Source of the DNA: a virus
Lineage: Duplodnaviria; Caudoviricetes
Virus record (IMG/VR): IMGVR_UViG_2928595623_000002
Coordinates: 8,170 to 72,169 of that record
Length of the DNA stretch: 64,000 bases
Reading direction: 5' to 3' (one strand)
The position numbers and the translations under genes were made by a program. Below the pieces are notes generated by a model. It saw nothing but the letters and a program-made list of their open reading frames with translations. It made no database searches and was not told the DNA's origin. Below, piece by piece: positions 1 through 64,000 of the stretch; the first letter of the stretch is position 1; every line of letters starts with the position of its first letter.

Positions 1-9
1 CGCTGGACA

Positions 10-693
10 TTATGCAGCCTCCCCAAATGCGAGTCTCATCTTGCGGTGAACAGCGCGGACGCGTTCGACGTCCTGCCGGCAGTACGCCGCTATTTCATCG
101 TGACGGCCTTCCGCGAACATCTTTCCAACCATAGAGCCGTCAATGTCGCCCTTGCCTTCAATGCCAAGCGCACGGCAAAGGTTATCCAGGCTGATCGTGT
201 CACGCGCTCCGGCCCATGCTGTCATGGTATCGAATACGTTCGCATCCCATGGCTTAGGATCACGCGGAAGCCACGACGGCGCACGGATGCCAAGGACAAT
301 GCAGCGCTGCCAGATGAAGCGGATGTCGAAGCCGACGACGTAGTGCCCTACGATCTTAGTGGCTCTGTATTGGTCTATGTATTGGTCAACGGAACAGAAG
401 AAATTGGTTATGATATCAGCCTCATTTTCAGGAGAAAATTCAGTCATGCTGAATGAGCCCGTTGAAAGATTATCAACAGCCCAGCCAATGCAGCAGATAT
501 GACCGAGCGCACCGTTCAGTGCCGTCTTCGCAATAGCTTCTTCGACAGCCGCCGGCTTCTGTTCAGCTTCCCAAGCTGCGATCGTGTCAGCTTTCTTCAT
601 GGATGCAGGCGGCTTGACGCTGTCTGCGATCTGCTGGCGAACTGCTTCGGACTGTGCCGGGATGCTCTCAATATCGAGGTATAGCGTCGTCAT
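10..693 (-). CDS. DnaQ/PolB-like 3'-5' exonuclease (RNase H fold)
   Basis: Exo motifs LYLDIES, GHYVVGFD, YCRQDV. Confidence 0.8.
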   Translation of the reverse strand: MTTLYLDIESIPAQSEAVRQQIADSVKPPASMKKADTIAAWEAEQKPAAVEEAIAKTALNGALGHICCIGWAVDNLSTGSFSMTEFSPENEADIITNFFCSVDQYIDQYRATKIVGHYVVGFDIRFIWQRCIVLGIRAPSWLPRDPKPWDANVFDTMTAWAGARDTISLDNLCRALGIEGKGDIDGSMVGKMFAEGRHDEIAAYCRQDVERVRAVHRKMRLAFGEAA

Positions 694-893
694 GCCGCGA
701 TCTCCTGTTCGCAATCCTTCACGCACAACGAGGCGCGCATTTCGTAATCTTCTGCCCGCTCAATGTGCCGGCGGCTTTCTGCCATGAGATATGTGGCGCG
801 CTTGGTATCTGATGTACGCGCTTCATCCGCGCATTCTGCAGCAAGCTTGCGTGCCGACTTAGCGCCGTTGATGAACTGGTCGTACATGATCAC
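690..893 (-). CDS. Phage hypothetical protein
   Basis: 4-bp overlap coupling with neighbours in leftward operon. Confidence 0.6.
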   Translation of the reverse strand: MIMYDQFINGAKSARKLAAECADEARTSDTKRATYLMAESRRHIERAEDYEMRASLCVKDCEQEIAA

Positions 894-1264
894 TCCGCAG
901 CTTCGCGCATAGCGTTGTAAACGCGATCGCCGTAGCCGTAGCCCATGCGGCGGTCGTCGCGATCATTGGCCAATGCCTCCCACCATTCCTCGACGGCACG
1001 TTTGCCGATGTCGGTGGTTGTGTCTGTGATGACGTCAGCGATCCAATGAAACAGCATCTTCTCGCGGCTGGTGACCACATAGCAGCGGTTGCTTTCAGGC
1101 AGCAGGATATGACCGCCCTTGAGTTCGATAGACGAGACTTCAAACAGCCCGTCCTTTTCACTCAGGATCGCCGTTCCTTCAAACATAGCTCCTTCGCACG
1201 GGAAACCGCCGATGGTCAGCTGCAGTTCTTCGAATGCAAACTCGAGATCGTCCATTGTCCTCAC
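890..1264 (-). CDS. Phage hypothetical protein
   Basis: Coupled ORF ending in EAAE, typical of rhizobial phage early genes. Confidence 0.6.
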   Translation of the reverse strand: MRTMDDLEFAFEELQLTIGGFPCEGAMFEGTAILSEKDGLFEVSSIELKGGHILLPESNRCYVVTSREKMLFHWIADVITDTTTDIGKRAVEEWWEALANDRDDRRMGYGYGDRVYNAMREAAE

Positions 1265-1366
1265 TCCGTTGATCGTTAGCCGCCGGATTGCTCGTGGCCC
1301 GGCCCGGTGGCTGTTGTTCCGGGCGGTGGGTTACATCTTGCACCTCCGATCTAGTCGCTTTCGAAT

Positions 1367-1612
1367 TTAGCCGTAGCCGGAGCCGTCGCCGTAGCCGGAG
1401 CCGGAGCCGTAGCCGTAGCCGTAGCCGTAGCCGTAGCCGTAGCCGTAGCCGTAGCCGTAGCCGTAGCCGTAGCCGTCGCCGTAGCCGTAGCCGTAGCCGG
1501 AGCCGTCGCCGTAGCCGTAGCCGTAGCCGGAGCCGTAGCCGGAGCCGGAGCCGTCGCCGTCGCCGTCGCCGTCGCCGATTTCGTAGTCTTCAAAAGCAAG
1601 AGCCTTATTCAC
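1367..1612 (-). CDS. Gly-Tyr/Asp/Ser repeat protein
   Basis: GDGYG/GYGY repeats; start overlaps stop of upstream gene. Confidence 0.65.
   Translation of the reverse strand: MNKALAFEDYEIGDGDGDGDGSGSGYGSGYGYGYGDGSGYGYGYGDGYGYGYGYGYGYGYGYGYGYGYGSGSGYGDGSGYG
1369..1577. repeat. Hexamer tandem repeat (TAGCCG with GAGCCG/TCGCCG variants)
   Basis: About 35 consecutive 6-bp units visible. Confidence 0.95.
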
Positions 1613-1995
1613 GACTGCACAGCGTCCTTTATCGCATCAATGCTTGCGATTGCCGCATCAGAAGCAGGAATAATCTCAAGCGCATCAAGAACTGTCTGCG
1701 TCGGAACAGTCGGAGAGAACTTGTTTGTCGATCCGCTCACGCCATTGGTGGCGACTGCCGAAAGGCTGATCCCTTCCTTTGCCTTCCACGACCAAAGACG
1801 GCGGCAATTCTTGATTTCCACCATGCGACCGTCTTGCGCTGCGACTTCGCCAAAGAACACACCGGAAGCGTACGTGCGGATAATGCAGCGCTTGCCGATA
1901 TGCGGCGTAAATGTGCCTGACGCCTGCTGTGTCGCCGCGCCAAACATTGCAGCCAGTTCTTTTGCCTGACCAATTGTGAGTTCGTTGATGTCCAC
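1609..1995 (-). CDS. DUF6948-like protein
   Basis: IGKRCIIRTYASGVFFG...RRLWSW...SLSAVA motif; GTG start with GGAGG RBS. Confidence 0.7.
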   Translation of the reverse strand: MDINELTIGQAKELAAMFGAATQQASGTFTPHIGKRCIIRTYASGVFFGEVAAQDGRMVEIKNCRRLWSWKAKEGISLSAVATNGVSGSTNKFSPTVPTQTVLDALEIIPASDAAIASIDAIKDAVQS

Positions 1996-2082
1996 TGTCG
2001 CCTCCGTTGGGTTGATAACCAGCCGCCCGTTTCGTCGTCCTTGGAGCATCATTCGTGCGGCTTGCGAGGAGTACTGTAGCAG

Positions 2083-2144
2083 CAACATAAAACGTGTCAA
2101 CATAAATCGTGTTGAAAACGACCGGAGCAACACAAAAAATGTTG
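2083..2144. promoter_or_regulatory. OL operators (three 17-bp CAACA-N7-TGTTG sites, first imperfect)
   Basis: CAACATAAAACGTGTCA 2083, CAACATAAATCGTGTTG 2098, CAACACAAAAAATGTTG 2128; same consensus as sites between cI and cro. Confidence 0.8.
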
Positions 2145-2166
2145 CGCAATTGATCTAATAGGGGCA

Positions 2167-2200
2167 AAAGAAAAACGCCGGAGGGATGATCCTGCCGGCG
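2167..2200 (-). terminator. Rho-independent terminator for leftward (cI) transcription
   Basis: Minus strand CGCCGG..CCGGCG stem followed by TTTTTCTTT. Confidence 0.6.
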
Positions 2201-2398
2201 CTCAAAGCAAAACACGAAGCAGCACAAGCCGCGGAGTGTCAAAAAATGATGCATTATGCCTAACACATCAAAAAAATAGATGGAATAGGATAATGTTGTT
2301 TTGAGGCGTGAAAAGTTGATTTTTTTGGGTCTGCTCGGAGGTTCCCGCCAAAAATATTCAACCAGAAACGCAAAGGCAGCGGTTTTTAGAAGTTTCGC

Positions 2399-2757
2399 CC
2401 GCGTCGCCTATCATCAGGTATATGAAATGGACGCGGTGCCGATGCCAGGCTCATCGGACGAAGTTACACGGGGTTGATGGCCCGCCGGAAACACAGTTTT
2501 GCAAACTGCCGGACAACCGATAGCACCTTTCGAGGATGGAGGCGAAAGCCGCCAAATGTTTCTACAGAGTTCCGATTGTACCGCCTGACCAGCGGGAGGA
2601 TGTAGACCTCAAGCCCTGTAGCGGCAGGGAAAACAAACCGAGCTATCGGGGTATATGGACTTCATGGATGCTTGGTGCGTAGCTAGCGCACATGGCTGGT
2701 GCTCCTCCTCAGGACCATCATTAGACTAGGTTATGCCTATGATACTGGTGGCAGGTT
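2399..2757 (+). ncRNA. Candidate large structured ncRNA
   Basis: No ORF of 60 aa or more; nested stems with UUCG and GAAA tetraloops; long-range pairings with G-U wobbles on + strand. Confidence 0.55.
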
Positions 2758-2772
2758 GTTTGAAGTGAATGA

Positions 2773-3573
2773 TCACATCTTTGTGAAACGACCGACTACG
2801 CGGCCAACTATTCTGAATTCATCGAATGCTCTGATTACGGGCGGCTCGTCTGGTGACGCCTCAGAAACAATGCGGTAGGCCGGCGGGTGAGACGATGTTA
2901 CTTTCTTGAGCGTCTTAGCCTGCAGCACGCCGTCCCCGTCATCGATCACATAGACAGCGTCACCCATCCAAGCGTTTTGCGAGACGTCCACTAGAATACG
3001 ATCGTTCGAGCGTAGCACGGGCTCCATAGAATGTCCGATCACTGGAAGGACGATAATCTGTGACGGCGCCGCGTCAAGCGCATTGCGGATATAGCCGGGC
3101 GGAATAAGCCATTCGTTGACGACTGGATGCCCGGTGGCGATGCCATTAGAAACGACGCGCGCCGATCGGTCGTCAATCTGCCCTTGTCCAAGCCCAGGGC
3201 GCGCTGAGAACTCAGGAGAAGACCCGCTAATCGTTCGATTGAACGTGATAAGCCCATCGACAAGAGCGCCGCCGTTGCCATCCCATTCGTCGCCATTCTC
3301 GTTTTCTGGCTGATCTGGGTCAAATGAGCTGACGATGCGATATGGCGCCGGCTTTGACGGACGTTCTACATTCTCTCCGGTAAGCAGGTATGCCGCGCTC
3401 GTATTGAATTTGCGGGCGTACTTCTCTGCCATATCAGGCGAAAATTCATTTTGTCCGTTTTCATGCGCACGATAACTCGAAGCTGAAACGCCGAGCGCAG
3501 CCGCTGCCTTTGAAGCGGATTCAAAGCCCGCTTCCTCTCTCATTTTTTTGAGTCTTTCGCCCATGCTTGTCAT
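2773..3573 (-). CDS. CI-like repressor (XRE HTH + S24 peptidase)
   Basis: N-terminal HTH (AAALGVSASSYRAHENG); GHSMEP serine and AKTL lysine; ends IVGRVV. Confidence 0.92.
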   Translation of the reverse strand: MTSMGERLKKMREEAGFESASKAAAALGVSASSYRAHENGQNEFSPDMAEKYARKFNTSAAYLLTGENVERPSKPAPYRIVSSFDPDQPENENGDEWDGNGGALVDGLITFNRTISGSSPEFSARPGLGQGQIDDRSARVVSNGIATGHPVVNEWLIPPGYIRNALDAAPSQIIVLPVIGHSMEPVLRSNDRILVDVSQNAWMGDAVYVIDDGDGVLQAKTLKKVTSSHPPAYRIVSEASPDEPPVIRAFDEFRIVGRVVGRFTKM

Positions 3574-3596
3574 GGCCAGAAGGTTTTCAGAGTTTG

Positions 3597-3636
3597 CAAC
3601 ACAAATCATGTTGACAACGCAACATATATCGTGTTG
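3597..3636. promoter_or_regulatory. OR operators overlapping PR (TTGACA at 3611)
   Basis: CAACACAAATCATGTTG 3597-3613 and CAACATATATCGTGTTG 3620-3636 between divergent cI and cro. Confidence 0.85.
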
Positions 3637-3645
3637 ATTAGTGCC

Positions 3646-3945
3646 ATGAACATGATCACAGAAATCGAAACAGTTGATGACATCGTCTCGGTACTCGGCG
3701 GGAACGCCTCGATGGCGAGGGTGATTTGTAAGGGCCCGTCTGCTGTCTCTGAGATGAAGAGACGCGACAGCATCCCGGTCGAATACTGGCCTGCTATCGT
3801 AGCTGAATGCGCGACATTAGGGCGCGACGACATAACGCTAGAGGCGATCGCAACTGTCATGGCGAATGCAGCGATGAGACGTCGAGGTGGGCGCGAAAAG
3901 CTACGCCATGACGTGTTCCGTGAGACAGCGCAGGAGGGCGTGTAA
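3646..3945 (+). CDS. Cro-like HTH protein
   Basis: Divergent from cI; LGG...GPSAVSEMKRRDSIP..YWP. Confidence 0.75.
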   Translation: MNMITEIETVDDIVSVLGGNASMARVICKGPSAVSEMKRRDSIPVEYWPAIVAECATLGRDDITLEAIATVMANAAMRRRGGREKLRHDVFRETAQEGV

Positions 3946-4202
3946 TGACTGACAAGCCGGTCGTTAAGTTCATCATCATTCATGAAAGCGTCTCCAAGTC
4001 GTGGATGCGTGACAGCTCTACGTTTGCTCTGTTTGCAGGACTTATCCTGCTAGGCGTCTTTGTTGGTTCTTCAACGATGGAGTGGGCCGGGTTCATTTTG
4101 GCGTTTTTCGTTTTGTTCTCAAGAGTTGCGGAAATGAACTCAGGCTTGAAACGTATGACACGCGAAGAGGCGATAGAGCATCTGCAGAATGGAGACGTGT
4201 GA
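3945..4202 (+). CDS. Small membrane protein
   Basis: Two hydrophobic segments; coupled. Confidence 0.6.
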   Translation: MTDKPVVKFIIIHESVSKSWMRDSSTFALFAGLILLGVFVGSSTMEWAGFILAFFVLFSRVAEMNSGLKRMTREEAIEHLQNGDV

Positions 4203-4405
4203 TGGAAGAGGCATTTCTCAAATCTGTTGACGGCAAAATTACCGGCGTCATGGGCGCTGAAGACACGGAGAAGGTTCGCGCTAATCTTATCCGTTGGCTC
4301 ATTGACGACAAGGCCGAGATGGTCATTCGCGTCCCTGTAGAGCTTGCAAAGAGATCGTTTTTCAAAAGCACAGCGTCTGTCCTTTCCGAACTGGAGAACG
4401 CGTGA
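4202..4405 (+). CDS. Hypothetical protein
   Basis: Coupled ORF. Confidence 0.5.
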   Translation: MEEAFLKSVDGKITGVMGAEDTEKVRANLIRWLIDDKAEMVIRVPVELAKRSFFKSTASVLSELENA

Positions 4406-4578
4406 TGGGTGACAACATTTTTTATATCTCATTTTTCTTGCTGATCGCGTTTGTGGTTGGCGGTGCTTTCTATTTCTCAGACGCAGAAATGAAGCGATCA
4501 GCTGAAATGGAGTTAGAGTGCATCAAAGCAGGAAACCAGGTTATTTCTGGCAACTGCGTACACGGGGCGTCGAAATGA
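4405..4578 (+). CDS. Small single-TM protein (57 aa)
   Basis: MGDNIFYISFFLLIAFVVGG...; overlaps both neighbours. Confidence 0.5.
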   Translation: MGDNIFYISFFLLIAFVVGGAFYFSDAEMKRSAEMELECIKAGNQVISGNCVHGASK

Positions 4579-4709
4579 CTGACGCTCACGGAATTGCACG
4601 CGAAATCATTTCCAATTCGGCAGGGGACTCCGACCTGACGCCAGCCGTTGCCGCGCGCGGTTCCGAAGAAAGCGCGGCATTAAATTCGACCATGGAGGCT
4701 GCGGAATGA
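4575..4709 (+). pseudogene. Internally deleted DUF2312/GapR-like gene remnant
   Basis: MTDAHGIARE resembles the rhizobial GapR N-terminus, but the ERIERLEEEK core is absent. Confidence 0.45.
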
Positions 4710-4891
4710 ACACGCCAGCCACCATTGAACAAGAGTTCGATCTTGCGACCAGCCGCATTGAAGTTTTCGCGGTTGAGATCCTGAACGAGATCGACATTCC
4801 AGAAGAACAGTTTGATCGCGCTGTGATGTTCGATGTTGAGCGTCAAGCCGTGCGCGGTTCTGGACACCGAGTATGGGGAGAGGGTGCATGA
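4706..4891 (+). CDS. Hypothetical protein
   Basis: Coupled ORF. Confidence 0.5.
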   Translation: MNTPATIEQEFDLATSRIEVFAVEILNEIDIPEEQFDRAVMFDVERQAVRGSGHRVWGEGA

Positions 4892-5226
4892 AGATGATTA
4901 CAACAGTTCTTGAATGGTCAACCGACATTGACGCCGCCCCGCGTGGTGAGATTGTCGAAAAGGTTGTCGATGTTCAGCGAAACGGAAAGCGAGAGCGCAG
5001 GGTTTACGAAGAGTACGTACCTACGAAAATTCTTGCGCTTACGAAGTGCGGAAAGATCGTCGTGACGCATTACATTCCGCCTCGCTTTACGCAATCCGGA
5101 TCGAAGCTTGATGGCGATCGATGGAGCGTTTTTGCGGCCAACGAGGCGCCTGTGATGTGGGCAGCAATGCCAAGTGCTGAAATTCTTCAATCATTCCTTG
5201 GTGGAAGCTATGACACAGCGGCCTGA
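4888..5226 (+). CDS. Phage hypothetical protein
   Basis: W..DIDAAPRG...PVMWAAMP pattern common in phage small proteins. Confidence 0.6.
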   Translation: MKMITTVLEWSTDIDAAPRGEIVEKVVDVQRNGKRERRVYEEYVPTKILALTKCGKIVVTHYIPPRFTQSGSKLDGDRWSVFAANEAPVMWAAMPSAEILQSFLGGSYDTAA

Positions 5227-5449
5227 CGAACTCATAGAGGATTACAAGTCCAGCTATCGCGCTCACTTCGGCGGTGAAGCTCCGAAGGTATGGAAAGGCT
5301 CGCACGGCGGCTTCACGATCGTACACCATGACGGCGGACGAGAGAACCTTAGCGCTAGACAGATGCGCCTCTTCACCGCCATCAACTACGAGATGGCAGA
5401 AGCAGTTAAGCAGGAGAACGAACATCGCGTTTCTATGGTGATGGTATGA
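5210..5449 (+). CDS. Hypothetical protein
   Basis: Coupled ORF. Confidence 0.55.
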   Translation: MTQRPDELIEDYKSSYRAHFGGEAPKVWKGSHGGFTIVHHDGGRENLSARQMRLFTAINYEMAEAVKQENEHRVSMVMV

Positions 5450-5919
5450 CGTCATATCGTTCCGTCCCTCGCTCAAAGTTGGAAGCTGATCTTTCACAGC
5501 TGCGAGCTGAAATCGCAGATGCACAGGCGCTAGCTAATTCTATACGCATCGAAATGCAGGCGCGCCTTGCCGAGCCACTGGCTGTCATCGGAAGGCTTGA
5601 AAAGAAAGCAGATGAGATCGACGCGGAGATCAAGCGGCGCGAACAAAATGACGCGATTGTGCCGACGGTGAGCGATCACGCTTTGTTGAGATACATTGAG
5701 CGCGTGCATGAAGTTGACATTGAGCAGATACGCGGAATTTTGCTTGAGAAGGCAGAGGCAGCGATAAAGGCCGGCGCGTCTGCTGTGAGGCTTGATGATT
5801 GCACATTGGTTATTCGCGGGTCTTCCGTTGTGACTGTAAAGGTAGAGCAAAAGCGCGAGAAACCTAAGAAGATGACGCGCGCTAAACGTCAACAGTTTGA
5901 GGACTACGAACATGCATAG
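5446..5919 (+). CDS. Coiled-coil protein with VSDHALLRYIER motif
   Basis: Motif seen in many phage proteins. Confidence 0.6.
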   Translation: MTSYRSVPRSKLEADLSQLRAEIADAQALANSIRIEMQARLAEPLAVIGRLEKKADEIDAEIKRREQNDAIVPTVSDHALLRYIERVHEVDIEQIRGILLEKAEAAIKAGASAVRLDDCTLVIRGSSVVTVKVEQKREKPKKMTRAKRQQFEDYEHA

Positions 5920-6085
5920 TATCCTCTACGCAATCGTTGGATTTGTGTTTGTGCTGTTTGTCTTCGCCGTGGCGCTCGTCCGCTTCTCTCGTAATGAACA
6001 TGATGAAGAAGACATGAACGGCGCGCTTGAAGGCGACCAGGTGAATTTCAAAGACAACCATTCGATCGGTCACTCCTCCCTGTAA
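5912..6085 (+). CDS. Small membrane protein
   Basis: N-terminal TM segment. Confidence 0.45.
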   Translation: MHSILYAIVGFVFVLFVFAVALVRFSRNEHDEEDMNGALEGDQVNFKDNHSIGHSSL

Positions 6086-6347
6086 GGCTGATCGATAGCG
6101 AGCGCCGCGTCATCCTCCTCCCCGCGGCGCTCGCACCTAATTCGCGGAAAGCGACTGGATAGCCGAAGAACTACGGCGTTTGTCGCTTCCGATATTGGAA
6201 TAAACGTCTCGCCGATGCGGCGGACGGTCGTGGGAATTTGATTTGGCTCCGCAACCGGCCTCTGATTTTTCCCACGACCACTCTTATTCGACTTCCTGCG
6301 CATGACTGCCTCCTTGAACAAGAGCAATCAAGCAAAGGAAAATTGTC

Positions 6348-6725
6348 ATGGACGACAAAACACATGGTTTTCACGACGAAATTTTTGGCAGGAAAGACAA
6401 GGTAATGCGTGCTGCTTTAATGGACGACGTCAAAGGAATGGCTGGGTTTCTCCTAGCCAAGGAACATCGTGGGCCTGGCGATACGATAGAGGCAGCCAGT
6501 TACCGCGTTCAGACGAAATACGGCGTGCCGGCATCGTTCTTGATGAGGCTACGTCATCGCGAAGTAAAAGACATCATGATGTCAAACTTCATCGCGCTGG
6601 CGACGGCATATCAAGCGGCACTCAATAAGATAGATCGGGCCTACGAGCATGAGAAGGCTTTGGCAGACAATACGAAAATTCTCCGCTTGGCTCGTGCTTT
6701 GGCTGGCGAGGAAGGCGAGGGGTAG
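6348..6725 (+). CDS. Phage regulatory protein (CII-like position)
   Basis: RBS AAGGAA; HRGPGDTIEAA..R motif. Confidence 0.55.
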   Translation: MDDKTHGFHDEIFGRKDKVMRAALMDDVKGMAGFLLAKEHRGPGDTIEAASYRVQTKYGVPASFLMRLRHREVKDIMMSNFIALATAYQAALNKIDRAYEHEKALADNTKILRLARALAGEEGEG

Positions 6726-6728
6726 GTG

Positions 6729-6812
6729 ATGATATACGGAAGTGTCTGCTCCGGGATAGAGGCGGCAACGATGGGTTGGCACCAACTGCATGGTGAGGAG
6801 AACGATCGATGA
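6729..6812 (+). pseudogene. 5' fragment of C5-cytosine DNA methyltransferase
   Basis: MIYGSVCSGIEAATMGWHQL is motif I of phage C5-MTases, followed by a stop at 27 aa. Confidence 0.7.
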
Positions 6813-6976
6813 ACGTGGTTTTGTGGGGCCTATTTTTGGCCTGTTATGTTATTCTCATTGCATCGATGGCATATGCGCACGAGAGACGCGACAGATCGAT
6901 TTTTCTGTCTGGATTGACATGTGGTGTGGTGTTTATAGCGATAGCCAATCAGGTGGCGAAGGCGGTGCTGGGATGA
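6809..6976 (+). CDS. Small two-TM protein (55 aa)
   Basis: MNVVLWGLFLACYVILIAS...; coupled. Confidence 0.45.
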   Translation: MNVVLWGLFLACYVILIASMAYAHERRDRSIFLSGLTCGVVFIAIANQVAKAVLG

Positions 6977-7061
6977 CAGACCCAGCCGAAATGCTGTCAT
7001 GGATAGATAGGCGCATAGCGAGCGCAAAGAAATGGCTTGAAGTGGATTGAATAGGTGAGTA

Positions 7062-7664
7062 ATGGCTAGACGACATGTATTCATCAAATGCTCTGTGGAT
7101 GACTGCGAGAGAAATGGCCATCGTTCTGGCGGCGGATCACGCGGTTGCTGCGCAATACACTACTACCGTCTTCTAAAGCATGGCGACCCACTCGGTGGAA
7201 GGACGTTCGCCGGAGATCCTATGAGATGGATGGAAGATCACAAGCGCTATGCTGGTGATGAGTGCTTAAAGTGGCCATTTGGCAAGGCCAATAAGGGATA
7301 TGGCCTCATTCTTGTCGATGGGAGGAACATGCAGGCTAGCAGGTTCATGTGCATTTTAGCGCATGGAGTTCCAGAGTCTCCTGATCTCCAAGCTGCACAT
7401 ACTTGCCATAACGGTCACCAAGGATGCGTCAACCCTCGGCATTTGAAGTGGGAAACTTTTGCCGAGAACAATAAGGTGAGGCCAAGAGCGCGTTTCGGCA
7501 GCAACTCGCCATCAGCAAAACTGTCTGAGGAGCGGGTTGCTTATATGCGACGAGTGTATAAAGCCGGCAATTCAACTCAAGAAGAACTCGCGGAACTTTT
7601 CGGGGTAAACATTTCCACCGTCAACAGTGTCATCCATCGGAAGACGTGGAGGCATGTAATATGA
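7062..7664 (+). CDS. HNH/His-Cys homing endonuclease-like protein with C-terminal HTH
   Basis: CLKWP, GYG, AAHTCHNGHQGCVNPRHL, then LAELFGVNISTV HTH. Confidence 0.85.
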   Translation: MARRHVFIKCSVDDCERNGHRSGGGSRGCCAIHYYRLLKHGDPLGGRTFAGDPMRWMEDHKRYAGDECLKWPFGKANKGYGLILVDGRNMQASRFMCILAHGVPESPDLQAAHTCHNGHQGCVNPRHLKWETFAENNKVRPRARFGSNSPSAKLSEERVAYMRRVYKAGNSTQEELAELFGVNISTVNSVIHRKTWRHVI

Positions 7665-7767
7665 TGGACAGTTACCTTTTCCGATCCTGCTTTGACGACA
7701 TCGCCATGCTGACGGAAATACGCGCCGCCTATGCCAAGGCGCTAGCAAGAAGGGAGGCTGGGCAATA

Positions 7768-8622
7768 ATGGCAAAGCTCACGAAAGCGCAAGCGAAAGCC
7801 CATCAGCAGGCCTGTGACCTCCTAAATAAGGACGTTCTGTCAGATGACGAAAAGTTTTTTGTAATTGAAAACTGGCAGGAGTCGGCGATGCACATCAACA
7901 GCACATCGGGGGCTTTTTTTACTCCATATGGTCTAGCTCGTGATTTTGCGATTGAGACATTCTCCGGGCGGATGATCGACCTATGCGCCGGTATTGGAAC
8001 CCTATCGTTTGCAGCTTCTATGATGCACCGCTGGTCTTCGGCACGGCTAGACATCACCTGCATTGAAATCAACCCAGCCTATGTGGCTGTCGGACGGAAG
8101 ATTTTGCCAGAGGCGACATGGATAGAGGCTAGCGTGTTCGATGTTATCGATATGGACCTAGGCCGTTTCGACATCGCCATTAGCAATCCTCCTTTTGGGA
8201 GGATAACGCGACCTGATGGTAAAAGAAGCCCGAGATATACTGGAGCAGAGTTCGAATTCCATGTGATAGATATTGCCGCGCACCTGGCTGGCTACGGCGT
8301 GTTCATTTTGCCTCAAATGTCGTCTGGGTTCCGCTACAGTGGATCGCAGCACTACCAGCGCGATACGAGCGGAAAGGCATTTGATTTTCAACAGAAGACG
8401 GGCGTCTATTTCGGCCCATCGTGCGGCATCGACACGGCAACATATCTTGGCGACTGGCGCGGTGTGTCCCCGCTCTGCGAGGTCGTCTGCTGTGAGTTTG
8501 CGGAGTTGGCCGCGGTTCCTTGCCACGACGCTCATGTGCAGTTGCCTACCACTGTTTACCAGGCGACATCGAAACCTACGGGAACCACCAGCCAGTTGAG
8601 CTTATTCGGAGAAGTCGTATGA
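7768..8622 (+). CDS. Amino (N6A/N4C) DNA methyltransferase
   Basis: GAFFTP, IDLCAGIG (SAM binding), ISNPPF catalytic motif. Confidence 0.8.
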   Translation: MAKLTKAQAKAHQQACDLLNKDVLSDDEKFFVIENWQESAMHINSTSGAFFTPYGLARDFAIETFSGRMIDLCAGIGTLSFAASMMHRWSSARLDITCIEINPAYVAVGRKILPEATWIEASVFDVIDMDLGRFDIAISNPPFGRITRPDGKRSPRYTGAEFEFHVIDIAAHLAGYGVFILPQMSSGFRYSGSQHYQRDTSGKAFDFQQKTGVYFGPSCGIDTATYLGDWRGVSPLCEVVCCEFAELAAVPCHDAHVQLPTTVYQATSKPTGTTSQLSLFGEVV

Positions 8623-9182
8623 CAGTAGTAGCAAGCCGCTTCGAGCGCAGACACCGCGATCTGTACGAAACAGAAAAGTGGGCTACTGAGGCACTTATTC
8701 GCCGGTTCCCAGTCCACGGCCTCACGGTATGGGAGCCGGCGGCTGGCAACCACATGATTGCCGATGTTCTTCGCGAGGCTGGAGCAACAGTTCGCACGTC
8801 CGATATTGCGGTCTACGATCGCCAGCATGACGCCATCTATGATTTCCTTGTCGATCGCCCGCATAGCGAGCCGTTGGTGCAGGCGATCATCACGAACCCT
8901 CCTTATGGCAAGGGCAACCGAGACGCCGTCATATTCGCGCGCAATGCGCTGGAGCGATGCGACGGCCTCGTTGCGCTTCTGCTGACGGCCAAATTCGATT
9001 TTGGAAAGACGCGCCGGTTCCTGTTCGCTGACAATGATCGGTTCTGGGCAAAGATCGCTCTTGTCGATCGTATCCAGTGGTTCCCTGGCGACACGTCAGG
9101 GACTGAAGATCATGCTTGGTACATATGGGGACCAAAGGGCGCTCGTTACACCAAAACGATGTTTTGGGAGGGGAAAAAATGA
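8619..9182 (+). CDS. Small phage amino-methyltransferase
   Basis: DLYET, VWEPAAGN, IITNPPY. Confidence 0.75.
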   Translation: MTVVASRFERRHRDLYETEKWATEALIRRFPVHGLTVWEPAAGNHMIADVLREAGATVRTSDIAVYDRQHDAIYDFLVDRPHSEPLVQAIITNPPYGKGNRDAVIFARNALERCDGLVALLLTAKFDFGKTRRFLFADNDRFWAKIALVDRIQWFPGDTSGTEDHAWYIWGPKGARYTKTMFWEGKK

Positions 9183-9532
9183 TACGACTTTCCCTGCCAT
9201 ATCCACCATCTGCATGGGATCTCTACACGGGATGGGGGAAAGGCCGCCGGCTATCGAACGAATACAAGAAATGGCGCGATGACGTTGGCTACTTCGTCAA
9301 GGTGCCCAAAGAGCCGATATCGGTTCCATTCTCCATATCTATCGCGCTTCGTCGCGGAAGCGGGCGGCATGACCTAGACAACAGAGCAAAGGGCATTCTC
9401 GACGCACTGCAGCATTATGGCGTGATCAAAAACGATAACCTATGCGAGCGGATTTCAATGCACTGGGACGCTGATTTACCGGCTGAGTGCGTTGTGCTGC
9501 TGCAAGAAGCAGAAGAGGCAGTAGCATCATGA
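9179..9532 (+). CDS. RusA-family Holliday junction resolvase
   Basis: LPYPPS, DLDNRAKGILDAL, NDN acidic motifs. Confidence 0.85.
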   Translation: MIRLSLPYPPSAWDLYTGWGKGRRLSNEYKKWRDDVGYFVKVPKEPISVPFSISIALRRGSGRHDLDNRAKGILDALQHYGVIKNDNLCERISMHWDADLPAECVVLLQEAEEAVAS

Positions 9533-10089
9533 CACCGATCGCGACAGCGCTTAAACACATGCTCGCTTCCGGCCTTGCGCATGAGAGTGTCGTAAAAGCC
9601 GTCGAAGATATGGAGCGCGAGATGTACGGCTCAAAGCGCGCGAAGACAGAGACGAAACATGAAGCAAGCGCTGCTGTTGATAGCGCTCTTGATGTTTACA
9701 AGCTTTATGCCGAAAAAGCCGGATTCTCCATACCTCGCAAGCTTACAGCCGAACGCGTCAAAAAGATCAATGCGCGCTTGGCAGAAAGCGGCGAAGATGC
9801 ATGGGCAGAAGCTTGCAAGAAGATGGCAGCAAGCTCGTTTTGCCGCGGTGTGAACAATAGCGGGTGGAAAGCGGATCTCGACTTTCTCTTGCAGCCGTCC
9901 AGTTTCAATCGCATCCTTGAAGGACGATACGACGACCGAAAGGCCGTAGCGAGAGAGACTGAATTTGCCCGCCATCAACGCGAATGCACCCAAGCCTTAG
10001 AGCGCAAAGTCTATGGAGGCCGCAATGAACACTTTGCCAGCGACAACCCAGCTTTCGACCTTAGCCCTGGAGATTGGCGAGCTCACTGA
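9529..10089 (+). CDS. Phage replication initiator-like protein
   Basis: C-terminal SSFCRG.N..GWKADLDFLL...ILEGRY motif. Confidence 0.65.
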   Translation: MTPIATALKHMLASGLAHESVVKAVEDMEREMYGSKRAKTETKHEASAAVDSALDVYKLYAEKAGFSIPRKLTAERVKKINARLAESGEDAWAEACKKMAASSFCRGVNNSGWKADLDFLLQPSSFNRILEGRYDDRKAVARETEFARHQRECTQALERKVYGGRNEHFASDNPAFDLSPGDWRAH

Positions 10090-10660
10090 AAAGCTGCAGC
10101 CACCTACGAGCGAAATGATTGCCGCCAACCTGCTTTCTATGCGCCGTGTTGGCATGGCATACTCGCAAGGCATAGACCCGGAGATGATCGAAACTGTCTA
10201 TTCATACGCTCTTAGAGACGTCTCGGCGATCGGGCTGCAGGAAGCCACAAAGAAGATCCTCAAGGGCGAATATGACATCGAATACGGTTTCATACCTAAG
10301 CCGCCTGAATTGGCAGCCATGGCCCGTTCAGAGGCTAAGAAACACAGAGTCAAGCGAGCTGATCTGATAGAGAAGCAGCGCACGCTCCAAGATCTCAGCG
10401 CATACCGCAGCAGAAAGCCGGATCATGGAACGAAAGAGCGCATACGAGAGGTGCTTGGCCGGTTCCGTGCAGAGACAGCAGCGTCACGCGTTGAGAACGC
10501 GCTACCGCAAGAGACGATGAGCGAAGAGCGCGCGGCATACTTTTCGCAGATCATGCAGCTTAACGACGCAAAAGACGGTCCAGACGCAACACAAATGGCC
10601 TTTCGTCGCAGGATCAAGTCAGAGATTGAACAGGCAAGTTTAGGTGAGGTGCAGGAATGA
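10025..10660 (+). CDS. Replication-module protein (helicase-loader position)
   Basis: FIPKPPEL motif; follows initiator. Confidence 0.5.
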   Translation: MNTLPATTQLSTLALEIGELTEKLQPPTSEMIAANLLSMRRVGMAYSQGIDPEMIETVYSYALRDVSAIGLQEATKKILKGEYDIEYGFIPKPPELAAMARSEAKKHRVKRADLIEKQRTLQDLSAYRSRKPDHGTKERIREVLGRFRAETAASRVENALPQETMSEERAAYFSQIMQLNDAKDGPDATQMAFRRRIKSEIEQASLGEVQE

Positions 10661-10911
10661 AGCTATTTCTTATCCTTTATGCAGGCTCAAAAATTGTCGG
10701 CACATGGGGCCCGCTGCCATATGGCATGGAAGAATGCCGCAACCGAGCTGACGATCGCCGGCAAGACATCAATGAATTGATTCAGACAGGGGTCAATTCA
10801 AAGGGAGAGAAGATACCAAAAGAAGCGATCGCCATGATGAAAACATTTCGTCTAGGCTGTGAGTACCATGCTCACAGACCAAGTTTGGATCATAGTGAGG
10901 TTCAGGAATGA
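10657..10911 (+). CDS. Hypothetical protein
   Basis: Coupled; flanked by near-identical boundary repeats. Confidence 0.55.
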   Translation: MKLFLILYAGSKIVGTWGPLPYGMEECRNRADDRRQDINELIQTGVNSKGEKIPKEAIAMMKTFRLGCEYHAHRPSLDHSEVQE

Positions 10912-11414
10912 CAGCGCATATCATCCCGGTTCGTTCAGAGTTCTCCGGCATTGCTGATATACGAAGCCATGCAAGAGCTGTGCGTGAAAGGCTGTTTACT
11001 GCTCCGAGAAAAGCGACGAAAGTTTCTCTTGTTGATGACAAAGAGACAAAGATACCGCCGCCTATGTGGCAGACGCAGCCGATGCTATTCAATGAACATG
11101 AAGTAGCATACCGGGTCCAGTTGGCGCTGGCTGAACTGAAGAAAAACACAGAGGTTCCAGACACGCATAAAAGCATCATGCAGATAGTTGCAGAGGTGCT
11201 TAAATCGTACCCTGGGATCACAGTTTCTGAGGTTAGAGGACCGTGTAGAGATGCGACTTTGGTGCGTGCGCGACATGAGGCGATTTACGAGGTTAGACGG
11301 CAAACTAGCTTTTCGCTCCCACAGATTGGGCGCTGGTTTGGCGGGCGTGATCATAGCTCTATTCTCAGCGCTGTCCGCAAGATTAGAAAACAGAGGCAGG
11401 AAGCATGCGAGTAG
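10908..11414 (+). CDS. DnaA C-terminal HTH domain protein
   Basis: AR.EAIY..R...SLPQIGRWFGGRDHSSILSAVRKI. Confidence 0.85.
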   Translation: MTAHIIPVRSEFSGIADIRSHARAVRERLFTAPRKATKVSLVDDKETKIPPPMWQTQPMLFNEHEVAYRVQLALAELKKNTEVPDTHKSIMQIVAEVLKSYPGITVSEVRGPCRDATLVRARHEAIYEVRRQTSFSLPQIGRWFGGRDHSSILSAVRKIRKQRQEACE

Positions 11415-11692
11415 AACGCAAAGCAGAATACGCGAATTCAACATTGCCGCCGCTTGAGGAGCTTGTAGAGCTATTCGCGGAAGGCATGACGACGAAGCAG
11501 ATAGCCGAGAAATATGGTGTTAGAAATGATACTGTAAGAAGCAAATTTCAGAGGTATGGCGTGTCACTTCGTGATATCATTGTTCGCACAACAAGGATGC
11601 CAGAGCCGAAAGACGGCGTGATGAATTTCGTGACATCCACCGGCTATGTCTGTTCTCTGCCGAAGGTGTCTATTCTGGAGAATGGCGCATGA
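11405..11692 (+). CDS. HTH protein
   Basis: GMTTKQIAEKYGVRNDTVR. Confidence 0.65.
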   Translation: MRVERKAEYANSTLPPLEELVELFAEGMTTKQIAEKYGVRNDTVRSKFQRYGVSLRDIIVRTTRMPEPKDGVMNFVTSTGYVCSLPKVSILENGA

Positions 11693-11979
11693 CTGATATC
11701 ATCGAGAGAAAGTTCGTGTGGAAGAGAAACACGGCACAATATTCGACAGGAGAAATTCTGTACATTGGAAAGATCGCCGTCGGCGGGTGGTTTAACCCAA
11801 CAGTTTCGAAAGGCGACCCGACTTTGTACAGAGCTAGAATTGATCTTCCTAGCCTTACGATGAGTAGGGCAACGATCGATTTTGATAACCATGAAAAAGC
11901 TCGTGCGCGCGTCGAGGCTGCGGTAAAAACTTGGTTCAAGTGGCTAGAGCAAGAGAGCGTTGAGGCCGCCGCGTCATGA
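11689..11979 (+). CDS. Hypothetical protein
   Basis: Coupled ORF. Confidence 0.55.
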   Translation: MTDIIERKFVWKRNTAQYSTGEILYIGKIAVGGWFNPTVSKGDPTLYRARIDLPSLTMSRATIDFDNHEKARARVEAAVKTWFKWLEQESVEAAAS

Positions 11980-12191
11980 CAGAATACAGCTACGGCCCAT
12001 GGATCAAGCACGACGGCAAAGGAATGCCGGTTGATGGCGATACGCTAGTAGAAGTGAAATATGAGAACGGAAATGTAGACAAACCATGCGAGGCTGAAAT
12101 TCACGATTTGCTTGATAGCTGGGGGCCGGAACCAATGGTCGTCGTTCTCTCTATCTCAGAATACCGCATCGTAAACGAGGCTAAGCTATGA
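11976..12191 (+). CDS. Hypothetical protein
   Basis: WIKHDGKGMPV phage motif. Confidence 0.55.
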   Translation: MTEYSYGPWIKHDGKGMPVDGDTLVEVKYENGNVDKPCEAEIHDLLDSWGPEPMVVVLSISEYRIVNEAKL

Positions 12192-12433
12192 TTGAACGTT
12201 GCTTTACACCATCAGGTCAACTTAAGTTTGATCCGTACCGAACGGATAGAGGCGATGAAAATTATAAGTTGCTTTTTGATGATCATGGAGAGCTAAAAGA
12301 CCGTACGGAACTGGCAAGATTGATCATAAAGAATAGCTGGTCATGGGAAAGCGATGCTGTAGCGCTTTTTCATTCATCAGTCTTTGCTTCAAACACCAAG
12401 GGAAATTATCCAACGGTGTATTATTGGAGGTAA
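12188..12433 (+). CDS. Hypothetical protein
   Basis: Coupled ORF. Confidence 0.45.
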   Translation: MIERCFTPSGQLKFDPYRTDRGDENYKLLFDDHGELKDRTELARLIIKNSWSWESDAVALFHSSVFASNTKGNYPTVYYWR

Positions 12434-12437
12434 GTCC

Positions 12438-12872
12438 ATGACAGACAACGTCATCGATCTAAGGCCAGAAGCAAAAGAGCGCCTGATCTATCTTTGCGTT
12501 GAATGCGGTTGCTCAACGTTCTACATGTACTCAGACGGCACGACAGAATGCGCAGCGTGCAATGGGCTAGATGCCGGCGGTGAATGGGTGACGAAGCTCG
12601 AAAGCCAGCCAAAAAGCCCTGAGAAGACAGACGCAGGTAGTTTTAGTGTTACATGCGTTGGTTCTCCTGAGCTTGCAAGGGAGCGAGTCGTAAAGAACAT
12701 CAATACGCGCAAAGGCGAGCTTGCTTTGCTCGGAGGATGGTTCGAGGACGGATCTGTATCTCTATGGGACGGCGCGGAGGACGACGATCAAAACGATTGG
12801 CTGATAAACAAGCTTAGAGAAGCTGCCGACCATCTGGATATGCGGAAAGTCAACCCAGACGACGACAAGTGA
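12438..12872 (+). CDS. Zn-ribbon protein
   Basis: CVECGCSTF...ECAAC. Confidence 0.6.
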   Translation: MTDNVIDLRPEAKERLIYLCVECGCSTFYMYSDGTTECAACNGLDAGGEWVTKLESQPKSPEKTDAGSFSVTCVGSPELARERVVKNINTRKGELALLGGWFEDGSVSLWDGAEDDDQNDWLINKLREAADHLDMRKVNPDDDK

Positions 12873-12886
12873 AAGGACGATTGAGC

Positions 12887-13093
12887 ATGAACGGATATAA
12901 GCCTTCTATGTATCTTGCGAAAATTGGCATAACAGTCGCTGCATGTTCTGCTATTTTTGGCGTTATCGTGTTATCTGCGTCTATCTTGAAATATAACTCA
13001 GGAGACGCATTGGTGCAGGCATTAGTTGTTGGCGGAGCTGCTGCCGTGTTCCTAGTCAATGTCATCGCGTGCGCTTTTATCTGGCGCGCATAA
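12887..13093 (+). CDS. Small two-TM protein
   Basis: Hydrophobic; flanked by a 17-bp direct repeat. Confidence 0.55.
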   Translation: MNGYKPSMYLAKIGITVAACSAIFGVIVLSASILKYNSGDALVQALVVGGAAAVFLVNVIACAFIWRA

Positions 13094-13109
13094 TGAAGGA
13101 CGATTGAGC

Positions 13110-13724
13110 ATGGCAAACAACTGGTATGCAATCCGCACACGTCCAGGCTCACAACGGCCTGTCAAGGCTGGTTATTCCGGTGACAGGTTTGTCGAGGACG
13201 AGACGATCATTGAACGCAACCTCCGCCATGCAGGTTTCGACGGGTTTATGCCGGCAACATACCGCGAGATCCGCCACCACCGTACAGACGAGTATATCAC
13301 CAAGCGCTATCCGCTCATGGTTGGCTATATGTTCGTCCGCAATCCTGCCAGCTTCTACAAGCTAAAGGACGTCGTTGGCGTCTCTGACATCCTTGGCGTA
13401 GCTGGCTCGCCGATGGCGATCTCTGAGGCGACTATTTCCGCTATTCGTGACGCAGAGGAACGCGAGATTGAAATTCTAGAACGTCGCCGTGCTGCAAGGC
13501 TGCAGAAAGAGCGCAAGCTATGCCGCAAGCTAACTCGCAAAGAGGCGCGTGAACTGTTCCCGGCGAACAAGCGCATCATTGTCTCAAGCGAAGGTTATCT
13601 TTCAGGCATGGCCGGGGTTATCGTGGATGCTACAGGCCGCAATACGATCAAAGCTGTGATTAACACGTTGAATGGACTTGTTCCGGTTGAGCTTGGTATT
13701 GAAGATTTCCGTGAAGCAGTGTAA
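13110..13724 (+). CDS. NusG/RfaH-family late antiterminator
   Basis: NWYAIRT.PG, PLMVGYMFV, KOW-like C-terminus; precedes late genes. Confidence 0.85.
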   Translation: MANNWYAIRTRPGSQRPVKAGYSGDRFVEDETIIERNLRHAGFDGFMPATYREIRHHRTDEYITKRYPLMVGYMFVRNPASFYKLKDVVGVSDILGVAGSPMAISEATISAIRDAEEREIEILERRRAARLQKERKLCRKLTRKEARELFPANKRIIVSSEGYLSGMAGVIVDATGRNTIKAVINTLNGLVPVELGIEDFREAV

Positions 13725-13826
13725 AGAGGTTTGCATTAGGCATGATTTTGGGTGTTCAGAGCGGTATCGCCGGCCCTCCGCCATATCTAAATGGCGCTGG
13801 GTTTATATTGCCTGAATTCCCGCATG

Positions 13827-14565
13827 TTTGCCGAATGCAGCATTGACTACATGAGATTGATGTCAGCGCAAGCCTTGTCGGCAAAGCAGTTTGGAATGGC
13901 GTGATTGACTGCCCATCGTTTGGCAGGATTACGAAATGGTGATGGGTGCCTCCTTTGGCATAATCTTGCAAGTCCAGAGCCGATCCATTCCAAAGCATAT
14001 CGCCATAGATGGCGCTGGCGGCCCGTATTGTGGTGAAAGCCGCGACGGATAACAAAAGACAACCTGTATAGGTTATCGCCGCTAATAGTTTGGAATGGTG
14101 TCTCAAAGGGCACGATGAGTTGGTAATAGCGCTGATTCCGCGCCGTATGGTTCGAATCCAACGCCGTTCCAAAGCATATCATACGATGGTGTTTAGTGGG
14201 TGGTGAAGCGCCTTATAGCGAGGGATGTAGTACGGTCCCAGAAGCCCAGTACGATGGCAATGTCACTAGAACATCGTACTTGAGCACGGCAAGAAAAATC
14301 GCCATTGGCAGGCTAACCGTGCAGCCAAAACATATAAGACGATGGTGTTTTGAAGCCGCTCCGGAATGCAGGCTTCATGCTGCACCCCAACACCTCCTGC
14401 TAGCCAGGTTAAGCGGTCCGGCGGTCGTCTGTGTAATTCGCCAGAATGGGCAACGATATCAGCAAGCGGCGTGGATTAGTACACGCGGTTGGACCGAAAC
14501 GACCTGAGAGTTCGGAGCCAGTTGGCCAGACTACCTTTAGCCGGTGACAACCCGGCCTTGCTGAT
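13827..14565 (+). ncRNA. Array of stem-closed, partly tRNA-like structured RNA modules
   Basis: About 7 units with long terminal inverted repeats; T-arm-like loops at 14144-14163 and 14540-14556. Confidence 0.55.
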
Positions 14566-14571
14566 CATTCC

Positions 14572-14648
14572 GCCTGCATAGCTCAGCTGGATAGAGTCCA
14601 TTCCTTCTAAGAATGTTGTCGCAGGTTCGAGCCCTGCTGCGGGCTCCA
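14572..14648 (+). tRNA. tRNA-Arg(TCT)
   Basis: Cloverleaf with GCCTGCA/TGCGGGC acceptor, anticodon loop CT-TCT-AA, GGTTCGAGCCC T-arm, encoded CCA. Confidence 0.92.
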
Positions 14649-14668
14649 AGCCAAACGGAGAATACGAC

Positions 14669-14968
14669 GTGACGTCGAACAGGTTCAAGCCGACTGGCAA
14701 GAAAGTCTTCGACCGCATCATGGCTGGCCTGCAAGAGGTCAAAGCCGCATCTCCTATGTGGGCCGATCTTGCGTATGAGAATATTTTCAACGTCTCCGAG
14801 CGTCATTGCAAGATTGGCCGCGTTACCATGAAGAGACGAAACCCGCTTCCTGAGATCAAGGAAGGTAAAAGAAACGTCGTCATTCAAAAGCGCAGAGTGT
14901 GGACGCGAAAAGATTCTGTCGATGCTGTCGAGAACATGGTGAACGGCGGAGTGCCTGGGCTTAGATAG
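14669..14968 (+). CDS. Hypothetical protein
   Basis: GGAG RBS, GTG start; FDRIMAGLQE motif. Confidence 0.45.
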   Translation: MTSNRFKPTGKKVFDRIMAGLQEVKAASPMWADLAYENIFNVSERHCKIGRVTMKRRNPLPEIKEGKRNVVIQKRRVWTRKDSVDAVENMVNGGVPGLR

Positions 14969-15181
14969 CCAAAGCAGACGGCCTGCTAATAGCCGTAGTT
15001 GCATAAAAGTGTCTGGAAAGCCTCGTGAAGGACAAGCCCGCAAGGGAGCGACTAGGGTAACAATTCATAGGGCGGGCCCCTCCTGTGCTCCTCCAAGCAG
15101 AGCGCCAAGCATCGATCGGTGAAAGCCGCAATACCGCCGCCTAGCCTGTCCCTTTACAGGCCATGAACCGGGAAATCATGC

Positions 15182-15373
15182 ATGCTGGATAATGTAAGGG
15201 CCATTGATATGGAAGTAGCATCAATACCGATGCCGAATGTCGAACTAACCATTGAGGTCGTTACACCGAGAGCGTTTGGCCTGCGGCTCTCTCTCATGCG
15301 GGCGGCGCTATGGGTTGCTGGTTTCGTGGCGCCATCGAATATTGCGGTCAACACCGACATCAAGGTTATCTGA
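15182..15373 (+). CDS. Hypothetical protein
   Basis: ORF directly upstream of terS. Confidence 0.4.
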   Translation: MLDNVRAIDMEVASIPMPNVELTIEVVTPRAFGLRLSLMRAALWVAGFVAPSNIAVNTDIKVI

Positions 15374-15378
15374 GATAG

Positions 15379-15879
15379 ATGCCTGTTCTCACCAATTCGC
15401 GGCATGAAGCGTTTGCGCAAGCCATAGCGAAAGGGGCAAGCGCAGTTGACGCTTATGTGCAGGCTGGATATGCACCAAGCCGTTCTGCTGCATCAAGGCT
15501 GTCAACAAATGTGAACATAGAGCGCCGTGTGGCGGAATTGATCAATAGAGGGGCCGACAGGGCAGAGGTTACAGTAGCCAGGGTTCTGCAAGAACTCTCT
15601 CGCATCGGCTTCTCCGATCTTCGACGCGCATTCGACAAAAGCGGACGCCTATTGCGACCCGAGGAATGGGACGACGACACAGCTGCCGCTATCGCTTCTG
15701 TCGAAGTAGTGACGCGCAACATTGGCGATGGAGAAGTCGAACACGTCCACAAGATCAAGGTATGGGACAAGAACAGCGCTCTTGAGAAGATCGCCAAGCA
15801 TCTTGGCATGTTTATCGAGCGCGTTGAACACTCGGGCGGGATGTCTCTCAATGTGACGTCAGAGGACGCAGAACTGTGA
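15379..15879 (+). CDS. Terminase small subunit
   Basis: RHEAFAQ..A...AY..AGY; DKNSALEKIAKHLGMF. Confidence 0.9.
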   Translation: MPVLTNSRHEAFAQAIAKGASAVDAYVQAGYAPSRSAASRLSTNVNIERRVAELINRGADRAEVTVARVLQELSRIGFSDLRRAFDKSGRLLRPEEWDDDTAAAIASVEVVTRNIGDGEVEHVHKIKVWDKNSALEKIAKHLGMFIERVEHSGGMSLNVTSEDAEL

Positions 15880-15882
15880 CGA

Positions 15883-17235
15883 ATGACACCTGTAAAGCTT
15901 ACGGAGAAGCAGAGAGAGGCTAACAGGCTTCTTGCTGGCCCCGCGCGGAACATCATGCTACGCGGCGGCTCCCGGTCTGGGAAAACGTTCGTTCTCGTTA
16001 GGGCTCTTGTCCAGCGAGCGATCAACGCGCCTAGATCGCGTCATGTTATATTTCGTTTCCGGTTCAACCATGCAAAAACATCGGTATGGTCGGACACGCT
16101 GCCAAAGGTCTTGCTGCTGTGCTTCCCTTCTCTGAAGGTGCGGTTCGACAAGACGGACTTTTACGTAGAGCTTCCAAACGGATCTCAGATCTGGATTGCA
16201 GGGCTTGATGACAAGGAGCGGGTCGAGAAGATCCTTGGGCAGGAATACGCCACGCTCTATTTCAACGAAAGCAGCCAGATCCCATGGGCATCCGTCGAAA
16301 TGGCGATGTCGCGCCTTGCTCAAAAGGTTGAACTGGCGACTGAGATAGCGAAGGCAACGGGTCGTACACACCTGGCTCTCAAAGCCTACTTCGATTGCAA
16401 CCCGCCATCTAAGCTCCATTGGAGCTATCAGATGTTTCGGGCCAAGGTAAAGCCGGGGACAAAAGAGGCGCTGGCCAAGCCGGAAGACTATGTAGAGATG
16501 CAGGTCAACCCGGTTGATAATTCGGCCAACCTGCCTTCCGAATACTTTGACGTGCTTGCCTCGATGTCAGCTGCAAAGCGCTTGAGGTTCGAGGCAGGAG
16601 AATGGGCAAGCGAAGTCAGTGGTGCGCTATGGGCTCTTGAGGATCGTTTGGCGCCTGACGGCAAGGTTATGCCTGGGATAGATAGCCTTCGCGTTTCCAG
16701 CGCTCCTGACCTGCGCCGGATCGTTGTTGCCGTAGACCCGTCAGGAACGCGTGGTGATGGCGGTGGCGATGACATCGGTATTGTGGTAGCTGGGCTTGGT
16801 ATTGATGGCCATGGCTATGTTCTGCACGATGGAACGTGCCAGTTATCCCCGGAAGGATGGGGCCGGCGGGCTGTTGACCTTTACCACAGGTTCGGAGCGG
16901 ACAGGGTCATAGGTGAGCGAAACTATGGCGGCGATATGGTGAGGTTTACGATCGCCACAGCTGACAGGAAAGTTCCTTTCAAAGAGGTTGTCGCAAGCCG
17001 AGGCAAGGTCGTCAGAGCGGAACCTGTAAGCGCGCTCTATGAACAAGGGAAAGTTCACCATGTCGGGTCTTTCCCTGATCTTGAAGATCAGATGAGCAAT
17101 TTCACTCCTTCTGGCTATGTCGGTGAAGGATCTCCGGACAGGGCTGACGCCCTTGTTTGGGCATTGACGGAACTCATGGTGAAGGAACAGCCGGCGGCGG
17201 CTGTCTTTGGTACGTATTCAGGAACGACGAGATGA
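15883..17235 (+). CDS. Terminase large subunit
   Basis: Walker A GGSRSGKT, YFNE, nuclease VAVDP, SPDRADA. Confidence 0.93.
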   Translation: MTPVKLTEKQREANRLLAGPARNIMLRGGSRSGKTFVLVRALVQRAINAPRSRHVIFRFRFNHAKTSVWSDTLPKVLLLCFPSLKVRFDKTDFYVELPNGSQIWIAGLDDKERVEKILGQEYATLYFNESSQIPWASVEMAMSRLAQKVELATEIAKATGRTHLALKAYFDCNPPSKLHWSYQMFRAKVKPGTKEALAKPEDYVEMQVNPVDNSANLPSEYFDVLASMSAAKRLRFEAGEWASEVSGALWALEDRLAPDGKVMPGIDSLRVSSAPDLRRIVVAVDPSGTRGDGGGDDIGIVVAGLGIDGHGYVLHDGTCQLSPEGWGRRAVDLYHRFGADRVIGERNYGGDMVRFTIATADRKVPFKEVVASRGKVVRAEPVSALYEQGKVHHVGSFPDLEDQMSNFTPSGYVGEGSPDRADALVWALTELMVKEQPAAAVFGTYSGTTR

Positions 17236-18758
17236 CAGACGACAAAAAGACGCCTGAAAGCGAGTCTTCCGATTATAAGAAGATGCAGAGCTATTGGGAG
17301 ATGGTGGAAACCATCCTTGGCGGCACCGCGGCTATGCGTGAAGCTGGCGAGAAGTATCTGCCGAAGTTTCCGCATGAGGCTCGATCAGACTACGACATCA
17401 GACGGCGCACTGCGAAGTTTACGAACATCTTCGCCGATATCGTGGACACGCTCGCTTCCAAGCCGTTCGAGAAGGAAGTATCTGTTCAGAATTCCGGGCC
17501 GGTTGAGCCGTTTCTGGAGGACATTGACGGGCAGGGCAACCATATCCACGTCTGGTCAGCCAATGCGTTTCATGCCGGCGTTGCTGACGCTTTCACATGG
17601 CTCTTTGTCGATTACACCCGCGACGTGCCGCCGGGCGCCACAGTCGCACAAGAGCGGGCAATTGGAGCGCGTCCGTACTGGATTCATCTACCAGCTAGCC
17701 GCGTGAAGGCCGTGTATTCCGAGACTATCGGCGGCAAGGAAACGATTGTTCACGCCCGCATTGAAGAGAATTCACGCGAGCGTGATGGATGGGGCGAACG
17801 CGAGATAGAACGTGTCCGCGTGATTGATCGCGAAGTAGCGCGCAAGGACGATGGCACAGCGATTTCAGCCGGGCCGCCTGTCTGGTCGCTTTACGAAGAG
17901 AGAAAGAACAAAGCGACAAACGAGGAAGAATGGGTTCTGATCGGCCAAGGCCAGTACACGATCAAATACATTCCGCTGTTCGCGTTTGTCACTGGCAAGC
18001 GTGAGGGAAACTCCTGGGTTGTTCGTCCTCCTCTCCAGTCGGCGGCATATCTGCAGATTGAGCATTACCAGCAGGAAAGCGAACTCAAGCACGCTCGGCA
18101 GATGAGCGCATTCCCGATGCTTGCCGGCAATGGCGTAACGCCTCCTGTCGGCGACGACGGCAAGCCTGTTGCGGCCCCGATTGGGCCTATGAGCGTTCTA
18201 TACGCGCCTCCTGACGGTGACGGCAACAGCGGCGAATGGACGTTCATTGAGCCGTCGGCAACGTCGCTTGAGTTTCTGTCTCGCGAGGTTGACAAGACGG
18301 AAGCGCAGTTGCGTGAGCTTGGACGCCAGCCGCTCACGTCTCAGTCAGGCAATATCACGACGATTACAGCCGCATTTGCTGGCGACAAGGCGCACACTGT
18401 CGTTGAGGCTTGGGTGCTTAACTTCAAGGACTTCCTCGAGAACGGTCTTAAGGCAACAGCCGATTGGATCAAGAGCAAGATTGAGCCTGTCGTTGACATC
18501 AACACAGACTTTGCGCTTGCTCTCAAGGAAGACACAGGAATGACGAACGTTGACGCGGCTCGCGAGCGTGGCGACATCAGCCATGAAACGTGGTTCGATG
18601 AGGCTAAGCGTCGCGGCATCATCGGCCCGAACATCACGTTCGAAGATGAGCGCGAACGTATCCTGGCAGAAATGCCCGGCGATCCTACGGACGGCGAAAT
18701 GATTGACGCTGTCACGCCTGACACTGCTCAGCAGCAGCAGGACGCACAATTGCAATAA
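17232..18758 (+). CDS. Portal protein (DUF4055-like)
   Basis: GGTAAMREAGEKYLPKF..E; follows terL. Confidence 0.88.
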   Translation: MTDDKKTPESESSDYKKMQSYWEMVETILGGTAAMREAGEKYLPKFPHEARSDYDIRRRTAKFTNIFADIVDTLASKPFEKEVSVQNSGPVEPFLEDIDGQGNHIHVWSANAFHAGVADAFTWLFVDYTRDVPPGATVAQERAIGARPYWIHLPASRVKAVYSETIGGKETIVHARIEENSRERDGWGEREIERVRVIDREVARKDDGTAISAGPPVWSLYEERKNKATNEEEWVLIGQGQYTIKYIPLFAFVTGKREGNSWVVRPPLQSAAYLQIEHYQQESELKHARQMSAFPMLAGNGVTPPVGDDGKPVAAPIGPMSVLYAPPDGDGNSGEWTFIEPSATSLEFLSREVDKTEAQLRELGRQPLTSQSGNITTITAAFAGDKAHTVVEAWVLNFKDFLENGLKATADWIKSKIEPVVDINTDFALALKEDTGMTNVDAARERGDISHETWFDEAKRRGIIGPNITFEDERERILAEMPGDPTDGEMIDAVTPDTAQQQQDAQLQ

Positions 18759-18891
18759 CTGCACGATCGCGCAACGCGGTCCTTGTTTTCGCGGCAACGC
18801 GGAGACGGCCAACCATGCCTGATTCCGGATGGATAAGGCGAAACGCGGTGGAAACCGCAAACAGTGGGTGGAAGCCCAAAGGAAGACACAG

Positions 18892-19665
18892 ATGAAGCTC
18901 AAGACAATTGAACAGGACGGCAAGGTTTACGCCCTCGTAGAGGACGGAAAGCCGGTCTATACCCACGACGACGGGAAAGACATTCCTTTCGACGCGGCGC
19001 AAGCCATGGGCAAGATCAGCGAATTGCAGCGCGAAGCAAAGACGCATCGCGAAGCAAAGGAAGCAGCAGAAGCCAAGGCCAAGGCATTCGATGGGCTTGA
19101 CCCAGCCGGCGCCCGTGATGCTCTCGACAAGCTGTCCAAGATCGACGCCAAGAAGCTGGTCGAGGCTGGTGATATGGACGCGGCAATCCAGACCGCCCTC
19201 AAGCCAGTGCAGGAACAACTTGCAGCGGCACTGAAGGACAAGGAAGCGCTCACCGGAAGCCTCAATCAGGCTGTGATCGGAAACGCATTTGGCCAGTCGA
19301 AATTCGCGGCGGAAAAGCTTACCCCGGCTGGCGTTGATCTTGTCCGCCTCCAGTTCGGCAACCAGATCAAGGTCGAGGACGGCAAGCCGATCGGCTATGA
19401 CCAGAACGGGCAGAAGATTTATTCCAGATCGCGCCCCGGCGAACTGGCAAGCTTTGACGAGGTTATCGAAACCTTCGTCGAGTCATACGCCTTCAAGGAT
19501 CACATTCTAAAGGGCGTGAACGCAAATGGCGGCGGCGGTCGTCAGTCTTCTGGCGGGAACAGTTCTGGCGAGAAGACAATGACACGCGCCGAATTTGACG
19601 CAATGGACCAGGCAACGCGGTCCGCAAAATTCAAAGAGGGTTATAAGGTAGTGGATGCTGCCTAA
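18892..19665 (+). CDS. Capsid scaffolding protein (DUF6651-like)
   Basis: DGKPVY.HDDGK, coiled coil, MTRAEFDAM C-terminus. Confidence 0.8.
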   Translation: MKLKTIEQDGKVYALVEDGKPVYTHDDGKDIPFDAAQAMGKISELQREAKTHREAKEAAEAKAKAFDGLDPAGARDALDKLSKIDAKKLVEAGDMDAAIQTALKPVQEQLAAALKDKEALTGSLNQAVIGNAFGQSKFAAEKLTPAGVDLVRLQFGNQIKVEDGKPIGYDQNGQKIYSRSRPGELASFDEVIETFVESYAFKDHILKGVNANGGGGRQSSGGNSSGEKTMTRAEFDAMDQATRSAKFKEGYKVVDAA

Positions 19666-19765
19666 GCCTAACTCCTTCTACCGTCCATTCGGAAGATTGG
19701 CGGTGCCTCGGGCTGGATAGCCCAATCCTCCCAAAACATCGCCATTCATTCGAAAGGAAATCCAA

Positions 19766-20911
19766 ATGGCAAACGTACTCAGCAATCTTGCTGCTGACAT
19801 CTACAAGGCAGCGGACATCGTCGGTCGTGAGGCTGTAGGCTTCATCCCGGCTGTTACCATCAATTCCGGCTCTGAGCAGGCTGCACAGGGCGACACCGTT
19901 CGTTCGTTCGCCACCCGCGCCGTGACCGTCAACACTTCGGCGACGCCGTCCATGACCATCCCGGAAGGCGATGATCAGACGATCGACACGAAGACCATGA
20001 CGATCTCGCAGATCGCATCCGTTCGCATCCCGTGGACCGGTGAAGACATCAAGCATGTCAACAACGGCTCCGGGTTCGAGACGATCTACGGCGACCAGAT
20101 CAAGCAGGCGTTTCGCGGCATCGTGAACACCATTGAAAATCATGTCGCTACTGTCGCGTATCAGAACGCATCGCGTGCATTCGGCACGGCTGGCACGACG
20201 CCGTTCGGTTCCAACTTCGATGAAGTCGCCGAAATGCGTCAGATCCTCGTTGACAACGGCATCCCGATGGATGGCCGCGTGTCTCTCGTGGTGAATACTT
20301 CCGCCGGCACCAACCTTCGCCAGCTCGCGCAGTTGCAGAAGGTCAACGAAGCAGGCGGCGCCGAAATGCTCCGCAATGGCACGCTGCTTGACCTGCAGGG
20401 CTTCATGCTCAAGGAAAGCGCGCAGGTCATCGCTCACACCAAGGGCACCGGCACCAGCTACCAGTCGAACAACGCTTCCGGTTATGCTGTCGGTGACAAG
20501 ACGGTCGCACTCGACACCGGCTCTGGCACTGTTCTTGCTGGCGATGTTGTCACCTTCACTGGCGACACCAACAAGTACGTGGTCAACACGGCCCTTTCTG
20601 GTGGCTCGCTTGCGATCGGCGCTCCTGGTCTTCGTGCGGCCCTCGCAGACAACATTGCAATGACGATTGGCAACAACTATCGCGCCAACATCGCACTGCA
20701 TCAGTCGGCCGTCGAGCTTGCCATGCGCCCGCTTGCAAAGCCGCAGGGCGGCGACGCCGCGGTCGATGAAATGATCGTGCAAGATCCGTTCTCGGGCCTC
20801 GTGTTCCGCATCTCTGCCTATAAGGGCTATAACAAGGCGATGTTTGACGTCACCTGCCTTTATCAGGCGAAGGCATGGAACCCGCACGCCATTGCAACGC
20901 TGCTTGGCTAA
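19766..20911 (+). CDS. Major capsid protein (P22 coat family-like)
   Basis: Strong RBS, biased codon usage, position after scaffold. Confidence 0.88.
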   Translation: MANVLSNLAADIYKAADIVGREAVGFIPAVTINSGSEQAAQGDTVRSFATRAVTVNTSATPSMTIPEGDDQTIDTKTMTISQIASVRIPWTGEDIKHVNNGSGFETIYGDQIKQAFRGIVNTIENHVATVAYQNASRAFGTAGTTPFGSNFDEVAEMRQILVDNGIPMDGRVSLVVNTSAGTNLRQLAQLQKVNEAGGAEMLRNGTLLDLQGFMLKESAQVIAHTKGTGTSYQSNNASGYAVGDKTVALDTGSGTVLAGDVVTFTGDTNKYVVNTALSGGSLAIGAPGLRAALADNIAMTIGNNYRANIALHQSAVELAMRPLAKPQGGDAAVDEMIVQDPFSGLVFRISAYKGYNKAMFDVTCLYQAKAWNPHAIATLLG

Positions 20912-20920
20912 CCAACTACA

Positions 20921-20942
20921 GGGGCGGGGAAACTCGCCCCTT
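20921..20942 (+). terminator. Hairpin after major capsid gene
   Basis: GGGGCGGG-GAAA-CTCGCCCC-TT. Confidence 0.55.
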
Positions 20943-20959
20943 AACCACACGGGTGAACC

Positions 20960-21202
20960 ATGACTATTCGAATGATCAGGCATGACGACGGCAAGACCGG
21001 CGATATTCACCCTGACGAAGTAGAGAACATGAAGAAATTCGGCTGGGTTGTCGATGATGCTGCAGAGCAAGACGACATCAGCCTATCAGACACCGAACTT
21101 CGAGACGCCATCGAAAAGGCAACCGGTGTTCGACCGCATCACAAGACAGGCCGCGATAAGCTCCTGAAGGCATACAGCGAATTGAATGCACAGGAGGCGT
21201 GA
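20960..21202 (+). CDS. Head accessory protein
   Basis: DIHPDEVENMK..GW; HHKTG..KL. Confidence 0.55.
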   Translation: MTIRMIRHDDGKTGDIHPDEVENMKKFGWVVDDAAEQDDISLSDTELRDAIEKATGVRPHHKTGRDKLLKAYSELNAQEA

Positions 21203-21465
21203 TGGCTGGCGGCAACGTCTACACGCTTTTTGGTGAAAACCCTCCAGAGCTTGGTGAGCCGAACCAGCCATTGATAAAGGCGATCACAAACCTTCTCGAA
21301 ATGGCGAAGACAGGACGGCTTCAAAGCTTTGTTGGAACTGGCTTTACCCACGAGGGCAACCGTCTATCATTGTGGTGTGACACGCACCCCGACATTTATC
21401 AAATGCTTGGCTCTATCGCCTGGCTTGAGCACGAGTATGTTGAACGGCAAACCAAGGCGGATTGA
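21199..21465 (+). CDS. Hypothetical protein
   Basis: Coupled ORF. Confidence 0.55.
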   Translation: MMAGGNVYTLFGENPPELGEPNQPLIKAITNLLEMAKTGRLQSFVGTGFTHEGNRLSLWCDTHPDIYQMLGSIAWLEHEYVERQTKAD

Positions 21466-21467
21466 CC

Positions 21468-21995
21468 ATGGCCCTTACAGTCGAAACAGGAACCGGCCTG
21501 TCTGACGCGGACGCGCTTATCACGCTCGCATTTTCCGACGCGTATCATAGCGCGATCGGCAACAGCACTTGGACCGGCACGGACGCGCTCAAGGAAGCCG
21601 CAATCCGCCGCGCTACGGCGTTCATCAGCAATTCTTTCACATGGCAGGGCCTCCGCACCCGAGGACGTTCGCAGGCGCTCCAGTGGCCGCGTTCTGGCGT
21701 TATCGACGCGGAAGGTTACGGCATCAACTCCGACGAGATCCCGATCGAAATTCAGAACGCCGTCGCAGAGATCGCATTGCGTGAGCTTGTGGATCCTGGT
21801 GCTATGAACCCTGACTTCAAGGCTTCCGAACTGGTCAAGCGCGAAAAGGTCGGCCCGCTTGAAACAGAATACGCGCTTAGCAACACGTCCGCAGATGCGC
21901 AAAGGCCTGTGCTGTTGGCGGTGCGCGATATGGTATCGCAGTTTCTGTTGTCTGGCACGTCTAGCCCGATCATTGGCCGGAGCGTTCGGGTCTGA
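21468..21995 (+). CDS. Head-tail adaptor (DnaT-like family)
   Basis: VETGTG..DA, QALQWPR, REKVGPLETEY. Confidence 0.8.
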   Translation: MALTVETGTGLSDADALITLAFSDAYHSAIGNSTWTGTDALKEAAIRRATAFISNSFTWQGLRTRGRSQALQWPRSGVIDAEGYGINSDEIPIEIQNAVAEIALRELVDPGAMNPDFKASELVKREKVGPLETEYALSNTSADAQRPVLLAVRDMVSQFLLSGTSSPIIGRSVRV

Positions 21996-22360
21996 TGGCT
22001 TTTGATTACGCCAAATCACGCGCAACGGCTGAAAGGCTTATAGGGCGCTTTGGGCAAGCAGGCGCTATCAAGCGAACGACGGATTCTGGCCCGGCGTACG
22101 GACCGGCCTATGACCCTACAGTGACGACAACGAACTATGCATGCACGCTTGTCGTCATTGATATCGCACTCGACAAGATCGACGGAACGCTGATCGAAGC
22201 CACCGATAAAATGGCCTATGTCTCCACCTCTGGGCTTGCCATAGACATCACGACGGCTGATTTCATCGAGGTCGGTGGAGTTGAGCATGCAATCAAGATA
22301 GTCCGTCCGCTTAACCCGGCTGGAACAGTCGTGTTATGGGAAGTGGTGTTCACCGTATGA
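21995..22360 (+). CDS. Head closure protein
   Basis: FDY...RATA.RLI..FG; PLNPAG. Confidence 0.7.
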   Translation: MAFDYAKSRATAERLIGRFGQAGAIKRTTDSGPAYGPAYDPTVTTTNYACTLVVIDIALDKIDGTLIEATDKMAYVSTSGLAIDITTADFIEVGGVEHAIKIVRPLNPAGTVVLWEVVFTV

Positions 22361-22482
22361 ACGACAACAGGCCGCCACGCTCGACAGTTCGCCTCATGGT
22401 TCGCGGCTCGATGATCGCTTTCGTGGTTGGCGCGTTCGCCCGCTATGGCTGGGAATCGACTGGCTGGATGATCGGGTGAAGT

Positions 22483-23532
22483 ATGGACTTTGACGAATTG
22501 CTTGAACGCTATGAGCCACGGCTTGCGGCGGCGTTTCGCGAGTGCATCGAAGCGATCAAGTCCGCTATTGTGCTCAAGGCTGTCGTCGAGAGGCTGCAGC
22601 GTGGTGATATCTACGGAGCAATCAAGGCAATCCAGATCGAGTCGGAAGTTTTCTCTGCGCTTGAGATCGCCCTGCAAGAGGCATTCAATGCCGGCGGGGT
22701 TAGCATGGTTGAAAGCCTGCCAAAGCTGGTCGCACCCGATGGAACGCGCGTCCTGTTTCAGTTCGGCGTCCGGAACCTTGAGGCTGAGGCGCTTCTTCGG
22801 TCGCAATCGTCAGGGCTTGTAACAAGGATCACAGACGATCAACGAGAGGCGCTGCGCATCGCATTCGAAAGCGGTCTATCGCGTGGGCAGAACCCTACCG
22901 CAACGGCGCTTGAGGTCGTCGGTCGCATCAGCCGTGTGACCGGGCGGCGGGAAGGGGGCTTGATTGGGCTTACATCGCGCCAGGTTGAGTTCATCAGCCG
23001 CGCACGCGAAAGTCTGCTGGCTGGCGACGTCGATGGAATGCGCCGCTATCTCGAATTGAAGACACGAGACCGGCGGTTTGATCGAACCGTTGCCAAAGCG
23101 ATCCGCGATGGGAAACCGGTGCCACCGGATATGGTGGCGAAGCTCATTGCGAGGCTATCCGACAGAAACCTTCTCTTGCGCGGACAGACAATTGCGTTGG
23201 AGGAGACCCGCACCGCACTCTTCACCGTCCGCGACAATGCAATCCGTCAGCAGATCCAGGCCGGAAAGATCGCTGCGCAGGACGTGACAAAGCACTGGCA
23301 GCATTCTGGATCGGAGCATCCGCGTTTGCAGCACATTGAGATGGCTGCCCGCTACAAAGCAGAAGGCGTGCCGCTTGATCAACCATTCATCGCCGCCGAT
23401 GGAACCCCTCTCATGTATCCGCATGACCCAAAGGCTCCGGCGAGGCATACGATAGGTTGCAGGTGCCGCATGAGCTATGACATCGATTATGTCGCCGCTG
23501 GGCTTCGCAAGTATCGTGCTAGGACAGCCTAA
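22483..23532 (+). CDS. Minor head morphogenesis protein (Mu gpF-like)
   Basis: C-terminal YPHDP...IGCRC. Confidence 0.75.
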   Translation: MDFDELLERYEPRLAAAFRECIEAIKSAIVLKAVVERLQRGDIYGAIKAIQIESEVFSALEIALQEAFNAGGVSMVESLPKLVAPDGTRVLFQFGVRNLEAEALLRSQSSGLVTRITDDQREALRIAFESGLSRGQNPTATALEVVGRISRVTGRREGGLIGLTSRQVEFISRARESLLAGDVDGMRRYLELKTRDRRFDRTVAKAIRDGKPVPPDMVAKLIARLSDRNLLLRGQTIALEETRTALFTVRDNAIRQQIQAGKIAAQDVTKHWQHSGSEHPRLQHIEMAARYKAEGVPLDQPFIAADGTPLMYPHDPKAPARHTIGCRCRMSYDIDYVAAGLRKYRARTA

Positions 23533-23978
23533 TGGCATCGCTTTCTTTCGCCGCTGCAGTCGCTGGATGGGCTGAGAAGGTGCCGGAGGCGATCGAGGCT
23601 GTTCGAAATGAGAGTGCAAAGGAAGTCGTTCGCGATATGCAGACGCTCCGGTCGGAAGGCGGGCGCATGCGGTTCGACACCGGTTTTCTCTGGTCGTCTC
23701 TCATGGCAAGCACATCGTCTATGCCGAGCATCAATGCCAGCGCACGCCCTGCCGATGGCGGTAGCTATTCCTTCGACTTCGGACAGGTGGAAGCAGTCAT
23801 TGCCGGGTCATCTCTCGATGACACGCTCTATTTCGGTTACACGGCATCCTATGCCGCATATCGCGAATATGGGGCCAACGGGCAGCCAGCCGATGGGTTT
23901 GTACGCCTAGCGGCCATGAATTGGCCGGATATCGTCAATCGGAATGCGAAGAAGGTGAAACAGGCTTTTGGTCTATGA
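23532..23978 (+). CDS. HK97 gp10-like tail completion protein
   Basis: DTGFLWSS, YA..REYG. Confidence 0.7.
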   Translation: MASLSFAAAVAGWAEKVPEAIEAVRNESAKEVVRDMQTLRSEGGRMRFDTGFLWSSLMASTSSMPSINASARPADGGSYSFDFGQVEAVIAGSSLDDTLYFGYTASYAAYREYGANGQPADGFVRLAAMNWPDIVNRNAKKVKQAFGL

Positions 23979-24168
23979 TGGCTTTATTGCCGTCGCTTCC
24001 TTCTTCCGCCGCCATAAGAAGGCCGATAGCAAGAAGCAATAGCGCCTTGTCTGCAGCGCGAATGGCTGTTTCTGCCCGTTTTGTGATGCCGCTCTTTTGG
24101 GACAACAACTCACGGGCTTGAAGAAGGGCGTCATGGGCCTCGTTGTCGGTGAGAAGTTTTTTGGACAT
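23935..24168 (-). CDS. Small antisense-oriented hypothetical protein
   Basis: Fills gap between tail genes; MSKKLLTDNEAHD... Confidence 0.4.
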   Translation of the reverse strand: MSKKLLTDNEAHDALLQARELLSQKSGITKRAETAIRAADKALLLLAIGLLMAAEEGSDGNKAIIDQKPVSPSSHSD

Positions 24169-24181
24169 GAGGCATTGATAT

Positions 24182-24607
24182 ATGGCGACCGGTGCTGACG
24201 CAATCATCCTTTCTGCCTTGCTTGAACATCTCGGCACGTTGACGTTCACGCCTGCTTTGCAGATCGCAATGCCTGGTATCGACTTCCCAGCTGCCGGCCA
24301 AGCCAAACCGGGCAACTACCTACAGGCGTCATTCCTGCCGAACGACACGACCAACACCGAACTTGGGGCAGGGCAGGAGCAGCACCGCGGGATCATGCAG
24401 GTGTCCGTTTACTGGAAGAATGGTGTCGGACTCATCAAGCCGCTGGAAGCCGCCGACCGTATCATCGACCACTTCGCCAAAGAGACGAAGCTCTACAAGG
24501 ATGGGCTCAAGATTGTGATCGATCGCAAGCCCTATGCAGCCCCACCGCTGCAGGAAACTGACCGTGTGCATGTGCCTGTCACGGTTCGATATCACGCTTT
24601 CTCTTGA
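24182..24607 (+). CDS. Tail terminator (DUF4128-like)
   Basis: GIMQVSV, IIDHF, VPVTVRY. Confidence 0.75.
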   Translation: MATGADAIILSALLEHLGTLTFTPALQIAMPGIDFPAAGQAKPGNYLQASFLPNDTTNTELGAGQEQHRGIMQVSVYWKNGVGLIKPLEAADRIIDHFAKETKLYKDGLKIVIDRKPYAAPPLQETDRVHVPVTVRYHAFS

Positions 24608-24625
24608 CATAGAAAGGAGCCTACC

Positions 24626-25114
24626 ATGGCTGGCATCAAGACGACCCTCGCGGGCGCGAAAGTATCCATCAGCACCACTGCCGTGACGCTGCCGCTCAAT
24701 GCCGCTGGCTTCGCGGCTCTGACCTATTCGGAAATTGGTTCCGTCGGGAACCTCGGCGATTACGGCGCCGCGCCGAATATGATCTCCTATAACACGCTTG
24801 CAACGCAGGTCACGTCGAAGGCCAAGGGCGTCGAGGATGCCGGCGAACTGTCCATCGAGGTCGCCCGCATTTTTGACGATGTTGGCCAGATCGCGATCCG
24901 GGCAGCCGGCGCCACCAAGCATATCTATGCGATCAAGATCGAATATGACGATGCGCCGACGGAAGACTGGTCGAATACGATCATGTATGCAGCCGGCCCC
25001 GTTTCCGGCCCGCAGATGCTTGGCGGCTCCACCGACGATTTCATCCGTGAATCCTACACGGTGGCATTCACTGATCAGCGGCCGATTTACGTCGCCCCTG
25101 TCGAAACTCCGTGA
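24626..25114 (+). CDS. Major tail tube protein
   Basis: Strong RBS; KAKGVEDAG, D.GQ; position. Confidence 0.75.
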   Translation: MAGIKTTLAGAKVSISTTAVTLPLNAAGFAALTYSEIGSVGNLGDYGAAPNMISYNTLATQVTSKAKGVEDAGELSIEVARIFDDVGQIAIRAAGATKHIYAIKIEYDDAPTEDWSNTIMYAAGPVSGPQMLGGSTDDFIRESYTVAFTDQRPIYVAPVETP

Positions 25115-25123
25115 GGCTGACGC

Positions 25124-25510
25124 ATGGATCTCCTTTCAATCACCCCGAACACAACGTTCCTCGCTCTCAAGCACCCGGCGACCGGTGAAGATATCGGCGT
25201 CACGGTCGAGTTGCGCAGCCTTGAAAGCGATGAGGTCAAGGCCGTCGAGCGCATGATCAAGAACAAGGCGCTCAAGGGCGGACGCAACACAGTCACCGCC
25301 GAAAAGATCGATGACAACGCGGCGGCTATTCTTTCCGCAGCGATCGTGTCGTGGAGCTTCTCCGGCGATGCCAACCTTGGCGGCGACAAGAACCCGGCCT
25401 GCAATGATGCGAACAAGCGCAAACTGCTGTCCGTGCCGCCGATCGCCAAGCAGATTGATCAGGCGCTCGGAGACGAAACCGCTTTTTTCGCATCCTCGGC
25501 GAACGGCTAA
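25124..25510 (+). CDS. Tail assembly chaperone (gpG-like)
   Basis: LKHPATG motif; slippery T TTT TTC at 25483-25489. Confidence 0.8.
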   Translation: MDLLSITPNTTFLALKHPATGEDIGVTVELRSLESDEVKAVERMIKNKALKGGRNTVTAEKIDDNAAAILSAAIVSWSFSGDANLGGDKNPACNDANKRKLLSVPPIAKQIDQALGDETAFFASSANG

Positions 25511-25896
25511 GCGAAGCCGTCGCCGTTGCGGTCGAATGGAACACGCCAGGCTATGAACTTGATCGCGGTCGGGCGGGGAAAGACACGGTCTCGAAGCGCG
25601 AAATGTACGAGCGCTTCGGGCGCGACGATCTGATCCAGACGCCGGATATACCTGAAGAAGGCGAAAGCCTTTGGTCTGCATTCTGGGCGCTAAACAGACG
25701 CCGTCAGCATGGAATGAATGGACCGCAGCCTTTGACCTATTCCGAGATCGGATTTTGGTCACGCCTCACAGGAGAAATCCTCCTGCGAGACGAAATTACA
25801 ATCATCATAGAAATGGATGACGCCTATATCGTCGCTCTTGAAAAGGAGCGAGACGCACAGCGCGTTGCCAACAAGCGTCCGGGCGATCGGGATTAG
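25483..25896 (+). CDS. gpT-like -1 frameshift extension of tail chaperone
   Basis: The -1 frame is open from the slippery site through the 25603-25896 ORF. Confidence 0.7.
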   Translation, partial: FFRILGERLSEAVAVAVEWNTPGYELDRGRAGKDTVSKREMYERFGRDDLIQTPDIPEEGESLWSAFWALNRRRQHGMNGPQPLTYSEIGFWSRLTGEILLRDEITIIIEMDDAYIVALEKERDAQRVANKRPGDRD

Positions 25897-25926
25897 TGAA
25901 AACCATGGCTGCTTCTTGCTGGGTGA

Positions 25927-26331
25927 TCAACTTTTTAGCCCTGAGGTAATAGCGGCCATCTTCGCCTCCAATTCCTTACGTAGGTCTTCCCGATGAGTGA
26001 CATCAACTTGGCCAGGGCTAAGAGGATTGCCGAACGTCGCGATGATGCGTGGGGATATCTTGGTAGGGTTGTCGCCGGTAATCGCAAACTGGTAGAATAT
26101 CTTCAAGTTGTTGGAGAAGACCATTTCTCCGGGCGTTTGATATCGCTCCACCAGCAACGTGAAATCGCTATCGGTATTGATCCTGTATTTTGCGTCAGAA
26201 AATCCGGCGACAAGCGCCTCTCTCGTTTCAAGCCGACTGGCCGGGACGGTATACTCCAACGGCTCATAGTTAAGCGTCGTGCACCCACAAAGCAGCGTCA
26301 AAAGCGCGGCTACAAAAAGTCCGATTTTCAT
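25927..26331 (-). CDS. Moron lipoprotein
   Basis: Signal peptide with lipobox LCG-C. Confidence 0.7.
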   Translation of the reverse strand: MKIGLFVAALLTLLCGCTTLNYEPLEYTVPASRLETREALVAGFSDAKYRINTDSDFTLLVERYQTPGEMVFSNNLKIFYQFAITGDNPTKISPRIIATFGNPLSPGQVDVTHREDLRKELEAKMAAITSGLKS

Positions 26332-26450
26332 GATTGCCCCCCAATACGATCAGAGCAATCAAGCAAAACTCGGAGAGGTTGTCCAGTTAGTCTTTCAAGT
26401 AGCCGTGGCCAATCAGCCAGTCGCGGAGGATGCGGCGGATCGCTTCGGAA

Positions 26451-26996
26451 TTACGGTGAGGCATTTCGTCTCCGTGTATCAGCGGTTTGCTTCATGCTGC
26501 CTTTTACATAGGCTATCCATTTGTCATCGGGTTCGAACGGTACCTTCCCTCGATCAATGTCACGCTGACGAAGTTCATCCACCCAAGGCTTTAAATCATC
26601 AGAAAGTAAATCGTACACGGAGGTTTCAGTCGCAAGACCTAGGCGGTCTTGAATGCGTCTTATCATTGCGCTCGTCGTATATTCATCGCCAGCCGAAATG
26701 CAGGAGCTTATGGCGAGAGACGGGAATGGCTTGGCTTCGCTGCCGGTCGCTTTGGATACTGCTGCAAGTGCCTGATCGAAGGTAATGTTAAACCATTCGC
26801 CCATGATACGAAAACTGTGAAGACTGGAAAGCGCGCGGCGTTCGGCAATTGTCGCATCATCGCAGGGGAATATAGCCTCTCCAACCAACGGATACCCTGA
26901 GTGGCCTTGGTGCTGGCGCAATCGTCTTATGGGGTCGTTTGCCCTTCCAACCTTCCGCCATCCGAGAGGGTGGGCGATTATGTAGAGATAACTCAC
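26451..26996 (-). CDS. GIY-YIG/T5orf172-like nuclease domain protein
   Basis: YLYII...KVGRANDP.RRL..HQ; GEWF. Confidence 0.75.
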   Translation of the reverse strand: MSYLYIIAHPLGWRKVGRANDPIRRLRQHQGHSGYPLVGEAIFPCDDATIAERRALSSLHSFRIMGEWFNITFDQALAAVSKATGSEAKPFPSLAISSCISAGDEYTTSAMIRRIQDRLGLATETSVYDLLSDDLKPWVDELRQRDIDRGKVPFEPDDKWIAYVKGSMKQTADTRRRNASP

Positions 26997-27145
26997 TTTG
27001 GCAGGTATCCTTTTTCTTTGAGGTTTGCTGTCAGGAGTCTTTCGACGTAGGAGGCCAGGGACCGATCATCATCGGCTGCCGCTTTCTCAGCGGCGGCTTT
27101 CACTTGATCTGGCACCCGAACTGAAATTGCAGAAGTTTTTGCCAT
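26993..27145 (-). CDS. Arc/CopG-like ribbon-helix-helix repressor (50 aa)
   Basis: MAKTSAISVRVPDQVKAAAEKAA..DDRSLASYVERLL. Confidence 0.75.
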   Translation of the reverse strand: MAKTSAISVRVPDQVKAAAEKAAADDDRSLASYVERLLTANLKEKGYLPK

Positions 27146-27153
27146 GTGTTCAC

Positions 27154-27210
27154 TTGTGTGCAGTTGACATTCAAATAGAATGAGTTCATATTAAACACAG
27201 TTGCACACAA
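27154..27210 (+). promoter_or_regulatory. Promoter (TTGACA-N17-CATATT) flanked by inverted repeat TTGTGTGCA/TGCACACAA
   Basis: Seen directly between divergent RHH gene and antirepressor operon. Confidence 0.6.
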
Positions 27211-27286
27211 ATGCAACGGGCCGATACAAGAGTTCGCACCTCTCGACCGGCCCTAACCGAAACGAGGATCTTAGGAGGATCATCGA

Positions 27287-27451
27287 ATGGCTAACTCTGC
27301 CATACCCCTTTCTGCGCTTTTCCGAAACCCCGTTGTAGCGGATGCCTTCCGCCGTGCGGAGCGCGATGCCGGATCTGCCTATGCTGTTACGGAGCCGAAG
27401 AAGCCGGTTCTTGCCGGCGGCGCTGCTCGCGTTCTGGAGGAAGTGGCATGA
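27287..27451 (+). CDS. Small hypothetical protein
   Basis: AGGAGG RBS; MANSAIPLSALFRNP... Confidence 0.5.
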   Translation: MANSAIPLSALFRNPVVADAFRRAERDAGSAYAVTEPKKPVLAGGAARVLEEVA

Positions 27452-27825
27452 ACCGGCGCGCTGTTTTGAAGGGTGGCCTTGTTCTTGCTGCTACGGCCCA
27501 CACGGTGGCGCTCGCCCCTGAAAGGGCAAGCAGCGCTACGCTGGCGAGACTGACCATGGCTGATGGTCACGCATCTCCGTTCGCAGAGAAGGGAGACGTG
27601 ATCGTTTTCGATGAAGCGAACACTACGCCCGAGAGCGGAGCGACGTTCGTCACGAAGGCTGAAACGTCAGGGATGCCGTATGTTGGGCGGATCTGGCGGG
27701 ATGAAGACGGCCACTGGTGGCTTGAGAGATTTGCGCGAGGCGACCTCTACGGCCCCGTGCCGGACGAGATGATGAACCGGGCCATTCAAGGCCGAGTTAC
27801 AGGCGTCTGGAAACACATCACATGA
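27448..27825 (+). CDS. Protein with RR-leader and degenerate S24-like fold
   Basis: MNRRAVLKGG; P.AEKGDVIVFD...GRVTGV. Confidence 0.5.
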   Translation: MNRRAVLKGGLVLAATAHTVALAPERASSATLARLTMADGHASPFAEKGDVIVFDEANTTPESGATFVTKAETSGMPYVGRIWRDEDGHWWLERFARGDLYGPVPDEMMNRAIQGRVTGVWKHIT

Positions 27826-28096
27826 AATCTGGCGTTTCGGCGCCTGATAATTGCATCCAGAAATCAAGCACAAAAGAAGAACAAAAATGATATTGGTGCG
27901 CAGGTTGTGGAGGGCTTGGCAATTCTATTGCGATGCGTTGCCGCTTTCTGACACATCATAGAAGATTCGCGATGGCGAATACCCCGGCCCTAAACGGGGT
28001 GAGGGAGAGCGGCGTCTTTGCTTGGACACCATTGCCGCCGCTCCCCCTCGTGTCCACCGGCGATTTTAGGGATCGCCAGCGAAAAGGACCCATATC

Positions 28097-28963
28097 ATGG
28101 GCAGCATCCAAAATCCTACTACATCTCATACAACGATCGTCGCAGAACGCAACCCGATCGTCTTCATGAAGGGAGGCGAAGTCGTTGCCAACAGCCGCGA
28201 CGTGGCCGAATACTTCGAGAAAGCACACAAGCATGTACTCGACGCCATAGACGACCTGATCCAGCGCGAGCCTTCCATTGAGCCGAATTTTCGGCCCATT
28301 GAAGTTGAAGTGAAAGTTGGTTTCGGCGTTCGGCTTGATCGCGGCTTCGATATGACTCGTGATGGCTTCACACTGCTCGCAATGGGCTTCACTGGCAAGA
28401 AGGCGCTGTCGTTCAAGCTCAAGTACATCGAAGCCTTCAACGTGATGGAGGCTGAGCTTCGCGGGAATATCCAGTCGGCTCGTGTCAAGGTCAACGTTCC
28501 GACAAATGAGCGCCTTGCTGTAGCCAGGGAAGGTCGCCTTCAGTTCAGGATGTTCCGGTCCGTTGCCCGAGATATCGGTCTAAAGGGCAATCAGGCAGTT
28601 CTCTCTGCGAACCGGGCGACGAAAATGACAACCGGTTTTGATGTCATGGGTGCTCTGGGGCTCATGCGCATTGACGCCGAGGTGAACCAACCGGATCTTC
28701 GGCCATCTGATATCGCCGAGCGTCTCGGTATACGTAGTGCTCAGGAGGCCAACAAGCTTCTCGTCCGCTTCGAGTATCAGAACGCGCTCCGCGATCACAA
28801 GGGGCACGTCTACTACGAACTGACGCCGAAAGGTGAGCGCGCGGGCGGCGTCTTCAAGGACACCGACAAGAAGACCGGGCACGGAGTCCCGATCAAGCAA
28901 CTCATGTGGGCTTCTCGGATCGTCGATCTTCTCAGATCCGATATGGAACAGGAGAATGCATGA
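28097..28963 (+). CDS. Rha-family antirepressor/regulatory protein
   Basis: NSRDVAEYFEKAHKHVL, MTRDGFTLLAMGFTGKKA..FK..YI.AFN.ME. Confidence 0.9.
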   Translation: MGSIQNPTTSHTTIVAERNPIVFMKGGEVVANSRDVAEYFEKAHKHVLDAIDDLIQREPSIEPNFRPIEVEVKVGFGVRLDRGFDMTRDGFTLLAMGFTGKKALSFKLKYIEAFNVMEAELRGNIQSARVKVNVPTNERLAVAREGRLQFRMFRSVARDIGLKGNQAVLSANRATKMTTGFDVMGALGLMRIDAEVNQPDLRPSDIAERLGIRSAQEANKLLVRFEYQNALRDHKGHVYYELTPKGERAGGVFKDTDKKTGHGVPIKQLMWASRIVDLLRSDMEQENA

Positions 28964-29199
28964 TGAAGAACGTTTCGCACATTGAGATTGAAGGTGGAAC
29001 CGTTATTGCGGACGGCAACTGCTCGCTTCCGACGTTCATTGGCCAGTATCGCTATTACGTCAGCGTCATCGAGGGTGATGGCGGTCGCATTTGCATGTGG
29101 GACGGAGACGACTATGCGGATGCTCTAATGGAAGCGGATGAGCTCAAGACTTCCTTCAGTGCACGAAGAGTCGTGGATATGACGGTGATGGCGGCATAA
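28960..29199 (+). CDS. Hypothetical protein
   Basis: Coupled to rha. Confidence 0.5.
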   Translation: MMKNVSHIEIEGGTVIADGNCSLPTFIGQYRYYVSVIEGDGGRICMWDGDDYADALMEADELKTSFSARRVVDMTVMAA

Positions 29200-29265
29200 A
29201 TCGCCATCTGGTGACATTTTGACATGAATTTTCGGCGGTTCTTCGGAGCCGCCTTTTTACATGGA

Positions 29266-29877
29266 TCACCACTTGCATTCTTCGCGCAATGGTTTGATGG
29301 CGTCGTCAATTCCAGTGATATCGAATTCAGCGGTAACTGGGCTGCTGCCAAAAGGCGTAAACTTCACGATGAATTTCTTCCCGCCCAAGGCCTGCTTGAT
29401 GAACGGTATTGCGCTGGATCCAGACCAAAGCCCAAGCGCTCTGCTGTCCGTCGATTGATCCATCTCCACAGATCGTGCCGGATGTTGGTCAATACGATAA
29501 TCAACTGTCCCATAGCCTGGGATATTTGACACCATCTGGCACTCTGAGCTGACCATAACGGAAGTTCGATTGTCAGCACACCGAAGGTTCAAGAATACCT
29601 TGCTCTGGCGTCCAAACGAGCATGTGACGATATCTTCGGACTCAACTGACATGAACACGAGCTTTTTGTCAGTGAGCTTCGATACCTCATTTTGCACCAC
29701 CCACTTGGTGGACTGTGCTGGCGTCACAACTTCAACGGTTGGGGTTCGTCCACTCTGTTTGTCGTAGCAGGACAGGCGATCAAGATCATGTTCAACCTTC
29801 GCACAATCTGACGGTTGAGCGACTGCCGACCCCGCGCAGACAGAACCAATGAATACAAAAATAGCAGCAAAACGCAT
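29266..29877 (-). CDS. Secreted VasI/TagO-like protein
   Basis: Signal peptide; CA.V..DLDRLSCYD; LRC..N.T; F..TG...AI.PLR..C.W. Confidence 0.7.
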   Translation of the reverse strand: MRFAAIFVFIGSVCAGSAVAQPSDCAKVEHDLDRLSCYDKQSGRTPTVEVVTPAQSTKWVVQNEVSKLTDKKLVFMSVESEDIVTCSFGRQSKVFLNLRCADNRTSVMVSSECQMVSNIPGYGTVDYRIDQHPARSVEMDQSTDSRALGLWSGSSAIPFIKQALGGKKFIVKFTPFGSSPVTAEFDITGIDDAIKPLREECKW

Positions 29878-29932
29878 TCTATCCTCCGTTGCAAAAACGC
29901 GAGGACGATAGCCAACCAATTTGCAAAGGTAA

Positions 29933-31987
29933 ATGGCGATGGACGTTGCAACACTTGGCCTTGCCGTTGATAGTAGGCAGGTTGAAAATGGTTCAAAGGC
30001 TCTCAATGACCTGACAAATTCAGCCATGAAGGCAGAAGCAGCGGCAAATGGTGTTTCATCTGGAACAAAGAATGCCTCTACGGCTGCGGCTGCGATGACG
30101 GCTAACGCAAGCAACGCTGCGCGCGCCCTTGATATGGAATCTAGGTCGGCCCAAAACGCTACGCGCTCGATCATCGCTCATGGTTCCGCTGCGAAAACTG
30201 CTGCTTTGAACGTCGGGAACCTGGCGGCCCAGTTCCAAGATATTGGGGTGACATTGGCTATGGGGATGTCACCACTCCAGATCGCGCTTCAGCAAGGAAC
30301 CCAGATGGCCGCAGTCATGGGGCCGATGGGGGCTGCCGGAGCCGTGCGTGCCCTTGGCGCTGCATTCATCTCCATTTTCTCGCCTATGTCACTTTTGACA
30401 ATTGGCCTTGTGACAGCCGGAGCCGCCGCCGCACAATACTTTTTTGGCATCGAGACGAGTGGGAGCGGCGCAAACGATGTCATCGAAAAGCAGTCACAGC
30501 TTATCGGAAAGGTGGCAAATGACTGGGACCAAGCCACACCGCGCTTGAAGGCGTACGCTGATGAACTGGAGCGGGTAAGAAAGGCAAATGACCTCAGAAG
30601 CGCAGGCGAAGTCGCTGCAAAGGCAGAAACGACAAAGGTCGAAGATGTCCTAGGCCTGATAAATCAGCAATATACCTCTGCAATACGGAATCTGCGGACT
30701 TATGGCGATGAAGGCAGCGCCGTTGCCAACTCGCTCGCGTCTGCGTTCGGTGATCTCCAGGTAAAGATCTCTGACGGAACAGCCACAACCAAGGATCTCG
30801 TTGACGCGCAAAACGCGATGGCATCTGCCGTCAACACATTTGGCATTCCGTCCGTAATAGAATTGCGGGCTGTATTTGATGAACTTGTTCCCAGCATCAA
30901 TGCCGCGATTGCCGCAGCTGGAGGATTCCGGGCAGAGGTTTCGGCAGCACTGTCCCAACAGATGTTTGCGAAAAACCTTGGCAACTCCACTTTGCCGTCT
31001 CTTGATCCACTCGGCTTTATCAATGCTGACAGAGATCAGACTGCACGTGCAAATGCAACAAAATCTCAGACGCAGATCGCTGCAGAAGCCGCGGCTCGTC
31101 TTGCTGCACGTGCAAGCCGCTCTGGCGGTGGCGTATCTGAAATAGAGCGTCAAAAAGAGGCTGTAACAGATCTTATCTCACAGCTTGAATATGAGCAGTC
31201 TATTGTTGGTAAAAGCGCCCAAGAGCAGGCGAAAATGAATGCAATCCGTCGGGCTGGCGGTGCCGCAACGGAAGAGCAGAAAAAGAAAATTGAAGACATA
31301 ATCGACGCAACATATCGAGAAAAAGAGGCAATAGAAAATGCCAAGGAGGCCCTTGAAGACGCGAAGAGCGCGACAAAAGGGTTCCTGTCTGACCTGCGAT
31401 CCGGCCTGATGGATGGCAAAAGCTTCTGGGAGTCTTTCGGTAACGCGGCGATGAACGTTCTCGACAAGATCATCAGCAAGGTCGAAGACGAGCTTGTAGA
31501 CGCTCTTTTTGCAGCCAGCGGCACATCGAGTTCAAGCTCCGGTGGATTTCTCGGCATGCTCTTTGGCGGCATCGGGAAACTCTTCGGTTTCGCGTCTGGT
31601 GGTTATACCGGCGCCCGGTCGGCCTCGGCTGTTGCTGGCGTTGTCCATGGCGGCGAGTATGTCTTTTCCAAGCGTGCCACCGATCGCATTGGCGTCGGCA
31701 ATCTTGAGGCGATGCACCGGTCTGCCAAGGGCTATGCATCAGGCGGATATGTCGCGCCTATGCCGGCAAACCAGAATGGCAGCGGATCGCGCAACGATGT
31801 CCTGCATGTCAACGTCGGACTGAAGAGGGACGCCGCTCTCAACATCATGCCAGACGTTGAGGTCGTGGCAGAAAGAAAGGTCGCAAGCGCAGCTCCGCAA
31901 ATCGTCAAGGCAGCAAGTTCTCGTGTGGTTCCGACTATGTCGCAGTACCAGATGCAGAAGCAGGGACGGGATTATAGGCTGGCATGA
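29933..31987 (+). CDS. Tape measure protein
   Basis: NLAAQFQDIGV...ALQQGTQ; FASGGYTG...GVVHGGEYV. Confidence 0.9.
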   Translation: MAMDVATLGLAVDSRQVENGSKALNDLTNSAMKAEAAANGVSSGTKNASTAAAAMTANASNAARALDMESRSAQNATRSIIAHGSAAKTAALNVGNLAAQFQDIGVTLAMGMSPLQIALQQGTQMAAVMGPMGAAGAVRALGAAFISIFSPMSLLTIGLVTAGAAAAQYFFGIETSGSGANDVIEKQSQLIGKVANDWDQATPRLKAYADELERVRKANDLRSAGEVAAKAETTKVEDVLGLINQQYTSAIRNLRTYGDEGSAVANSLASAFGDLQVKISDGTATTKDLVDAQNAMASAVNTFGIPSVIELRAVFDELVPSINAAIAAAGGFRAEVSAALSQQMFAKNLGNSTLPSLDPLGFINADRDQTARANATKSQTQIAAEAAARLAARASRSGGGVSEIERQKEAVTDLISQLEYEQSIVGKSAQEQAKMNAIRRAGGAATEEQKKKIEDIIDATYREKEAIENAKEALEDAKSATKGFLSDLRSGLMDGKSFWESFGNAAMNVLDKIISKVEDELVDALFAASGTSSSSSGGFLGMLFGGIGKLFGFASGGYTGARSASAVAGVVHGGEYVFSKRATDRIGVGNLEAMHRSAKGYASGGYVAPMPANQNGSGSRNDVLHVNVGLKRDAALNIMPDVEVVAERKVASAAPQIVKAASSRVVPTMSQYQMQKQGRDYRLA

Positions 31988-32691
31988 GCACCTTCATTCA
32001 TTGGCCGCTCGGCCTGCTGACACCGGAAAGCATCGCTCCTGTGATCGTTCCGTTCACTCGGTCAGGCGGACGCTCTTTGGGCGGCGTCGAGCCGGTGACG
32101 CGGACGGATCTCGGCTATTGGGAAATCGCCTATGGCAATGTCCCGGTAATCGGGACCGCGAAAGAGCGGACATGGAACGCCATAGCTGCCATTCTTTCAG
32201 GCCGCTCAGGGCTTATTGTCGTGCCATTGGCAGGCAATGCTGCGCAGCCATATGCTTCCGACGAATATGAGCTCCCAAGCACCCTGACGCATTCGGACGG
32301 CTCCACGTTTTCGGACGGGACCGGCTATCGGCAGGGTGCGATTTCAATCCGAAGCGCTGGCGCTGCTGCCGAGATCGGCGCGACGACAATGCGCCTTCGT
32401 GTCGATCGTGGCAGCCTCGATCTTGCCGGGGCGCGGTTTTCTTACAAGCACGCGCTTTACCAGATCGGGCAGGTGCTTTCGGTCTCAGGCAAGGTCGTGC
32501 AGGTGACGATCACGCCGTCGATTGCCGCGACAATCCCGCTGGATTCATCGCTGGAATTCGACAACCCAACCTGCCTTTGCCACCTTGCCGACGATCGCGG
32601 CATGGACGGCGGCTACAATGCGGATGGGTTTGAGCAGCGGTCTGTCACGTTCCGGGAAGCGACCGACTATTGGTCGTCGCTGGTGGCGTGA
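31984..32691 (+). CDS. Distal tail protein
   Basis: Position after TMP; HSDGSTFSDG. Confidence 0.65.
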   Translation: MSTFIHWPLGLLTPESIAPVIVPFTRSGGRSLGGVEPVTRTDLGYWEIAYGNVPVIGTAKERTWNAIAAILSGRSGLIVVPLAGNAAQPYASDEYELPSTLTHSDGSTFSDGTGYRQGAISIRSAGAAAEIGATTMRLRVDRGSLDLAGARFSYKHALYQIGQVLSVSGKVVQVTITPSIAATIPLDSSLEFDNPTCLCHLADDRGMDGGYNADGFEQRSVTFREATDYWSSLVA

Positions 32692-33260
32692 TGATCAGGT
32701 CTTTGCGTATTCTTTGCGAGATCCAGTTTCCGGGCCAGACGGTGCGGCTCTGGGATGGATCTGGCCGGCCATTCATGGATGCTGACGGCAATATCTGGCG
32801 GGCTGCACGTCTCAATGAAGAGGCGATCGACCAGATTGAAAGCGCGATCAATGCTGAATCGTTCACGGTTGCTTTCACGATCTCCGGTATCGACAGCGCG
32901 ATTTTCAGCACCGTATGGGCTGATTATCAGGCCGGGACGATCGTCGGTTCGCGGGTGCGGTTTCTGATTCAGCCGCTCGATGATTTTGAACAGCCGGTTG
33001 GCGATCCTGACATCTGCTTTACCGGCGGGATCGACAATTTTTCGTTCGATGAAACAGCAGCCGACGACGGCAAGCAGTTCACAATTTCGGTCGAAGTGAC
33101 GAACCGGTTTGCGCTGATTGCGCGGCCCTCCGGCTCTGTTCTTTCGGATGCGGACCAGAAGGCGCGTTCGGCTGTCATCAATCCCGGCGCCAATCCGGAT
33201 CGGTCCTGCGAGCGGATCCCCGGCCTTGTCGATAAATCGATCCGTTGGCCTGTTTGGTGA
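32691..33260 (+). CDS. Tail tip protein
   Basis: RLWDG.G; DADQ.AR. Confidence 0.6.
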   Translation: MIRSLRILCEIQFPGQTVRLWDGSGRPFMDADGNIWRAARLNEEAIDQIESAINAESFTVAFTISGIDSAIFSTVWADYQAGTIVGSRVRFLIQPLDDFEQPVGDPDICFTGGIDNFSFDETAADDGKQFTISVEVTNRFALIARPSGSVLSDADQKARSAVINPGANPDRSCERIPGLVDKSIRWPVW

Positions 33261-33655
33261 TGAACGAGACGCTTGCCGCGTTTCTCGCGGCACAGGATGG
33301 CAAAGGCTGGCAGCCTGGGAAAAACGATTGCTGCCTTTATCTCGCCGCCTGGGCAATCTGGCTCGGTCATCGTGATCCGGCGCAGCATCTGCGCGGCACA
33401 TACGACGATGAGGCCGGTTATCTGCGGATCATCGAGGAAGCCGGCGGGATAGCGGCGCTTGTTGGTGATTGCGTCCAGCGGATCGGAGGGCGCGCGATTG
33501 CGAGGCCAAAGGTCGGGGCAATCGGCATTGTCGGATCAAGGCTGAAATCATCCATGCAGTTCGGGGCGATCGCAACGCCTGACGGCTGGTCGGTTCTGAC
33601 TCATGCCGGGCAACGCATAGTTTGCGCTCCGGCGCTGAACATCTGGGAAATCTGA
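33260..33655 (+). CDS. NlpC/P60-like tail protein (DUF6950-like)
   Basis: W.PG..DCC...A.W, RG.Y. Confidence 0.65.
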   Translation: MNETLAAFLAAQDGKGWQPGKNDCCLYLAAWAIWLGHRDPAQHLRGTYDDEAGYLRIIEEAGGIAALVGDCVQRIGGRAIARPKVGAIGIVGSRLKSSMQFGAIATPDGWSVLTHAGQRIVCAPALNIWEI

Positions 33656-33656
33656 T

Positions 33657-36095
33657 ATGGCGCAAATGCTGATCGGCAGTCTGTCGATGCTGCTCTTTCA
33701 AGGCGGGGTTTCGCTCGGGCTTATCACGCCGCTTGCGACCGGTCTTGTCTATGGCGGGTTGGCAGCGCTTGCCTATGGCGCCCAGATGTTGCTCAACCGG
33801 ACATCGGTTCCGCAGCCGGAGGATGGCAACTACAATCTCCGGCAGCCGGTTCCTAGCCTCGCCTTCGTGCTTGGTCGGGTGAAAAAGGCTTCTGACTATA
33901 TGTTCCTTGAGCAGACCGGTGGCGATGCCTATCATGTGCTTTGCATAGCAGGGCACCGGATTGACGGTTTCGTTCAGCATTACCTGCACGACGAAGCCGT
34001 GACGCTGAATGAAGGGGGCGGCGTGATCAGCCCCGACCATTTCGTTCAGGACGGGTTCGAATATGTCAACATCAAATACCGGCTCGGGCTCAATTCCAGC
34101 ACGGCCTATGCTGACCTGATCACAAAATTTCCGACCGTCTGGAGCCTCGATCATCGCGGCGACGGGCTTGCGACCGTGCGCATGGTCGTAAACCATGTTT
34201 CGGCGGAAAGCTTCCAGAGCGTCTATCCGGCGGGAATGCCGCAACATTCGGCGGTTGTGGATGGCATGCGGCTCTATGACCCGCGCAACGAGGCTTCGAG
34301 CTTTTCGACCAATATCGCGCTTTTCCGGTTCTGGCATCTGACAAGCCCGGTTGGCGGCAAGTTGGGACGCGATGACCTCTATCTTCCGGAATGGCAGAAT
34401 GCTGCCGATGTCAGCGACCGGATCATTTTGAACCGCGATGGTGTCGAGGAGAACCTCTATCACGGTGGCATGTGGTTCCGGGCGGAGAACAATCCTGTCG
34501 ATGTTGGCCGCATCATGGACCAGGCGGCGGAGCTGGTTGTTTACGAACGGCCTGACGGTCTGGTTGGTGTGCATGCCGGCGAATATGTGCCGCCGACAAT
34601 CCGCCTCACGGAAAAGGATATTGTCCAGATCCAGTTCGACGCAAACAAGCGTGTAGCCTCAACCGTGCTTGCCGTGCGCGGCCAATGGACCAACCCGCAG
34701 AACCGTTATTCGACAGCGGATGCGGCGATCTGGGGTGATCCTTACATCGGGGAAGACACCGAGCGCACGAAGACGATCCAGAACCAGTGTGTGCAATCGC
34801 ACAACCATATGCAGCGGCTGCAGAAAATGGCGATGGAGCGGGCGAATGCGCCGCGTGTTTCCGTGCTTGCCCATTATGAGGCCGCGCGGGCAGTTCGCAG
34901 CAAGCGTTTCGTAAAGATCCATATGCCGCCTTACCTCGACGAGGCGATCGTTGAAATCGTCTCGTCGCCGAAACTTTCGCTACGCAACCTGACGATCGAA
35001 TTCACCGGCATCGTCTGGTCAAGCGTGCCTTATGCATTCGACGCCGCAACGGAAGAGGGAGAGCCGCCGCCGGTAGTCGAGCCCGTGCCTGACGATGAGG
35101 TTCCGCAGCCGGAAGATTTCGCGGTCGAGATCAAGACCGAGAGCGTTGGCGGCGGTGTATCCGTCGTCTATGGCCTCGCGACATGGACGGTTGTTGATGA
35201 CGAATTCATTTATGAGCTTGGATGGCGCGCGACGAGCGGCACCGACACCGAGTGGAAGAGCGCCTTTTCGCAGGCCGGCGACATCAACCTTCGGTCGGCT
35301 TACCTCAAGGATGCGTTCGCCTATGAATTCCGGCTGCGGACCTGGGCTTTCGGGACTGCTTCGCCTTGGGTCTATCTGCCAGACCCGATCGTCGTCTATG
35401 CCGACACGGTCGCGCCGCCGGCTCTGCGATCCTTCGCGCTTGCATCGCCCGTTGCCGCGCCTGGCTATGCGACCTTTGAAATCAAGACGCCGAAAACAAC
35501 GCATCTCTACAAGGTCAAGCTTTTCCGCGTTGCAGCCGGTGCGGCATTCGACCCGGACACCGATTCTGTTCTTGATGAGGTCTATGTCCAGCCAAGCTTG
35601 ACTTATGGCTATACGGACGGTGACGACAGCGTGACCGACGTTATCAGCAACGGGGTCTTTGCATCCGACACGGTGTGGACGAAGGGAACCGGCTGGTCGA
35701 TCGGAAGCGGAAAGGCGACGCATGCGGTCGGAACCACATCGCAGCTGACGCAAGGCGCGGCCCTGACGATCGGTTCGAACTATCGCTACGGCTTTGTTGT
35801 TTCCGATTATGTCGCCGGATCCATCAATTTCCGCTTCCAGGGCGGAACGACCGTTGCCGGTGCTGCTGCCAGCAGCAACGGTTTCAAGTTCGGAACCATG
35901 ACCACAGTCACGGGAAACAACGTCGCGGCCATGAACGCGACGGCCTCTTTCGACGGTTCGGTCGATAATGTGGTTGCCTTCATTCCGACCGCCGATTCCG
36001 CGCCGGCTGGCGCTTACGACTATTACGCCGTGCCGGTGAATGCCTCCGGCCTGCCGGGCCCGACATCCGGGCCTGTTTCGGTCAACATTGCCTAA
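33657..36095 (+). CDS. Central tail tip/host-specificity protein
   Basis: Tip domain followed by Fn3-like and lectin-like segments. Confidence 0.75.
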   Translation: MAQMLIGSLSMLLFQGGVSLGLITPLATGLVYGGLAALAYGAQMLLNRTSVPQPEDGNYNLRQPVPSLAFVLGRVKKASDYMFLEQTGGDAYHVLCIAGHRIDGFVQHYLHDEAVTLNEGGGVISPDHFVQDGFEYVNIKYRLGLNSSTAYADLITKFPTVWSLDHRGDGLATVRMVVNHVSAESFQSVYPAGMPQHSAVVDGMRLYDPRNEASSFSTNIALFRFWHLTSPVGGKLGRDDLYLPEWQNAADVSDRIILNRDGVEENLYHGGMWFRAENNPVDVGRIMDQAAELVVYERPDGLVGVHAGEYVPPTIRLTEKDIVQIQFDANKRVASTVLAVRGQWTNPQNRYSTADAAIWGDPYIGEDTERTKTIQNQCVQSHNHMQRLQKMAMERANAPRVSVLAHYEAARAVRSKRFVKIHMPPYLDEAIVEIVSSPKLSLRNLTIEFTGIVWSSVPYAFDAATEEGEPPPVVEPVPDDEVPQPEDFAVEIKTESVGGGVSVVYGLATWTVVDDEFIYELGWRATSGTDTEWKSAFSQAGDINLRSAYLKDAFAYEFRLRTWAFGTASPWVYLPDPIVVYADTVAPPALRSFALASPVAAPGYATFEIKTPKTTHLYKVKLFRVAAGAAFDPDTDSVLDEVYVQPSLTYGYTDGDDSVTDVISNGVFASDTVWTKGTGWSIGSGKATHAVGTTSQLTQGAALTIGSNYRYGFVVSDYVAGSINFRFQGGTTVAGAAASSNGFKFGTMTTVTGNNVAAMNATASFDGSVDNVVAFIPTADSAPAGAYDYYAVPVNASGLPGPTSGPVSVNIA

Positions 36096-36134
36096 GCGCC
36101 ACGGCGCGCAACATCCGAAAATCTGGAGATACCC

Positions 36135-39100
36135 ATGGGAAGCGTGACAGACGCCTTCAACGAAATCTATCGCGACTTTGTGACCGACGGCGTCGGATCT
36201 TCTGGTGAGCATGAGCCACGAAAGGCCGATATCCGCACGATCGGATCAACGATCGAAAGCTATGTCGCGGCCAATGGCGGCGGCGGGTCCGGTTCCAGTC
36301 TTCAATATAAAGACGCCGTGCGCGTTTTCGTGACGACGAATGTCAACGTCTCGACCGGGCTCGAGAATGGCGATACGCTTGACGGGGTGACGCTGGCGAC
36401 CGGCGACCGTGTGGCGCTGGGCGGGCAGACCAATGCGGCGCAGAACAGCGTTTGGGTGGTGGTGGCATCGGGTGCGGCTTCGCGAGCATCCGACATGACT
36501 GCTTCCGGCCACGACCTCGCGACGGTCTATGTGCTCGAGGGAACGAATGCCGGCAAGCGCGTGACCTATGTTCCGCGCACGGATGGAACGATCGTTATCG
36601 GAACCACCGAATTCGACGCTGTCGTGACGGCGAAGGAAGACTCGACCGTCACCATTCAGCAGGTGATCGGCGCCAATTCGACGCCGGCCACCGGCACCGA
36701 TACGAGCAACGATGTCGTGCGCGTGTGGGGCGCGGCGGTGACCTATGACGGGTTCATCAACCGCTTCCGTATTTTCGCCAATGCGGATGGTGAGGTGCGG
36801 CTGCGCCGGTTTACCAAATCGGGCGATACTTTCACGCAGGTTGGCGGTGATATCTCGCTTTCCGTCGTGGCCGGTCTCAACACATTCACCCGCTCTTCCG
36901 GCGCGTTGCCGCTGATCGAGGTCAATGCCGGTGAGTACCTTGGCGTTTACAACCGCAATGGTTCGGCGCTTGCCTACAAGACGGAAACCGGAATCGGCTG
37001 GTATAGCGGCGACGGAAACGTTACGACATTCACCGACTCCACGCTTTCGACGGCGCAGACTCTGCAATGCGATTTCCGGATCGAGCAGAAGCCGGACAAC
37101 ATTTTTGATGAAAAGCTGGACGATCTCGACAGTCTGATTGGCCGTGGCCAGCAGACGATTGGCCTCGGTCGCGGCCTGACGCCGGATACGGCTTCTGGGT
37201 GGGTGGCGAAAAATACGTTCATCTTCCGCAACCCTGTGATCAAATCTGGCCGCGTGCAGCAGATGCGCATTGGCTGCTCCAGCGCCGGCACATTCTATTT
37301 CAAGCGGTTCACCAAATCCGGCGACACCTTCACCCAGGTCGGAAGCGATATCCCGATCCAGATCGGCAACGGGGATATCATTCTCAATGACGCCGATCTG
37401 CCGTACATCGAGGTCAATGCCGGTGAATATCTCGGGTTCTACCGTGGCAATGCCGGCATCGTTTTCAATTCCGACGCGGCTTATGCCTCCGATCCGTGGT
37501 ATGCGGCTTCGCCGGCCGGGAACGTTTCGACGCTCACCGATGCCGACACGACGAGTTCGTTTATCCAGATGCGCATCCACGTCCAGATGGGCGGGATAAG
37601 CGGGGTCAACAAGCGTCTCGACCTGATCGAAGACTCGCTCTCCTCGGAAGTGCGGGTCGAGGAATATTACAATGAGACGGTGATTTCCGCTTCGCTTGTC
37701 GAAGACGGGCTTGTCGCCGCCGTCAATGTGACGACCAATCGCGACGGCACCGAGGCGACCTATTCCAACAGCGTGACATTCACTGCCGCAAGCGTCGGAA
37801 CGATCCGTTACGATCTGCTTTATCTCGACGGGCAGGCCGGGACTTTCGGCATCATTGCCGGCACCGAGCGCGCCAATGACCCAACCTACTTTGCCGCGGC
37901 AAACACCAACTCGAAATACATCCCGATCTTCCGCGTTCGAGTGACCGATACCGCGCTTGTTGCTTTGCCGCTGTGGCGGCTTGCCGATGGGGTTGATCGC
38001 TCGGTGCAAAATCAGGTGATGCTTGACCGGGCACGCAACCGTGGCCTGTTGCGGCGCTTTCGGGACAAGGTGGCGCGCGGCGAGGCGGTGCGCATTGTCG
38101 GCTTTGGCGATTCGATCACGGCAATTCAGAATGCAGACCCGTCCGCTTCGACGCCGAACGGGGTGAACCGCGATGTTGCGACCAAGACCGATGGGTATCT
38201 GACGCCGAAATATGGTTCCGATGTTCTGTCGGCGCAGACGCTTTACACGTCAAGCACGCTCGGTCGCGGCAATGATGGCGGCGGCTCGATCCATACTCGG
38301 ATCGGATTCAACTGGTCGCTGGTGGCCGACCTCGAGGCGCGTGGCTACGTGCTGGGATCGACGCTGTTTTACGACAATTTCGGGCGCGGTGGCAAAAGCT
38401 CTGCCGATGCCGTGTCCGGCGGCGTGGCGACGTCCTGGACGACGGATGCGGCTGCACTGGCCGGCGATCTCGTCGTTGTGGCGCTCGGCATGAACGAACG
38501 CGGCGACAGTGCCACCGAGGCGCGCATGGCCGTGGTGATCGACACGTTCCTTGCCGCAGGCTCCGATGTCGTGGTTATGGGGGTTCCTCGCCCGCGCTCC
38601 GGCACGCTTGCCGACTGGCAATACACAAACCGCGTGCTGGCCCGGGTGGCCGCCTACAAGGGCGTTGCCTTCATCAACCCCGCATCGATCGCTGATGACC
38701 GGTTCATTCAGGCGCTCGGCTTCACCAGCGCAGATATCTGCGAGTCCAACGGCTCGAACCATCCCGGCATTCGCGAACTGGCCCGCTATGGCGAGCAGTT
38801 GGTTGCGCATGTGCTGGGCGAAATCGACACATATGTGCCGCAGAAGCGAACGATGCGGACGGACCTCAACCTGTTTGTTGACCCGGCCGACCGGACGAAG
38901 CAGCTTGAGTTCATCATTTCAGGCTTTTCGACGGCGACGAAACGCCAATACACGTTCCCGAATGCAAGCGGGATCTTGGGAGACCTGACCTCAACGCAGA
39001 CGTTTTTTAACAAGACCCTCCCAGACAATTCGACCTATTTCCGCGATAACTCCGATCTCACGAAGTTTGGACAATTCGAGCTTTCCGGCATTTCAACATC

Positions 39101-39956
39101 CACAACCAGAATTCTCACATGGCCGAATGCCAACGGCACGATCATGACGCGGGAAAATGCTGAAACAATTTCGGCTCTTAAAACGCATTCGCTGAACACG
39201 GCGACGACGTCGTCTGACTATTTGTTGTTTAGACCGACAGATTATGCAGTCGGAAAGCCTGGACTTGCCGTAAATAAATCTTCGACGGCAACCGTCTGGA
39301 ATATATCACTGTGGGATGGCGCAAGTACGGCTGGGACGATTAATTTCGGCTCCAGCGCTTTTTCAGCGGCGGGGGCCTATAACACCACGACGGCCAGCGC
39401 AGCCAATGTCAACGTCGCGTCGGATGGCACCTTGGCTCGCTCAACTTCATCGGAAAAGTACAAGATCGATATCGAGCCGATGGCAGACGAATGGGCAGAC
39501 AAGGCGCTTGAACTGACGCCGATATGGTATCGATCGACCTGCGAAGGCGACAATAAGGATTGGTCCTGGTGGGGGCTTTCCGCCGAAGCGGTGGCTGAGG
39601 TCGACGCGCGGCTGGTGCACTGGAAAACGCATGATGTCGTGCCGGTGCTGGTTGAAAAAGAAGTTCCCCGCGAAGAGCGTTATGTGGAGCAGGAACCCTG
39701 CACCATTCGTCTGCCGTCCATAAACGAAGATGGCGAGGAGATCGAAGTCGAGGTGGAATCGACGCGCAACGTGCTGAAGACCCGCACCATCACCGAGACG
39801 GTGGAAGTGGTGGAAATGCAGACAATCGCGCTCGAACAGCCGGAACCTGAAGGCGTGGCTTATGAGCGGCTTGTCTGCCACCTGCTGTCGATCGTCAAGC
39901 GTCAAAACGAGCAGATCGCCAACCTAACCACGCGCCTCGACGCCATCGGCGCGTAA
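36135..39956 (+). CDS. Tail spike/fibre with SGNH esterase and C-terminal S74 chaperone
   Basis: GFGDSIT, ALGMNE, NHP; SS.KYK.DIEPM...GLSAE.V; duplicated FTKSGDTFTQVG module. Confidence 0.8.
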   Translation: MGSVTDAFNEIYRDFVTDGVGSSGEHEPRKADIRTIGSTIESYVAANGGGGSGSSLQYKDAVRVFVTTNVNVSTGLENGDTLDGVTLATGDRVALGGQTNAAQNSVWVVVASGAASRASDMTASGHDLATVYVLEGTNAGKRVTYVPRTDGTIVIGTTEFDAVVTAKEDSTVTIQQVIGANSTPATGTDTSNDVVRVWGAAVTYDGFINRFRIFANADGEVRLRRFTKSGDTFTQVGGDISLSVVAGLNTFTRSSGALPLIEVNAGEYLGVYNRNGSALAYKTETGIGWYSGDGNVTTFTDSTLSTAQTLQCDFRIEQKPDNIFDEKLDDLDSLIGRGQQTIGLGRGLTPDTASGWVAKNTFIFRNPVIKSGRVQQMRIGCSSAGTFYFKRFTKSGDTFTQVGSDIPIQIGNGDIILNDADLPYIEVNAGEYLGFYRGNAGIVFNSDAAYASDPWYAASPAGNVSTLTDADTTSSFIQMRIHVQMGGISGVNKRLDLIEDSLSSEVRVEEYYNETVISASLVEDGLVAAVNVTTNRDGTEATYSNSVTFTAASVGTIRYDLLYLDGQAGTFGIIAGTERANDPTYFAAANTNSKYIPIFRVRVTDTALVALPLWRLADGVDRSVQNQVMLDRARNRGLLRRFRDKVARGEAVRIVGFGDSITAIQNADPSASTPNGVNRDVATKTDGYLTPKYGSDVLSAQTLYTSSTLGRGNDGGGSIHTRIGFNWSLVADLEARGYVLGSTLFYDNFGRGGKSSADAVSGGVATSWTTDAAALAGDLVVVALGMNERGDSATEARMAVVIDTFLAAGSDVVVMGVPRPRSGTLADWQYTNRVLARVAAYKGVAFINPASIADDRFIQALGFTSADICESNGSNHPGIRELARYGEQLVAHVLGEIDTYVPQKRTMRTDLNLFVDPADRTKQLEFIISGFSTATKRQYTFPNASGILGDLTSTQTFFNKTLPDNSTYFRDNSDLTKFGQFELSGISTSTTRILTWPNANGTIMTRENAETISALKTHSLNTATTSSDYLLFRPTDYAVGKPGLAVNKSSTATVWNISLWDGASTAGTINFGSSAFSAAGAYNTTTASAANVNVASDGTLARSTSSEKYKIDIEPMADEWADKALELTPIWYRSTCEGDNKDWSWWGLSAEAVAEVDARLVHWKTHDVVPVLVEKEVPREERYVEQEPCTIRLPSINEDGEEIEVEVESTRNVLKTRTITETVEVVEMQTIALEQPEPEGVAYERLVCHLLSIVKRQNEQIANLTTRLDAIGA

Positions 39957-39979
39957 GCGGACAACCAAGGAACAAGCCA

Positions 39980-40804
39980 ATGAACTTTTCCGGCACCGGG
40001 GAAACGCTCTCCGGAGACGATTTCGCACGCGCTGCAGCTTCGATCGGCTGCGATGAAAACGCAATCCGTGCTGTTACCGCTGTAGAGGCGCGTGGAAACG
40101 GTTTCGACAGCCAGAAGCGCCCAATCATCCTCACAGAGCCACACGTCTTCCACCGCGTTCTGAAGGCGAAAGACAGGGCCAAGCTTGATGAAGCTGTTTC
40201 GCTCGGTCTGGCCTATCCGGTATGGGGCACAAAGCCTTATCCTGGCACTCAGGACGCGCGCTACGCTCTGCTCGAGCGCATGATGACGGTGGACGAAGAA
40301 GCCGCTCTCATGGCCTGCTCATGGGGAATAGGGCAGGTGCTTGGCGAGAACTACAAGCTATGCGGTTTCCCGTCTGCTCGTGCGCTTGTGGAGAAGTGCA
40401 TCGAAAGCGAAGGCGGTCAACTGGACGTGATGGTAGCCTTCATCAAAGGCCGTGGTCTCGCGCGTCACCTTGCAGCGCATGATTGGCCGGCGTTTGCCTA
40501 TGGCTACAACGGCTCCGGATACCGAAAGAACGACTACGACGGCAAGCTAGCCCGCGCCTATGCGAAATACAAGGCAGGCACGTCTATTGCTGCCGACCCG
40601 CTCAAGGACGGGCTCCTGTCGATCGGCGACAAAGGCGATGCGGTGAAGGCGCTCCAGATCGCGCTTGGCATCGGGGCGGATGGTGATTTCGGAAAACTGA
40701 CAGATCAGGCCGTCAAGGCTTTCCAGAAAGAACATGGACTGCTTGTCGACGGCAAGGTCGGCAAGATCACCGGGCGAATGCTCGGTCTCACCTATTGGAA
40801 CTGA
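39980..40804 (+). CDS. Endolysin (DUF3380 N-acetylmuramidase + PG-binding domain)
   Basis: AV..VEA.G.GF, E.HVF, SWG.GQV.G.N, YNG; FQ...GL.VDG.VG. Confidence 0.9.
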   Translation: MNFSGTGETLSGDDFARAAASIGCDENAIRAVTAVEARGNGFDSQKRPIILTEPHVFHRVLKAKDRAKLDEAVSLGLAYPVWGTKPYPGTQDARYALLERMMTVDEEAALMACSWGIGQVLGENYKLCGFPSARALVEKCIESEGGQLDVMVAFIKGRGLARHLAAHDWPAFAYGYNGSGYRKNDYDGKLARAYAKYKAGTSIAADPLKDGLLSIGDKGDAVKALQIALGIGADGDFGKLTDQAVKAFQKEHGLLVDGKVGKITGRMLGLTYWN

Positions 40805-40819
40805 GAAAGGATAGATCCA

Positions 40820-40996
40820 ATGTCTGAAATTGAACAGGTAGCACGAATTATCCTGTACACTGTTGGCGGCTCAATTATGGGCGCCGGCTTCATGGACAGT
40901 GCGCAGGGCCAGACGCTTCTCGGCGCATGTGTGGCGCTTGTTTCTGTCGGCTGGTGGTACATTCGCCAGCGTCAGGACAAGGCATCGAAAAAGTAA
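40820..40996 (+). CDS. Putative holin (58 aa, two TM)
   Basis: AAAGGA RBS; two hydrophobic segments, basic C-terminus. Confidence 0.55.
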   Translation: MSEIEQVARIILYTVGGSIMGAGFMDSAQGQTLLGACVALVSVGWWYIRQRQDKASKK

Positions 40997-41011
40997 CGGA
41001 AAGGCTACGAC

Positions 41012-41344
41012 ATGACGAACGAAGAAATCATTGCTGCCGGCGTCAACGCTCACATGCTTCTCGACGCCGCGCTTACGAAGGCATACAATCAGGCTCAACG
41101 CCTTATTGACCTGACCGAGAAGGGTGCCGCTGCCGGCTTGGCAAAGCCGCTCAAGAGCAAAAGACTTATCCATATGTCTCGTGAACTTGCGGGTGCCATC
41201 GCAACAGCCGGTCGCCTTAGTGCTAATCTTCACATCGAACAGACAGCAATCGCAAAGGCAAACGGCATCGACACAGGATCGCTTACAATCGTTGCCGGCG
41301 TTGAGCTTCCGTCTGTGTCTGTAATGGGTGGCGGGGACCGGTAA
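41012..41344 (+). CDS. Hypothetical lysis-region protein
   Basis: ORF in lysis cassette. Confidence 0.5.
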   Translation: MTNEEIIAAGVNAHMLLDAALTKAYNQAQRLIDLTEKGAAAGLAKPLKSKRLIHMSRELAGAIATAGRLSANLHIEQTAIAKANGIDTGSLTIVAGVELPSVSVMGGGDR

Positions 41345-41345
41345 A

Positions 41346-41831
41346 ATGAGCGTGTGGCAGTTCTATCTAGCTATCGGCGCGCTTGTAGCGCTTGCGCTTT
41401 CTTATCGCATCCCACGGGCGTTTCTGTGGGTTTGTGCTATGGCGCTATCGTTCATTGCGTCCGTCGCGTGGCAACGATCAGAACTGCCATATTACCCTGC
41501 TGCCGTGCTTGCATTCGATGCAATGGTCTGCCTCCTTATCGACGCCTTCGCAAAAGAGCGCTGGGAGGCAATGCTTTTCAACGTGTACCGAATTTCTGTC
41601 GGTATTTCCATCTTACGGTTGTTTAGCATTATCGACAATACAACTCTTTATGTGGTAACGCTAGAGTTGTGCAACTGGGCTGCTTTGGCTGTCGTCATCG
41701 GCACGTCTCTCTTGCGACGGGGGCCGGTGTATGGAAATTCTCTATGGGATCGCTGGAATAGCTATATTCGCCGGGCTTACACTTATCTACGCGCGCCTCG
41801 TTCGGCGGACCACTGGTTCAAGGTCCGCTAA
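41346..41831 (+). CDS. Multi-TM membrane protein
   Basis: 4-5 hydrophobic segments. Confidence 0.6.
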   Translation: MSVWQFYLAIGALVALALSYRIPRAFLWVCAMALSFIASVAWQRSELPYYPAAVLAFDAMVCLLIDAFAKERWEAMLFNVYRISVGISILRLFSIIDNTTLYVVTLELCNWAALAVVIGTSLLRRGPVYGNSLWDRWNSYIRRAYTYLRAPRSADHWFKVR

Positions 41832-41833
41832 AG

Positions 41834-42118
41834 ATGCTTCCAGAAACAGTCGTCGCTAAAATGTTCGGAGCTTTTTCAGGCTCCGTGATCGCTCTGATAT
41901 TCATCCCGCCGAAAACACTTATCGGCTTCTTTCGCCGCGGTGCCGTCTCTCTGATCGTCGGGCCGATCGCATCGCCTGTCGTTCTAAACTGGCTTGAATG
42001 GCCGGCGAACTTTGATAACTTCGTTGCTTCGGCGGCGATCGCTTCTTTTGCGTCGTGGTGGCTGCTTGGCGCTGTTTTAGCGGCACTCAAGAAGGCTATC
42101 GAGACGAAAGCTGAATAG
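41834..42118 (+). CDS. Holin-like membrane protein (DUF6107-like)
   Basis: AK..GA..GSVI.L; AASF.SWW.LGA. Confidence 0.55.
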   Translation: MLPETVVAKMFGAFSGSVIALIFIPPKTLIGFFRRGAVSLIVGPIASPVVLNWLEWPANFDNFVASAAIASFASWWLLGAVLAALKKAIETKAE

Positions 42119-42128
42119 AGCGAGGACG

Positions 42129-42158
42129 ACCGGTGGCGCGAATGCCGCCGGTTTTTTT
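42129..42158 (+). terminator. Late-operon rho-independent terminator
   Basis: ACCGGTGGC/GCCGCCGGT stem followed by T-tract. Confidence 0.8.
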
Positions 42159-42408
42159 ATGTCTCTATCGGCTGTTGCGGCGGCGAAATGGTGATGCTGA
42201 CCTTGCGGCCACCGCATGCGCTGCATTTGAGCTTAGACGTGAGCCCATCAGCCAGTGCCGGGTGATCGCGGCCAAGCCGTCCTGCCAATGCTGGCAGGTC
42301 CAACTCCTTCGACCGTCCGCAGCCCTGTGCCTGGCAATGGGCGTAGATGCCATAGCCGCGATCAATGAGGCTGCCCAGTGTATCCATGGTGATCGGGTAT
42401 TTCACCAT
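42157..42408 (-). CDS. Zn-ribbon small protein
   Basis: HC...GC...LKCSACG. Confidence 0.6.
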   Translation of the reverse strand: MVKYPITMDTLGSLIDRGYGIYAHCQAQGCGRSKELDLPALAGRLGRDHPALADGLTSKLKCSACGGRKVSITISPPQQPIET

Positions 42409-42565
42409 AGGCCAATTGCCTCACCGATGCGTAGCGCAATAGCAGTTATAGACACCAAGACCATCAATGCTGTCGTAACCCGTGTCATAGCATAGCCGAT
42501 CGTTTAGCAATTGACATCTCGCCTTCCTATGTGCTTCGTTCTCGCCACACAGGCGAGGGGATTCC

Positions 42566-42943
42566 ATGGTTGACAAAGTCGAGATCACAGATCCGTTTAA
42601 AGTAGATCCTACACTAAGAGACAAGCCCGCGAAACAGCTAGAGCATGAAATCACTCTTCGGCAGATGGCTCTTGAAGAGCGCAGGCGTGAAGAGAGAAAG
42701 AAAGAGCTTGAAGCACTCGTTAACAAGCTCAATGCCGCTCAATACACGTTTCTAGATGCTATGCGCGTACTTGATGACAACGGCCTTTTGCCAGATGCTG
42801 TAAAAGCCGCGTATACGACCGCAGGCGGCGTTTTCGCTCCACATTTGAAGCACCGTGCCGTTGACGCCGATCGCTTGCTCACGAGGCAGGAAAAGGCAGA
42901 TAAGCCTAAGCGCCCGAGAGTGCCTAGGAAGCCTAAAGGCTAG
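42566..42943 (+). CDS. Moron-like coiled-coil protein with basic tail
   Basis: Own TTGACA at 42511, AGGGG RBS; opposite strand to neighbours. Confidence 0.6.
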   Translation: MVDKVEITDPFKVDPTLRDKPAKQLEHEITLRQMALEERRREERKKELEALVNKLNAAQYTFLDAMRVLDDNGLLPDAVKAAYTTAGGVFAPHLKHRAVDADRLLTRQEKADKPKRPRVPRKPKG

Positions 42944-43331
42944 CTTCAATCACTTCTACGCCAGCAACCCTAGCGCGGCTTACCATGTCGGCAGTGCCGC
43001 GCCCACCTGGGAAAGCAACGACTAAATCAGGCTTGTACTCATCAAGCATTTTCTGATTGCGCATCGGTCCGGCTGCCTTGCCGTATTTGCTCCAGTCCGC
43101 TATCTCAGTGAGGCATGAGACCATTTTTCTCTCTGCCCATGCTCTAGCGAGCGTGTCGGCTCCAGATGCGCCGCCATTGATTATACGCGTGATCTTTCTG
43201 TCTACATGTATGCAATCAAGCGTCTCATTGGCTAGGCGCATTTCAGCGCGCACTCTCTTACGCTTATCGTCGGTTGCAGCAGGCGGGTAAACGCCGAAAT
43301 GCCTCCCGCCGCATACTAGCACTTTCGTCAT
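42933..43331 (-). CDS. DUF2493/SLOG (YspA-like) protein
   Basis: VLVCGGR, INGGASGAD, AAGP.RN..ML, AFPGGRGT. Confidence 0.85.
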   Translation of the reverse strand: MTKVLVCGGRHFGVYPPAATDDKRKRVRAEMRLANETLDCIHVDRKITRIINGGASGADTLARAWAERKMVSCLTEIADWSKYGKAAGPMRNQKMLDEYKPDLVVAFPGGRGTADMVSRARVAGVEVIEASL

Positions 43332-43375
43332 TCCTCAGCCTCCTTGGCTCGTGCAATTATTCGCTTAGCAGCACC

Positions 43376-43855
43376 TCAAGCGCCGCCTTGATCTTCACAG
43401 CCTTCAAAGCACTCATTCACGCGGCGTTCGAAATCTGTTTGGGCGATCGCCTCTAGTGCGGGAAGGTCGAACTGAGCATTTTCTTCCGCATAGAAAATAG
43501 CGTCTGACCCAATGTACACAGACCCATGCCGCCAAATGATGTATGTTCCAATCGGCGTGGTAGCCTTGGCGGCGTAAAAAGATTCAGGATCGTTGTCGTA
43601 TTTCCATTCCAGTTGCTTTATTCTCATTTCGTCATTCATCAGCAATCTTTTCTCCATAAGCTTGCTGATCATGACGTTGCGTTTCGCCGCCCTAAGCAGA
43701 AGCTCCTTGGCTTCCGCCAGATAGCCTCCATACGTCCCATCCATGTCGCCGTTGATTTTACCGTCATGGAACTGGCGAAGCCTGCCATCAATAGATGCCC
43801 ATGCTTCCGCAACTGCTTCTATGATTGATGCGTTCGGTTTATTGTCTGTCGTCAT
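43376..43855 (-). CDS. Hypothetical protein
   Basis: GGAGG RBS within boundary repeat. Confidence 0.5.
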   Translation of the reverse strand: MTTDNKPNASIIEAVAEAWASIDGRLRQFHDGKINGDMDGTYGGYLAEAKELLLRAAKRNVMISKLMEKRLLMNDEMRIKQLEWKYDNDPESFYAAKATTPIGTYIIWRHGSVYIGSDAIFYAEENAQFDLPALEAIAQTDFERRVNECFEGCEDQGGA

Positions 43856-44097
43856 TCTAGGCCTCCTTGGCTTGTACAATTGTTTTGCTCATTTTCATAA
43901 ACCTCTACCATCAGCTCTAGCGCCATAAGCGCACGTTCTCTCATAGAGTGTTGACTTGCCGGATAGCTCCCACTGGTCGTCCACGTCACGCTGCAGCCCG
44001 TTGGCTTGTGGTGCGCGCAATAAACCATGTCCCATCCACCTACGCCCATCCCGACACGCAAGTCATGACCAGTAATTTCTATATCTTCTCTTTGCAT
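43852..44097 (-). CDS. Hypothetical protein
   Basis: H.PTG motif; coupled. Confidence 0.45.
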   Translation of the reverse strand: MQREDIEITGHDLRVGMGVGGWDMVYCAHHKPTGCSVTWTTSGSYPASQHSMRERALMALELMVEVYENEQNNCTSQGGLE

Positions 44098-44245
44098 GAT
44101 TTTTGCTCATTCCTAAGCCTACTTGGCTCTCCGAAAAAGTTAGGGGCTCAAACGCAATTCTATTTGGGATACAATGGCCATTTTTCGGCTTTTCCAGCAA
44201 AGGTGCGGGGCGCTAAGTTATTGGCCAGTAAAATGAATTTTACAG

Positions 44246-44260
44246 CCTCCGGGCCCACCA
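44246..44260 (+). other. att core duplicating a tRNA 3' end (CCTCCGGGCCCACCA), prophage right boundary
   Basis: Ends in CCA and resembles the recalled 3' end of alphaproteobacterial tRNA(CAT); no full cloverleaf here; followed by GGTTCCAACAT direct repeats (44325-44347) and an integrase. Confidence 0.7.
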
Positions 44261-44369
44261 TCACTTTGCTATTGCTTTGATTTCCTTAAAAAAATATATA
44301 ATTCAGGGAGTTGCAGCCAGCTTCGGTTCCAACATTGGTTCCAACATCTCCTATCTTCAGCGAAGATCG

Positions 44370-44501
44370 ATGTCGAAAGTCCCAGGACTGATCAGAAAGA
44401 AAAGTGCGTTCTTTTACGTTCGGCGGATCCCCGAAAACATCAGGCAGATATTCGGAAATAAGACCCAACTGACGCTTCCGCTGGGCACCTCGGATCCTCG
44501 T
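44370..44501 (+). pseudogene. 5' part of island tyrosine integrase (DUF6538-like N-terminus)
   Basis: MSKVPGL...FFYVRRIP...LPLGTSDPR joins in frame to 61856. Confidence 0.85.
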
Positions 44502-44569
44502 TGTAGCTTGCCGCGATTTTCCGGAATTTTGACACGAGGATCCGGACTTTTTGATTTTCCGGAGGGGTG

Positions 44570-45259
44570 TCAATATTCCGTTGGCATTGCGATCTTTTGT
44601 ATCGCACTGAAAATCTCATTATAGACCGAATTGCGATAGTAAAAAATGCCGCCGATTTTACTCGGCCTTCCGGAAGCTGTAAGCAATCCACGGGAAGAGA
44701 GCTCGTGAAGCCACTCGTAGCACTTAATCAATGACACATCCTTTCCGGCATCCGCGAAGCTTGCTAACAGATCGTGAGCATCGATACATATCCAATAGCC
44801 ATCGCACACATCCGACGCTTGATATATTTCGAATGCCCGCTCGCAGCGAGACAGCGCGACAAGATGTTCTCTCGGCAGCATTTCCAACTTTGAAGCCGCT
44901 CGACCGATCTTACCTACGTCAGCCGAAGCAATGTCTCCCTCCAGATCACCCGCAATCAGTTTGGCTAGGACGCTGAGATTGTGGTCGTATTCACCTATCC
45001 GAATTTGTTCGAAGAAACGGTAAGCGGCCGGAACATAATAGCTCCATTTTTCATTCGACAATGCAGTCAAGCCGGTTCGAGAAATCTCTCCTATCAGCAA
45101 TGCCTGACCCGCCTCCAATCGCTTTTGGATTGCAATGTCAGAAAGTGCTTTGATGACGCTAAGACCGGGAACAAACTCGGTCATGATCGCTGAGGTCACT
45201 TCGTAGATTTCGAATGCATGTTTGGTAGGCTGAGGAAGTTCAGTCAAACTATGCTCCAA
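44570..45259 (-). CDS. Cargo protein, possibly Abi-alpha-like with C-terminal wHTH
   Basis: Helical; FFEQ.R...LAKLIAG; WLHELSSRGLL. Confidence 0.5.
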   Translation of the reverse strand: MEHSLTELPQPTKHAFEIYEVTSAIMTEFVPGLSVIKALSDIAIQKRLEAGQALLIGEISRTGLTALSNEKWSYYVPAAYRFFEQIRIGEYDHNLSVLAKLIAGDLEGDIASADVGKIGRAASKLEMLPREHLVALSRCERAFEIYQASDVCDGYWICIDAHDLLASFADAGKDVSLIKCYEWLHELSSRGLLTASGRPSKIGGIFYYRNSVYNEIFSAIQKIAMPTEY

Positions 45260-45414
45260 ATGTAGGCTGTAGCCGAACGTGAAAATTTGCAGCTTTGACG
45301 CGCGAATCTGCAGTATTCGATTTCTGCAGCAGCCCTATCAAAGCCACTGTAAAGCCACATCGAAGAGCCATTGAAGGTTGATTTTGGAATAAACGTCACA
45401 TGCTACGGCGGCGA

Positions 45415-45756
45415 TCAAACCATCAAATCGAAATCGACGAGGCGCACTTTTTCAACGCCATCCATTTCCACTGCGTTGCCGGAGCCTTCAGCCTGGGCAG
45501 TCACATGCTTGCCATCGCGATGTACCGTCCAGCCTAAATCGCGATCAAGAAACGCGACATCGTAGCCAGCCCCACCGTTCAGATAGACCGTATCTTTGGA
45601 CGAAACAAGGAAGACATCTCTGCCAGCACTACCATAGAGCAGGTCAACGCCGGAAAACGTAAAGAACACATCATTTCCATCGCCGCCGAACGAGAAATCA
45701 TCTTTTCGGGTCGTGAAGACGAATTCGTCTGCTTTTGAGATCAGTTTGCCCAGCAT
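45415..45756 (-). CDS. Small RTX/GGxGxD-repeat protein
   Basis: GGDGND, GSAGRD, GGAGYD nonapeptides. Confidence 0.55.
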   Translation of the reverse strand: MLGKLISKADEFVFTTRKDDFSFGGDGNDVFFTFSGVDLLYGSAGRDVFLVSSKDTVYLNGGAGYDVAFLDRDLGWTVHRDGKHVTAQAEGSGNAVEMDGVEKVRLVDFDLMV

Positions 45757-45861
45757 TGCCCCTCCCGCCACACCAAATGTGTGGATCTCGTTGGTCCGAC
45801 ATTTATGGGTTGTACCAGAGGAAAAGTAAATGAAGGTTAACCATGCCGGACCTAAAGTCGC

Positions 45862-46110
45862 TCAATCGATCTTTGGTTCAAAACCGGGCGCCGAAGTCTG
45901 AAAGGCTGGGCTCGGGCCATAGTGCTGCCGGTCAGCCTTGTAGGTCAGTTCGAACTGGTTTTCCAACGCTGCCAAAATGGCTTTGGCAATTTCATCCTTG
46001 GCGGCCTGTTGGTCTGCCATGATCTTGCTCGCATAAGCCCGCTTTGTCGCCGGGGGTATCAACTGCAAGGCGGTCGAGATGTATAGGGTGGGATCGTCTG
46101 CCTTGCGCAT
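45862..46110 (-). CDS. Hypothetical protein
   Basis: ORF with RBS-like GAGG. Confidence 0.45.
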   Translation of the reverse strand: MRKADDPTLYISTALQLIPPATKRAYASKIMADQQAAKDEIAKAILAALENQFELTYKADRQHYGPSPAFQTSAPGFEPKID

Positions 46111-46162
46111 GGGTCGCCTCGAATCGAATTCGAGCCTCAGTTTAGGTCACTTTGAACGCCGT

Positions 46163-46378
46163 TTAAAACGGCGTCATGCGGTGGATCGCGCGGATGGCGG
46201 AAAGGAGGCTTGAAAGGCGCTCAAGGCGATCATCAATCGAGCACAATGCGCCAATGGCGCTATTGCGTCGGCCTTCTTCCATATCCTGGGCGGCGAGGTC
46301 GATCCAGTTGGTGACGTCCTCTGCGTCCTGTTGCATAGCCTTGATGATCTGGGTGAAAGCTGCGGCGTTATTGGTCAT
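46163..46378 (-). CDS. Hypothetical protein
   Basis: AGGAG RBS; downstream of methylase. Confidence 0.55.
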   Translation of the reverse strand: MTNNAAAFTQIIKAMQQDAEDVTNWIDLAAQDMEEGRRNSAIGALCSIDDRLERLSSLLSAIRAIHRMTPF

Positions 46379-46516
46379 CGGTCATCTCCTTGTTGATGGA
46401 GATACCATCGCTCCGGGCTGCGGTTTCAGCCAGCAAAGGCCTTCCGGTGTTGCCGCCAAAGTGAAAGGCTTTTGCTAGCTTCGGTCTGATATTGAAGACG
46501 TGAGCAAGAGTATTGC

Positions 46517-47332
46517 TCACCCCGAAATGATCAGCTCACGCGCATCGGTGCTCTTGTTGTTATTGACCGTGTAGCGCAGGCGCACCTCCTGGATGTCGAA
46601 GGCCGAAAAGATCGTCCGGATCTCGGGAACATCGTTGATGGAGAGAATGAACCGCCCCTTGATCCGCCCGAGGCGCTCGGCGATCGCAGCGAACTGATCG
46701 CGGTCGAAGATCTGCTTTCCGTAATCGTCCTCGCAGCCCCAATAGGGCGGGTCGAGGTAGAACAAGGTCTGCTCGCGGTCATATCGGTCGATGAACGGCG
46801 CCCAGTCCAGGCACTCGATCGTCACGCCGGACAGGCGCTCGTGCACCTCTTCCAGCAAGGAGCCAAGGCGGGTGAGATTGAACCGGCTGCCGCGCTCCAG
46901 GGAGACGCCGAAGTTTTGGCCGACAGCCTTACCGCCGAATGCCAGACGCTGGAGATAGAGAAACCGTGCAGCCCGCTCCAGATCGGTTAACGTCTCCGGG
47001 TTTGCAGCCTTGAGCCGTTCGAACTCGCGCCGGCTTGCGATCTGAAACCTCAGCGTATCCATGAACTGAGGATAATGGCGCTGAAGGATGCGAAACAGGT
47101 TTGCGACATCACCAGAGCGATCGTTGATGACTTCGGTGCGAGGCGCTGCCCGGCGGCGAAAGAATATGCCACCCATCCCCACGAATGGCTCGCAATAGAT
47201 CGCGTGCGGCACCTGTTCGATCATGGCGGTGATGCGACCGGCCAGCGCGCGCTTGCCACCCAGCCAGGGTGCCGGCGGGCTCACGGGATCGATTTCACGA
47301 TGAGAAAGAGCAGGGGAAAGTTCAGAAGCCAT
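46517..47332 (-). CDS. Dam-family (D12) DNA adenine methyltransferase at mom position
   Basis: WLGGK, YCEPFVGMG, FYLDPPY. Confidence 0.92.
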   Translation of the reverse strand: MASELSPALSHREIDPVSPPAPWLGGKRALAGRITAMIEQVPHAIYCEPFVGMGGIFFRRRAAPRTEVINDRSGDVANLFRILQRHYPQFMDTLRFQIASRREFERLKAANPETLTDLERAARFLYLQRLAFGGKAVGQNFGVSLERGSRFNLTRLGSLLEEVHERLSGVTIECLDWAPFIDRYDREQTLFYLDPPYWGCEDDYGKQIFDRDQFAAIAERLGRIKGRFILSINDVPEIRTIFSAFDIQEVRLRYTVNNNKSTDARELIISG

Positions 47333-47470
47333 GATTTGTTAACCTCGGTCTGTCAGAGCCTCCGAGCCGCTTTGCGGCCGGGTGCGACGGAATAAGGCTT
47401 GTCCTCTGTCGGGCGGGGCCGGACGCCAATCTAGGCCCGCCACGAGCGAATTAACGCTCGTCACTCGTCA

Positions 47471-47953
47471 TCAAGGCCACGCGAACGGGCACGCGGCTTC
47501 CACCTCCTCCAGAAATGCTTCGATTGCCGGCTGGATCCTTAGGCCTTCGAGTACGCGATCGAGCTCGGCCGCCGAATAGGTCCAGACGGCAGAGCGCCAG
47601 GCAAAGAGCGCCTCGGCCTCGGCCGCAAATTGCATGTTGCCATCGCCGCGATAGGAGATGGCGGAGGCGATCGAATCATAGCCGCGCGATCGGGCTTTTT
47701 CGTCCAGCATCGACTGGATCACTGCACCATAGGCGGCGCGCGCCTCGGCGGCGGTAATGGGCTGGATATAGGCGACCAGGACTGGCGGGTTGGACGAGAC
47801 ATCGACGCGCATGCAATCGGGGTCGACCTCCTGCTCAGTCTGAAAAATGGCACGGCCGGTATCTTCCACATGGGCCTCCGCCCAGGTCAGGCTCGGGCCG
47901 GATAGGCAGCGGACTATCTCGCCGGTCGCGCTGTCATAGACGAGAAAATTCAT
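47471..47953 (-). CDS. Tail fibre assembly-like protein
   Basis: LD..AR.RGYD...SA.SY...WRSAVW. Confidence 0.65.
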   Translation of the reverse strand: MNFLVYDSATGEIVRCLSGPSLTWAEAHVEDTGRAIFQTEQEVDPDCMRVDVSSNPPVLVAYIQPITAAEARAAYGAVIQSMLDEKARSRGYDSIASAISYRGDGNMQFAAEAEALFAWRSAVWTYSAAELDRVLEGLRIQPAIEAFLEEVEAACPFAWP

Positions 47954-47956
47954 GGC

Positions 47957-48870
47957 TCACCTCCGGTGCGTGGTGCCGCTTAGATAACTGCGATTGATCG
48001 ATTGGCCGGCTGCCGTAGCGGTGACATAAAGCCGAAATGTCGTGGAGGCGCCCGATAGCGAGGCCTTGGCGATGGTCCGCGAGACTTCGAAGAAATCGGC
48101 CGCGCTCTTTTGTACTGTCGGCCAGATGAAATAGCTGTTGCCTGAGCCGTCGCGCAGTTCGACGGTGAACGTCGCCGTCGCTCCGCTGGTGTTTTTGAAA
48201 CCCAGATGGATCTCGACTGCATCGCAATCGGAGCCATGTTCGACCAGCACAGACTCGACGAGGACCTCGGTGGTACCGATCGTCTTGGCGGTATTGGTCG
48301 CCGACTGATAGCGCTGGACGAATTCCTGTGACAACACCTTGGAGAGTACGATTGCATTCTCGGCGATGAAGCCGGTGACGGCGAGACCTTGGGTGACCGT
48401 TACCCCCGCGTCATTGTTCGGTCGCTTTTCCGACCGCCTACCTGATTTTGAGACCAGAACCACCCAGTATTTATAGGTGAAGCCGAAAAGGCCTGAGCCT
48501 CCAGTTTGCCCATAGTTGATGAAGGAACAGCCATAGGCGGGGTATTCGCCGAACAAGGTCACGGAGGTATTGTAATCTAGGCCCGTGCCGCCATCAGTTA
48601 TGATCAGTGCGTGATCATAGTCTTCATCGGCCGGGACATCCCATGCCAGGACATGGCAACCACGGCCAGAAAACCCGAAAAAATTGACTGCAGGTACTAC
48701 GGTATTGTTGCGCTTAGGCGGTTTGACACCAACGCTCGTATAGTCTGACCAGGCTCCGACTATGTTGATGAATGAAAGCGCGCGGCATCGTGCTTTATGG
48801 TATTTCAGGGCGCTGGCCTTGAAGTCGGTAGTCAGGTCCACCGAGATAAAAGATCGCCATCTGGTATATT
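47957..48870 (-). pseudogene. C-terminal remnant of tail tip/fibre protein
   Basis: No RBS; Fn3-like segments; begins at a deletion junction. Confidence 0.55.
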
Positions 48871-49200
48871 GTAGGCGCGGGCGGCATTGATCATCGCCGA
48901 GTTGAGGCTTGAAACCGGTATCGAGACCTTGCGGACCTTGAGCGACATTTCCATCGGGATCGACGGGATTTTGATCCGGTCGCCGATGCCATGATAGACC
49001 CGGTTGACCACGGCTCCTGTGTCCGGCCGGATGACCGGCACCGTCATGGCCGTCTGGCCGGTCCAGATCCCGATCGTCTCTTTGACCGAGGTCAGCTTGT
49101 TGATGCCGGTCAGCCAGATGAAATAGCGCGGGATGATGATGCCGGTCGATCGGGCAGCCTGCAGCGCTGCATAAGTGTTTGTCGATACCGAAAGCACCAT
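48832..49200 (-). pseudogene. Truncated minor tail protein
   Basis: IGIWTG...YHG.G; appears cut off at AARAYN. Confidence 0.55.
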
Positions 49201-49859
49201 CAGAACACCTGCACCATCTTGAGGCTGCCGCCGGGTGTCAGCTGGCCCTGACCGGTGCCCGCCTCATAGCCGTTGGCGATAAGCCGCCAGAGCGGCGACG
49301 GCCGCGCAAACTCGACGATATCGTTGACCGCAAGGCCCGGGCTTACATGAGGCCGCACGCTCACCCAGCCCAACGTCTCGCCGGCACCATTGGCCTGCGC
49401 ATCTGAGGTGATGCGATGATAGGCGCGGTGGACCGGATCGGTGCCGATATCGGCATGCCAGCGGTCGCCGGCTGTGAGCTGGTAGCCGCCGGGAAGCCCC
49501 TTGAACCGGACGCGCTTGTTATCGGCGGCAATCTCGGCGATCCTGCAGGTGCCCGTATGCGCCTTGATGATGGTACCGCCCGGATCGGCGATCGGATATT
49601 GCAGACGCGGGTCGTACATATAAAACCGACCGATCACGCCGTCGAGCATCTCGATGCGGGCCTGGGCGGCGGCGGCCTGGGCGTGGGTCAGCTTGGGGTC
49701 GATCGTGATTTCGGCCCGCCAGACCGGATCGGCAAGATCGGCCGCGAGATCGTCGCCGGCACCGGTCTTTCCGGAATCCTCCTGATAATACTGGATCCAC
49801 ATTTTAACCTGGTAGTAGTCCAGCTGGTTGGCCAGATCCTGCAAGCTCAAGGTCGCCAT
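49200..49859 (-). CDS. Distal tail protein
   Basis: Follows TMP; YDPR..YP..DP. Confidence 0.65.
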   Translation of the reverse strand: MATLSLQDLANQLDYYQVKMWIQYYQEDSGKTGAGDDLAADLADPVWRAEITIDPKLTHAQAAAAQARIEMLDGVIGRFYMYDPRLQYPIADPGGTIIKAHTGTCRIAEIAADNKRVRFKGLPGGYQLTAGDRWHADIGTDPVHRAYHRITSDAQANGAGETLGWVSVRPHVSPGLAVNDIVEFARPSPLWRLIANGYEAGTGQGQLTPGGSLKMVQVF

Positions 49860-49860
49860 A

Positions 49861-52800
49861 TCAGCCGCTCCATCTCGCATTCGGATCGCGGCGCCAGGCC
49901 TCAATCATTTCGGGGAACGATGCCACCCAGGCGCGATCGCGCTCCTCAAGAGCGGCGCGCGTGCCCTCATTGGCCTGGCGCAGGATCTCCTCGTTGGTGG
50001 TGCCGTAGATGTGGAGCGTGTGCGACGTCGATAGCGCCATGCGCATCTCGCCGCCGGATTGACGCACCGCGCGCGGTACCACGTTACGGACGCCGAGGCG
50101 TCCATCGGCGCCGCGCGCCAGCGGCATGATTGCCTCTTCGCCGGCCTCGCCCATCAGGCCTGTGCGACCGCGTGACATCGGAAAGAATGTCGGCCGATCG
50201 ACGACACCGCCATTGGCGAAAGCAACGACGGAGCCCGAAGAGAAGGCAGCACCATCCGCAAAGAGGTTCGAAAAGATGCTGCTGAAGATCGACGAGATCG
50301 CCGAACCGATCCCGGAAACAGCGCCGCCGATGCCGGAGATCAGCCCGGAGAACAGGCCACCGGTCGAGTTGATTGTCGTTGCCGGCGCGGGTGTCTGAGC
50401 CGGCAGCGCCTGGCTCGTCTTGTTGATCGATGACAGCAACGATCCGGAGCCGTCCGTAAGAGCCTTGGACGCATCGACCGAGGAGGATGCCATTTTGTCG
50501 ACATTGGCGGCGGCATTGGTGCTGGTGGTCGAAAGCTTGGCCAGCTGGCCGTTGAACTTGTCGACATATTGCCGGCCGGTCGTCCCCAGCACGTCAGCCG
50601 AGTTGGCACCCTGTGCCTGCGGTCGGCCGGTAAACCAGACCGAGGCCGCGTCCTGCGGGGTGCCGTATTTCGCCATCGATGCCGAAAACTGCTGGTTAAA
50701 GACAGCATCCTGTGCCGCCGGATTTGCCAGAAACTGGTCGGGCGTCATGCGCTGGCCGAGCGCCTGCTCGGTCCATGGGCCGATATTGTTGCCCATGACC
50801 TGATATTTGCCATAGGCGCGGTCGCCATTGGTCCAGGGACCGAGGGCGCCATAGTTGCCGCCGCTCTCGATCGCTGCGATCGCCTGCTGGTACATTGCCA
50901 TGTTGCCGGTCGTCGCAGCGGCAATGTTGGTGTTGGCGGCATTGCCAAAGAGCGAGGTTGTGCCAAGTCCCGGCAGGCCGAGCGGCGAACCATTGATCAT
51001 CACCGTGCCGGCGGTCACGGTCATGGCGGCCGTCGAGGTGGTCGAGAGCGGGCTTGCACTCTTGCCGGCGAATAGGTCGCCAAGCGTCGGCAGATTGGTG
51101 CCGAGCAGGTTGTTTTTAAGTGGATTGGCAAAGGCCAGCTGCTGGAATGTCGTCAGCAGCGTCGAGGTCACGGATTTGAGGCTGTCTTTCAGCGATCCGG
51201 TCCCGACCACCAGCGAGTCGATCGCGCTGGAGCCTGCATTCTGCACCGTCGACCAGGCGCCTTGCTGGCGCTCCAGTTCGAGCTTGAGGTTGGCCATCTG
51301 GGCCGCATTGGTGCGAAGCTGCTCGGCCTCTTTCGACATGGTCGCGAGGCCAAGTTCGCGGATCTTGATTTCGGCCTCATAGGCGGCAATGGCGCGCGCC
51401 CGCTCGTCGGCCGATTTGCCGACCAGCGAGATTTCGAGCTCGAGGCGGCCGATACTGTCGCTTTGGGTCTTGAGATAGTCCTGTTGCTTCTTGATCTCGC
51501 GCTCGAGCTCATCGGCCGCCCGCTTGCGCTCCTGCTCGAGCTTCTTGTTGAGCTCTTCGTTTGGGTCATAGTCGAGGCTGTTCGGGCGGCTTGCCGGCAC
51601 GGCGGGCACGGTCAGTTGACCGTCCGAGTTGATGACGGTCGGGCTTTCGTTTTCGATCCGGAGGCGGGCGTCCCGGTAGACCCGTTCGATTTCGCGGACG
51701 CCGGCCTCGGTGCGACCGAGCGTCGAGCCGAGGAGGTCATTATAGATCTTGTCGAGATTGGCCTTGTCGTTGGCCGTGACCATGTTGCCGATGCCATCGG
51801 ACATGGCCTTGAGCTGCGCGGCGTGATCACCACCGGCGACGCGGTTTTGAATGGTTTCGAGCTCGCGGTACTTGTTGGCCAGATCAACGAGCTTATCGCC
51901 CAACAGGATGACCTGGTCGGCCTGGCGCTGGAAGCCGGATTGCTGGCCAAGTTTTTCCACCTCGGCCTGGAAGGCGGCGAGATCCGGTTTGATCCCCGTT
52001 GCGATCTGAGCCCGCAATTTGTTGATCGGGCCGGAGAAGGCCTCGAACCCGGAACCAACCTGCAGAGCGTCTTCTGCCATCGCCCGCAATTGCTCTGCGA
52101 ACGCATGGACATCGCCGCTGGCGCCGGCCATCTTGAGCGACGTTGTAACCGCCTCATCGATCTTCGCATTGAAACCGTCGAGGTCGGCTGCGCCTGCGGC
52201 GGCTGTATCGAGCAGGTACCGGATCGAGTCGGCAAAGACCTTGTTTGTTTCTGCCGCCCTGGCCAGCGCACCGAGATCGCCGGTCGTGCCGTTCGTTGCG
52301 TCTGTGGCCCCTTCGGCAACAGCCGCAAACATTGCCGCATATTGCTCGCGCATTGCGGAACTCAGGCTCGTGAGGCTGTTGCGCAGCGAGGCGTCGGAAA
52401 AACTGTCGCTCGGCCCGAAATTAGCGCTCCTGGCCAACTCGCCATAGGTCGCCTTCAGCGCATCGAGCGTTGCCCGATGCTTGTCGAGCGCCGCTTCAAA
52501 ATTGTCGACGCCTTCCTCGCCGGATGCGAACCACTGCGCTGCCGCCGTACCGAGTGCGATCGAGCCGATCGTCAGCAGGCTCATAGGCGAGATCAGCGAG
52601 GTTAGCGCCGCGCCGATGCCCTTGATTGGCGAGTCCATCGACGCGAAGACCGCCGACAACTGGGTACCCTGCTGAAGCGCAATCTGGAGCGGCGACATCC
52701 CCATGGCGGCTGAGACGCCGATATCCTGAAACTGGGCGGCAATATTGGCCGTCTGAAACCCTTGTGCGCCGCTGACGGCTTGGCCAGGCATGGCGGCAAC

Positions 52801-53208
52801 CGCAGCATTGCGACCACGGATCGCGGCGATCGACGCATTGGCTGCAGCCCGTTCGCGCTCCATCGCAGCTGTCATTTCCGAGGCCGAGATCGCTCCGATC
52901 TTGTGGGCATCACGGATCGCCGCGACCTCTGTGCGATAGCGCTGCACGGCAGCGAAGAGCGGATTGTACCTGGCGCGCAGCGCGTCCATCTGAGCGCCGT
53001 AGGCGGCGAGATCGTCGGCGCGCAGATTGCTGTTGGCGCCAATGTTCCGGACACCGGTTTCCGCCTCGATCATCGCCTGGATGGATCGTGCCGTCTTCTG
53101 GGCGGTCTGGCCGACCTTGTCGATCGCGCGTTCGGCCTCGGCGCCGCCAGCCTTGGCGCCGCTGGCATCCGCGCCGATCAGGATCGACAGTTTCATAGCC
53201 TGGGTCAT
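49861..53208 (-). CDS. Tape measure protein with lytic transglycosylase-like domain
   Basis: NIAAQFQDIGV; AIAAIESGGNY...YGKYQ; GLMGEAGEEAIMPL. Confidence 0.88.
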   Translation of the reverse strand: MTQAMKLSILIGADASGAKAGGAEAERAIDKVGQTAQKTARSIQAMIEAETGVRNIGANSNLRADDLAAYGAQMDALRARYNPLFAAVQRYRTEVAAIRDAHKIGAISASEMTAAMERERAAANASIAAIRGRNAAVAAMPGQAVSGAQGFQTANIAAQFQDIGVSAAMGMSPLQIALQQGTQLSAVFASMDSPIKGIGAALTSLISPMSLLTIGSIALGTAAAQWFASGEEGVDNFEAALDKHRATLDALKATYGELARSANFGPSDSFSDASLRNSLTSLSSAMREQYAAMFAAVAEGATDATNGTTGDLGALARAAETNKVFADSIRYLLDTAAAGAADLDGFNAKIDEAVTTSLKMAGASGDVHAFAEQLRAMAEDALQVGSGFEAFSGPINKLRAQIATGIKPDLAAFQAEVEKLGQQSGFQRQADQVILLGDKLVDLANKYRELETIQNRVAGGDHAAQLKAMSDGIGNMVTANDKANLDKIYNDLLGSTLGRTEAGVREIERVYRDARLRIENESPTVINSDGQLTVPAVPASRPNSLDYDPNEELNKKLEQERKRAADELEREIKKQQDYLKTQSDSIGRLELEISLVGKSADERARAIAAYEAEIKIRELGLATMSKEAEQLRTNAAQMANLKLELERQQGAWSTVQNAGSSAIDSLVVGTGSLKDSLKSVTSTLLTTFQQLAFANPLKNNLLGTNLPTLGDLFAGKSASPLSTTSTAAMTVTAGTVMINGSPLGLPGLGTTSLFGNAANTNIAAATTGNMAMYQQAIAAIESGGNYGALGPWTNGDRAYGKYQVMGNNIGPWTEQALGQRMTPDQFLANPAAQDAVFNQQFSASMAKYGTPQDAASVWFTGRPQAQGANSADVLGTTGRQYVDKFNGQLAKLSTTSTNAAANVDKMASSSVDASKALTDGSGSLLSSINKTSQALPAQTPAPATTINSTGGLFSGLISGIGGAVSGIGSAISSIFSSIFSNLFADGAAFSSGSVVAFANGGVVDRPTFFPMSRGRTGLMGEAGEEAIMPLARGADGRLGVRNVVPRAVRQSGGEMRMALSTSHTLHIYGTTNEEILRQANEGTRAALEERDRAWVASFPEMIEAWRRDPNARWSG

Positions 53209-53588
53209 TGTTCGACCTCATTCAAAACGGGCAGGGCAGCGGCTTCCATGACCCGAACATTTTCCCAGATGTCTTTCGACCAGGACTCGAGGCGGGCGAT
53301 GACGTCGACAGCGGAATAATCGAGCCCCAGCCAGAAGAGACCGGCCATTGTGCCGCTGACGCGCCATTGCGTTTCGCAGCCAAGGAAGGCGATGAGCGAT
53401 GGCCAATTGGCAGGATGGATCGGCATCCGGTCGGTCTCCTCGTCGCGGGTTTGGGGTTTGCGCGGGATCTGCAGGCCCCAGGCGGCTAAATCTGACCTCA
53501 TCTGATCGTTGAGCTTGACAGCCTTGGCTCGATCGGCGCGGCCGCACTTGGCATGAGCCCAGGCAGCGGCCGCCTCGGTTAGTTTTTT
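53205..53588 (-). CDS. DUF1799-like -1 frameshift extension of tail chaperone
   Basis: A AAA AAC slippery site; -1 frame open into MRSDLAAW...TQWR...GLDY. Confidence 0.7.
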   Translation of the reverse strand, partial: KKLTEAAAAWAHAKCGRADRAKAVKLNDQMRSDLAAWGLQIPRKPQTRDEETDRMPIHPANWPSLIAFLGCETQWRVSGTMAGLFWLGLDYSAVDVIARLESWSKDIWENVRVMEAAALPVLNEVEQ

Positions 53589-53989
53589 CTCAGGCCCTCG
53601 CCGGAGGCCATCGCCTGATAGGCATCGAAAATTGCCTTGCGAATGTGCGGGCGCTTTAGCGCCTGGCGCAGGATGGCCTCGGAAAACGGCACTTCTGCCT
53701 TGCGTTCATCCTGGATGCCGCGCCAGTCCGAGATCACGCCAACGAAACTGTCATCATCGAACTGCTCGATTGCCCGCATGCGCTCGTTGGCGGAACTGAG
53801 CGAGGTTACGGACGCATCGCCCTCGATGAGCCGGGCGCGGGCATCATTCTGAGCGCGGGCCTCGTCACGATCGAGCAGCCGGAACAGCACTTCGAACTCA
53901 TAATCGGCAAAGTGACCCGGGATGGTTTCGTCCGGCTCGCTCACCTTGACCGGCCACCAGGCCTTGATCTCTTTTTTCAACACAAACAT
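53579..53989 (-). CDS. Tail assembly chaperone
   Basis: WWPVKV..P; DW.GI.D..VPFS; ends RKN. Confidence 0.8.
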   Translation of the reverse strand: MFVLKKEIKAWWPVKVSEPDETIPGHFADYEFEVLFRLLDRDEARAQNDARARLIEGDASVTSLSSANERMRAIEQFDDDSFVGVISDWRGIQDERKAEVPFSEAILRQALKRPHIRKAIFDAYQAMASGEGLRKN

Positions 53990-54046
53990 TTCAGGACCTC
54001 AAAAGACGTTTAAAGGGGGAATGAAGCCGGTTTGAGCCGGCACCCA

Positions 54047-54314
54047 TCACTTGCAGACGATGGTCAGTTCGTTGTTGCCGGCGGCGCCGGGCTGCAGGAT
54101 CAGCGGCAATGTGTCGGTGAGGATCTTCTGGGACTGGCCAATCTTGGTGCGACCGATCTGGGTTTTGGGGCAGTTGATCCGGACGATGTTGCCGGCAACG
54201 GTGCCATGTTCGAAGAACATCATCCCGGTCGTGTGGGCCTTGGCGATCGCCAGCCAGTTCACTTCGCCGATCAATGCTGCCTCCAGCACGACTTCACCGG
54301 TGACGCGGCGGTCA
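54047..54314 (-). pseudogene. C-terminal remnant of tail tube protein
   Basis: DRRVTGEVVLEA...HGTVAGNIV...GNNELTI; 5' part deleted. Confidence 0.7.
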
Positions 54315-54576
54315 GGCGGTCATCGATCGTGCGGATCGCGCGGTGGATCGACTCCCGAGAACGACCGCTATGTTCGGCGATCCGCCGCCTGGGCCATGCG
54401 AAGAACTGGTTCATCAGGTGGATGACGATCTGGCGGGCGAGCGCTGCGTCGAAATATTCATGGGGCGGCTCGATGATCTGCCGAACGGTCAGATGCGGAA
54501 AGGACTCTCGAACGGCGATGTAGCTGCAGGTGATATGCAGGCTATAGCGTTCGTCTGAGGAATGGACGTTGATCAT
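54315..54576 (-). pseudogene. Early Mu gene with DnaA-C-like HTH, truncated at deletion
   Basis: LARQIVIHL...RRIA...GRSRESI.RAI. Confidence 0.5.
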
Positions 54577-54863
54577 TTCAGCACCGCGATTTCCGAAAGC
54601 GCCCAGAGCCCGAGAGCAAGATCCACCAGGACCACGCCGAAGATGAGCGAGAACAGGCAGCCCTGGTTCTGGCTCGACGGGCTGAAATGGTTGTCGATTT
54701 CGCCATGTCGTTTCGACATTGGCGCCGCTGAGCGAATGCGCGATGTTTGCCGGGTGGCGAGGCCATCGACGACGGACAGCCGGGGCTGAATGATGGCCCT
54801 GCCGGTCGGGGAAGCCCGGTACCGGATGCCAAAGGCTAGAACGGCGCAAAGGTCTCGCCACAT
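54573..54863 (-). CDS. Hypothetical membrane protein
   Basis: C-terminal TM; coupled after ner. Confidence 0.35.
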   Translation of the reverse strand: MWRDLCAVLAFGIRYRASPTGRAIIQPRLSVVDGLATRQTSRIRSAAPMSKRHGEIDNHFSPSSQNQGCLFSLIFGVVLVDLALGLWALSEIAVLK

Positions 54864-54864
54864 A

Positions 54865-55179
54865 TCAAGCAGCCTCCAGCGAAGGCGGGCGGCGGCTGTG
54901 CCGATAGTTCGCGGTGGGCTGGGGCGCCAGGCGACGACCATCGGCATGATACCGCGACCGCCAAAGCAGTTCCGGCCGGGTCTTGAGCGCGGCGGCGATC
55001 GCCCGCTCGCCGGCAAGGTGAGGCTCGTGGACCGCATTTCCTGCGGTACCGGAAGGGAGGTTATAGGCCTTGTCGATGTCGGAGAGGGTTAGCTTGGCTA
55101 CAATGAGCTTGGACTTGATGCGGGCAACCTCTTCGAGGCGGCGCCGTTCGGCCTTGTCGTCGTGTGCAACGGAGGGCAT
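54865..55179 (-). CDS. ner: Ner/Nlp-like DNA-binding protein
   Basis: GERAIAAAL...P..LW.SRY...G. Confidence 0.8.
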   Translation of the reverse strand: MPSVAHDDKAERRRLEEVARIKSKLIVAKLTLSDIDKAYNLPSGTAGNAVHEPHLAGERAIAAALKTRPELLWRSRYHADGRRLAPQPTANYRHSRRPPSLEAA

Positions 55180-55306
55180 AAGTAATCCTTAATCCAGATT
55201 GGGAGGCCCTGGCCGGCCTCCTTTTTTGGGCTGTTGAAATCTGCGAACACAGAAAGGACTACTCCAAAAATGGGTATTTAACAACCCTGTTTTTGGGTTA
55301 TTTTGA

Positions 55307-55822
55307 ATGGGCGACGATAAGAACAATCTGAAATTGATCGGAGATCGGCTGACCTTGGTAAGGAAGACGCGCGGCTTTCCGTCTCGCGAGGCCTTCGCTG
55401 AGGCATTCGGAATCCCAAAGAGAACGCTTGAAAAATACGAGCAAGGCGTATCGGAATTGCCCACAAGGCTGCAGCAGTGGCTTGCAACTGTTCATGGCGT
55501 CAATCTGACGTGGTTGATGACTGGAGCGGGAGACATGTTCGATGATCCGTCCAAAGCCCCGCCGCCGGCTGCCAATTTCGATATCGTTCTACTCCAAAAG
55601 CTGCACGACGCAGTTCAGGCCGTCTATGTCGAGTGCAAGCGAACGCCGCCGCCGCGCGCGATCACGGCTGATGCGGGCGAGCTCTATAACGAGTTGCTCG
55701 GGATGGTCGGGGATATTCGGGACAAGGCCGTCGTAACAGCAGTCATTCCGATCTTGCGGGACCGTTTCAAGGAACGGATCTCCAAAGCCGAGCCAGGGTC
55801 GACCAAAGCCGTGGGCTCATGA
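55307..55822 (+). CDS. Mu c-like XRE repressor
   Basis: HTH FAEAFGIPKRTLEKYEQG; WLMTG.G.M; divergent from ner. Confidence 0.8.
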   Translation: MGDDKNNLKLIGDRLTLVRKTRGFPSREAFAEAFGIPKRTLEKYEQGVSELPTRLQQWLATVHGVNLTWLMTGAGDMFDDPSKAPPPAANFDIVLLQKLHDAVQAVYVECKRTPPPRAITADAGELYNELLGMVGDIRDKAVVTAVIPILRDRFKERISKAEPGSTKAVGS

Positions 55823-56299
55823 TCGTACTGCCGGCTGACTTCTGCCATTAATGCAATTGGTTGAAGCACAATCAATCGCGCTGATTAAGATTGTAATTTT
55901 ATCGTTAAGGTCGAAAATGCAATGAGGAGCAACTAATATTAGGGGTTTGTTTCTGAGCGTAGACAGAACTGGTTAGTGCGTTTGGGCGGTGGTGGTGGTT
56001 ATCGATTGGCGGGTTGAGGTTGAGCTTGTTCGCGTTAAAGCGTTAGGTTCGGAAGCAAGAAATCATCGATAGTTGGCCAAACGGAGTTATGGGGCAGACA
56101 ATAAAAAGGTTCGCTTCACGCCCCGGGTCGGCCATGCGATTGGAATTTTTTGCGGCCTGAGATGCTGATATACTGCTACTTTCTAATCCACCGTATACAA
56201 GCCCTATGGCGCAAGAAAACAATACGTTTAGTCAGGTAGTGCTTCACTTGCCGGAATTCCATCATAAGATGTGTCGAAGGGACGGATTCGGGAGGTGGC

Positions 56300-57289
56300 A
56301 TGTATCTTTGCGGTGAAGGCATCGATGAAATATTGATCGAACTCTATCCGCTCCTTCTCGCGGGCGGGGTGGCTAACGTTGGCAGCCGCGGTGAAATGCG
56401 GGAAGAGCTAGGGGTAACGTTCCGTATGACGAAACCTAGGGCTCGGATCAGTCGATCACAAGATCGTGGCAAACCGTTTAGCGCCCTAGGGGAACTACTG
56501 TGGTATCTTGGAGGTCTCAATACGCTTGAGTTCATCAAGGAATACATCCCTGACTACGCAGAGGATGCTGAAGAAGGTATATTGGCTGGAGCCTATGGTC
56601 CACGGATCCATTCGATGCGCGGGAGCATCAACCAGCTTGAGAACGTCACCACGCTTCTAAAAGCCAATTCTACATCCAAGCGTGCAGTAATACAGCTCTA
56701 TGACGCTGCGGACATAGCAGTTCATCACAAGGAGATTCCGTGTACAACTGCATTGCAATTCATTGCGCGGGACGGCCGTCTTCACATGTCCACGACGATG
56801 CGGTCGAACGACGCGTACAAAGGCCTTCCGCATGACGTGTTCTGCTTCACCATGCTCCAGGAGATGATGGCAACTCGCCTTGGCCTCGATCTGGGTGAAT
56901 ACATTCACTTTGCCTCTAGCATGCATGTATATGACGGCTCGATCGAAGCGATGAAGCAGTATGTGCGCGAAGGACATCAGAAGACAGTACAGATGCCCGA
57001 AATGCCCCCGGGCGACGCATTCTCCATTACCGACATCTTGTTGCGGGCTGAGGGGGAGATCAGAGCGGGAAAGAAAATCAGCGCGGCCGACTTCTCGAGC
57101 GAACACTATTGGGCTGACATAATTCGTCTTCTTCAGGTATTCTGGGCTACTAAAAGGCGGAATGCGCCGGGTTTTGAAGATCTCACCGAGCTAAAAGCCG
57201 AATTCCAGGACGATGTTTATCGAGCCTATCTGGATAGACGATTGAAGACCCGAATCCTGCGAGACGCCAAAATAATTGGAGCAGTTTGA
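56300..57289 (+). CDS. Thymidylate synthase/dCMP hydroxymethylase-like enzyme
   Basis: ELLWYL, GAYGPRI, IPCT, RSND, GLPHD, HVY. Confidence 0.88.
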   Translation: MYLCGEGIDEILIELYPLLLAGGVANVGSRGEMREELGVTFRMTKPRARISRSQDRGKPFSALGELLWYLGGLNTLEFIKEYIPDYAEDAEEGILAGAYGPRIHSMRGSINQLENVTTLLKANSTSKRAVIQLYDAADIAVHHKEIPCTTALQFIARDGRLHMSTTMRSNDAYKGLPHDVFCFTMLQEMMATRLGLDLGEYIHFASSMHVYDGSIEAMKQYVREGHQKTVQMPEMPPGDAFSITDILLRAEGEIRAGKKISAADFSSEHYWADIIRLLQVFWATKRRNAPGFEDLTELKAEFQDDVYRAYLDRRLKTRILRDAKIIGAV

Positions 57290-57290
57290 C

Positions 57291-58208
57291 ATGTGGCCGA
57301 CTAGGCAGCAACAACGTGAGCGAATTTCCAAAGCTCTTCATATCCATTCGGTCAACATCCGGCACCTTCCCGGTGTGGCGGAGAACCTTGGGAGAGACAC
57401 GCTCGCAATGCAATTCGTCGCAAGCCTGCGACGCGAAGATTATTACAGGTACGTCCAAGAAAAGGCCGTTTCGGCAAGAAAAGCAGATCCGAATTCAGGG
57501 ACTTTCGACGCGGAGCGGGCAGTTGCATATCATATGCAGAACGGCAACGTCGAAGAGGCCGCATGGCTTCTATTTCTTATGACGCATTTCGCCCGGCCAG
57601 CGTCGTCCGGATGGCTCCGACTGCAACAGGTATACGGCCGCCTTGGGACGGGCGTTTGGGACTGGCAGACTGTATCAAATAATCCTCTGGCAATGATTTC
57701 TTGGCTCGCTGCGAATTGGATGAGCATCGGCGGGAAGTTCGGAAATCATCGGAAGTACGAAAGCCTGCGTCCGAATTCCAATAGGAGCTTCAGCGACGTT
57801 CTGCTCAGCTACCTAGGCTGGATAGGACCTGCCGGACACCAAGCATTTTTCGCGGCGAAAACACAGCAGGCGGGCAACAATCCCGCGACTATATTTGATG
57901 CTCTCTATAGGAGCATGAATGTGACAACCTTTGGGCGCCTTGCGAAGTTCGACTACCTGACACTGATCGGGCGGTATGGAATTGCTCCAGTCGAGCCGGG
58001 ATCGGCCTATTTCAAGGGTGCAACGGGCCCTGCATCCGGAGCCCGGCTTCTGTTCACCGGGGCACGCACAAGTTCTGCAACGGAAACGCAGCTCCAGATC
58101 TGGGTGGACGAGCTCGATGCCAGTCTTCACGTAGGGATGGCCGTAATGGAGGATGCCTTATGCAATTGGCAAAAGAGCCCAACCGCTTTCGTCCATTTCA
58201 AAGGATAG
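57291..58208 (+). CDS. aGPT-pyrophosphorylase clade 3-like protein (HhH-glycosylase fold)
   Basis: EA.WL.FL.THF, FGNHRKYESL, FGRLAKFDYL, TGP..GARLLF, MEDALCNWQK. Confidence 0.75.
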   Translation: MWPTRQQQRERISKALHIHSVNIRHLPGVAENLGRDTLAMQFVASLRREDYYRYVQEKAVSARKADPNSGTFDAERAVAYHMQNGNVEEAAWLLFLMTHFARPASSGWLRLQQVYGRLGTGVWDWQTVSNNPLAMISWLAANWMSIGGKFGNHRKYESLRPNSNRSFSDVLLSYLGWIGPAGHQAFFAAKTQQAGNNPATIFDALYRSMNVTTFGRLAKFDYLTLIGRYGIAPVEPGSAYFKGATGPASGARLLFTGARTSSATETQLQIWVDELDASLHVGMAVMEDALCNWQKSPTAFVHFKG

Positions 58209-58214
58209 TAGCCC

Positions 58215-59315
58215 TTAGACTGTAGCCGGATTGATCTGGCTCCAGTCCCATGTACGCTTTAGATAGTTCAGCTTGTTGGGTTCTACCATTCCGCGATGCT
58301 GCATTTGGCCGACAGTCAGGCCTGGAGCCACTCCGATCGAGACACTGAACCGTACGATATCGTCACGTTCGGGTTTGATGCGTTGGAATTCTGACTCGCG
58401 AAGCGGAGGAATTACGCATTCCGCCGCAAACTCATTCGCTTCGCTTTCCCGATCGGCGTCACCAGGCAATGCATCGCCATCGACGAAGGTGTTCGCTTTA
58501 TGAAGCACCAGATGTCCGATTTCGTGGAAAACAGTAAACCAGAACTGGTCATCGCGCTTGTAGCGAAAGCTCAGCAAAAGCATTGCCTTGTCGGGATCAA
58601 CCATGCGTATCGCTCCGCTTGCACGACAGCCATCCGGAGCCTTCACGACAACTAGAGCAACTCCAGCTTCTGCGCATAGTGTTTTTAGCTTCGGCAGGAA
58701 CAACTGCGGATGGCGAATCATGGAAAGCTTGCGGATTTCTCGGAGTCGATCCAACAAATTTTCGGCGCTCCATACTCGCGTCTGGACCATATCGGCTTCG
58801 AGTTCACCACGCCGAAGCCAGAGAAGGGTCGCATCTTCTTTTGATGCGTAGGTCTTCGAGGTGCGATAATCCGTTTCTCCGACCAGACGTCCATAGCGGC
58901 CAGCCCAAGATTGTGCATCCGGGACGTTGAAGAAAACTAGTCTCCTACGCAGCTCAGCAGCGCGGCGTTCCAAAGACAGCTTTCCTCGCGCCTTCGGGCC
59001 AGGGGCAGGCAGGCGTAACAACAGCTCCTCTTGACCACTTTCTTGAACTTGAGAGACTGCACGATCGACCGCGATATCGAAATTCTCCTGCCGCTTCAGC
59101 CAGAATTTTGCTGTCGCGCCAAGCATCGCCGAAAGCGTCGACGCCGTGGGACCATCGATTTGCCGCGACCCGTCTATCAGGCCGCGAACGGCGTCAAGGC
59201 CATCCTCGAAGCTCTCAGCAAGATCATGCGCGGAAATGTTTCGTTGCTGCATAATTACACGGATCGAGTCGCCAGGTTTCGAAAACCAATTGGCCGTAGC
59301 GTTCTCGTCAATCAT
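58215..59315 (-). CDS. HigA-like HTH fused to ImmA/IrrE metallopeptidase
   Basis: PGD.I..., FWL.RQ; FWFTVFHEIGH; E.EANEFA. Confidence 0.85.
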   Translation of the reverse strand: MIDENATANWFSKPGDSIRVIMQQRNISAHDLAESFEDGLDAVRGLIDGSRQIDGPTASTLSAMLGATAKFWLKRQENFDIAVDRAVSQVQESGQEELLLRLPAPGPKARGKLSLERRAAELRRRLVFFNVPDAQSWAGRYGRLVGETDYRTSKTYASKEDATLLWLRRGELEADMVQTRVWSAENLLDRLREIRKLSMIRHPQLFLPKLKTLCAEAGVALVVVKAPDGCRASGAIRMVDPDKAMLLLSFRYKRDDQFWFTVFHEIGHLVLHKANTFVDGDALPGDADRESEANEFAAECVIPPLRESEFQRIKPERDDIVRFSVSIGVAPGLTVGQMQHRGMVEPNKLNYLKRTWDWSQINPATV

Positions 59316-59638
59316 GGTACTTCCGATATGGCTGTGAGCTTCACAAATTCAACACTGGCCCAGTCAATTCGTCCAGCGTCGGTCAGTGCGACGTTTTGGT
59401 CCACGTTCACGAACGTCGCCCTGTACCTTGAACCGATCGCTACTTCAAAGCTCTCATCGCTGTTAATGGTCACGTTTCCCCCAAGAAATTCATGCCACTC
59501 GTGAACATTTTCGAATGCCTCCGCGTTGGCGAGTTCGGTCACTAGGCGGTCAGCATACGTTCTTCCAAGCCGCTGCTCAGCTATATCCCGATTCAGGCAA
59601 CAGTGCTTAAGGCCGGCCGTTCCATATGAAATCTGCAT
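59312..59638 (-). CDS. HigB/RelE-like toxin
   Basis: MQISY...L...C; G..A..L; IDW..V..V.L..I; upstream of and overlapping HigA-ImmA. Confidence 0.6.
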   Translation of the reverse strand: MQISYGTAGLKHCCLNRDIAEQRLGRTYADRLVTELANAEAFENVHEWHEFLGGNVTINSDESFEVAIGSRYRATFVNVDQNVALTDAGRIDWASVEFVKLTAISEVP

Positions 59639-59708
59639 TCGTGATTGAGCGTCCGCTTCCGCAATATTCAGTGTTGAGGCTTGCGCCGCGCTGTTTGACT
59701 GGGTTTTG

Positions 59709-60074
59709 TTATTGCGGCAGGGCTGATCCTTGGGCTTTGGCCGCTTGCTTCGCGCGGATGCGATCGATGTGTGCCCAGTTTCTATCGAGCTCGTGCTCTC
59801 CCGCTTCGTCCATACCAACCCCTGAGGCGTTGCAAAGTGCCGCCAACGTCACCATCACTCCGCCAACCTCCTGGTGGATATCGCCTGGCGGTCTTCCGAA
59901 CACATATTCCACAAGTTGGTGAGCTTCTTCCTTAGTACAGGCGTTCGCCTGCGCGAGTTCGAGTGATTCCTCAAGGAAGCGATGATTACGCTCGCGCAAG
60001 TCAAGGTGCGCCGACTTCGGGAAACACGCGACAACCCACTGCCGCACACGGTATTGAAACGAGTTGGACTGCAT
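59709..60074 (-). CDS. MazG-like all-alpha NTP pyrophosphatase family protein
   Basis: FQ.RV..W...CF; RFLEE.LEL; QEVGG. Confidence 0.55.
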   Translation of the reverse strand: MQSNSFQYRVRQWVVACFPKSAHLDLRERNHRFLEESLELAQANACTKEEAHQLVEYVFGRPPGDIHQEVGGVMVTLAALCNASGVGMDEAGEHELDRNWAHIDRIRAKQAAKAQGSALPQ

Positions 60075-60485
60075 CTCTACTCCTCGAACACGGTTATAGA
60101 AGACACTGAGTCTGAGATACATGCAAGTTCAAGGAGTGCAGCTAGGTCCTCTAGGCAATATAGGTTGTGCATAAGGTGTAGATTTGCCTTGCGACCGACC
60201 TGGTTCTCTTTCGACAGATAATGCATTCTGAATAGCCCCTAGATTTGCAGGCGCCTTTTCCCATAAATTTTGAGGCAGGAGAACTACATCGGCAAAGTCA
60301 GTTTCACGGAAGAGGCAGGCTAAGGGCCATGTTCTCAAGCCTGAGGGACCCATGGCTCGCATGTTTAATATCTCCGCCTTGATTCACGCCTATGATTATG
60401 GATATCGGTTTGATCGCGAGAAACTCCAAGTACAGGCAGTGATTTGGGGGCTCGGGGCGGCAACACTAGTTTTGGGGATCGAGAC

Positions 60486-61361
60486 ATGGCGGTTTCTCCG
60501 AAGAGTTCGGATACTTCGACTGGTGAGCAGAATAAGGCTGTCGTTGAGGCTTTGGCGAAGCTAGCAGCTCAAAACGAAATTGTTGCAAACGTTCAAGCGC
60601 AGATCGGGCATATGAATGCATCTATGGCCGCGTTTATGTCGCGTTTGGGCCAGCTTATGGCCGTCGTGTCTATTGGTGTAGGTCTCGTTGGAGTCTGGCA
60701 ACTTAGTCAACAAAACCAACGGATCACGGACGCGGTGGCTCAATCAGAACGAAACGAGCGTGAGCGAGAGGAGAGGTTTAAGAAACTCACTGAGTTTTGG
60801 TCTGTGTCGGAGATTATAATAACAAACCAAAGAAATCTGACAGATTACATCTATGCTGTTCCTGAATTGGTAATGACGCCTCTTGGTGAAAATGCTAAGG
60901 TGTGGAGTGCGAAGATATCGTTTAATGTGAAGTTAGAGTTTAGAGGATCGACGACAGCTAAGTTGAATTCATTAAATATCATATTGAACAGGGAGTTTGT
61001 TGATAATTTTTACCTGGGAAATGAGCAAACTAGGAGGATGGAGGAGGCCGAGAAGACCTTCGACCTTGGATCTATAACCATGGTTAGCGGGGCGCCGAAG
61101 AGTCCCGTAATTAACCTTAGAGTTCTAGTTGGAAGTTGTGAAGCAGCGAAAGCGCATTTGGAAAAGCTTAGTCGGCTGGATTTTTTTGGCGACATAAGAA
61201 TTTCTCCAGTTTTTGAAGTGGCAAATCAGCCTCCTACCGCGCAGATGTTCAAAGTAAAATTGGTGATGGACCCGTCCATACTTAATTGTGATATGTTAAC
61301 CGGAAAGGTATCGCCAACGATTTCCATGCCATCAAATTCCAGCGATCAATCACCAAACTGA
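60486..61361 (+). CDS. Low-GC single-TM cargo protein
   Basis: TM flanked by coiled coils; AT-rich codons. Confidence 0.55.
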   Translation: MAVSPKSSDTSTGEQNKAVVEALAKLAAQNEIVANVQAQIGHMNASMAAFMSRLGQLMAVVSIGVGLVGVWQLSQQNQRITDAVAQSERNEREREERFKKLTEFWSVSEIIITNQRNLTDYIYAVPELVMTPLGENAKVWSAKISFNVKLEFRGSTTAKLNSLNIILNREFVDNFYLGNEQTRRMEEAEKTFDLGSITMVSGAPKSPVINLRVLVGSCEAAKAHLEKLSRLDFFGDIRISPVFEVANQPPTAQMFKVKLVMDPSILNCDMLTGKVSPTISMPSNSSDQSPN

Positions 61362-61855
61362 CTGATGCTCTGACTTTGACTTAGCAAAATGTCGTTTCGG
61401 GTAGAGGAGGGCAGCCTATACCCTAGCCCTCTATCAATGGCGGGAAACCTTTTTTATCGCTGCGACCTCTATTTTGTTGAATTCGTTCTTTAAATTACGA
61501 TTATTCGTGTTTTCCGCCACGGTGCGGGAATCCCATTTGGCTTTTTGCCGTGTTTTTTGGTGGAGCAGGCTGGGTTGGTTCGCGGGTCTGAAGTTCTGAA
61601 CGCTTGGTTTTCAATGGCTTAAAGATGCCTTGAAGCCTCTTTGAGGATCAGGCCGCAATTTTGAGCCCGTCGTGCTCGAGGGCGTGATTGCAGGTGCCTG
61701 GGTGCGCTGCCGGCGTCTGCGATATCAAATTCAACGATCGCGCCTCTCGCGCAGAGATCCCCGCAAGGCCGAGATTTTCAGGCCTTTCCCGCGCCTTCCC
61801 GATTAATCCCGGTTATTCCCGGTTTGTCCGGATCTCTGTGTCAAACAACACTCGT

Positions 61856-63020
61856 GTTGCAGCAAATCGTGCGCGGGCAAAGGCGGTCGAGGTAGATGCT
61901 GCCTTCCAGAAGGCAAAGCTGGGACTGCCTAGTGAGCTGACGACGGCTTCCAAAGTAGCGATCAGCCAACTCGAAACAGCGGCGCGACTTTATCTGTACG
62001 ACCAAGAACGCGCTCATCGAGGTTCAACGCCCGACGAAAATGACCAGATGGATGCTTCCGAAATGCTGACCTATCTCGGAAGCGATTATGAAGCCTGGGC
62101 CGGAATGATTCACAAGCTGGCGGAAGAATTGGCAGACAATTACAAGCTGCCCATAAAGCCGGGCGATAAGAACTGGCTTGAGTTTATCGACCTCCTCCAC
62201 CGCGCAGAAGTTGAGCATCAGCATCGACGGCTAGATCGGGCACGCCATCTGCGGAGTTTTAAGACCCATGATAAGTTCTTTGAAGAAGTGTACGACGGAG
62301 CCGCCAGACCAAACATTCAGGTCCTGACAGCGAATACCCTCGGAGACGTTATCAATCGTTTTGAGAGCGATCCCCACAGAAAACACCTCACGGAAAGTGC
62401 AGGAAAAAAATACATTATTCCGTTGGCTGCATTGCGCGAAGTGGTCGGTGACGAGATCCCGATTTCAGCAATCACACGGGCCCAATGCGCCGAGACAATA
62501 GATATCATTGCGCGCCTACCATCAAATTATACGAAATACAGAGAATTCAAAGGGAAGACGCTACGAGATATAAGTTTGATTTCCGAAGAGAGCGGACGGA
62601 AACTTTTGGCGAGAGGCACTGTCGAAGTATACGCTCACCACCTCTCCGCATTTTTCAACTTCGCGCTACAAAAGGGGCTTTGCGAAACAAATCCCGCAAC
62701 GCGATTAACACCAAAAGGCGTCAATAGCGAAGGGGGAAGAGTACCATTTCTTCCCGATGAACTGCAGCGGATGATTAACGGTCTACCCGAATGGTGTGAT
62801 TGGGAGCGTAATGGGCGGTTTTGGGTGCCGATGATAGCGCTGTATTCAGGTATGAGAATAGGCGAGATCATCTGGCTTACCCAAGAGGATCTGCAGATCG
62901 ATAGTGGTCATCATGTGTTTGTTCTCACGCGAACTACCGACCGCAGTTTAAAAACACCGGGCTCAGCTCGCAAAATTCCGATACACTCGACACTTATTTA
63001 TTTAGGTATTTTATCATTGA
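61856..63020 (+). pseudogene. 3' part of tyrosine integrase, truncated by IS3 end
   Basis: SGMRIGEI and SLKT...R.IP.H present; HxxR and catalytic Tyr missing. Confidence 0.85.
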
Positions 63021-63327
63021 TGACCTGAGACCCAAATTCCCTCCAGTTTTCGGGAGAGTCTCGGGTTTCTAATCTGGCCTCATGCGGCCTGTTTTTCCAT
63101 AGCTATTCTCATTGCAAACTCGCTGGGGGTTATGTTGCCCAGCGACGAGTGGGGTCTGTTCCTGTTGTAATCCTCCTTCCATGTGGTGATGACGGCTCTG
63201 GCTTGGGTGAGCGACGAGAACAAGGTCTCGTTGAGGCACTCGTCGCGGAAGCTGCCGTTGAAGCTTTCGACGAAGCCGTTTTGCATCGGCTTGCCGGGTG
63301 CGATGTAGTGCCATTCGACCTTGCCTC
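63021..63327 (-). mobile_element. IS3-family remnant (terminal repeat plus 3' end of orfB)
   Basis: TGACCTG.. end; [23 protein letters not shown]...YN..RPHSSLG. Confidence 0.85.
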
Positions 63328-63436
63328 AATGGGAAAACTGAGAATGCAAAACATTCGTCCCACACAAATCATTCTTGCTTTTTGGAACGCTTCGTCCCAA
63401 TATGTCTTGGATGCTATGAAACATTTGGGGCGAAAA

Positions 63437-64000
63437 ATGATAGTCGGGTACGCGCGCACCTCAACAGTCGAACAGGTTGCCGGGCTGGAGGCTCAGGAAA
63501 GAGACTTGGCTGCAGCGGGAGCCCAGAAGCAGTTCAGCGAACGCGTTTCCTCTGTTGCGGAACGAGCCGAACTCAAAAAGGCGCTCGACTACTTGCGAGA
63601 TGGAGACGTGTTCGTCGTCACTAAACTGGATCGGCTCGCTCGGTCGGTACCGGACTTGGTCAGCATCGTGGAAGTAATTGCCGCGAAGGGCGCATCGCTG
63701 AAGATCCTGAATCTTAATCTCGATACCACCACCCCGACCGGAAAACTCATGTTGAACCTGCTGGGGAGCATTGCTCAGTTCGAACGCGAACTCATGCTTG
63801 AGAGGCAAAGAGAAGGAATCGCTAAAGCAAAGGCCGAGGGAAAATACAAAGGTCGGGCGCCAACTGCCCGGAACAAGACTTCTGAAGTCTTGGCCCTGTC
63901 TCAAGACGGAATAGGACCGGCAGAGATTTCTCGTCGCTTGGGCATCGGCAGATCCTCCGTCTATCGCATCTTGGAAAATGCCGACGTTTCTGGATCATAA
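63437..64000 (+). CDS. Serine recombinase (resolvase/invertase) with HTH
   Basis: GYARTST.EQ, VTKLDRLARS, FERELMLERQREGI. Confidence 0.93.
   Translation: MIVGYARTSTVEQVAGLEAQERDLAAAGAQKQFSERVSSVAERAELKKALDYLRDGDVFVVTKLDRLARSVPDLVSIVEVIAAKGASLKILNLNLDTTTPTGKLMLNLLGSIAQFERELMLERQREGIAKAKAEGKYKGRAPTARNKTSEVLALSQDGIGPAEISRRLGIGRSSVYRILENADVSGS

Follow-up and report, generated by a model that had tools for sequence, protein, structure and literature searches.

A mobile bacterial cassette that sets a predicted cytosine-type hydroxymethylase and an aGPT-Pplase3 protein tail to tail with a putative PD-lambda-2-like switch

Layout and borders of the cassette

The DNA analyzed here (the window) is a 64,000-nucleotide stretch of a caudovirus-assigned IMG/VR record (IMGVR_UViG_2928595623_000002, positions 8,170 to 72,169). 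Part of it is occupied by two short converging operons with the following features:

56208-56299, plus strand: conserved region upstream of the TS–Pplase3 operon, left edge of the cassette
56300-57289, plus strand: thymidylate synthase (TS)-like gene, 329 aa
57291 (ATG) to 58208, plus strand: Pplase3 (aGPT-Pplase clade 3) gene, 305 aa
58206-58217, no strand: tail-to-tail junction of the two operons, sequence read directly
58215-59315, minus strand: HTH-peptidase gene, 366 aa
59312-59638, minus strand: small-protein gene, likely start at 59638, 108 aa
59709-60074 (or 60122), minus strand: MazG-like ORF, accessory component
60101-60113, minus strand: palindrome AGACTCAGTGTCT, candidate operator 5' of the MazG-like start

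The geometry described in an earlier note on this DNA holds: the ORF coordinates leave a 1-bp spacer between the TS-like and Pplase3 genes and, together with direct reading of the sequence, 6 bp between the facing stop codons of the convergent operons. On the minus strand, the small ORF, ending at 59312, overlaps the start of the peptidase gene by 4 nt. The stop-to-stop gap between the operons has a median of -4 nt across 79 loci. Because the stop codons overlap or lie ≤10 nt apart in 62/78 loci (the rearranged L030 left out) and no terminator-like site was found near 58206-58217 in the window, we infer that the two units are coupled. The palindrome AGACTCAGTGTCT, which sits 28-40 nt 5' of the MazG-like start, has one match in the window and none in 100 shuffles; its core GACTCAGTGTC recurs at an equal offset in 8/68 loci (L003-L009, L068), only 5' of the MazG-like/small-protein/peptidase operon. 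No operator common to both promoter regions was found (78 shared 8-mers versus a shuffled mean of 60.8 and maximum of 81), so the argument for regulatory coupling of the operons is a purely geometric one.

A blastn comparison of window positions 55000-62000 with related loci showed that homology starts at 56208 in L004, L008 and L009, at 56232 in L005 and at 56243 in L007; the right end falls at 60205-60218. A block 5' of the TS-like gene is kept in close relatives. Nucleotide homology is thus limited to a cassette of ~4.0 kb, 56208-60218. A Pfam search and a survey of flanking genes found neither a kinase nor a glycosyltransferase within this conserved block, as the earlier note had stated. 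The same note placed the genes inside the end of a Mu element. Consistent with that location, CTCGT occurs at 44496-44500 and 61851-61855, flanking ends that start TGT..., these end points break up an integrase reading frame, and the cassette has genes for a CI-type repressor and a Ner-like protein as neighbors. These Mu neighbors were seen again only in L003, the sole locus with an identical copy, and the cassette is therefore independent of the Mu-like element.

Conservation and distribution

We collected 80 genome loci via the Pplase3 protein, scoring the peptidase by tblastn and the TS and small protein by jackhmmer. The convergent HTH-peptidase fusion is present in all 80, the TS in 79 and the small protein in 75, with every miss at a contig end. 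Likewise, among 27 loci from viral collections, with identity down to 35%, we found the TS in 26, the peptidase in 26 and the small protein in 24, all misses being at locus ends. Gene order and orientation are kept across more than 100 independent loci. The gene set is more than a chance neighborhood, and the proposal that these genes form one unit strongly passed this co-occurrence check. Leaving antisense shadow ORFs aside, none of the remaining gene clusters in the flanks is shared by more than 5 of the 80 loci.

Compact and spread horizontally, the cassette comprises four or five bacterial genes. Scanning 185,579 species genomes yielded 474 confirmed relatives, and the spread is patchy (within one bacterial family, 7/300 scored genomes). 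Most copies sit on large chromosomal contigs that lack recurring MGE neighbors, while the four-gene core is also found on Pantoea, Arthrobacter and Leptospira plasmids, with conjugative plasmids accounting for 5/10 plasmid matches. There was no match in 50,697 GenBank phage records, and only the above 27 loci, many at contig ends, were found among 2.9 million viral contigs. Degraded copies with IS insertions were seen in L006 and L082.

Families, residue signatures and predicted folds of the proteins

Pfam searches recovered PF00303, PF18746 and PF06114, confirming the assignments for which the earlier note had suggested an HMM check. The TS-like protein matches PF00303 with 91.6 bits but misses all NCBIfam ThyA cut-offs (best 86.1 bits versus a cut-off of 327). 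Among PDB entries MilA (5b6d/5jnh; E 6e-41, residues 30-292) scores best, in a match that takes in the C-terminal extension, compared to only 4e-20 for the best canonical TS. In HMMER alignments the last Asp of RSNDAYKGLPHD aligns to the Asn of ...GVPFN... in canonical TS chains. We applied the residue criteria for TS-type hydroxymethylases described in PMC5175136 and PMC13326640: Cys148, Glu65, His209 and Tyr211 are retained, Asp179 occupies the Asn177 position, Glu145 that of Leu143 and Asp171 that of Asp169, and Ser169 occupies the position of MilA Ala176. Asp replaces Asn177, and Ser replaces MilA Ala176, in 79/79 relatives; Arg replaces MilA Lys133 in 53/79, the window protein itself having Lys. 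The MilA paper ties changes of Ala176 and Lys133 to deoxyribose preference (PMC5175136). These signatures uphold the earlier assignment to a cytosine type distinct from ordinary ThyA, and the gene is predicted to encode a cytosine-specific 5-hydroxymethyl-(d)CMP synthase of the MilA/T4 gp42 type.

The Pplase3 protein matches PF18746 (aGPT-Pplase3) with 402.6 bits (cut-off 25) and also PF18724 (ADDT) with 240.1 bits. Its AF2 model (pLDDT 95.0) gave no significant PDB match with Foldseek alone; the top VIA-align match is PaMx11 gp46/PUGT (8z2m; Z 10.6, rmsd 4.3, 219 aligned residues), which was not found by the Pplase3 sequence profile (A1). HhH glycosylases come next (Z 5.6-8.6), and the queuine-salvage enzyme DUF2419/QNG1, which acts on a free nucleotide, scores Z 8.4. 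Across 40 sequences, E287, D288, C291, N292, W293, K295 and H153-R154-K155 are invariant. PUGT is an amino-acid:DNA transferase that uses Glu243, Thr244 and Cys247 (PMC11472151); Pplase3 retains the Glu-x3-Cys motif, and the equivalence of Cys291 to PUGT Cys247 is drawn from aligned ranges and motif spacing rather than from residue-level superposition. The protein is thus predicted, from its model, to be an AADT/PUGT-like Cys-dependent C5-methylene group transferase with an HhH-glycosylase fold. Of the "glycosylase-fold effector" previously proposed, the fold stands, but the effector role gives way to a resemblance to transferases of the PUGT/AADT type. In one example (P0271, 635 aa) TS and Pplase3 are fused, and in five loci an extra conserved gene, which could change the chemistry, lies between them.

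The product of 58215-59315 matches PF06114 (Peptidase_M78; E 4.6e-10), TIGR02607 HigA (E 4.7e-7) and the PADLOC models PD-Lambda-2_B (E 8.6e-22, residues 13-340) and capP (E 4.6e-9). The HExxH residues H264, E265 and H268, along with H272, are invariant in 37 sequences. By these sequence matches it is a PD-Lambda-2_B-like fusion protein that combines a HigA-type HTH with an M78 (ImmA/IrrE) metallopeptidase. The small protein upstream has no Pfam, NCBIfam or PADLOC match and shows sequence similarity to PD-Lambda-2_A in 0/46 members. For its AF2 model (pLDDT 94.7), the top Foldseek matches are almost all RelE/ParE-superfamily toxins (HigB, YoeB, RelE, ParE), led by Proteus vulgaris HigB (E 5.6e-3, probability 1.00, TM 0.57-0.71), with all HigB matches at E 5.6e-3 or weaker. 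A HigB/RelE fold is hence predicted, so that the earlier "HigB" label is borne out by predicted structure and not by any sequence family. The pairing of a HigB-fold protein with a HigA-HTH/M78 fusion akin to the validated defense protein PD-Lambda-2_B agrees with the earlier note; the PADLOC check it suggested picks out the HTH-peptidase, whereas the TS, Pplase3, small and MazG-like proteins match no PADLOC model.

The MazG-like family displays an invariant ERxHRFLEExLELxQA and later Glu residues. The window protein lacks a Pfam match, but the family profile weakly matches the pyrophosphatase 4qgp (E 0.0039; YpjD, E 0.11) among PDB entries, and 1/23 relatives matches Pfam MazG, at 0.0037; the label "MazG-like" is therefore retained in this qualified form, for a candidate all-alpha NTP pyrophosphohydrolase. 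The protein matches phrog_14118 and phrog_8593 (E 2e-53 and 3e-50). Since the gene is optional (45/80 genome loci) and a frequent stand-alone phage gene (83 phage records), it is accessory rather than core, and the pool sanitizer proposed earlier is not a fixed part of the system.

Related systems, proposed mechanism and rival explanations

The switch half of the cassette most resembles the E. coli system PD-lambda-2 (Vassallo et al. 2022), a validated three-gene defense system in which a HigB-like gene and a HigA-peptidase fusion are joined by a further gene (PMC9519451). Both have a small HigB-like gene directly 5' of a HigA-type HTH with a C-terminal peptidase, and the PD-Lambda-2_B match is nearly full length. 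However, the cassette's small protein shows no detectable match to PD-Lambda-2_A in sequence, the third, P4-antitoxin-like gene is absent, and the TS/Pplase3 operon is added tail to tail. ImmR-ImmA and CapH-CapP are likewise HTH repressor/M78 protease switches; the capP match and the HTH joined to an M78 domain with invariant HExxH recall them, but in the cassette these domains are fused in one protein, paired with a HigB-fold partner, and there is no separate repressor gene.

The enzyme half recalls phage thymidine hypermodification, in which a dUMP hydroxymethylase, a 5-hmdU DNA kinase and an AADT (aGPT-Pplase2) cooperate, as exemplified by M6 gp51, ViI gp247 and PaMx11 gp46/PUGT (PMC8989533, PMC11472151). 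Common to both, by prediction in the cassette, is a C5-hydroxymethylase of the TS family that works alongside a Cys-dependent transferase of HhH fold; PUGT is the best structural match of Pplase3. Unlike those pathways, the cassette has a cytosine-type TS, a transferase of another Pfam clade (PF18746) and no DNA kinase or PLP, radical-SAM or FAD tailoring enzymes, and it resides in bacterial chromosomes and plasmids rather than in GenBank phage records. Its TS shares with T4 gp42 the Asp at Asn177, an acidic residue at Leu143 and, at the positions that select the sugar, Ser and in most cases Arg (PMC5175136, PMC13326640), and a candidate NTP pyrophosphohydrolase, comparable to gp56, lies near the enzymes in 45/80 loci. 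It differs from T4 in lacking a dNMP kinase and glucosyltransferases, in its MazG-like gene being optional and in the other operon, and in a TS closer in sequence to MilA than to canonical TS. Nucleoside antibiotic pathways employ MilA/MilB and BcmA/BcmB to make 5-hydroxymethyl-CMP (PMC5175136). Among solved structures MilA comes closest to the cassette's TS, C-terminal extension included, but Ser replaces Ala176 throughout, and neither a MilB-type N-glycosidase nor a biosynthetic cluster surrounds the cassette. The machine-learning study DefensePredictor (2026) counts aGPT-Pplase and MazG among its predicted, unvalidated defense domains, its predicted systems including aGPT-Pplase, MazG, UDG and HTH domains, and validates a separate system of TS, dNMP kinase, 5-hmdU kinase and NMAD (PMC13092281). 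This qualifies the earlier description of the system as undescribed; the part of PMC13092281 on aGPT-Pplase/MazG systems gives no mechanism or chemistry for them.

We favor, at roughly even odds (about 0.5), the reading that a PD-lambda-2-like switch stands tail to tail with a kinase-less cytosine-nucleotide modification module, together making a conflict system, most likely an anti-phage one. The self-contained, mobile cassette (~4 kb) would here be a passenger on a defective Mu-like element, its two converging transcription units joined tail to tail. The TS-type enzyme would convert dCMP (possibly CMP) and methylene-tetrahydrofolate to 5-hydroxymethyl-(d)CMP. Cys291 of Pplase3 would then attack C6 of 5-hydroxymethyl-cytosine, expel the oxygen substituent by way of an exocyclic methylene and install a different nucleophile; the outcome would be a cytosine with further decoration, at the level of either the free nucleotide or DNA. 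Two kinases are missing from the cassette: the want of a dNMP kinase may keep 5-hm-dCMP out of DNA, and that of a DNA kinase would give the transferase step a poor leaving group. The MazG-like pyrophosphohydrolase, 5' of the switch genes in about half of the loci, could supply dCMP from dCTP; T4 gp56, a dCTPase, does so for gp42. The switch, a catalytically degenerate HigB-fold protein with a HigA-HTH/M78 metalloprotease whose HExxH is intact, may respond to infection or DNA damage. The two enzymes would then stop the invader from replicating, whether by depleting the dCTP pool, by poisoning it or by marking DNA.

An unlikely but not negligible alternative is that mobile elements use the cassette as an anti-restriction module, which puts decorated 5-hydroxymethylcytosine into carrier or host DNA and which the ImmA/HTH switch turns on at induction or transfer, shielding outgoing DNA. 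ImmR/ImmA-type switches act in this way in ICEs and prophages, and mom in Mu is a functional parallel. The nearest characterized relatives of Pplase3, PUGT/AADT, modify phage DNA for this purpose (PMC8989533, PMC11472151); moreover, the cassette here lies within a Mu-like element, beside its repressor, and some copies are on conjugative plasmids or beside T4SS genes. Yet its absence from GenBank phages and rarity in viral contigs, the unconserved flanks and the mainly chromosomal copies speak against it, as does the want of a dNMP kinase to reach the triphosphate. Further, dCTP would not be excluded in the 35/80 loci that have no MazG-like gene, and a HigB-fold/protease pair akin to an abortive-infection system is unexpected in a pure modification module. 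That pair could instead form an addiction or stabilization module that secures any DNA carrying it and has no anti-phage role, the enzymes being metabolic cargo or part of the toxic activity, through nucleotide poisoning of cells from which the cassette is lost. The TA-like architecture with overlapping genes, the copies on plasmids and other MGEs and the degraded, IS-interrupted copies would fit, and the HigB-like protein of PD-lambda-2 neutralizes a toxic Xre-peptidase (PMC9519451). We consider this improbable: it is unusual for a simple TA module to maintain a pair of large enzymes, strictly syntenic, in different phyla, the invariant catalytic residues of both enzymes argue for selection on their chemistry, and many comparable TA-like modules turned out to be defensive (PMC9519451).

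A small-molecule pathway modeled on mildiomycin (MilA, MilB) or bacimethrin (BcmA, BcmB) appears more doubtful still. Here the TS-like enzyme would make 5-hydroxymethyl-CMP, and the glycosylase-fold partner would act on this free nucleotide, for instance by release or transfer of the modified base, to yield an antimetabolite or signal. The closeness to MilA, the Lys of the window TS at the Lys133 position and the DUF2419/QNG1 similarity of Pplase3 lend it some appeal; against these stand the Ser for Ala176 and the prevalent Arg for Lys133, with their link to deoxyribose preference (PMC5175136), the lack of a methyltransferase, kinase, exporter or other tailoring gene conserved nearby, and the invariant Glu-x3-Cys, which points to PUGT-type group transfer. 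An ordinary thymidylate synthase, by chance beside unrelated genes, is what the RefSeq annotation of the relatives ("thymidylate synthase") would imply, but this is contradicted by the ThyA cut-offs, the Asp at the Asn177 position in every relative and the synteny across >100 loci, and we give it hardly any credence.

As context for the anti-phage reading, a survey of 132 neighboring ORFs from 35 loci, made without a control set, recorded Gabija in 2 loci, Mrr-type nucleases in 2, T4SS coupling proteins in 3 and serine recombinases in 3. An HsdS-like ORF adjoins L059, and a restriction endonuclease adjoins the Pantoea copy.

Organization, conservation and spread of the cassette

Re-reading of the open reading frames in the window showed that the cassette at 56300-60074 consists of five intact genes arranged as two convergent operons:

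56300-57289 (+): TS-superfamily gene, 329 aa (Pfam PF00303, 91.6 bits)
57291 (ATG) to 58208 (+): Pplase3 gene, 305 aa (Pfam PF18746, 402.6 bits, and PF18724 ADDT, 240.1 bits)
58215-59315 (-): HTH-peptidase gene, 366 aa (Pfam Peptidase_M78)
59312-59638 (-): small-protein ORF, 108 aa, with a 4-nt overlap with the start of the 366-aa ORF
59709-60074 (-): MazG-like ORF, the first gene of the three-gene operon

The coordinates and spacings put forward in the earlier note, together with the RSNDAYKGLPHD motif that it singled out in the TS-like protein, are all correct: a single base separates the TS and Pplase3 genes, and six bases lie between the Pplase3 stop and the end of the opposing operon. The GC content of the cassette is 0.51-0.56 as against 0.60-0.65 in the tail-gene region on its left, and nucleotide homology to its closest relatives is limited to the stretch from 56208 to about 60218.

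Loci were fetched with an alignment of 40 diverse Pplase3 relatives (A1), whose members came from a protein search (3,328 matches at E 1e-5 or better in 90% clusters) and a search of representatives (567 clusters at 50% identity). Among species-representative genomes, 474 of the 548 pattern matches encode a Pplase3 relative, and the best 80 of these 474 were kept. The earlier note had named gene-neighbourhood conservation as a check on the cassette, and in these best 80 of 474 loci the neighbourhood is indeed conserved: the HTH-peptidase gene is convergent and adjacent in all 80 (tblastn with the window proteins), the TS gene lies upstream of Pplase3 in 78 by tblastn and in 79 by iterated profile search, and the latter search recovered the small protein in 75 and the MazG-like protein in 45. 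Wherever the TS or the small protein is absent, a contig end truncates the locus. When all flanking ORFs of the 80 loci were clustered, every other family was confined to five loci or fewer, except for shadow ORFs antisense to the cassette's own genes. The viral collection yielded only 27 loci, with the TS and the peptidase in 26 each and the small protein in 24 (the absences lying at locus ends); the four-gene core of TS, Pplase3, small protein and HTH-peptidase is retained there down to 35% identity, with the MazG-like gene present in seven. Tblastn against GenBank phages gave no match to Pplase3. The Pplase3 gene is also found on ten plasmids, with all four core genes on those of Pantoea, Arthrobacter and Leptospira, and in one bacterial family it occurs in 7 of the 300 scored genomes, as a single copy in each. 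We conclude that the cassette is accessory and self-contained, occurs sporadically and has spread by horizontal transfer.

The tail-to-tail junction is the only conserved physical link that we detected between the two operons. Their ends overlap or lie no more than 10 nt apart in 62 of 78 loci (median gap -4 nt, with the rearranged locus L030 left out), an arrangement that forces a 3' antisense overlap; the window sequence has no terminator-like site at this junction. As for a shared operator, the two promoter regions have 78 8-mers in common across 68 loci, which is within the shuffled range (mean 60.8, maximum 81) and hence gives no operator signal. A palindrome upstream of the MazG-like gene (60101-60113) is kept in the closest clade only.

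The TS-like enzyme and Pplase3

The best solved relative of the TS-like protein is the CMP 5-hydroxymethylase MilA (E 6e-41 over residues 30-292), with the best canonical TS at 4e-20. Across 36 sequences, C148, E65, H209, Y211, D179 and D171 are invariant and E145 is nearly so. We examined these positions using the residue criteria laid out in sections 7-8 of PMC5175136 and sections 24 and 28 of PMC13326640, and found the signature of the (d)CMP C5-hydroxymethylases of the T4 gp42/MilA type: the catalytic Cys, Glu, His and Tyr are kept, Asn177 of E. coli ThyA is replaced by Asp (in 79 of 79 relatives), Leu143 is replaced by Glu (Glu145, three residues before the catalytic Cys), and the position of E. 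coli Asp169 is still Asp (79 of 79). In ThyA, according to these sections of PMC13326640, Asn177 confers uracil specificity and position 143 holds a bulky hydrophobic residue. The Asp in place of Asn177 indicates a cytosine substrate, and the Glu in place of Leu143 a non-methyl product. The position of MilA Ala176 is Ser in all 79 relatives, and an A176S change in MilA is described in PMC5175136 as shifting preference towards dCMP; that of MilA Lys133 is occupied by Arg in 53 relatives and by Lys in the other 26, with Lys in the window protein. These residues lead us to predict a 5-hydroxymethyl-dCMP synthase, which may keep some use of CMP.

Two other products were considered and rejected. 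An ordinary dTMP-forming ThyA is at odds with the Asp for Asn177 throughout the relatives and with the scores against all eight listed NCBIfam ThyA models, each of which lies below its cut-off (the best, the equivalog NF002497, at 86.1 bits versus 327). The 5-hydroxy-dCMP synthases of the RB69 gp48/DLP3 gp80 type carry D169N (PMC13326640), a signature missing here since Asp169 is kept in every relative. The public annotation of such genes as 'thymidylate synthase' is probably wrong about the product.

The clades of aGPT-Pplase were reportedly defined by Iyer et al. in 2013. The match of the window protein to PF18746, the clade 3 profile, covers positions 3-279 of 279 and far exceeds the cut-off of 25 bits. 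An AlphaFold2 model from A1 (pLDDT 95.0, pTM 0.91) retrieved nothing from the PDB at E 0.001 or better with Foldseek, and the A1 profile found no relative among PDB sequences, 8z2m included. In a wide VIA-align search of 48,161 chains, the top match was 8z2m_A, the structure of PaMx11 gp46/PUGT (Z 10.6, rmsd 4.3, 219 aligned residues), followed by HhH DNA glycosylases and the queuine-salvage enzyme DUF2419 (Z 5.6-8.6). Pplase3 therefore has its fold in common with a solved member of the AADT (amino-acid:DNA transferase)/PUGT group, aGPT-Pplase2. Invariant in the 40 clade 3 sequences of A1 are E287-D288-x-x-C291, N292, W293, K295 and H153-R154-K155; judged by motif spacing and by a position near the C-terminus, E287 and C291 are candidate counterparts of Glu243 and Cys247 in PUGT, which are spaced alike. 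In PUGT, Cys247 attacks the pyrimidine, and Glu243 and Thr244 are at the metal site (the account of PUGT in PMC11472151), and the M6 and ViI AADTs are described in PMC8989533 as inactive once their conserved Cys, or the Glu next to it, is mutated. Whereas the characterised AADT/PUGT pathways travel with a 5-hmdU DNA kinase, the cassette is without one: Pfam scans of its five genes revealed no kinase, and there is no further conserved gene in or beside it.

We also came across a metagenome protein of 635 aa (P0271) that combines the TS and Pplase3 domains (PF00303 and PF18746), and one integrase-Pplase3 fusion. P0271 may be either a true fusion or, with the TS and Pplase3 genes only 1 bp apart, a one-base assembly error; as each fused form is a single sequence and a possible assembly or frameshift artefact, we give both little weight.

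The opposing operon and candidate functions

The 366-aa protein has a HigA-type HTH at its N-terminus (NCBIfam, E 4.7e-7), and its HExxH motif is invariant among relatives. PADLOC matches it over residues 13-340 to PD-Lambda-2_B (PDLC03982, E 8.6e-22), with weaker matches to the capP and RmrA models. PD-lambda-2 is presented in PMC9519451 as a validated E. coli defence system made up of a HigB-like gene, a HigA-peptidase fusion and a third gene. The cassette thus matches its component B (HigA-HTH plus peptidase), but component A has no sequence match in the cassette (0 of 46 small proteins), and the third, P4-antitoxin-like component C has no conserved counterpart there.

The small window protein has no family match in Pfam, NCBIfam or PADLOC; none of its 46 members matches the HigB/RelE models of Pfam or any PADLOC model, and their profile matches nothing in the PDB. 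Its structural model (pLDDT 94.7) gave a Foldseek list made up almost entirely of RelE/ParE-superfamily toxins (HigB, YoeB, RelE, ParE), with HigB as the best match (probability 1.00, TM 0.57-0.71) at a modest E of 5.6e-3. Only Gly25 is invariant in the 46 sequences, with no conserved His, Arg, Tyr or Lys. With just one invariant residue, we consider the protein to be a catalytically degenerate member of the predicted HigB fold. The name HigB given to it earlier hence stands for the predicted fold and falls for the sequence family and the catalytic side chains.

The MazG-like protein has acidic helix motifs and no Pfam match. Of its 23 relatives, one matches each of MazG (E 0.0037), PRA-PH (0.1) and MazG-like (0.11), all weakly, and the profile weakly matches a MazG-type pyrophosphatase in the PDB, 4qgp (E 0.0039). 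The gene is a common stand-alone phage gene (83 phage records, among them Ralstonia phage phiRSL1), which argues that it is accessory rather than part of the core. The encoded protein shares 50-61% identity with 'hypothetical proteins' from many phages of Caulobacter, Pseudomonas, Rhizobium and Xanthomonas, and it matches no more than parts of two PHROG profiles, both longer and without assigned function.

At a probability of about one half, our reading of the cassette is that a protease/HTH switch resembling that of PD-lambda-2 is coupled to a cytosine-nucleotide modification pathway that lacks a kinase, and that the whole probably serves in phage defence. It is possible, though less likely than not, that phage DNA-hypermodification chemistry has here been turned into bacterial immunity. 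Upon infection, the protease-gated HigB/HigA-like switch would free a two-enzyme pathway without a kinase, in which a dCMP hydroxymethylase and then a clade 3 AADT-like transferase would draw on the dCTP/dCMP pool to yield an as yet undescribed, hypermodified cytosine nucleotide, and this would starve or poison viral replication or mark DNA.

The same chemistry, in a fold common to phage PUGT and on genes carried by plasmids, might instead act as a DNA hypermodification module for the benefit of mobile elements, which we deem unlikely. The PD-lambda-2 HigA-peptidase fusion is toxic if expressed alone (as described in PMC9519451), and an addiction module would draw on such a property; the two enzyme genes are part of the conserved core, and we regard addiction as distinctly improbable. 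A MilA/MilB-like small-molecule pathway would fit with MilA as the best solved relative of the TS-like enzyme; the Ser at the Ala176 position points to dCMP, and we find this reading very improbable.

If the switch-and-pathway model holds, it would provide a function for the uncharacterised Pfam clade aGPT-Pplase3 with its thousands of relatives, imply that AADT-type enzymes can act on hydroxymethylcytosine without a DNA kinase, and give toxin-antitoxin-like defence of the PD-lambda-2 type an effector that modifies nucleotides; what the pathway makes might be a novel modified base or nucleotide. Were the immunity reading true, viperin products and dNTP depletion would be joined by an antiviral nucleotide of a new class. 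The question is directly testable, as the cassette is self-contained, measures just 4 kb and offers clear catalytic residues. We found no published account of the cassette in the literature on aGPT-Pplase or related defence and nucleotide-modification domains. Iyer et al. 2013 might have remarked on the neighbourhood, and the figures or supplements of DefensePredictor may depict the cassette; in the text of the latter, aGPT-Pplase and MazG count as defence domains that are predicted and unvalidated (PMC13092281).

Genomic surroundings and variant copies

The cassette sits in a Mu-like element of about 17.35 kb (window 44496-61855), between the repressor gene and one end. The pentamer CTCGT occurs at 44496-44500 and again at 61851-61855, and the element ends begin TGT; the element accordingly has the 5'-TG ends and 5-bp target duplication of Mu-like elements, along with a CI-type repressor and a Ner-like gene at one end. 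It splits an integrase reading frame into an N-terminal part running to about 44500 and a C-terminal part at 61856-63028. It also carries tail genes, and we noticed no transposase A/B gene between ner and these tail genes; the element is probably defective.

Among the 80 genome loci, the Mu-type neighbours (repressor, Ner, a 305-aa membrane-like protein and the integrase) recur only in L003, where nine queried proteins are 100% identical to those of the window. As this is the identical copy, we rejected the possibility that the cassette is specific to Mu-like phages. The 305-aa ORF beside the cassette (60444-61361, +) has a GC content of 0.44-0.45 and no convincing family match. Reading of the translation further suggested a fragment akin to a transposase C-terminus at 63080-63286 (-) and a putative serine recombinase/invertase ORF at about 63400-64000 (+) that runs off the window end.

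Five loci, including one on a Leptospira plasmid (L112), contain an extra conserved gene of 265-286 aa between TS and Pplase3 that overlaps or abuts its neighbours:

L090: 7136-7996
L095: 7159-7956
L097 and L098: 7171-7998
L112: 4187-4990

The four distinct copies are 44-53% identical. The gene has no match in Pfam, or in the PDB with a single sequence or a profile; an ESM Atlas neighbour cluster (score 0.92), 29% of whose members carry PF03167 UDG, is a lead only. Some copies are degraded: L082 has a 422-aa ORF at 6702-7970 between TS and Pplase3, presumably a transposase, the TS of L006 is interrupted by about 1.2 kb (about 6047-7258), and the Pplase3 gene of L112 is split into two frames at about 5730.

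The 132 neighbouring ORFs of 35 other loci include Gabija (two loci), Mrr-type nucleases (two), T4SS coupling proteins (three) and serine recombinases (three), to be taken as anecdote and not as enrichment. Directly beside cassette copies are a putative HsdS-like ORF, recognized by reading (L059, 10426-11607, -), and, on the Pantoea plasmid (L110), an ORF annotated as a restriction endonuclease (2396-3277).
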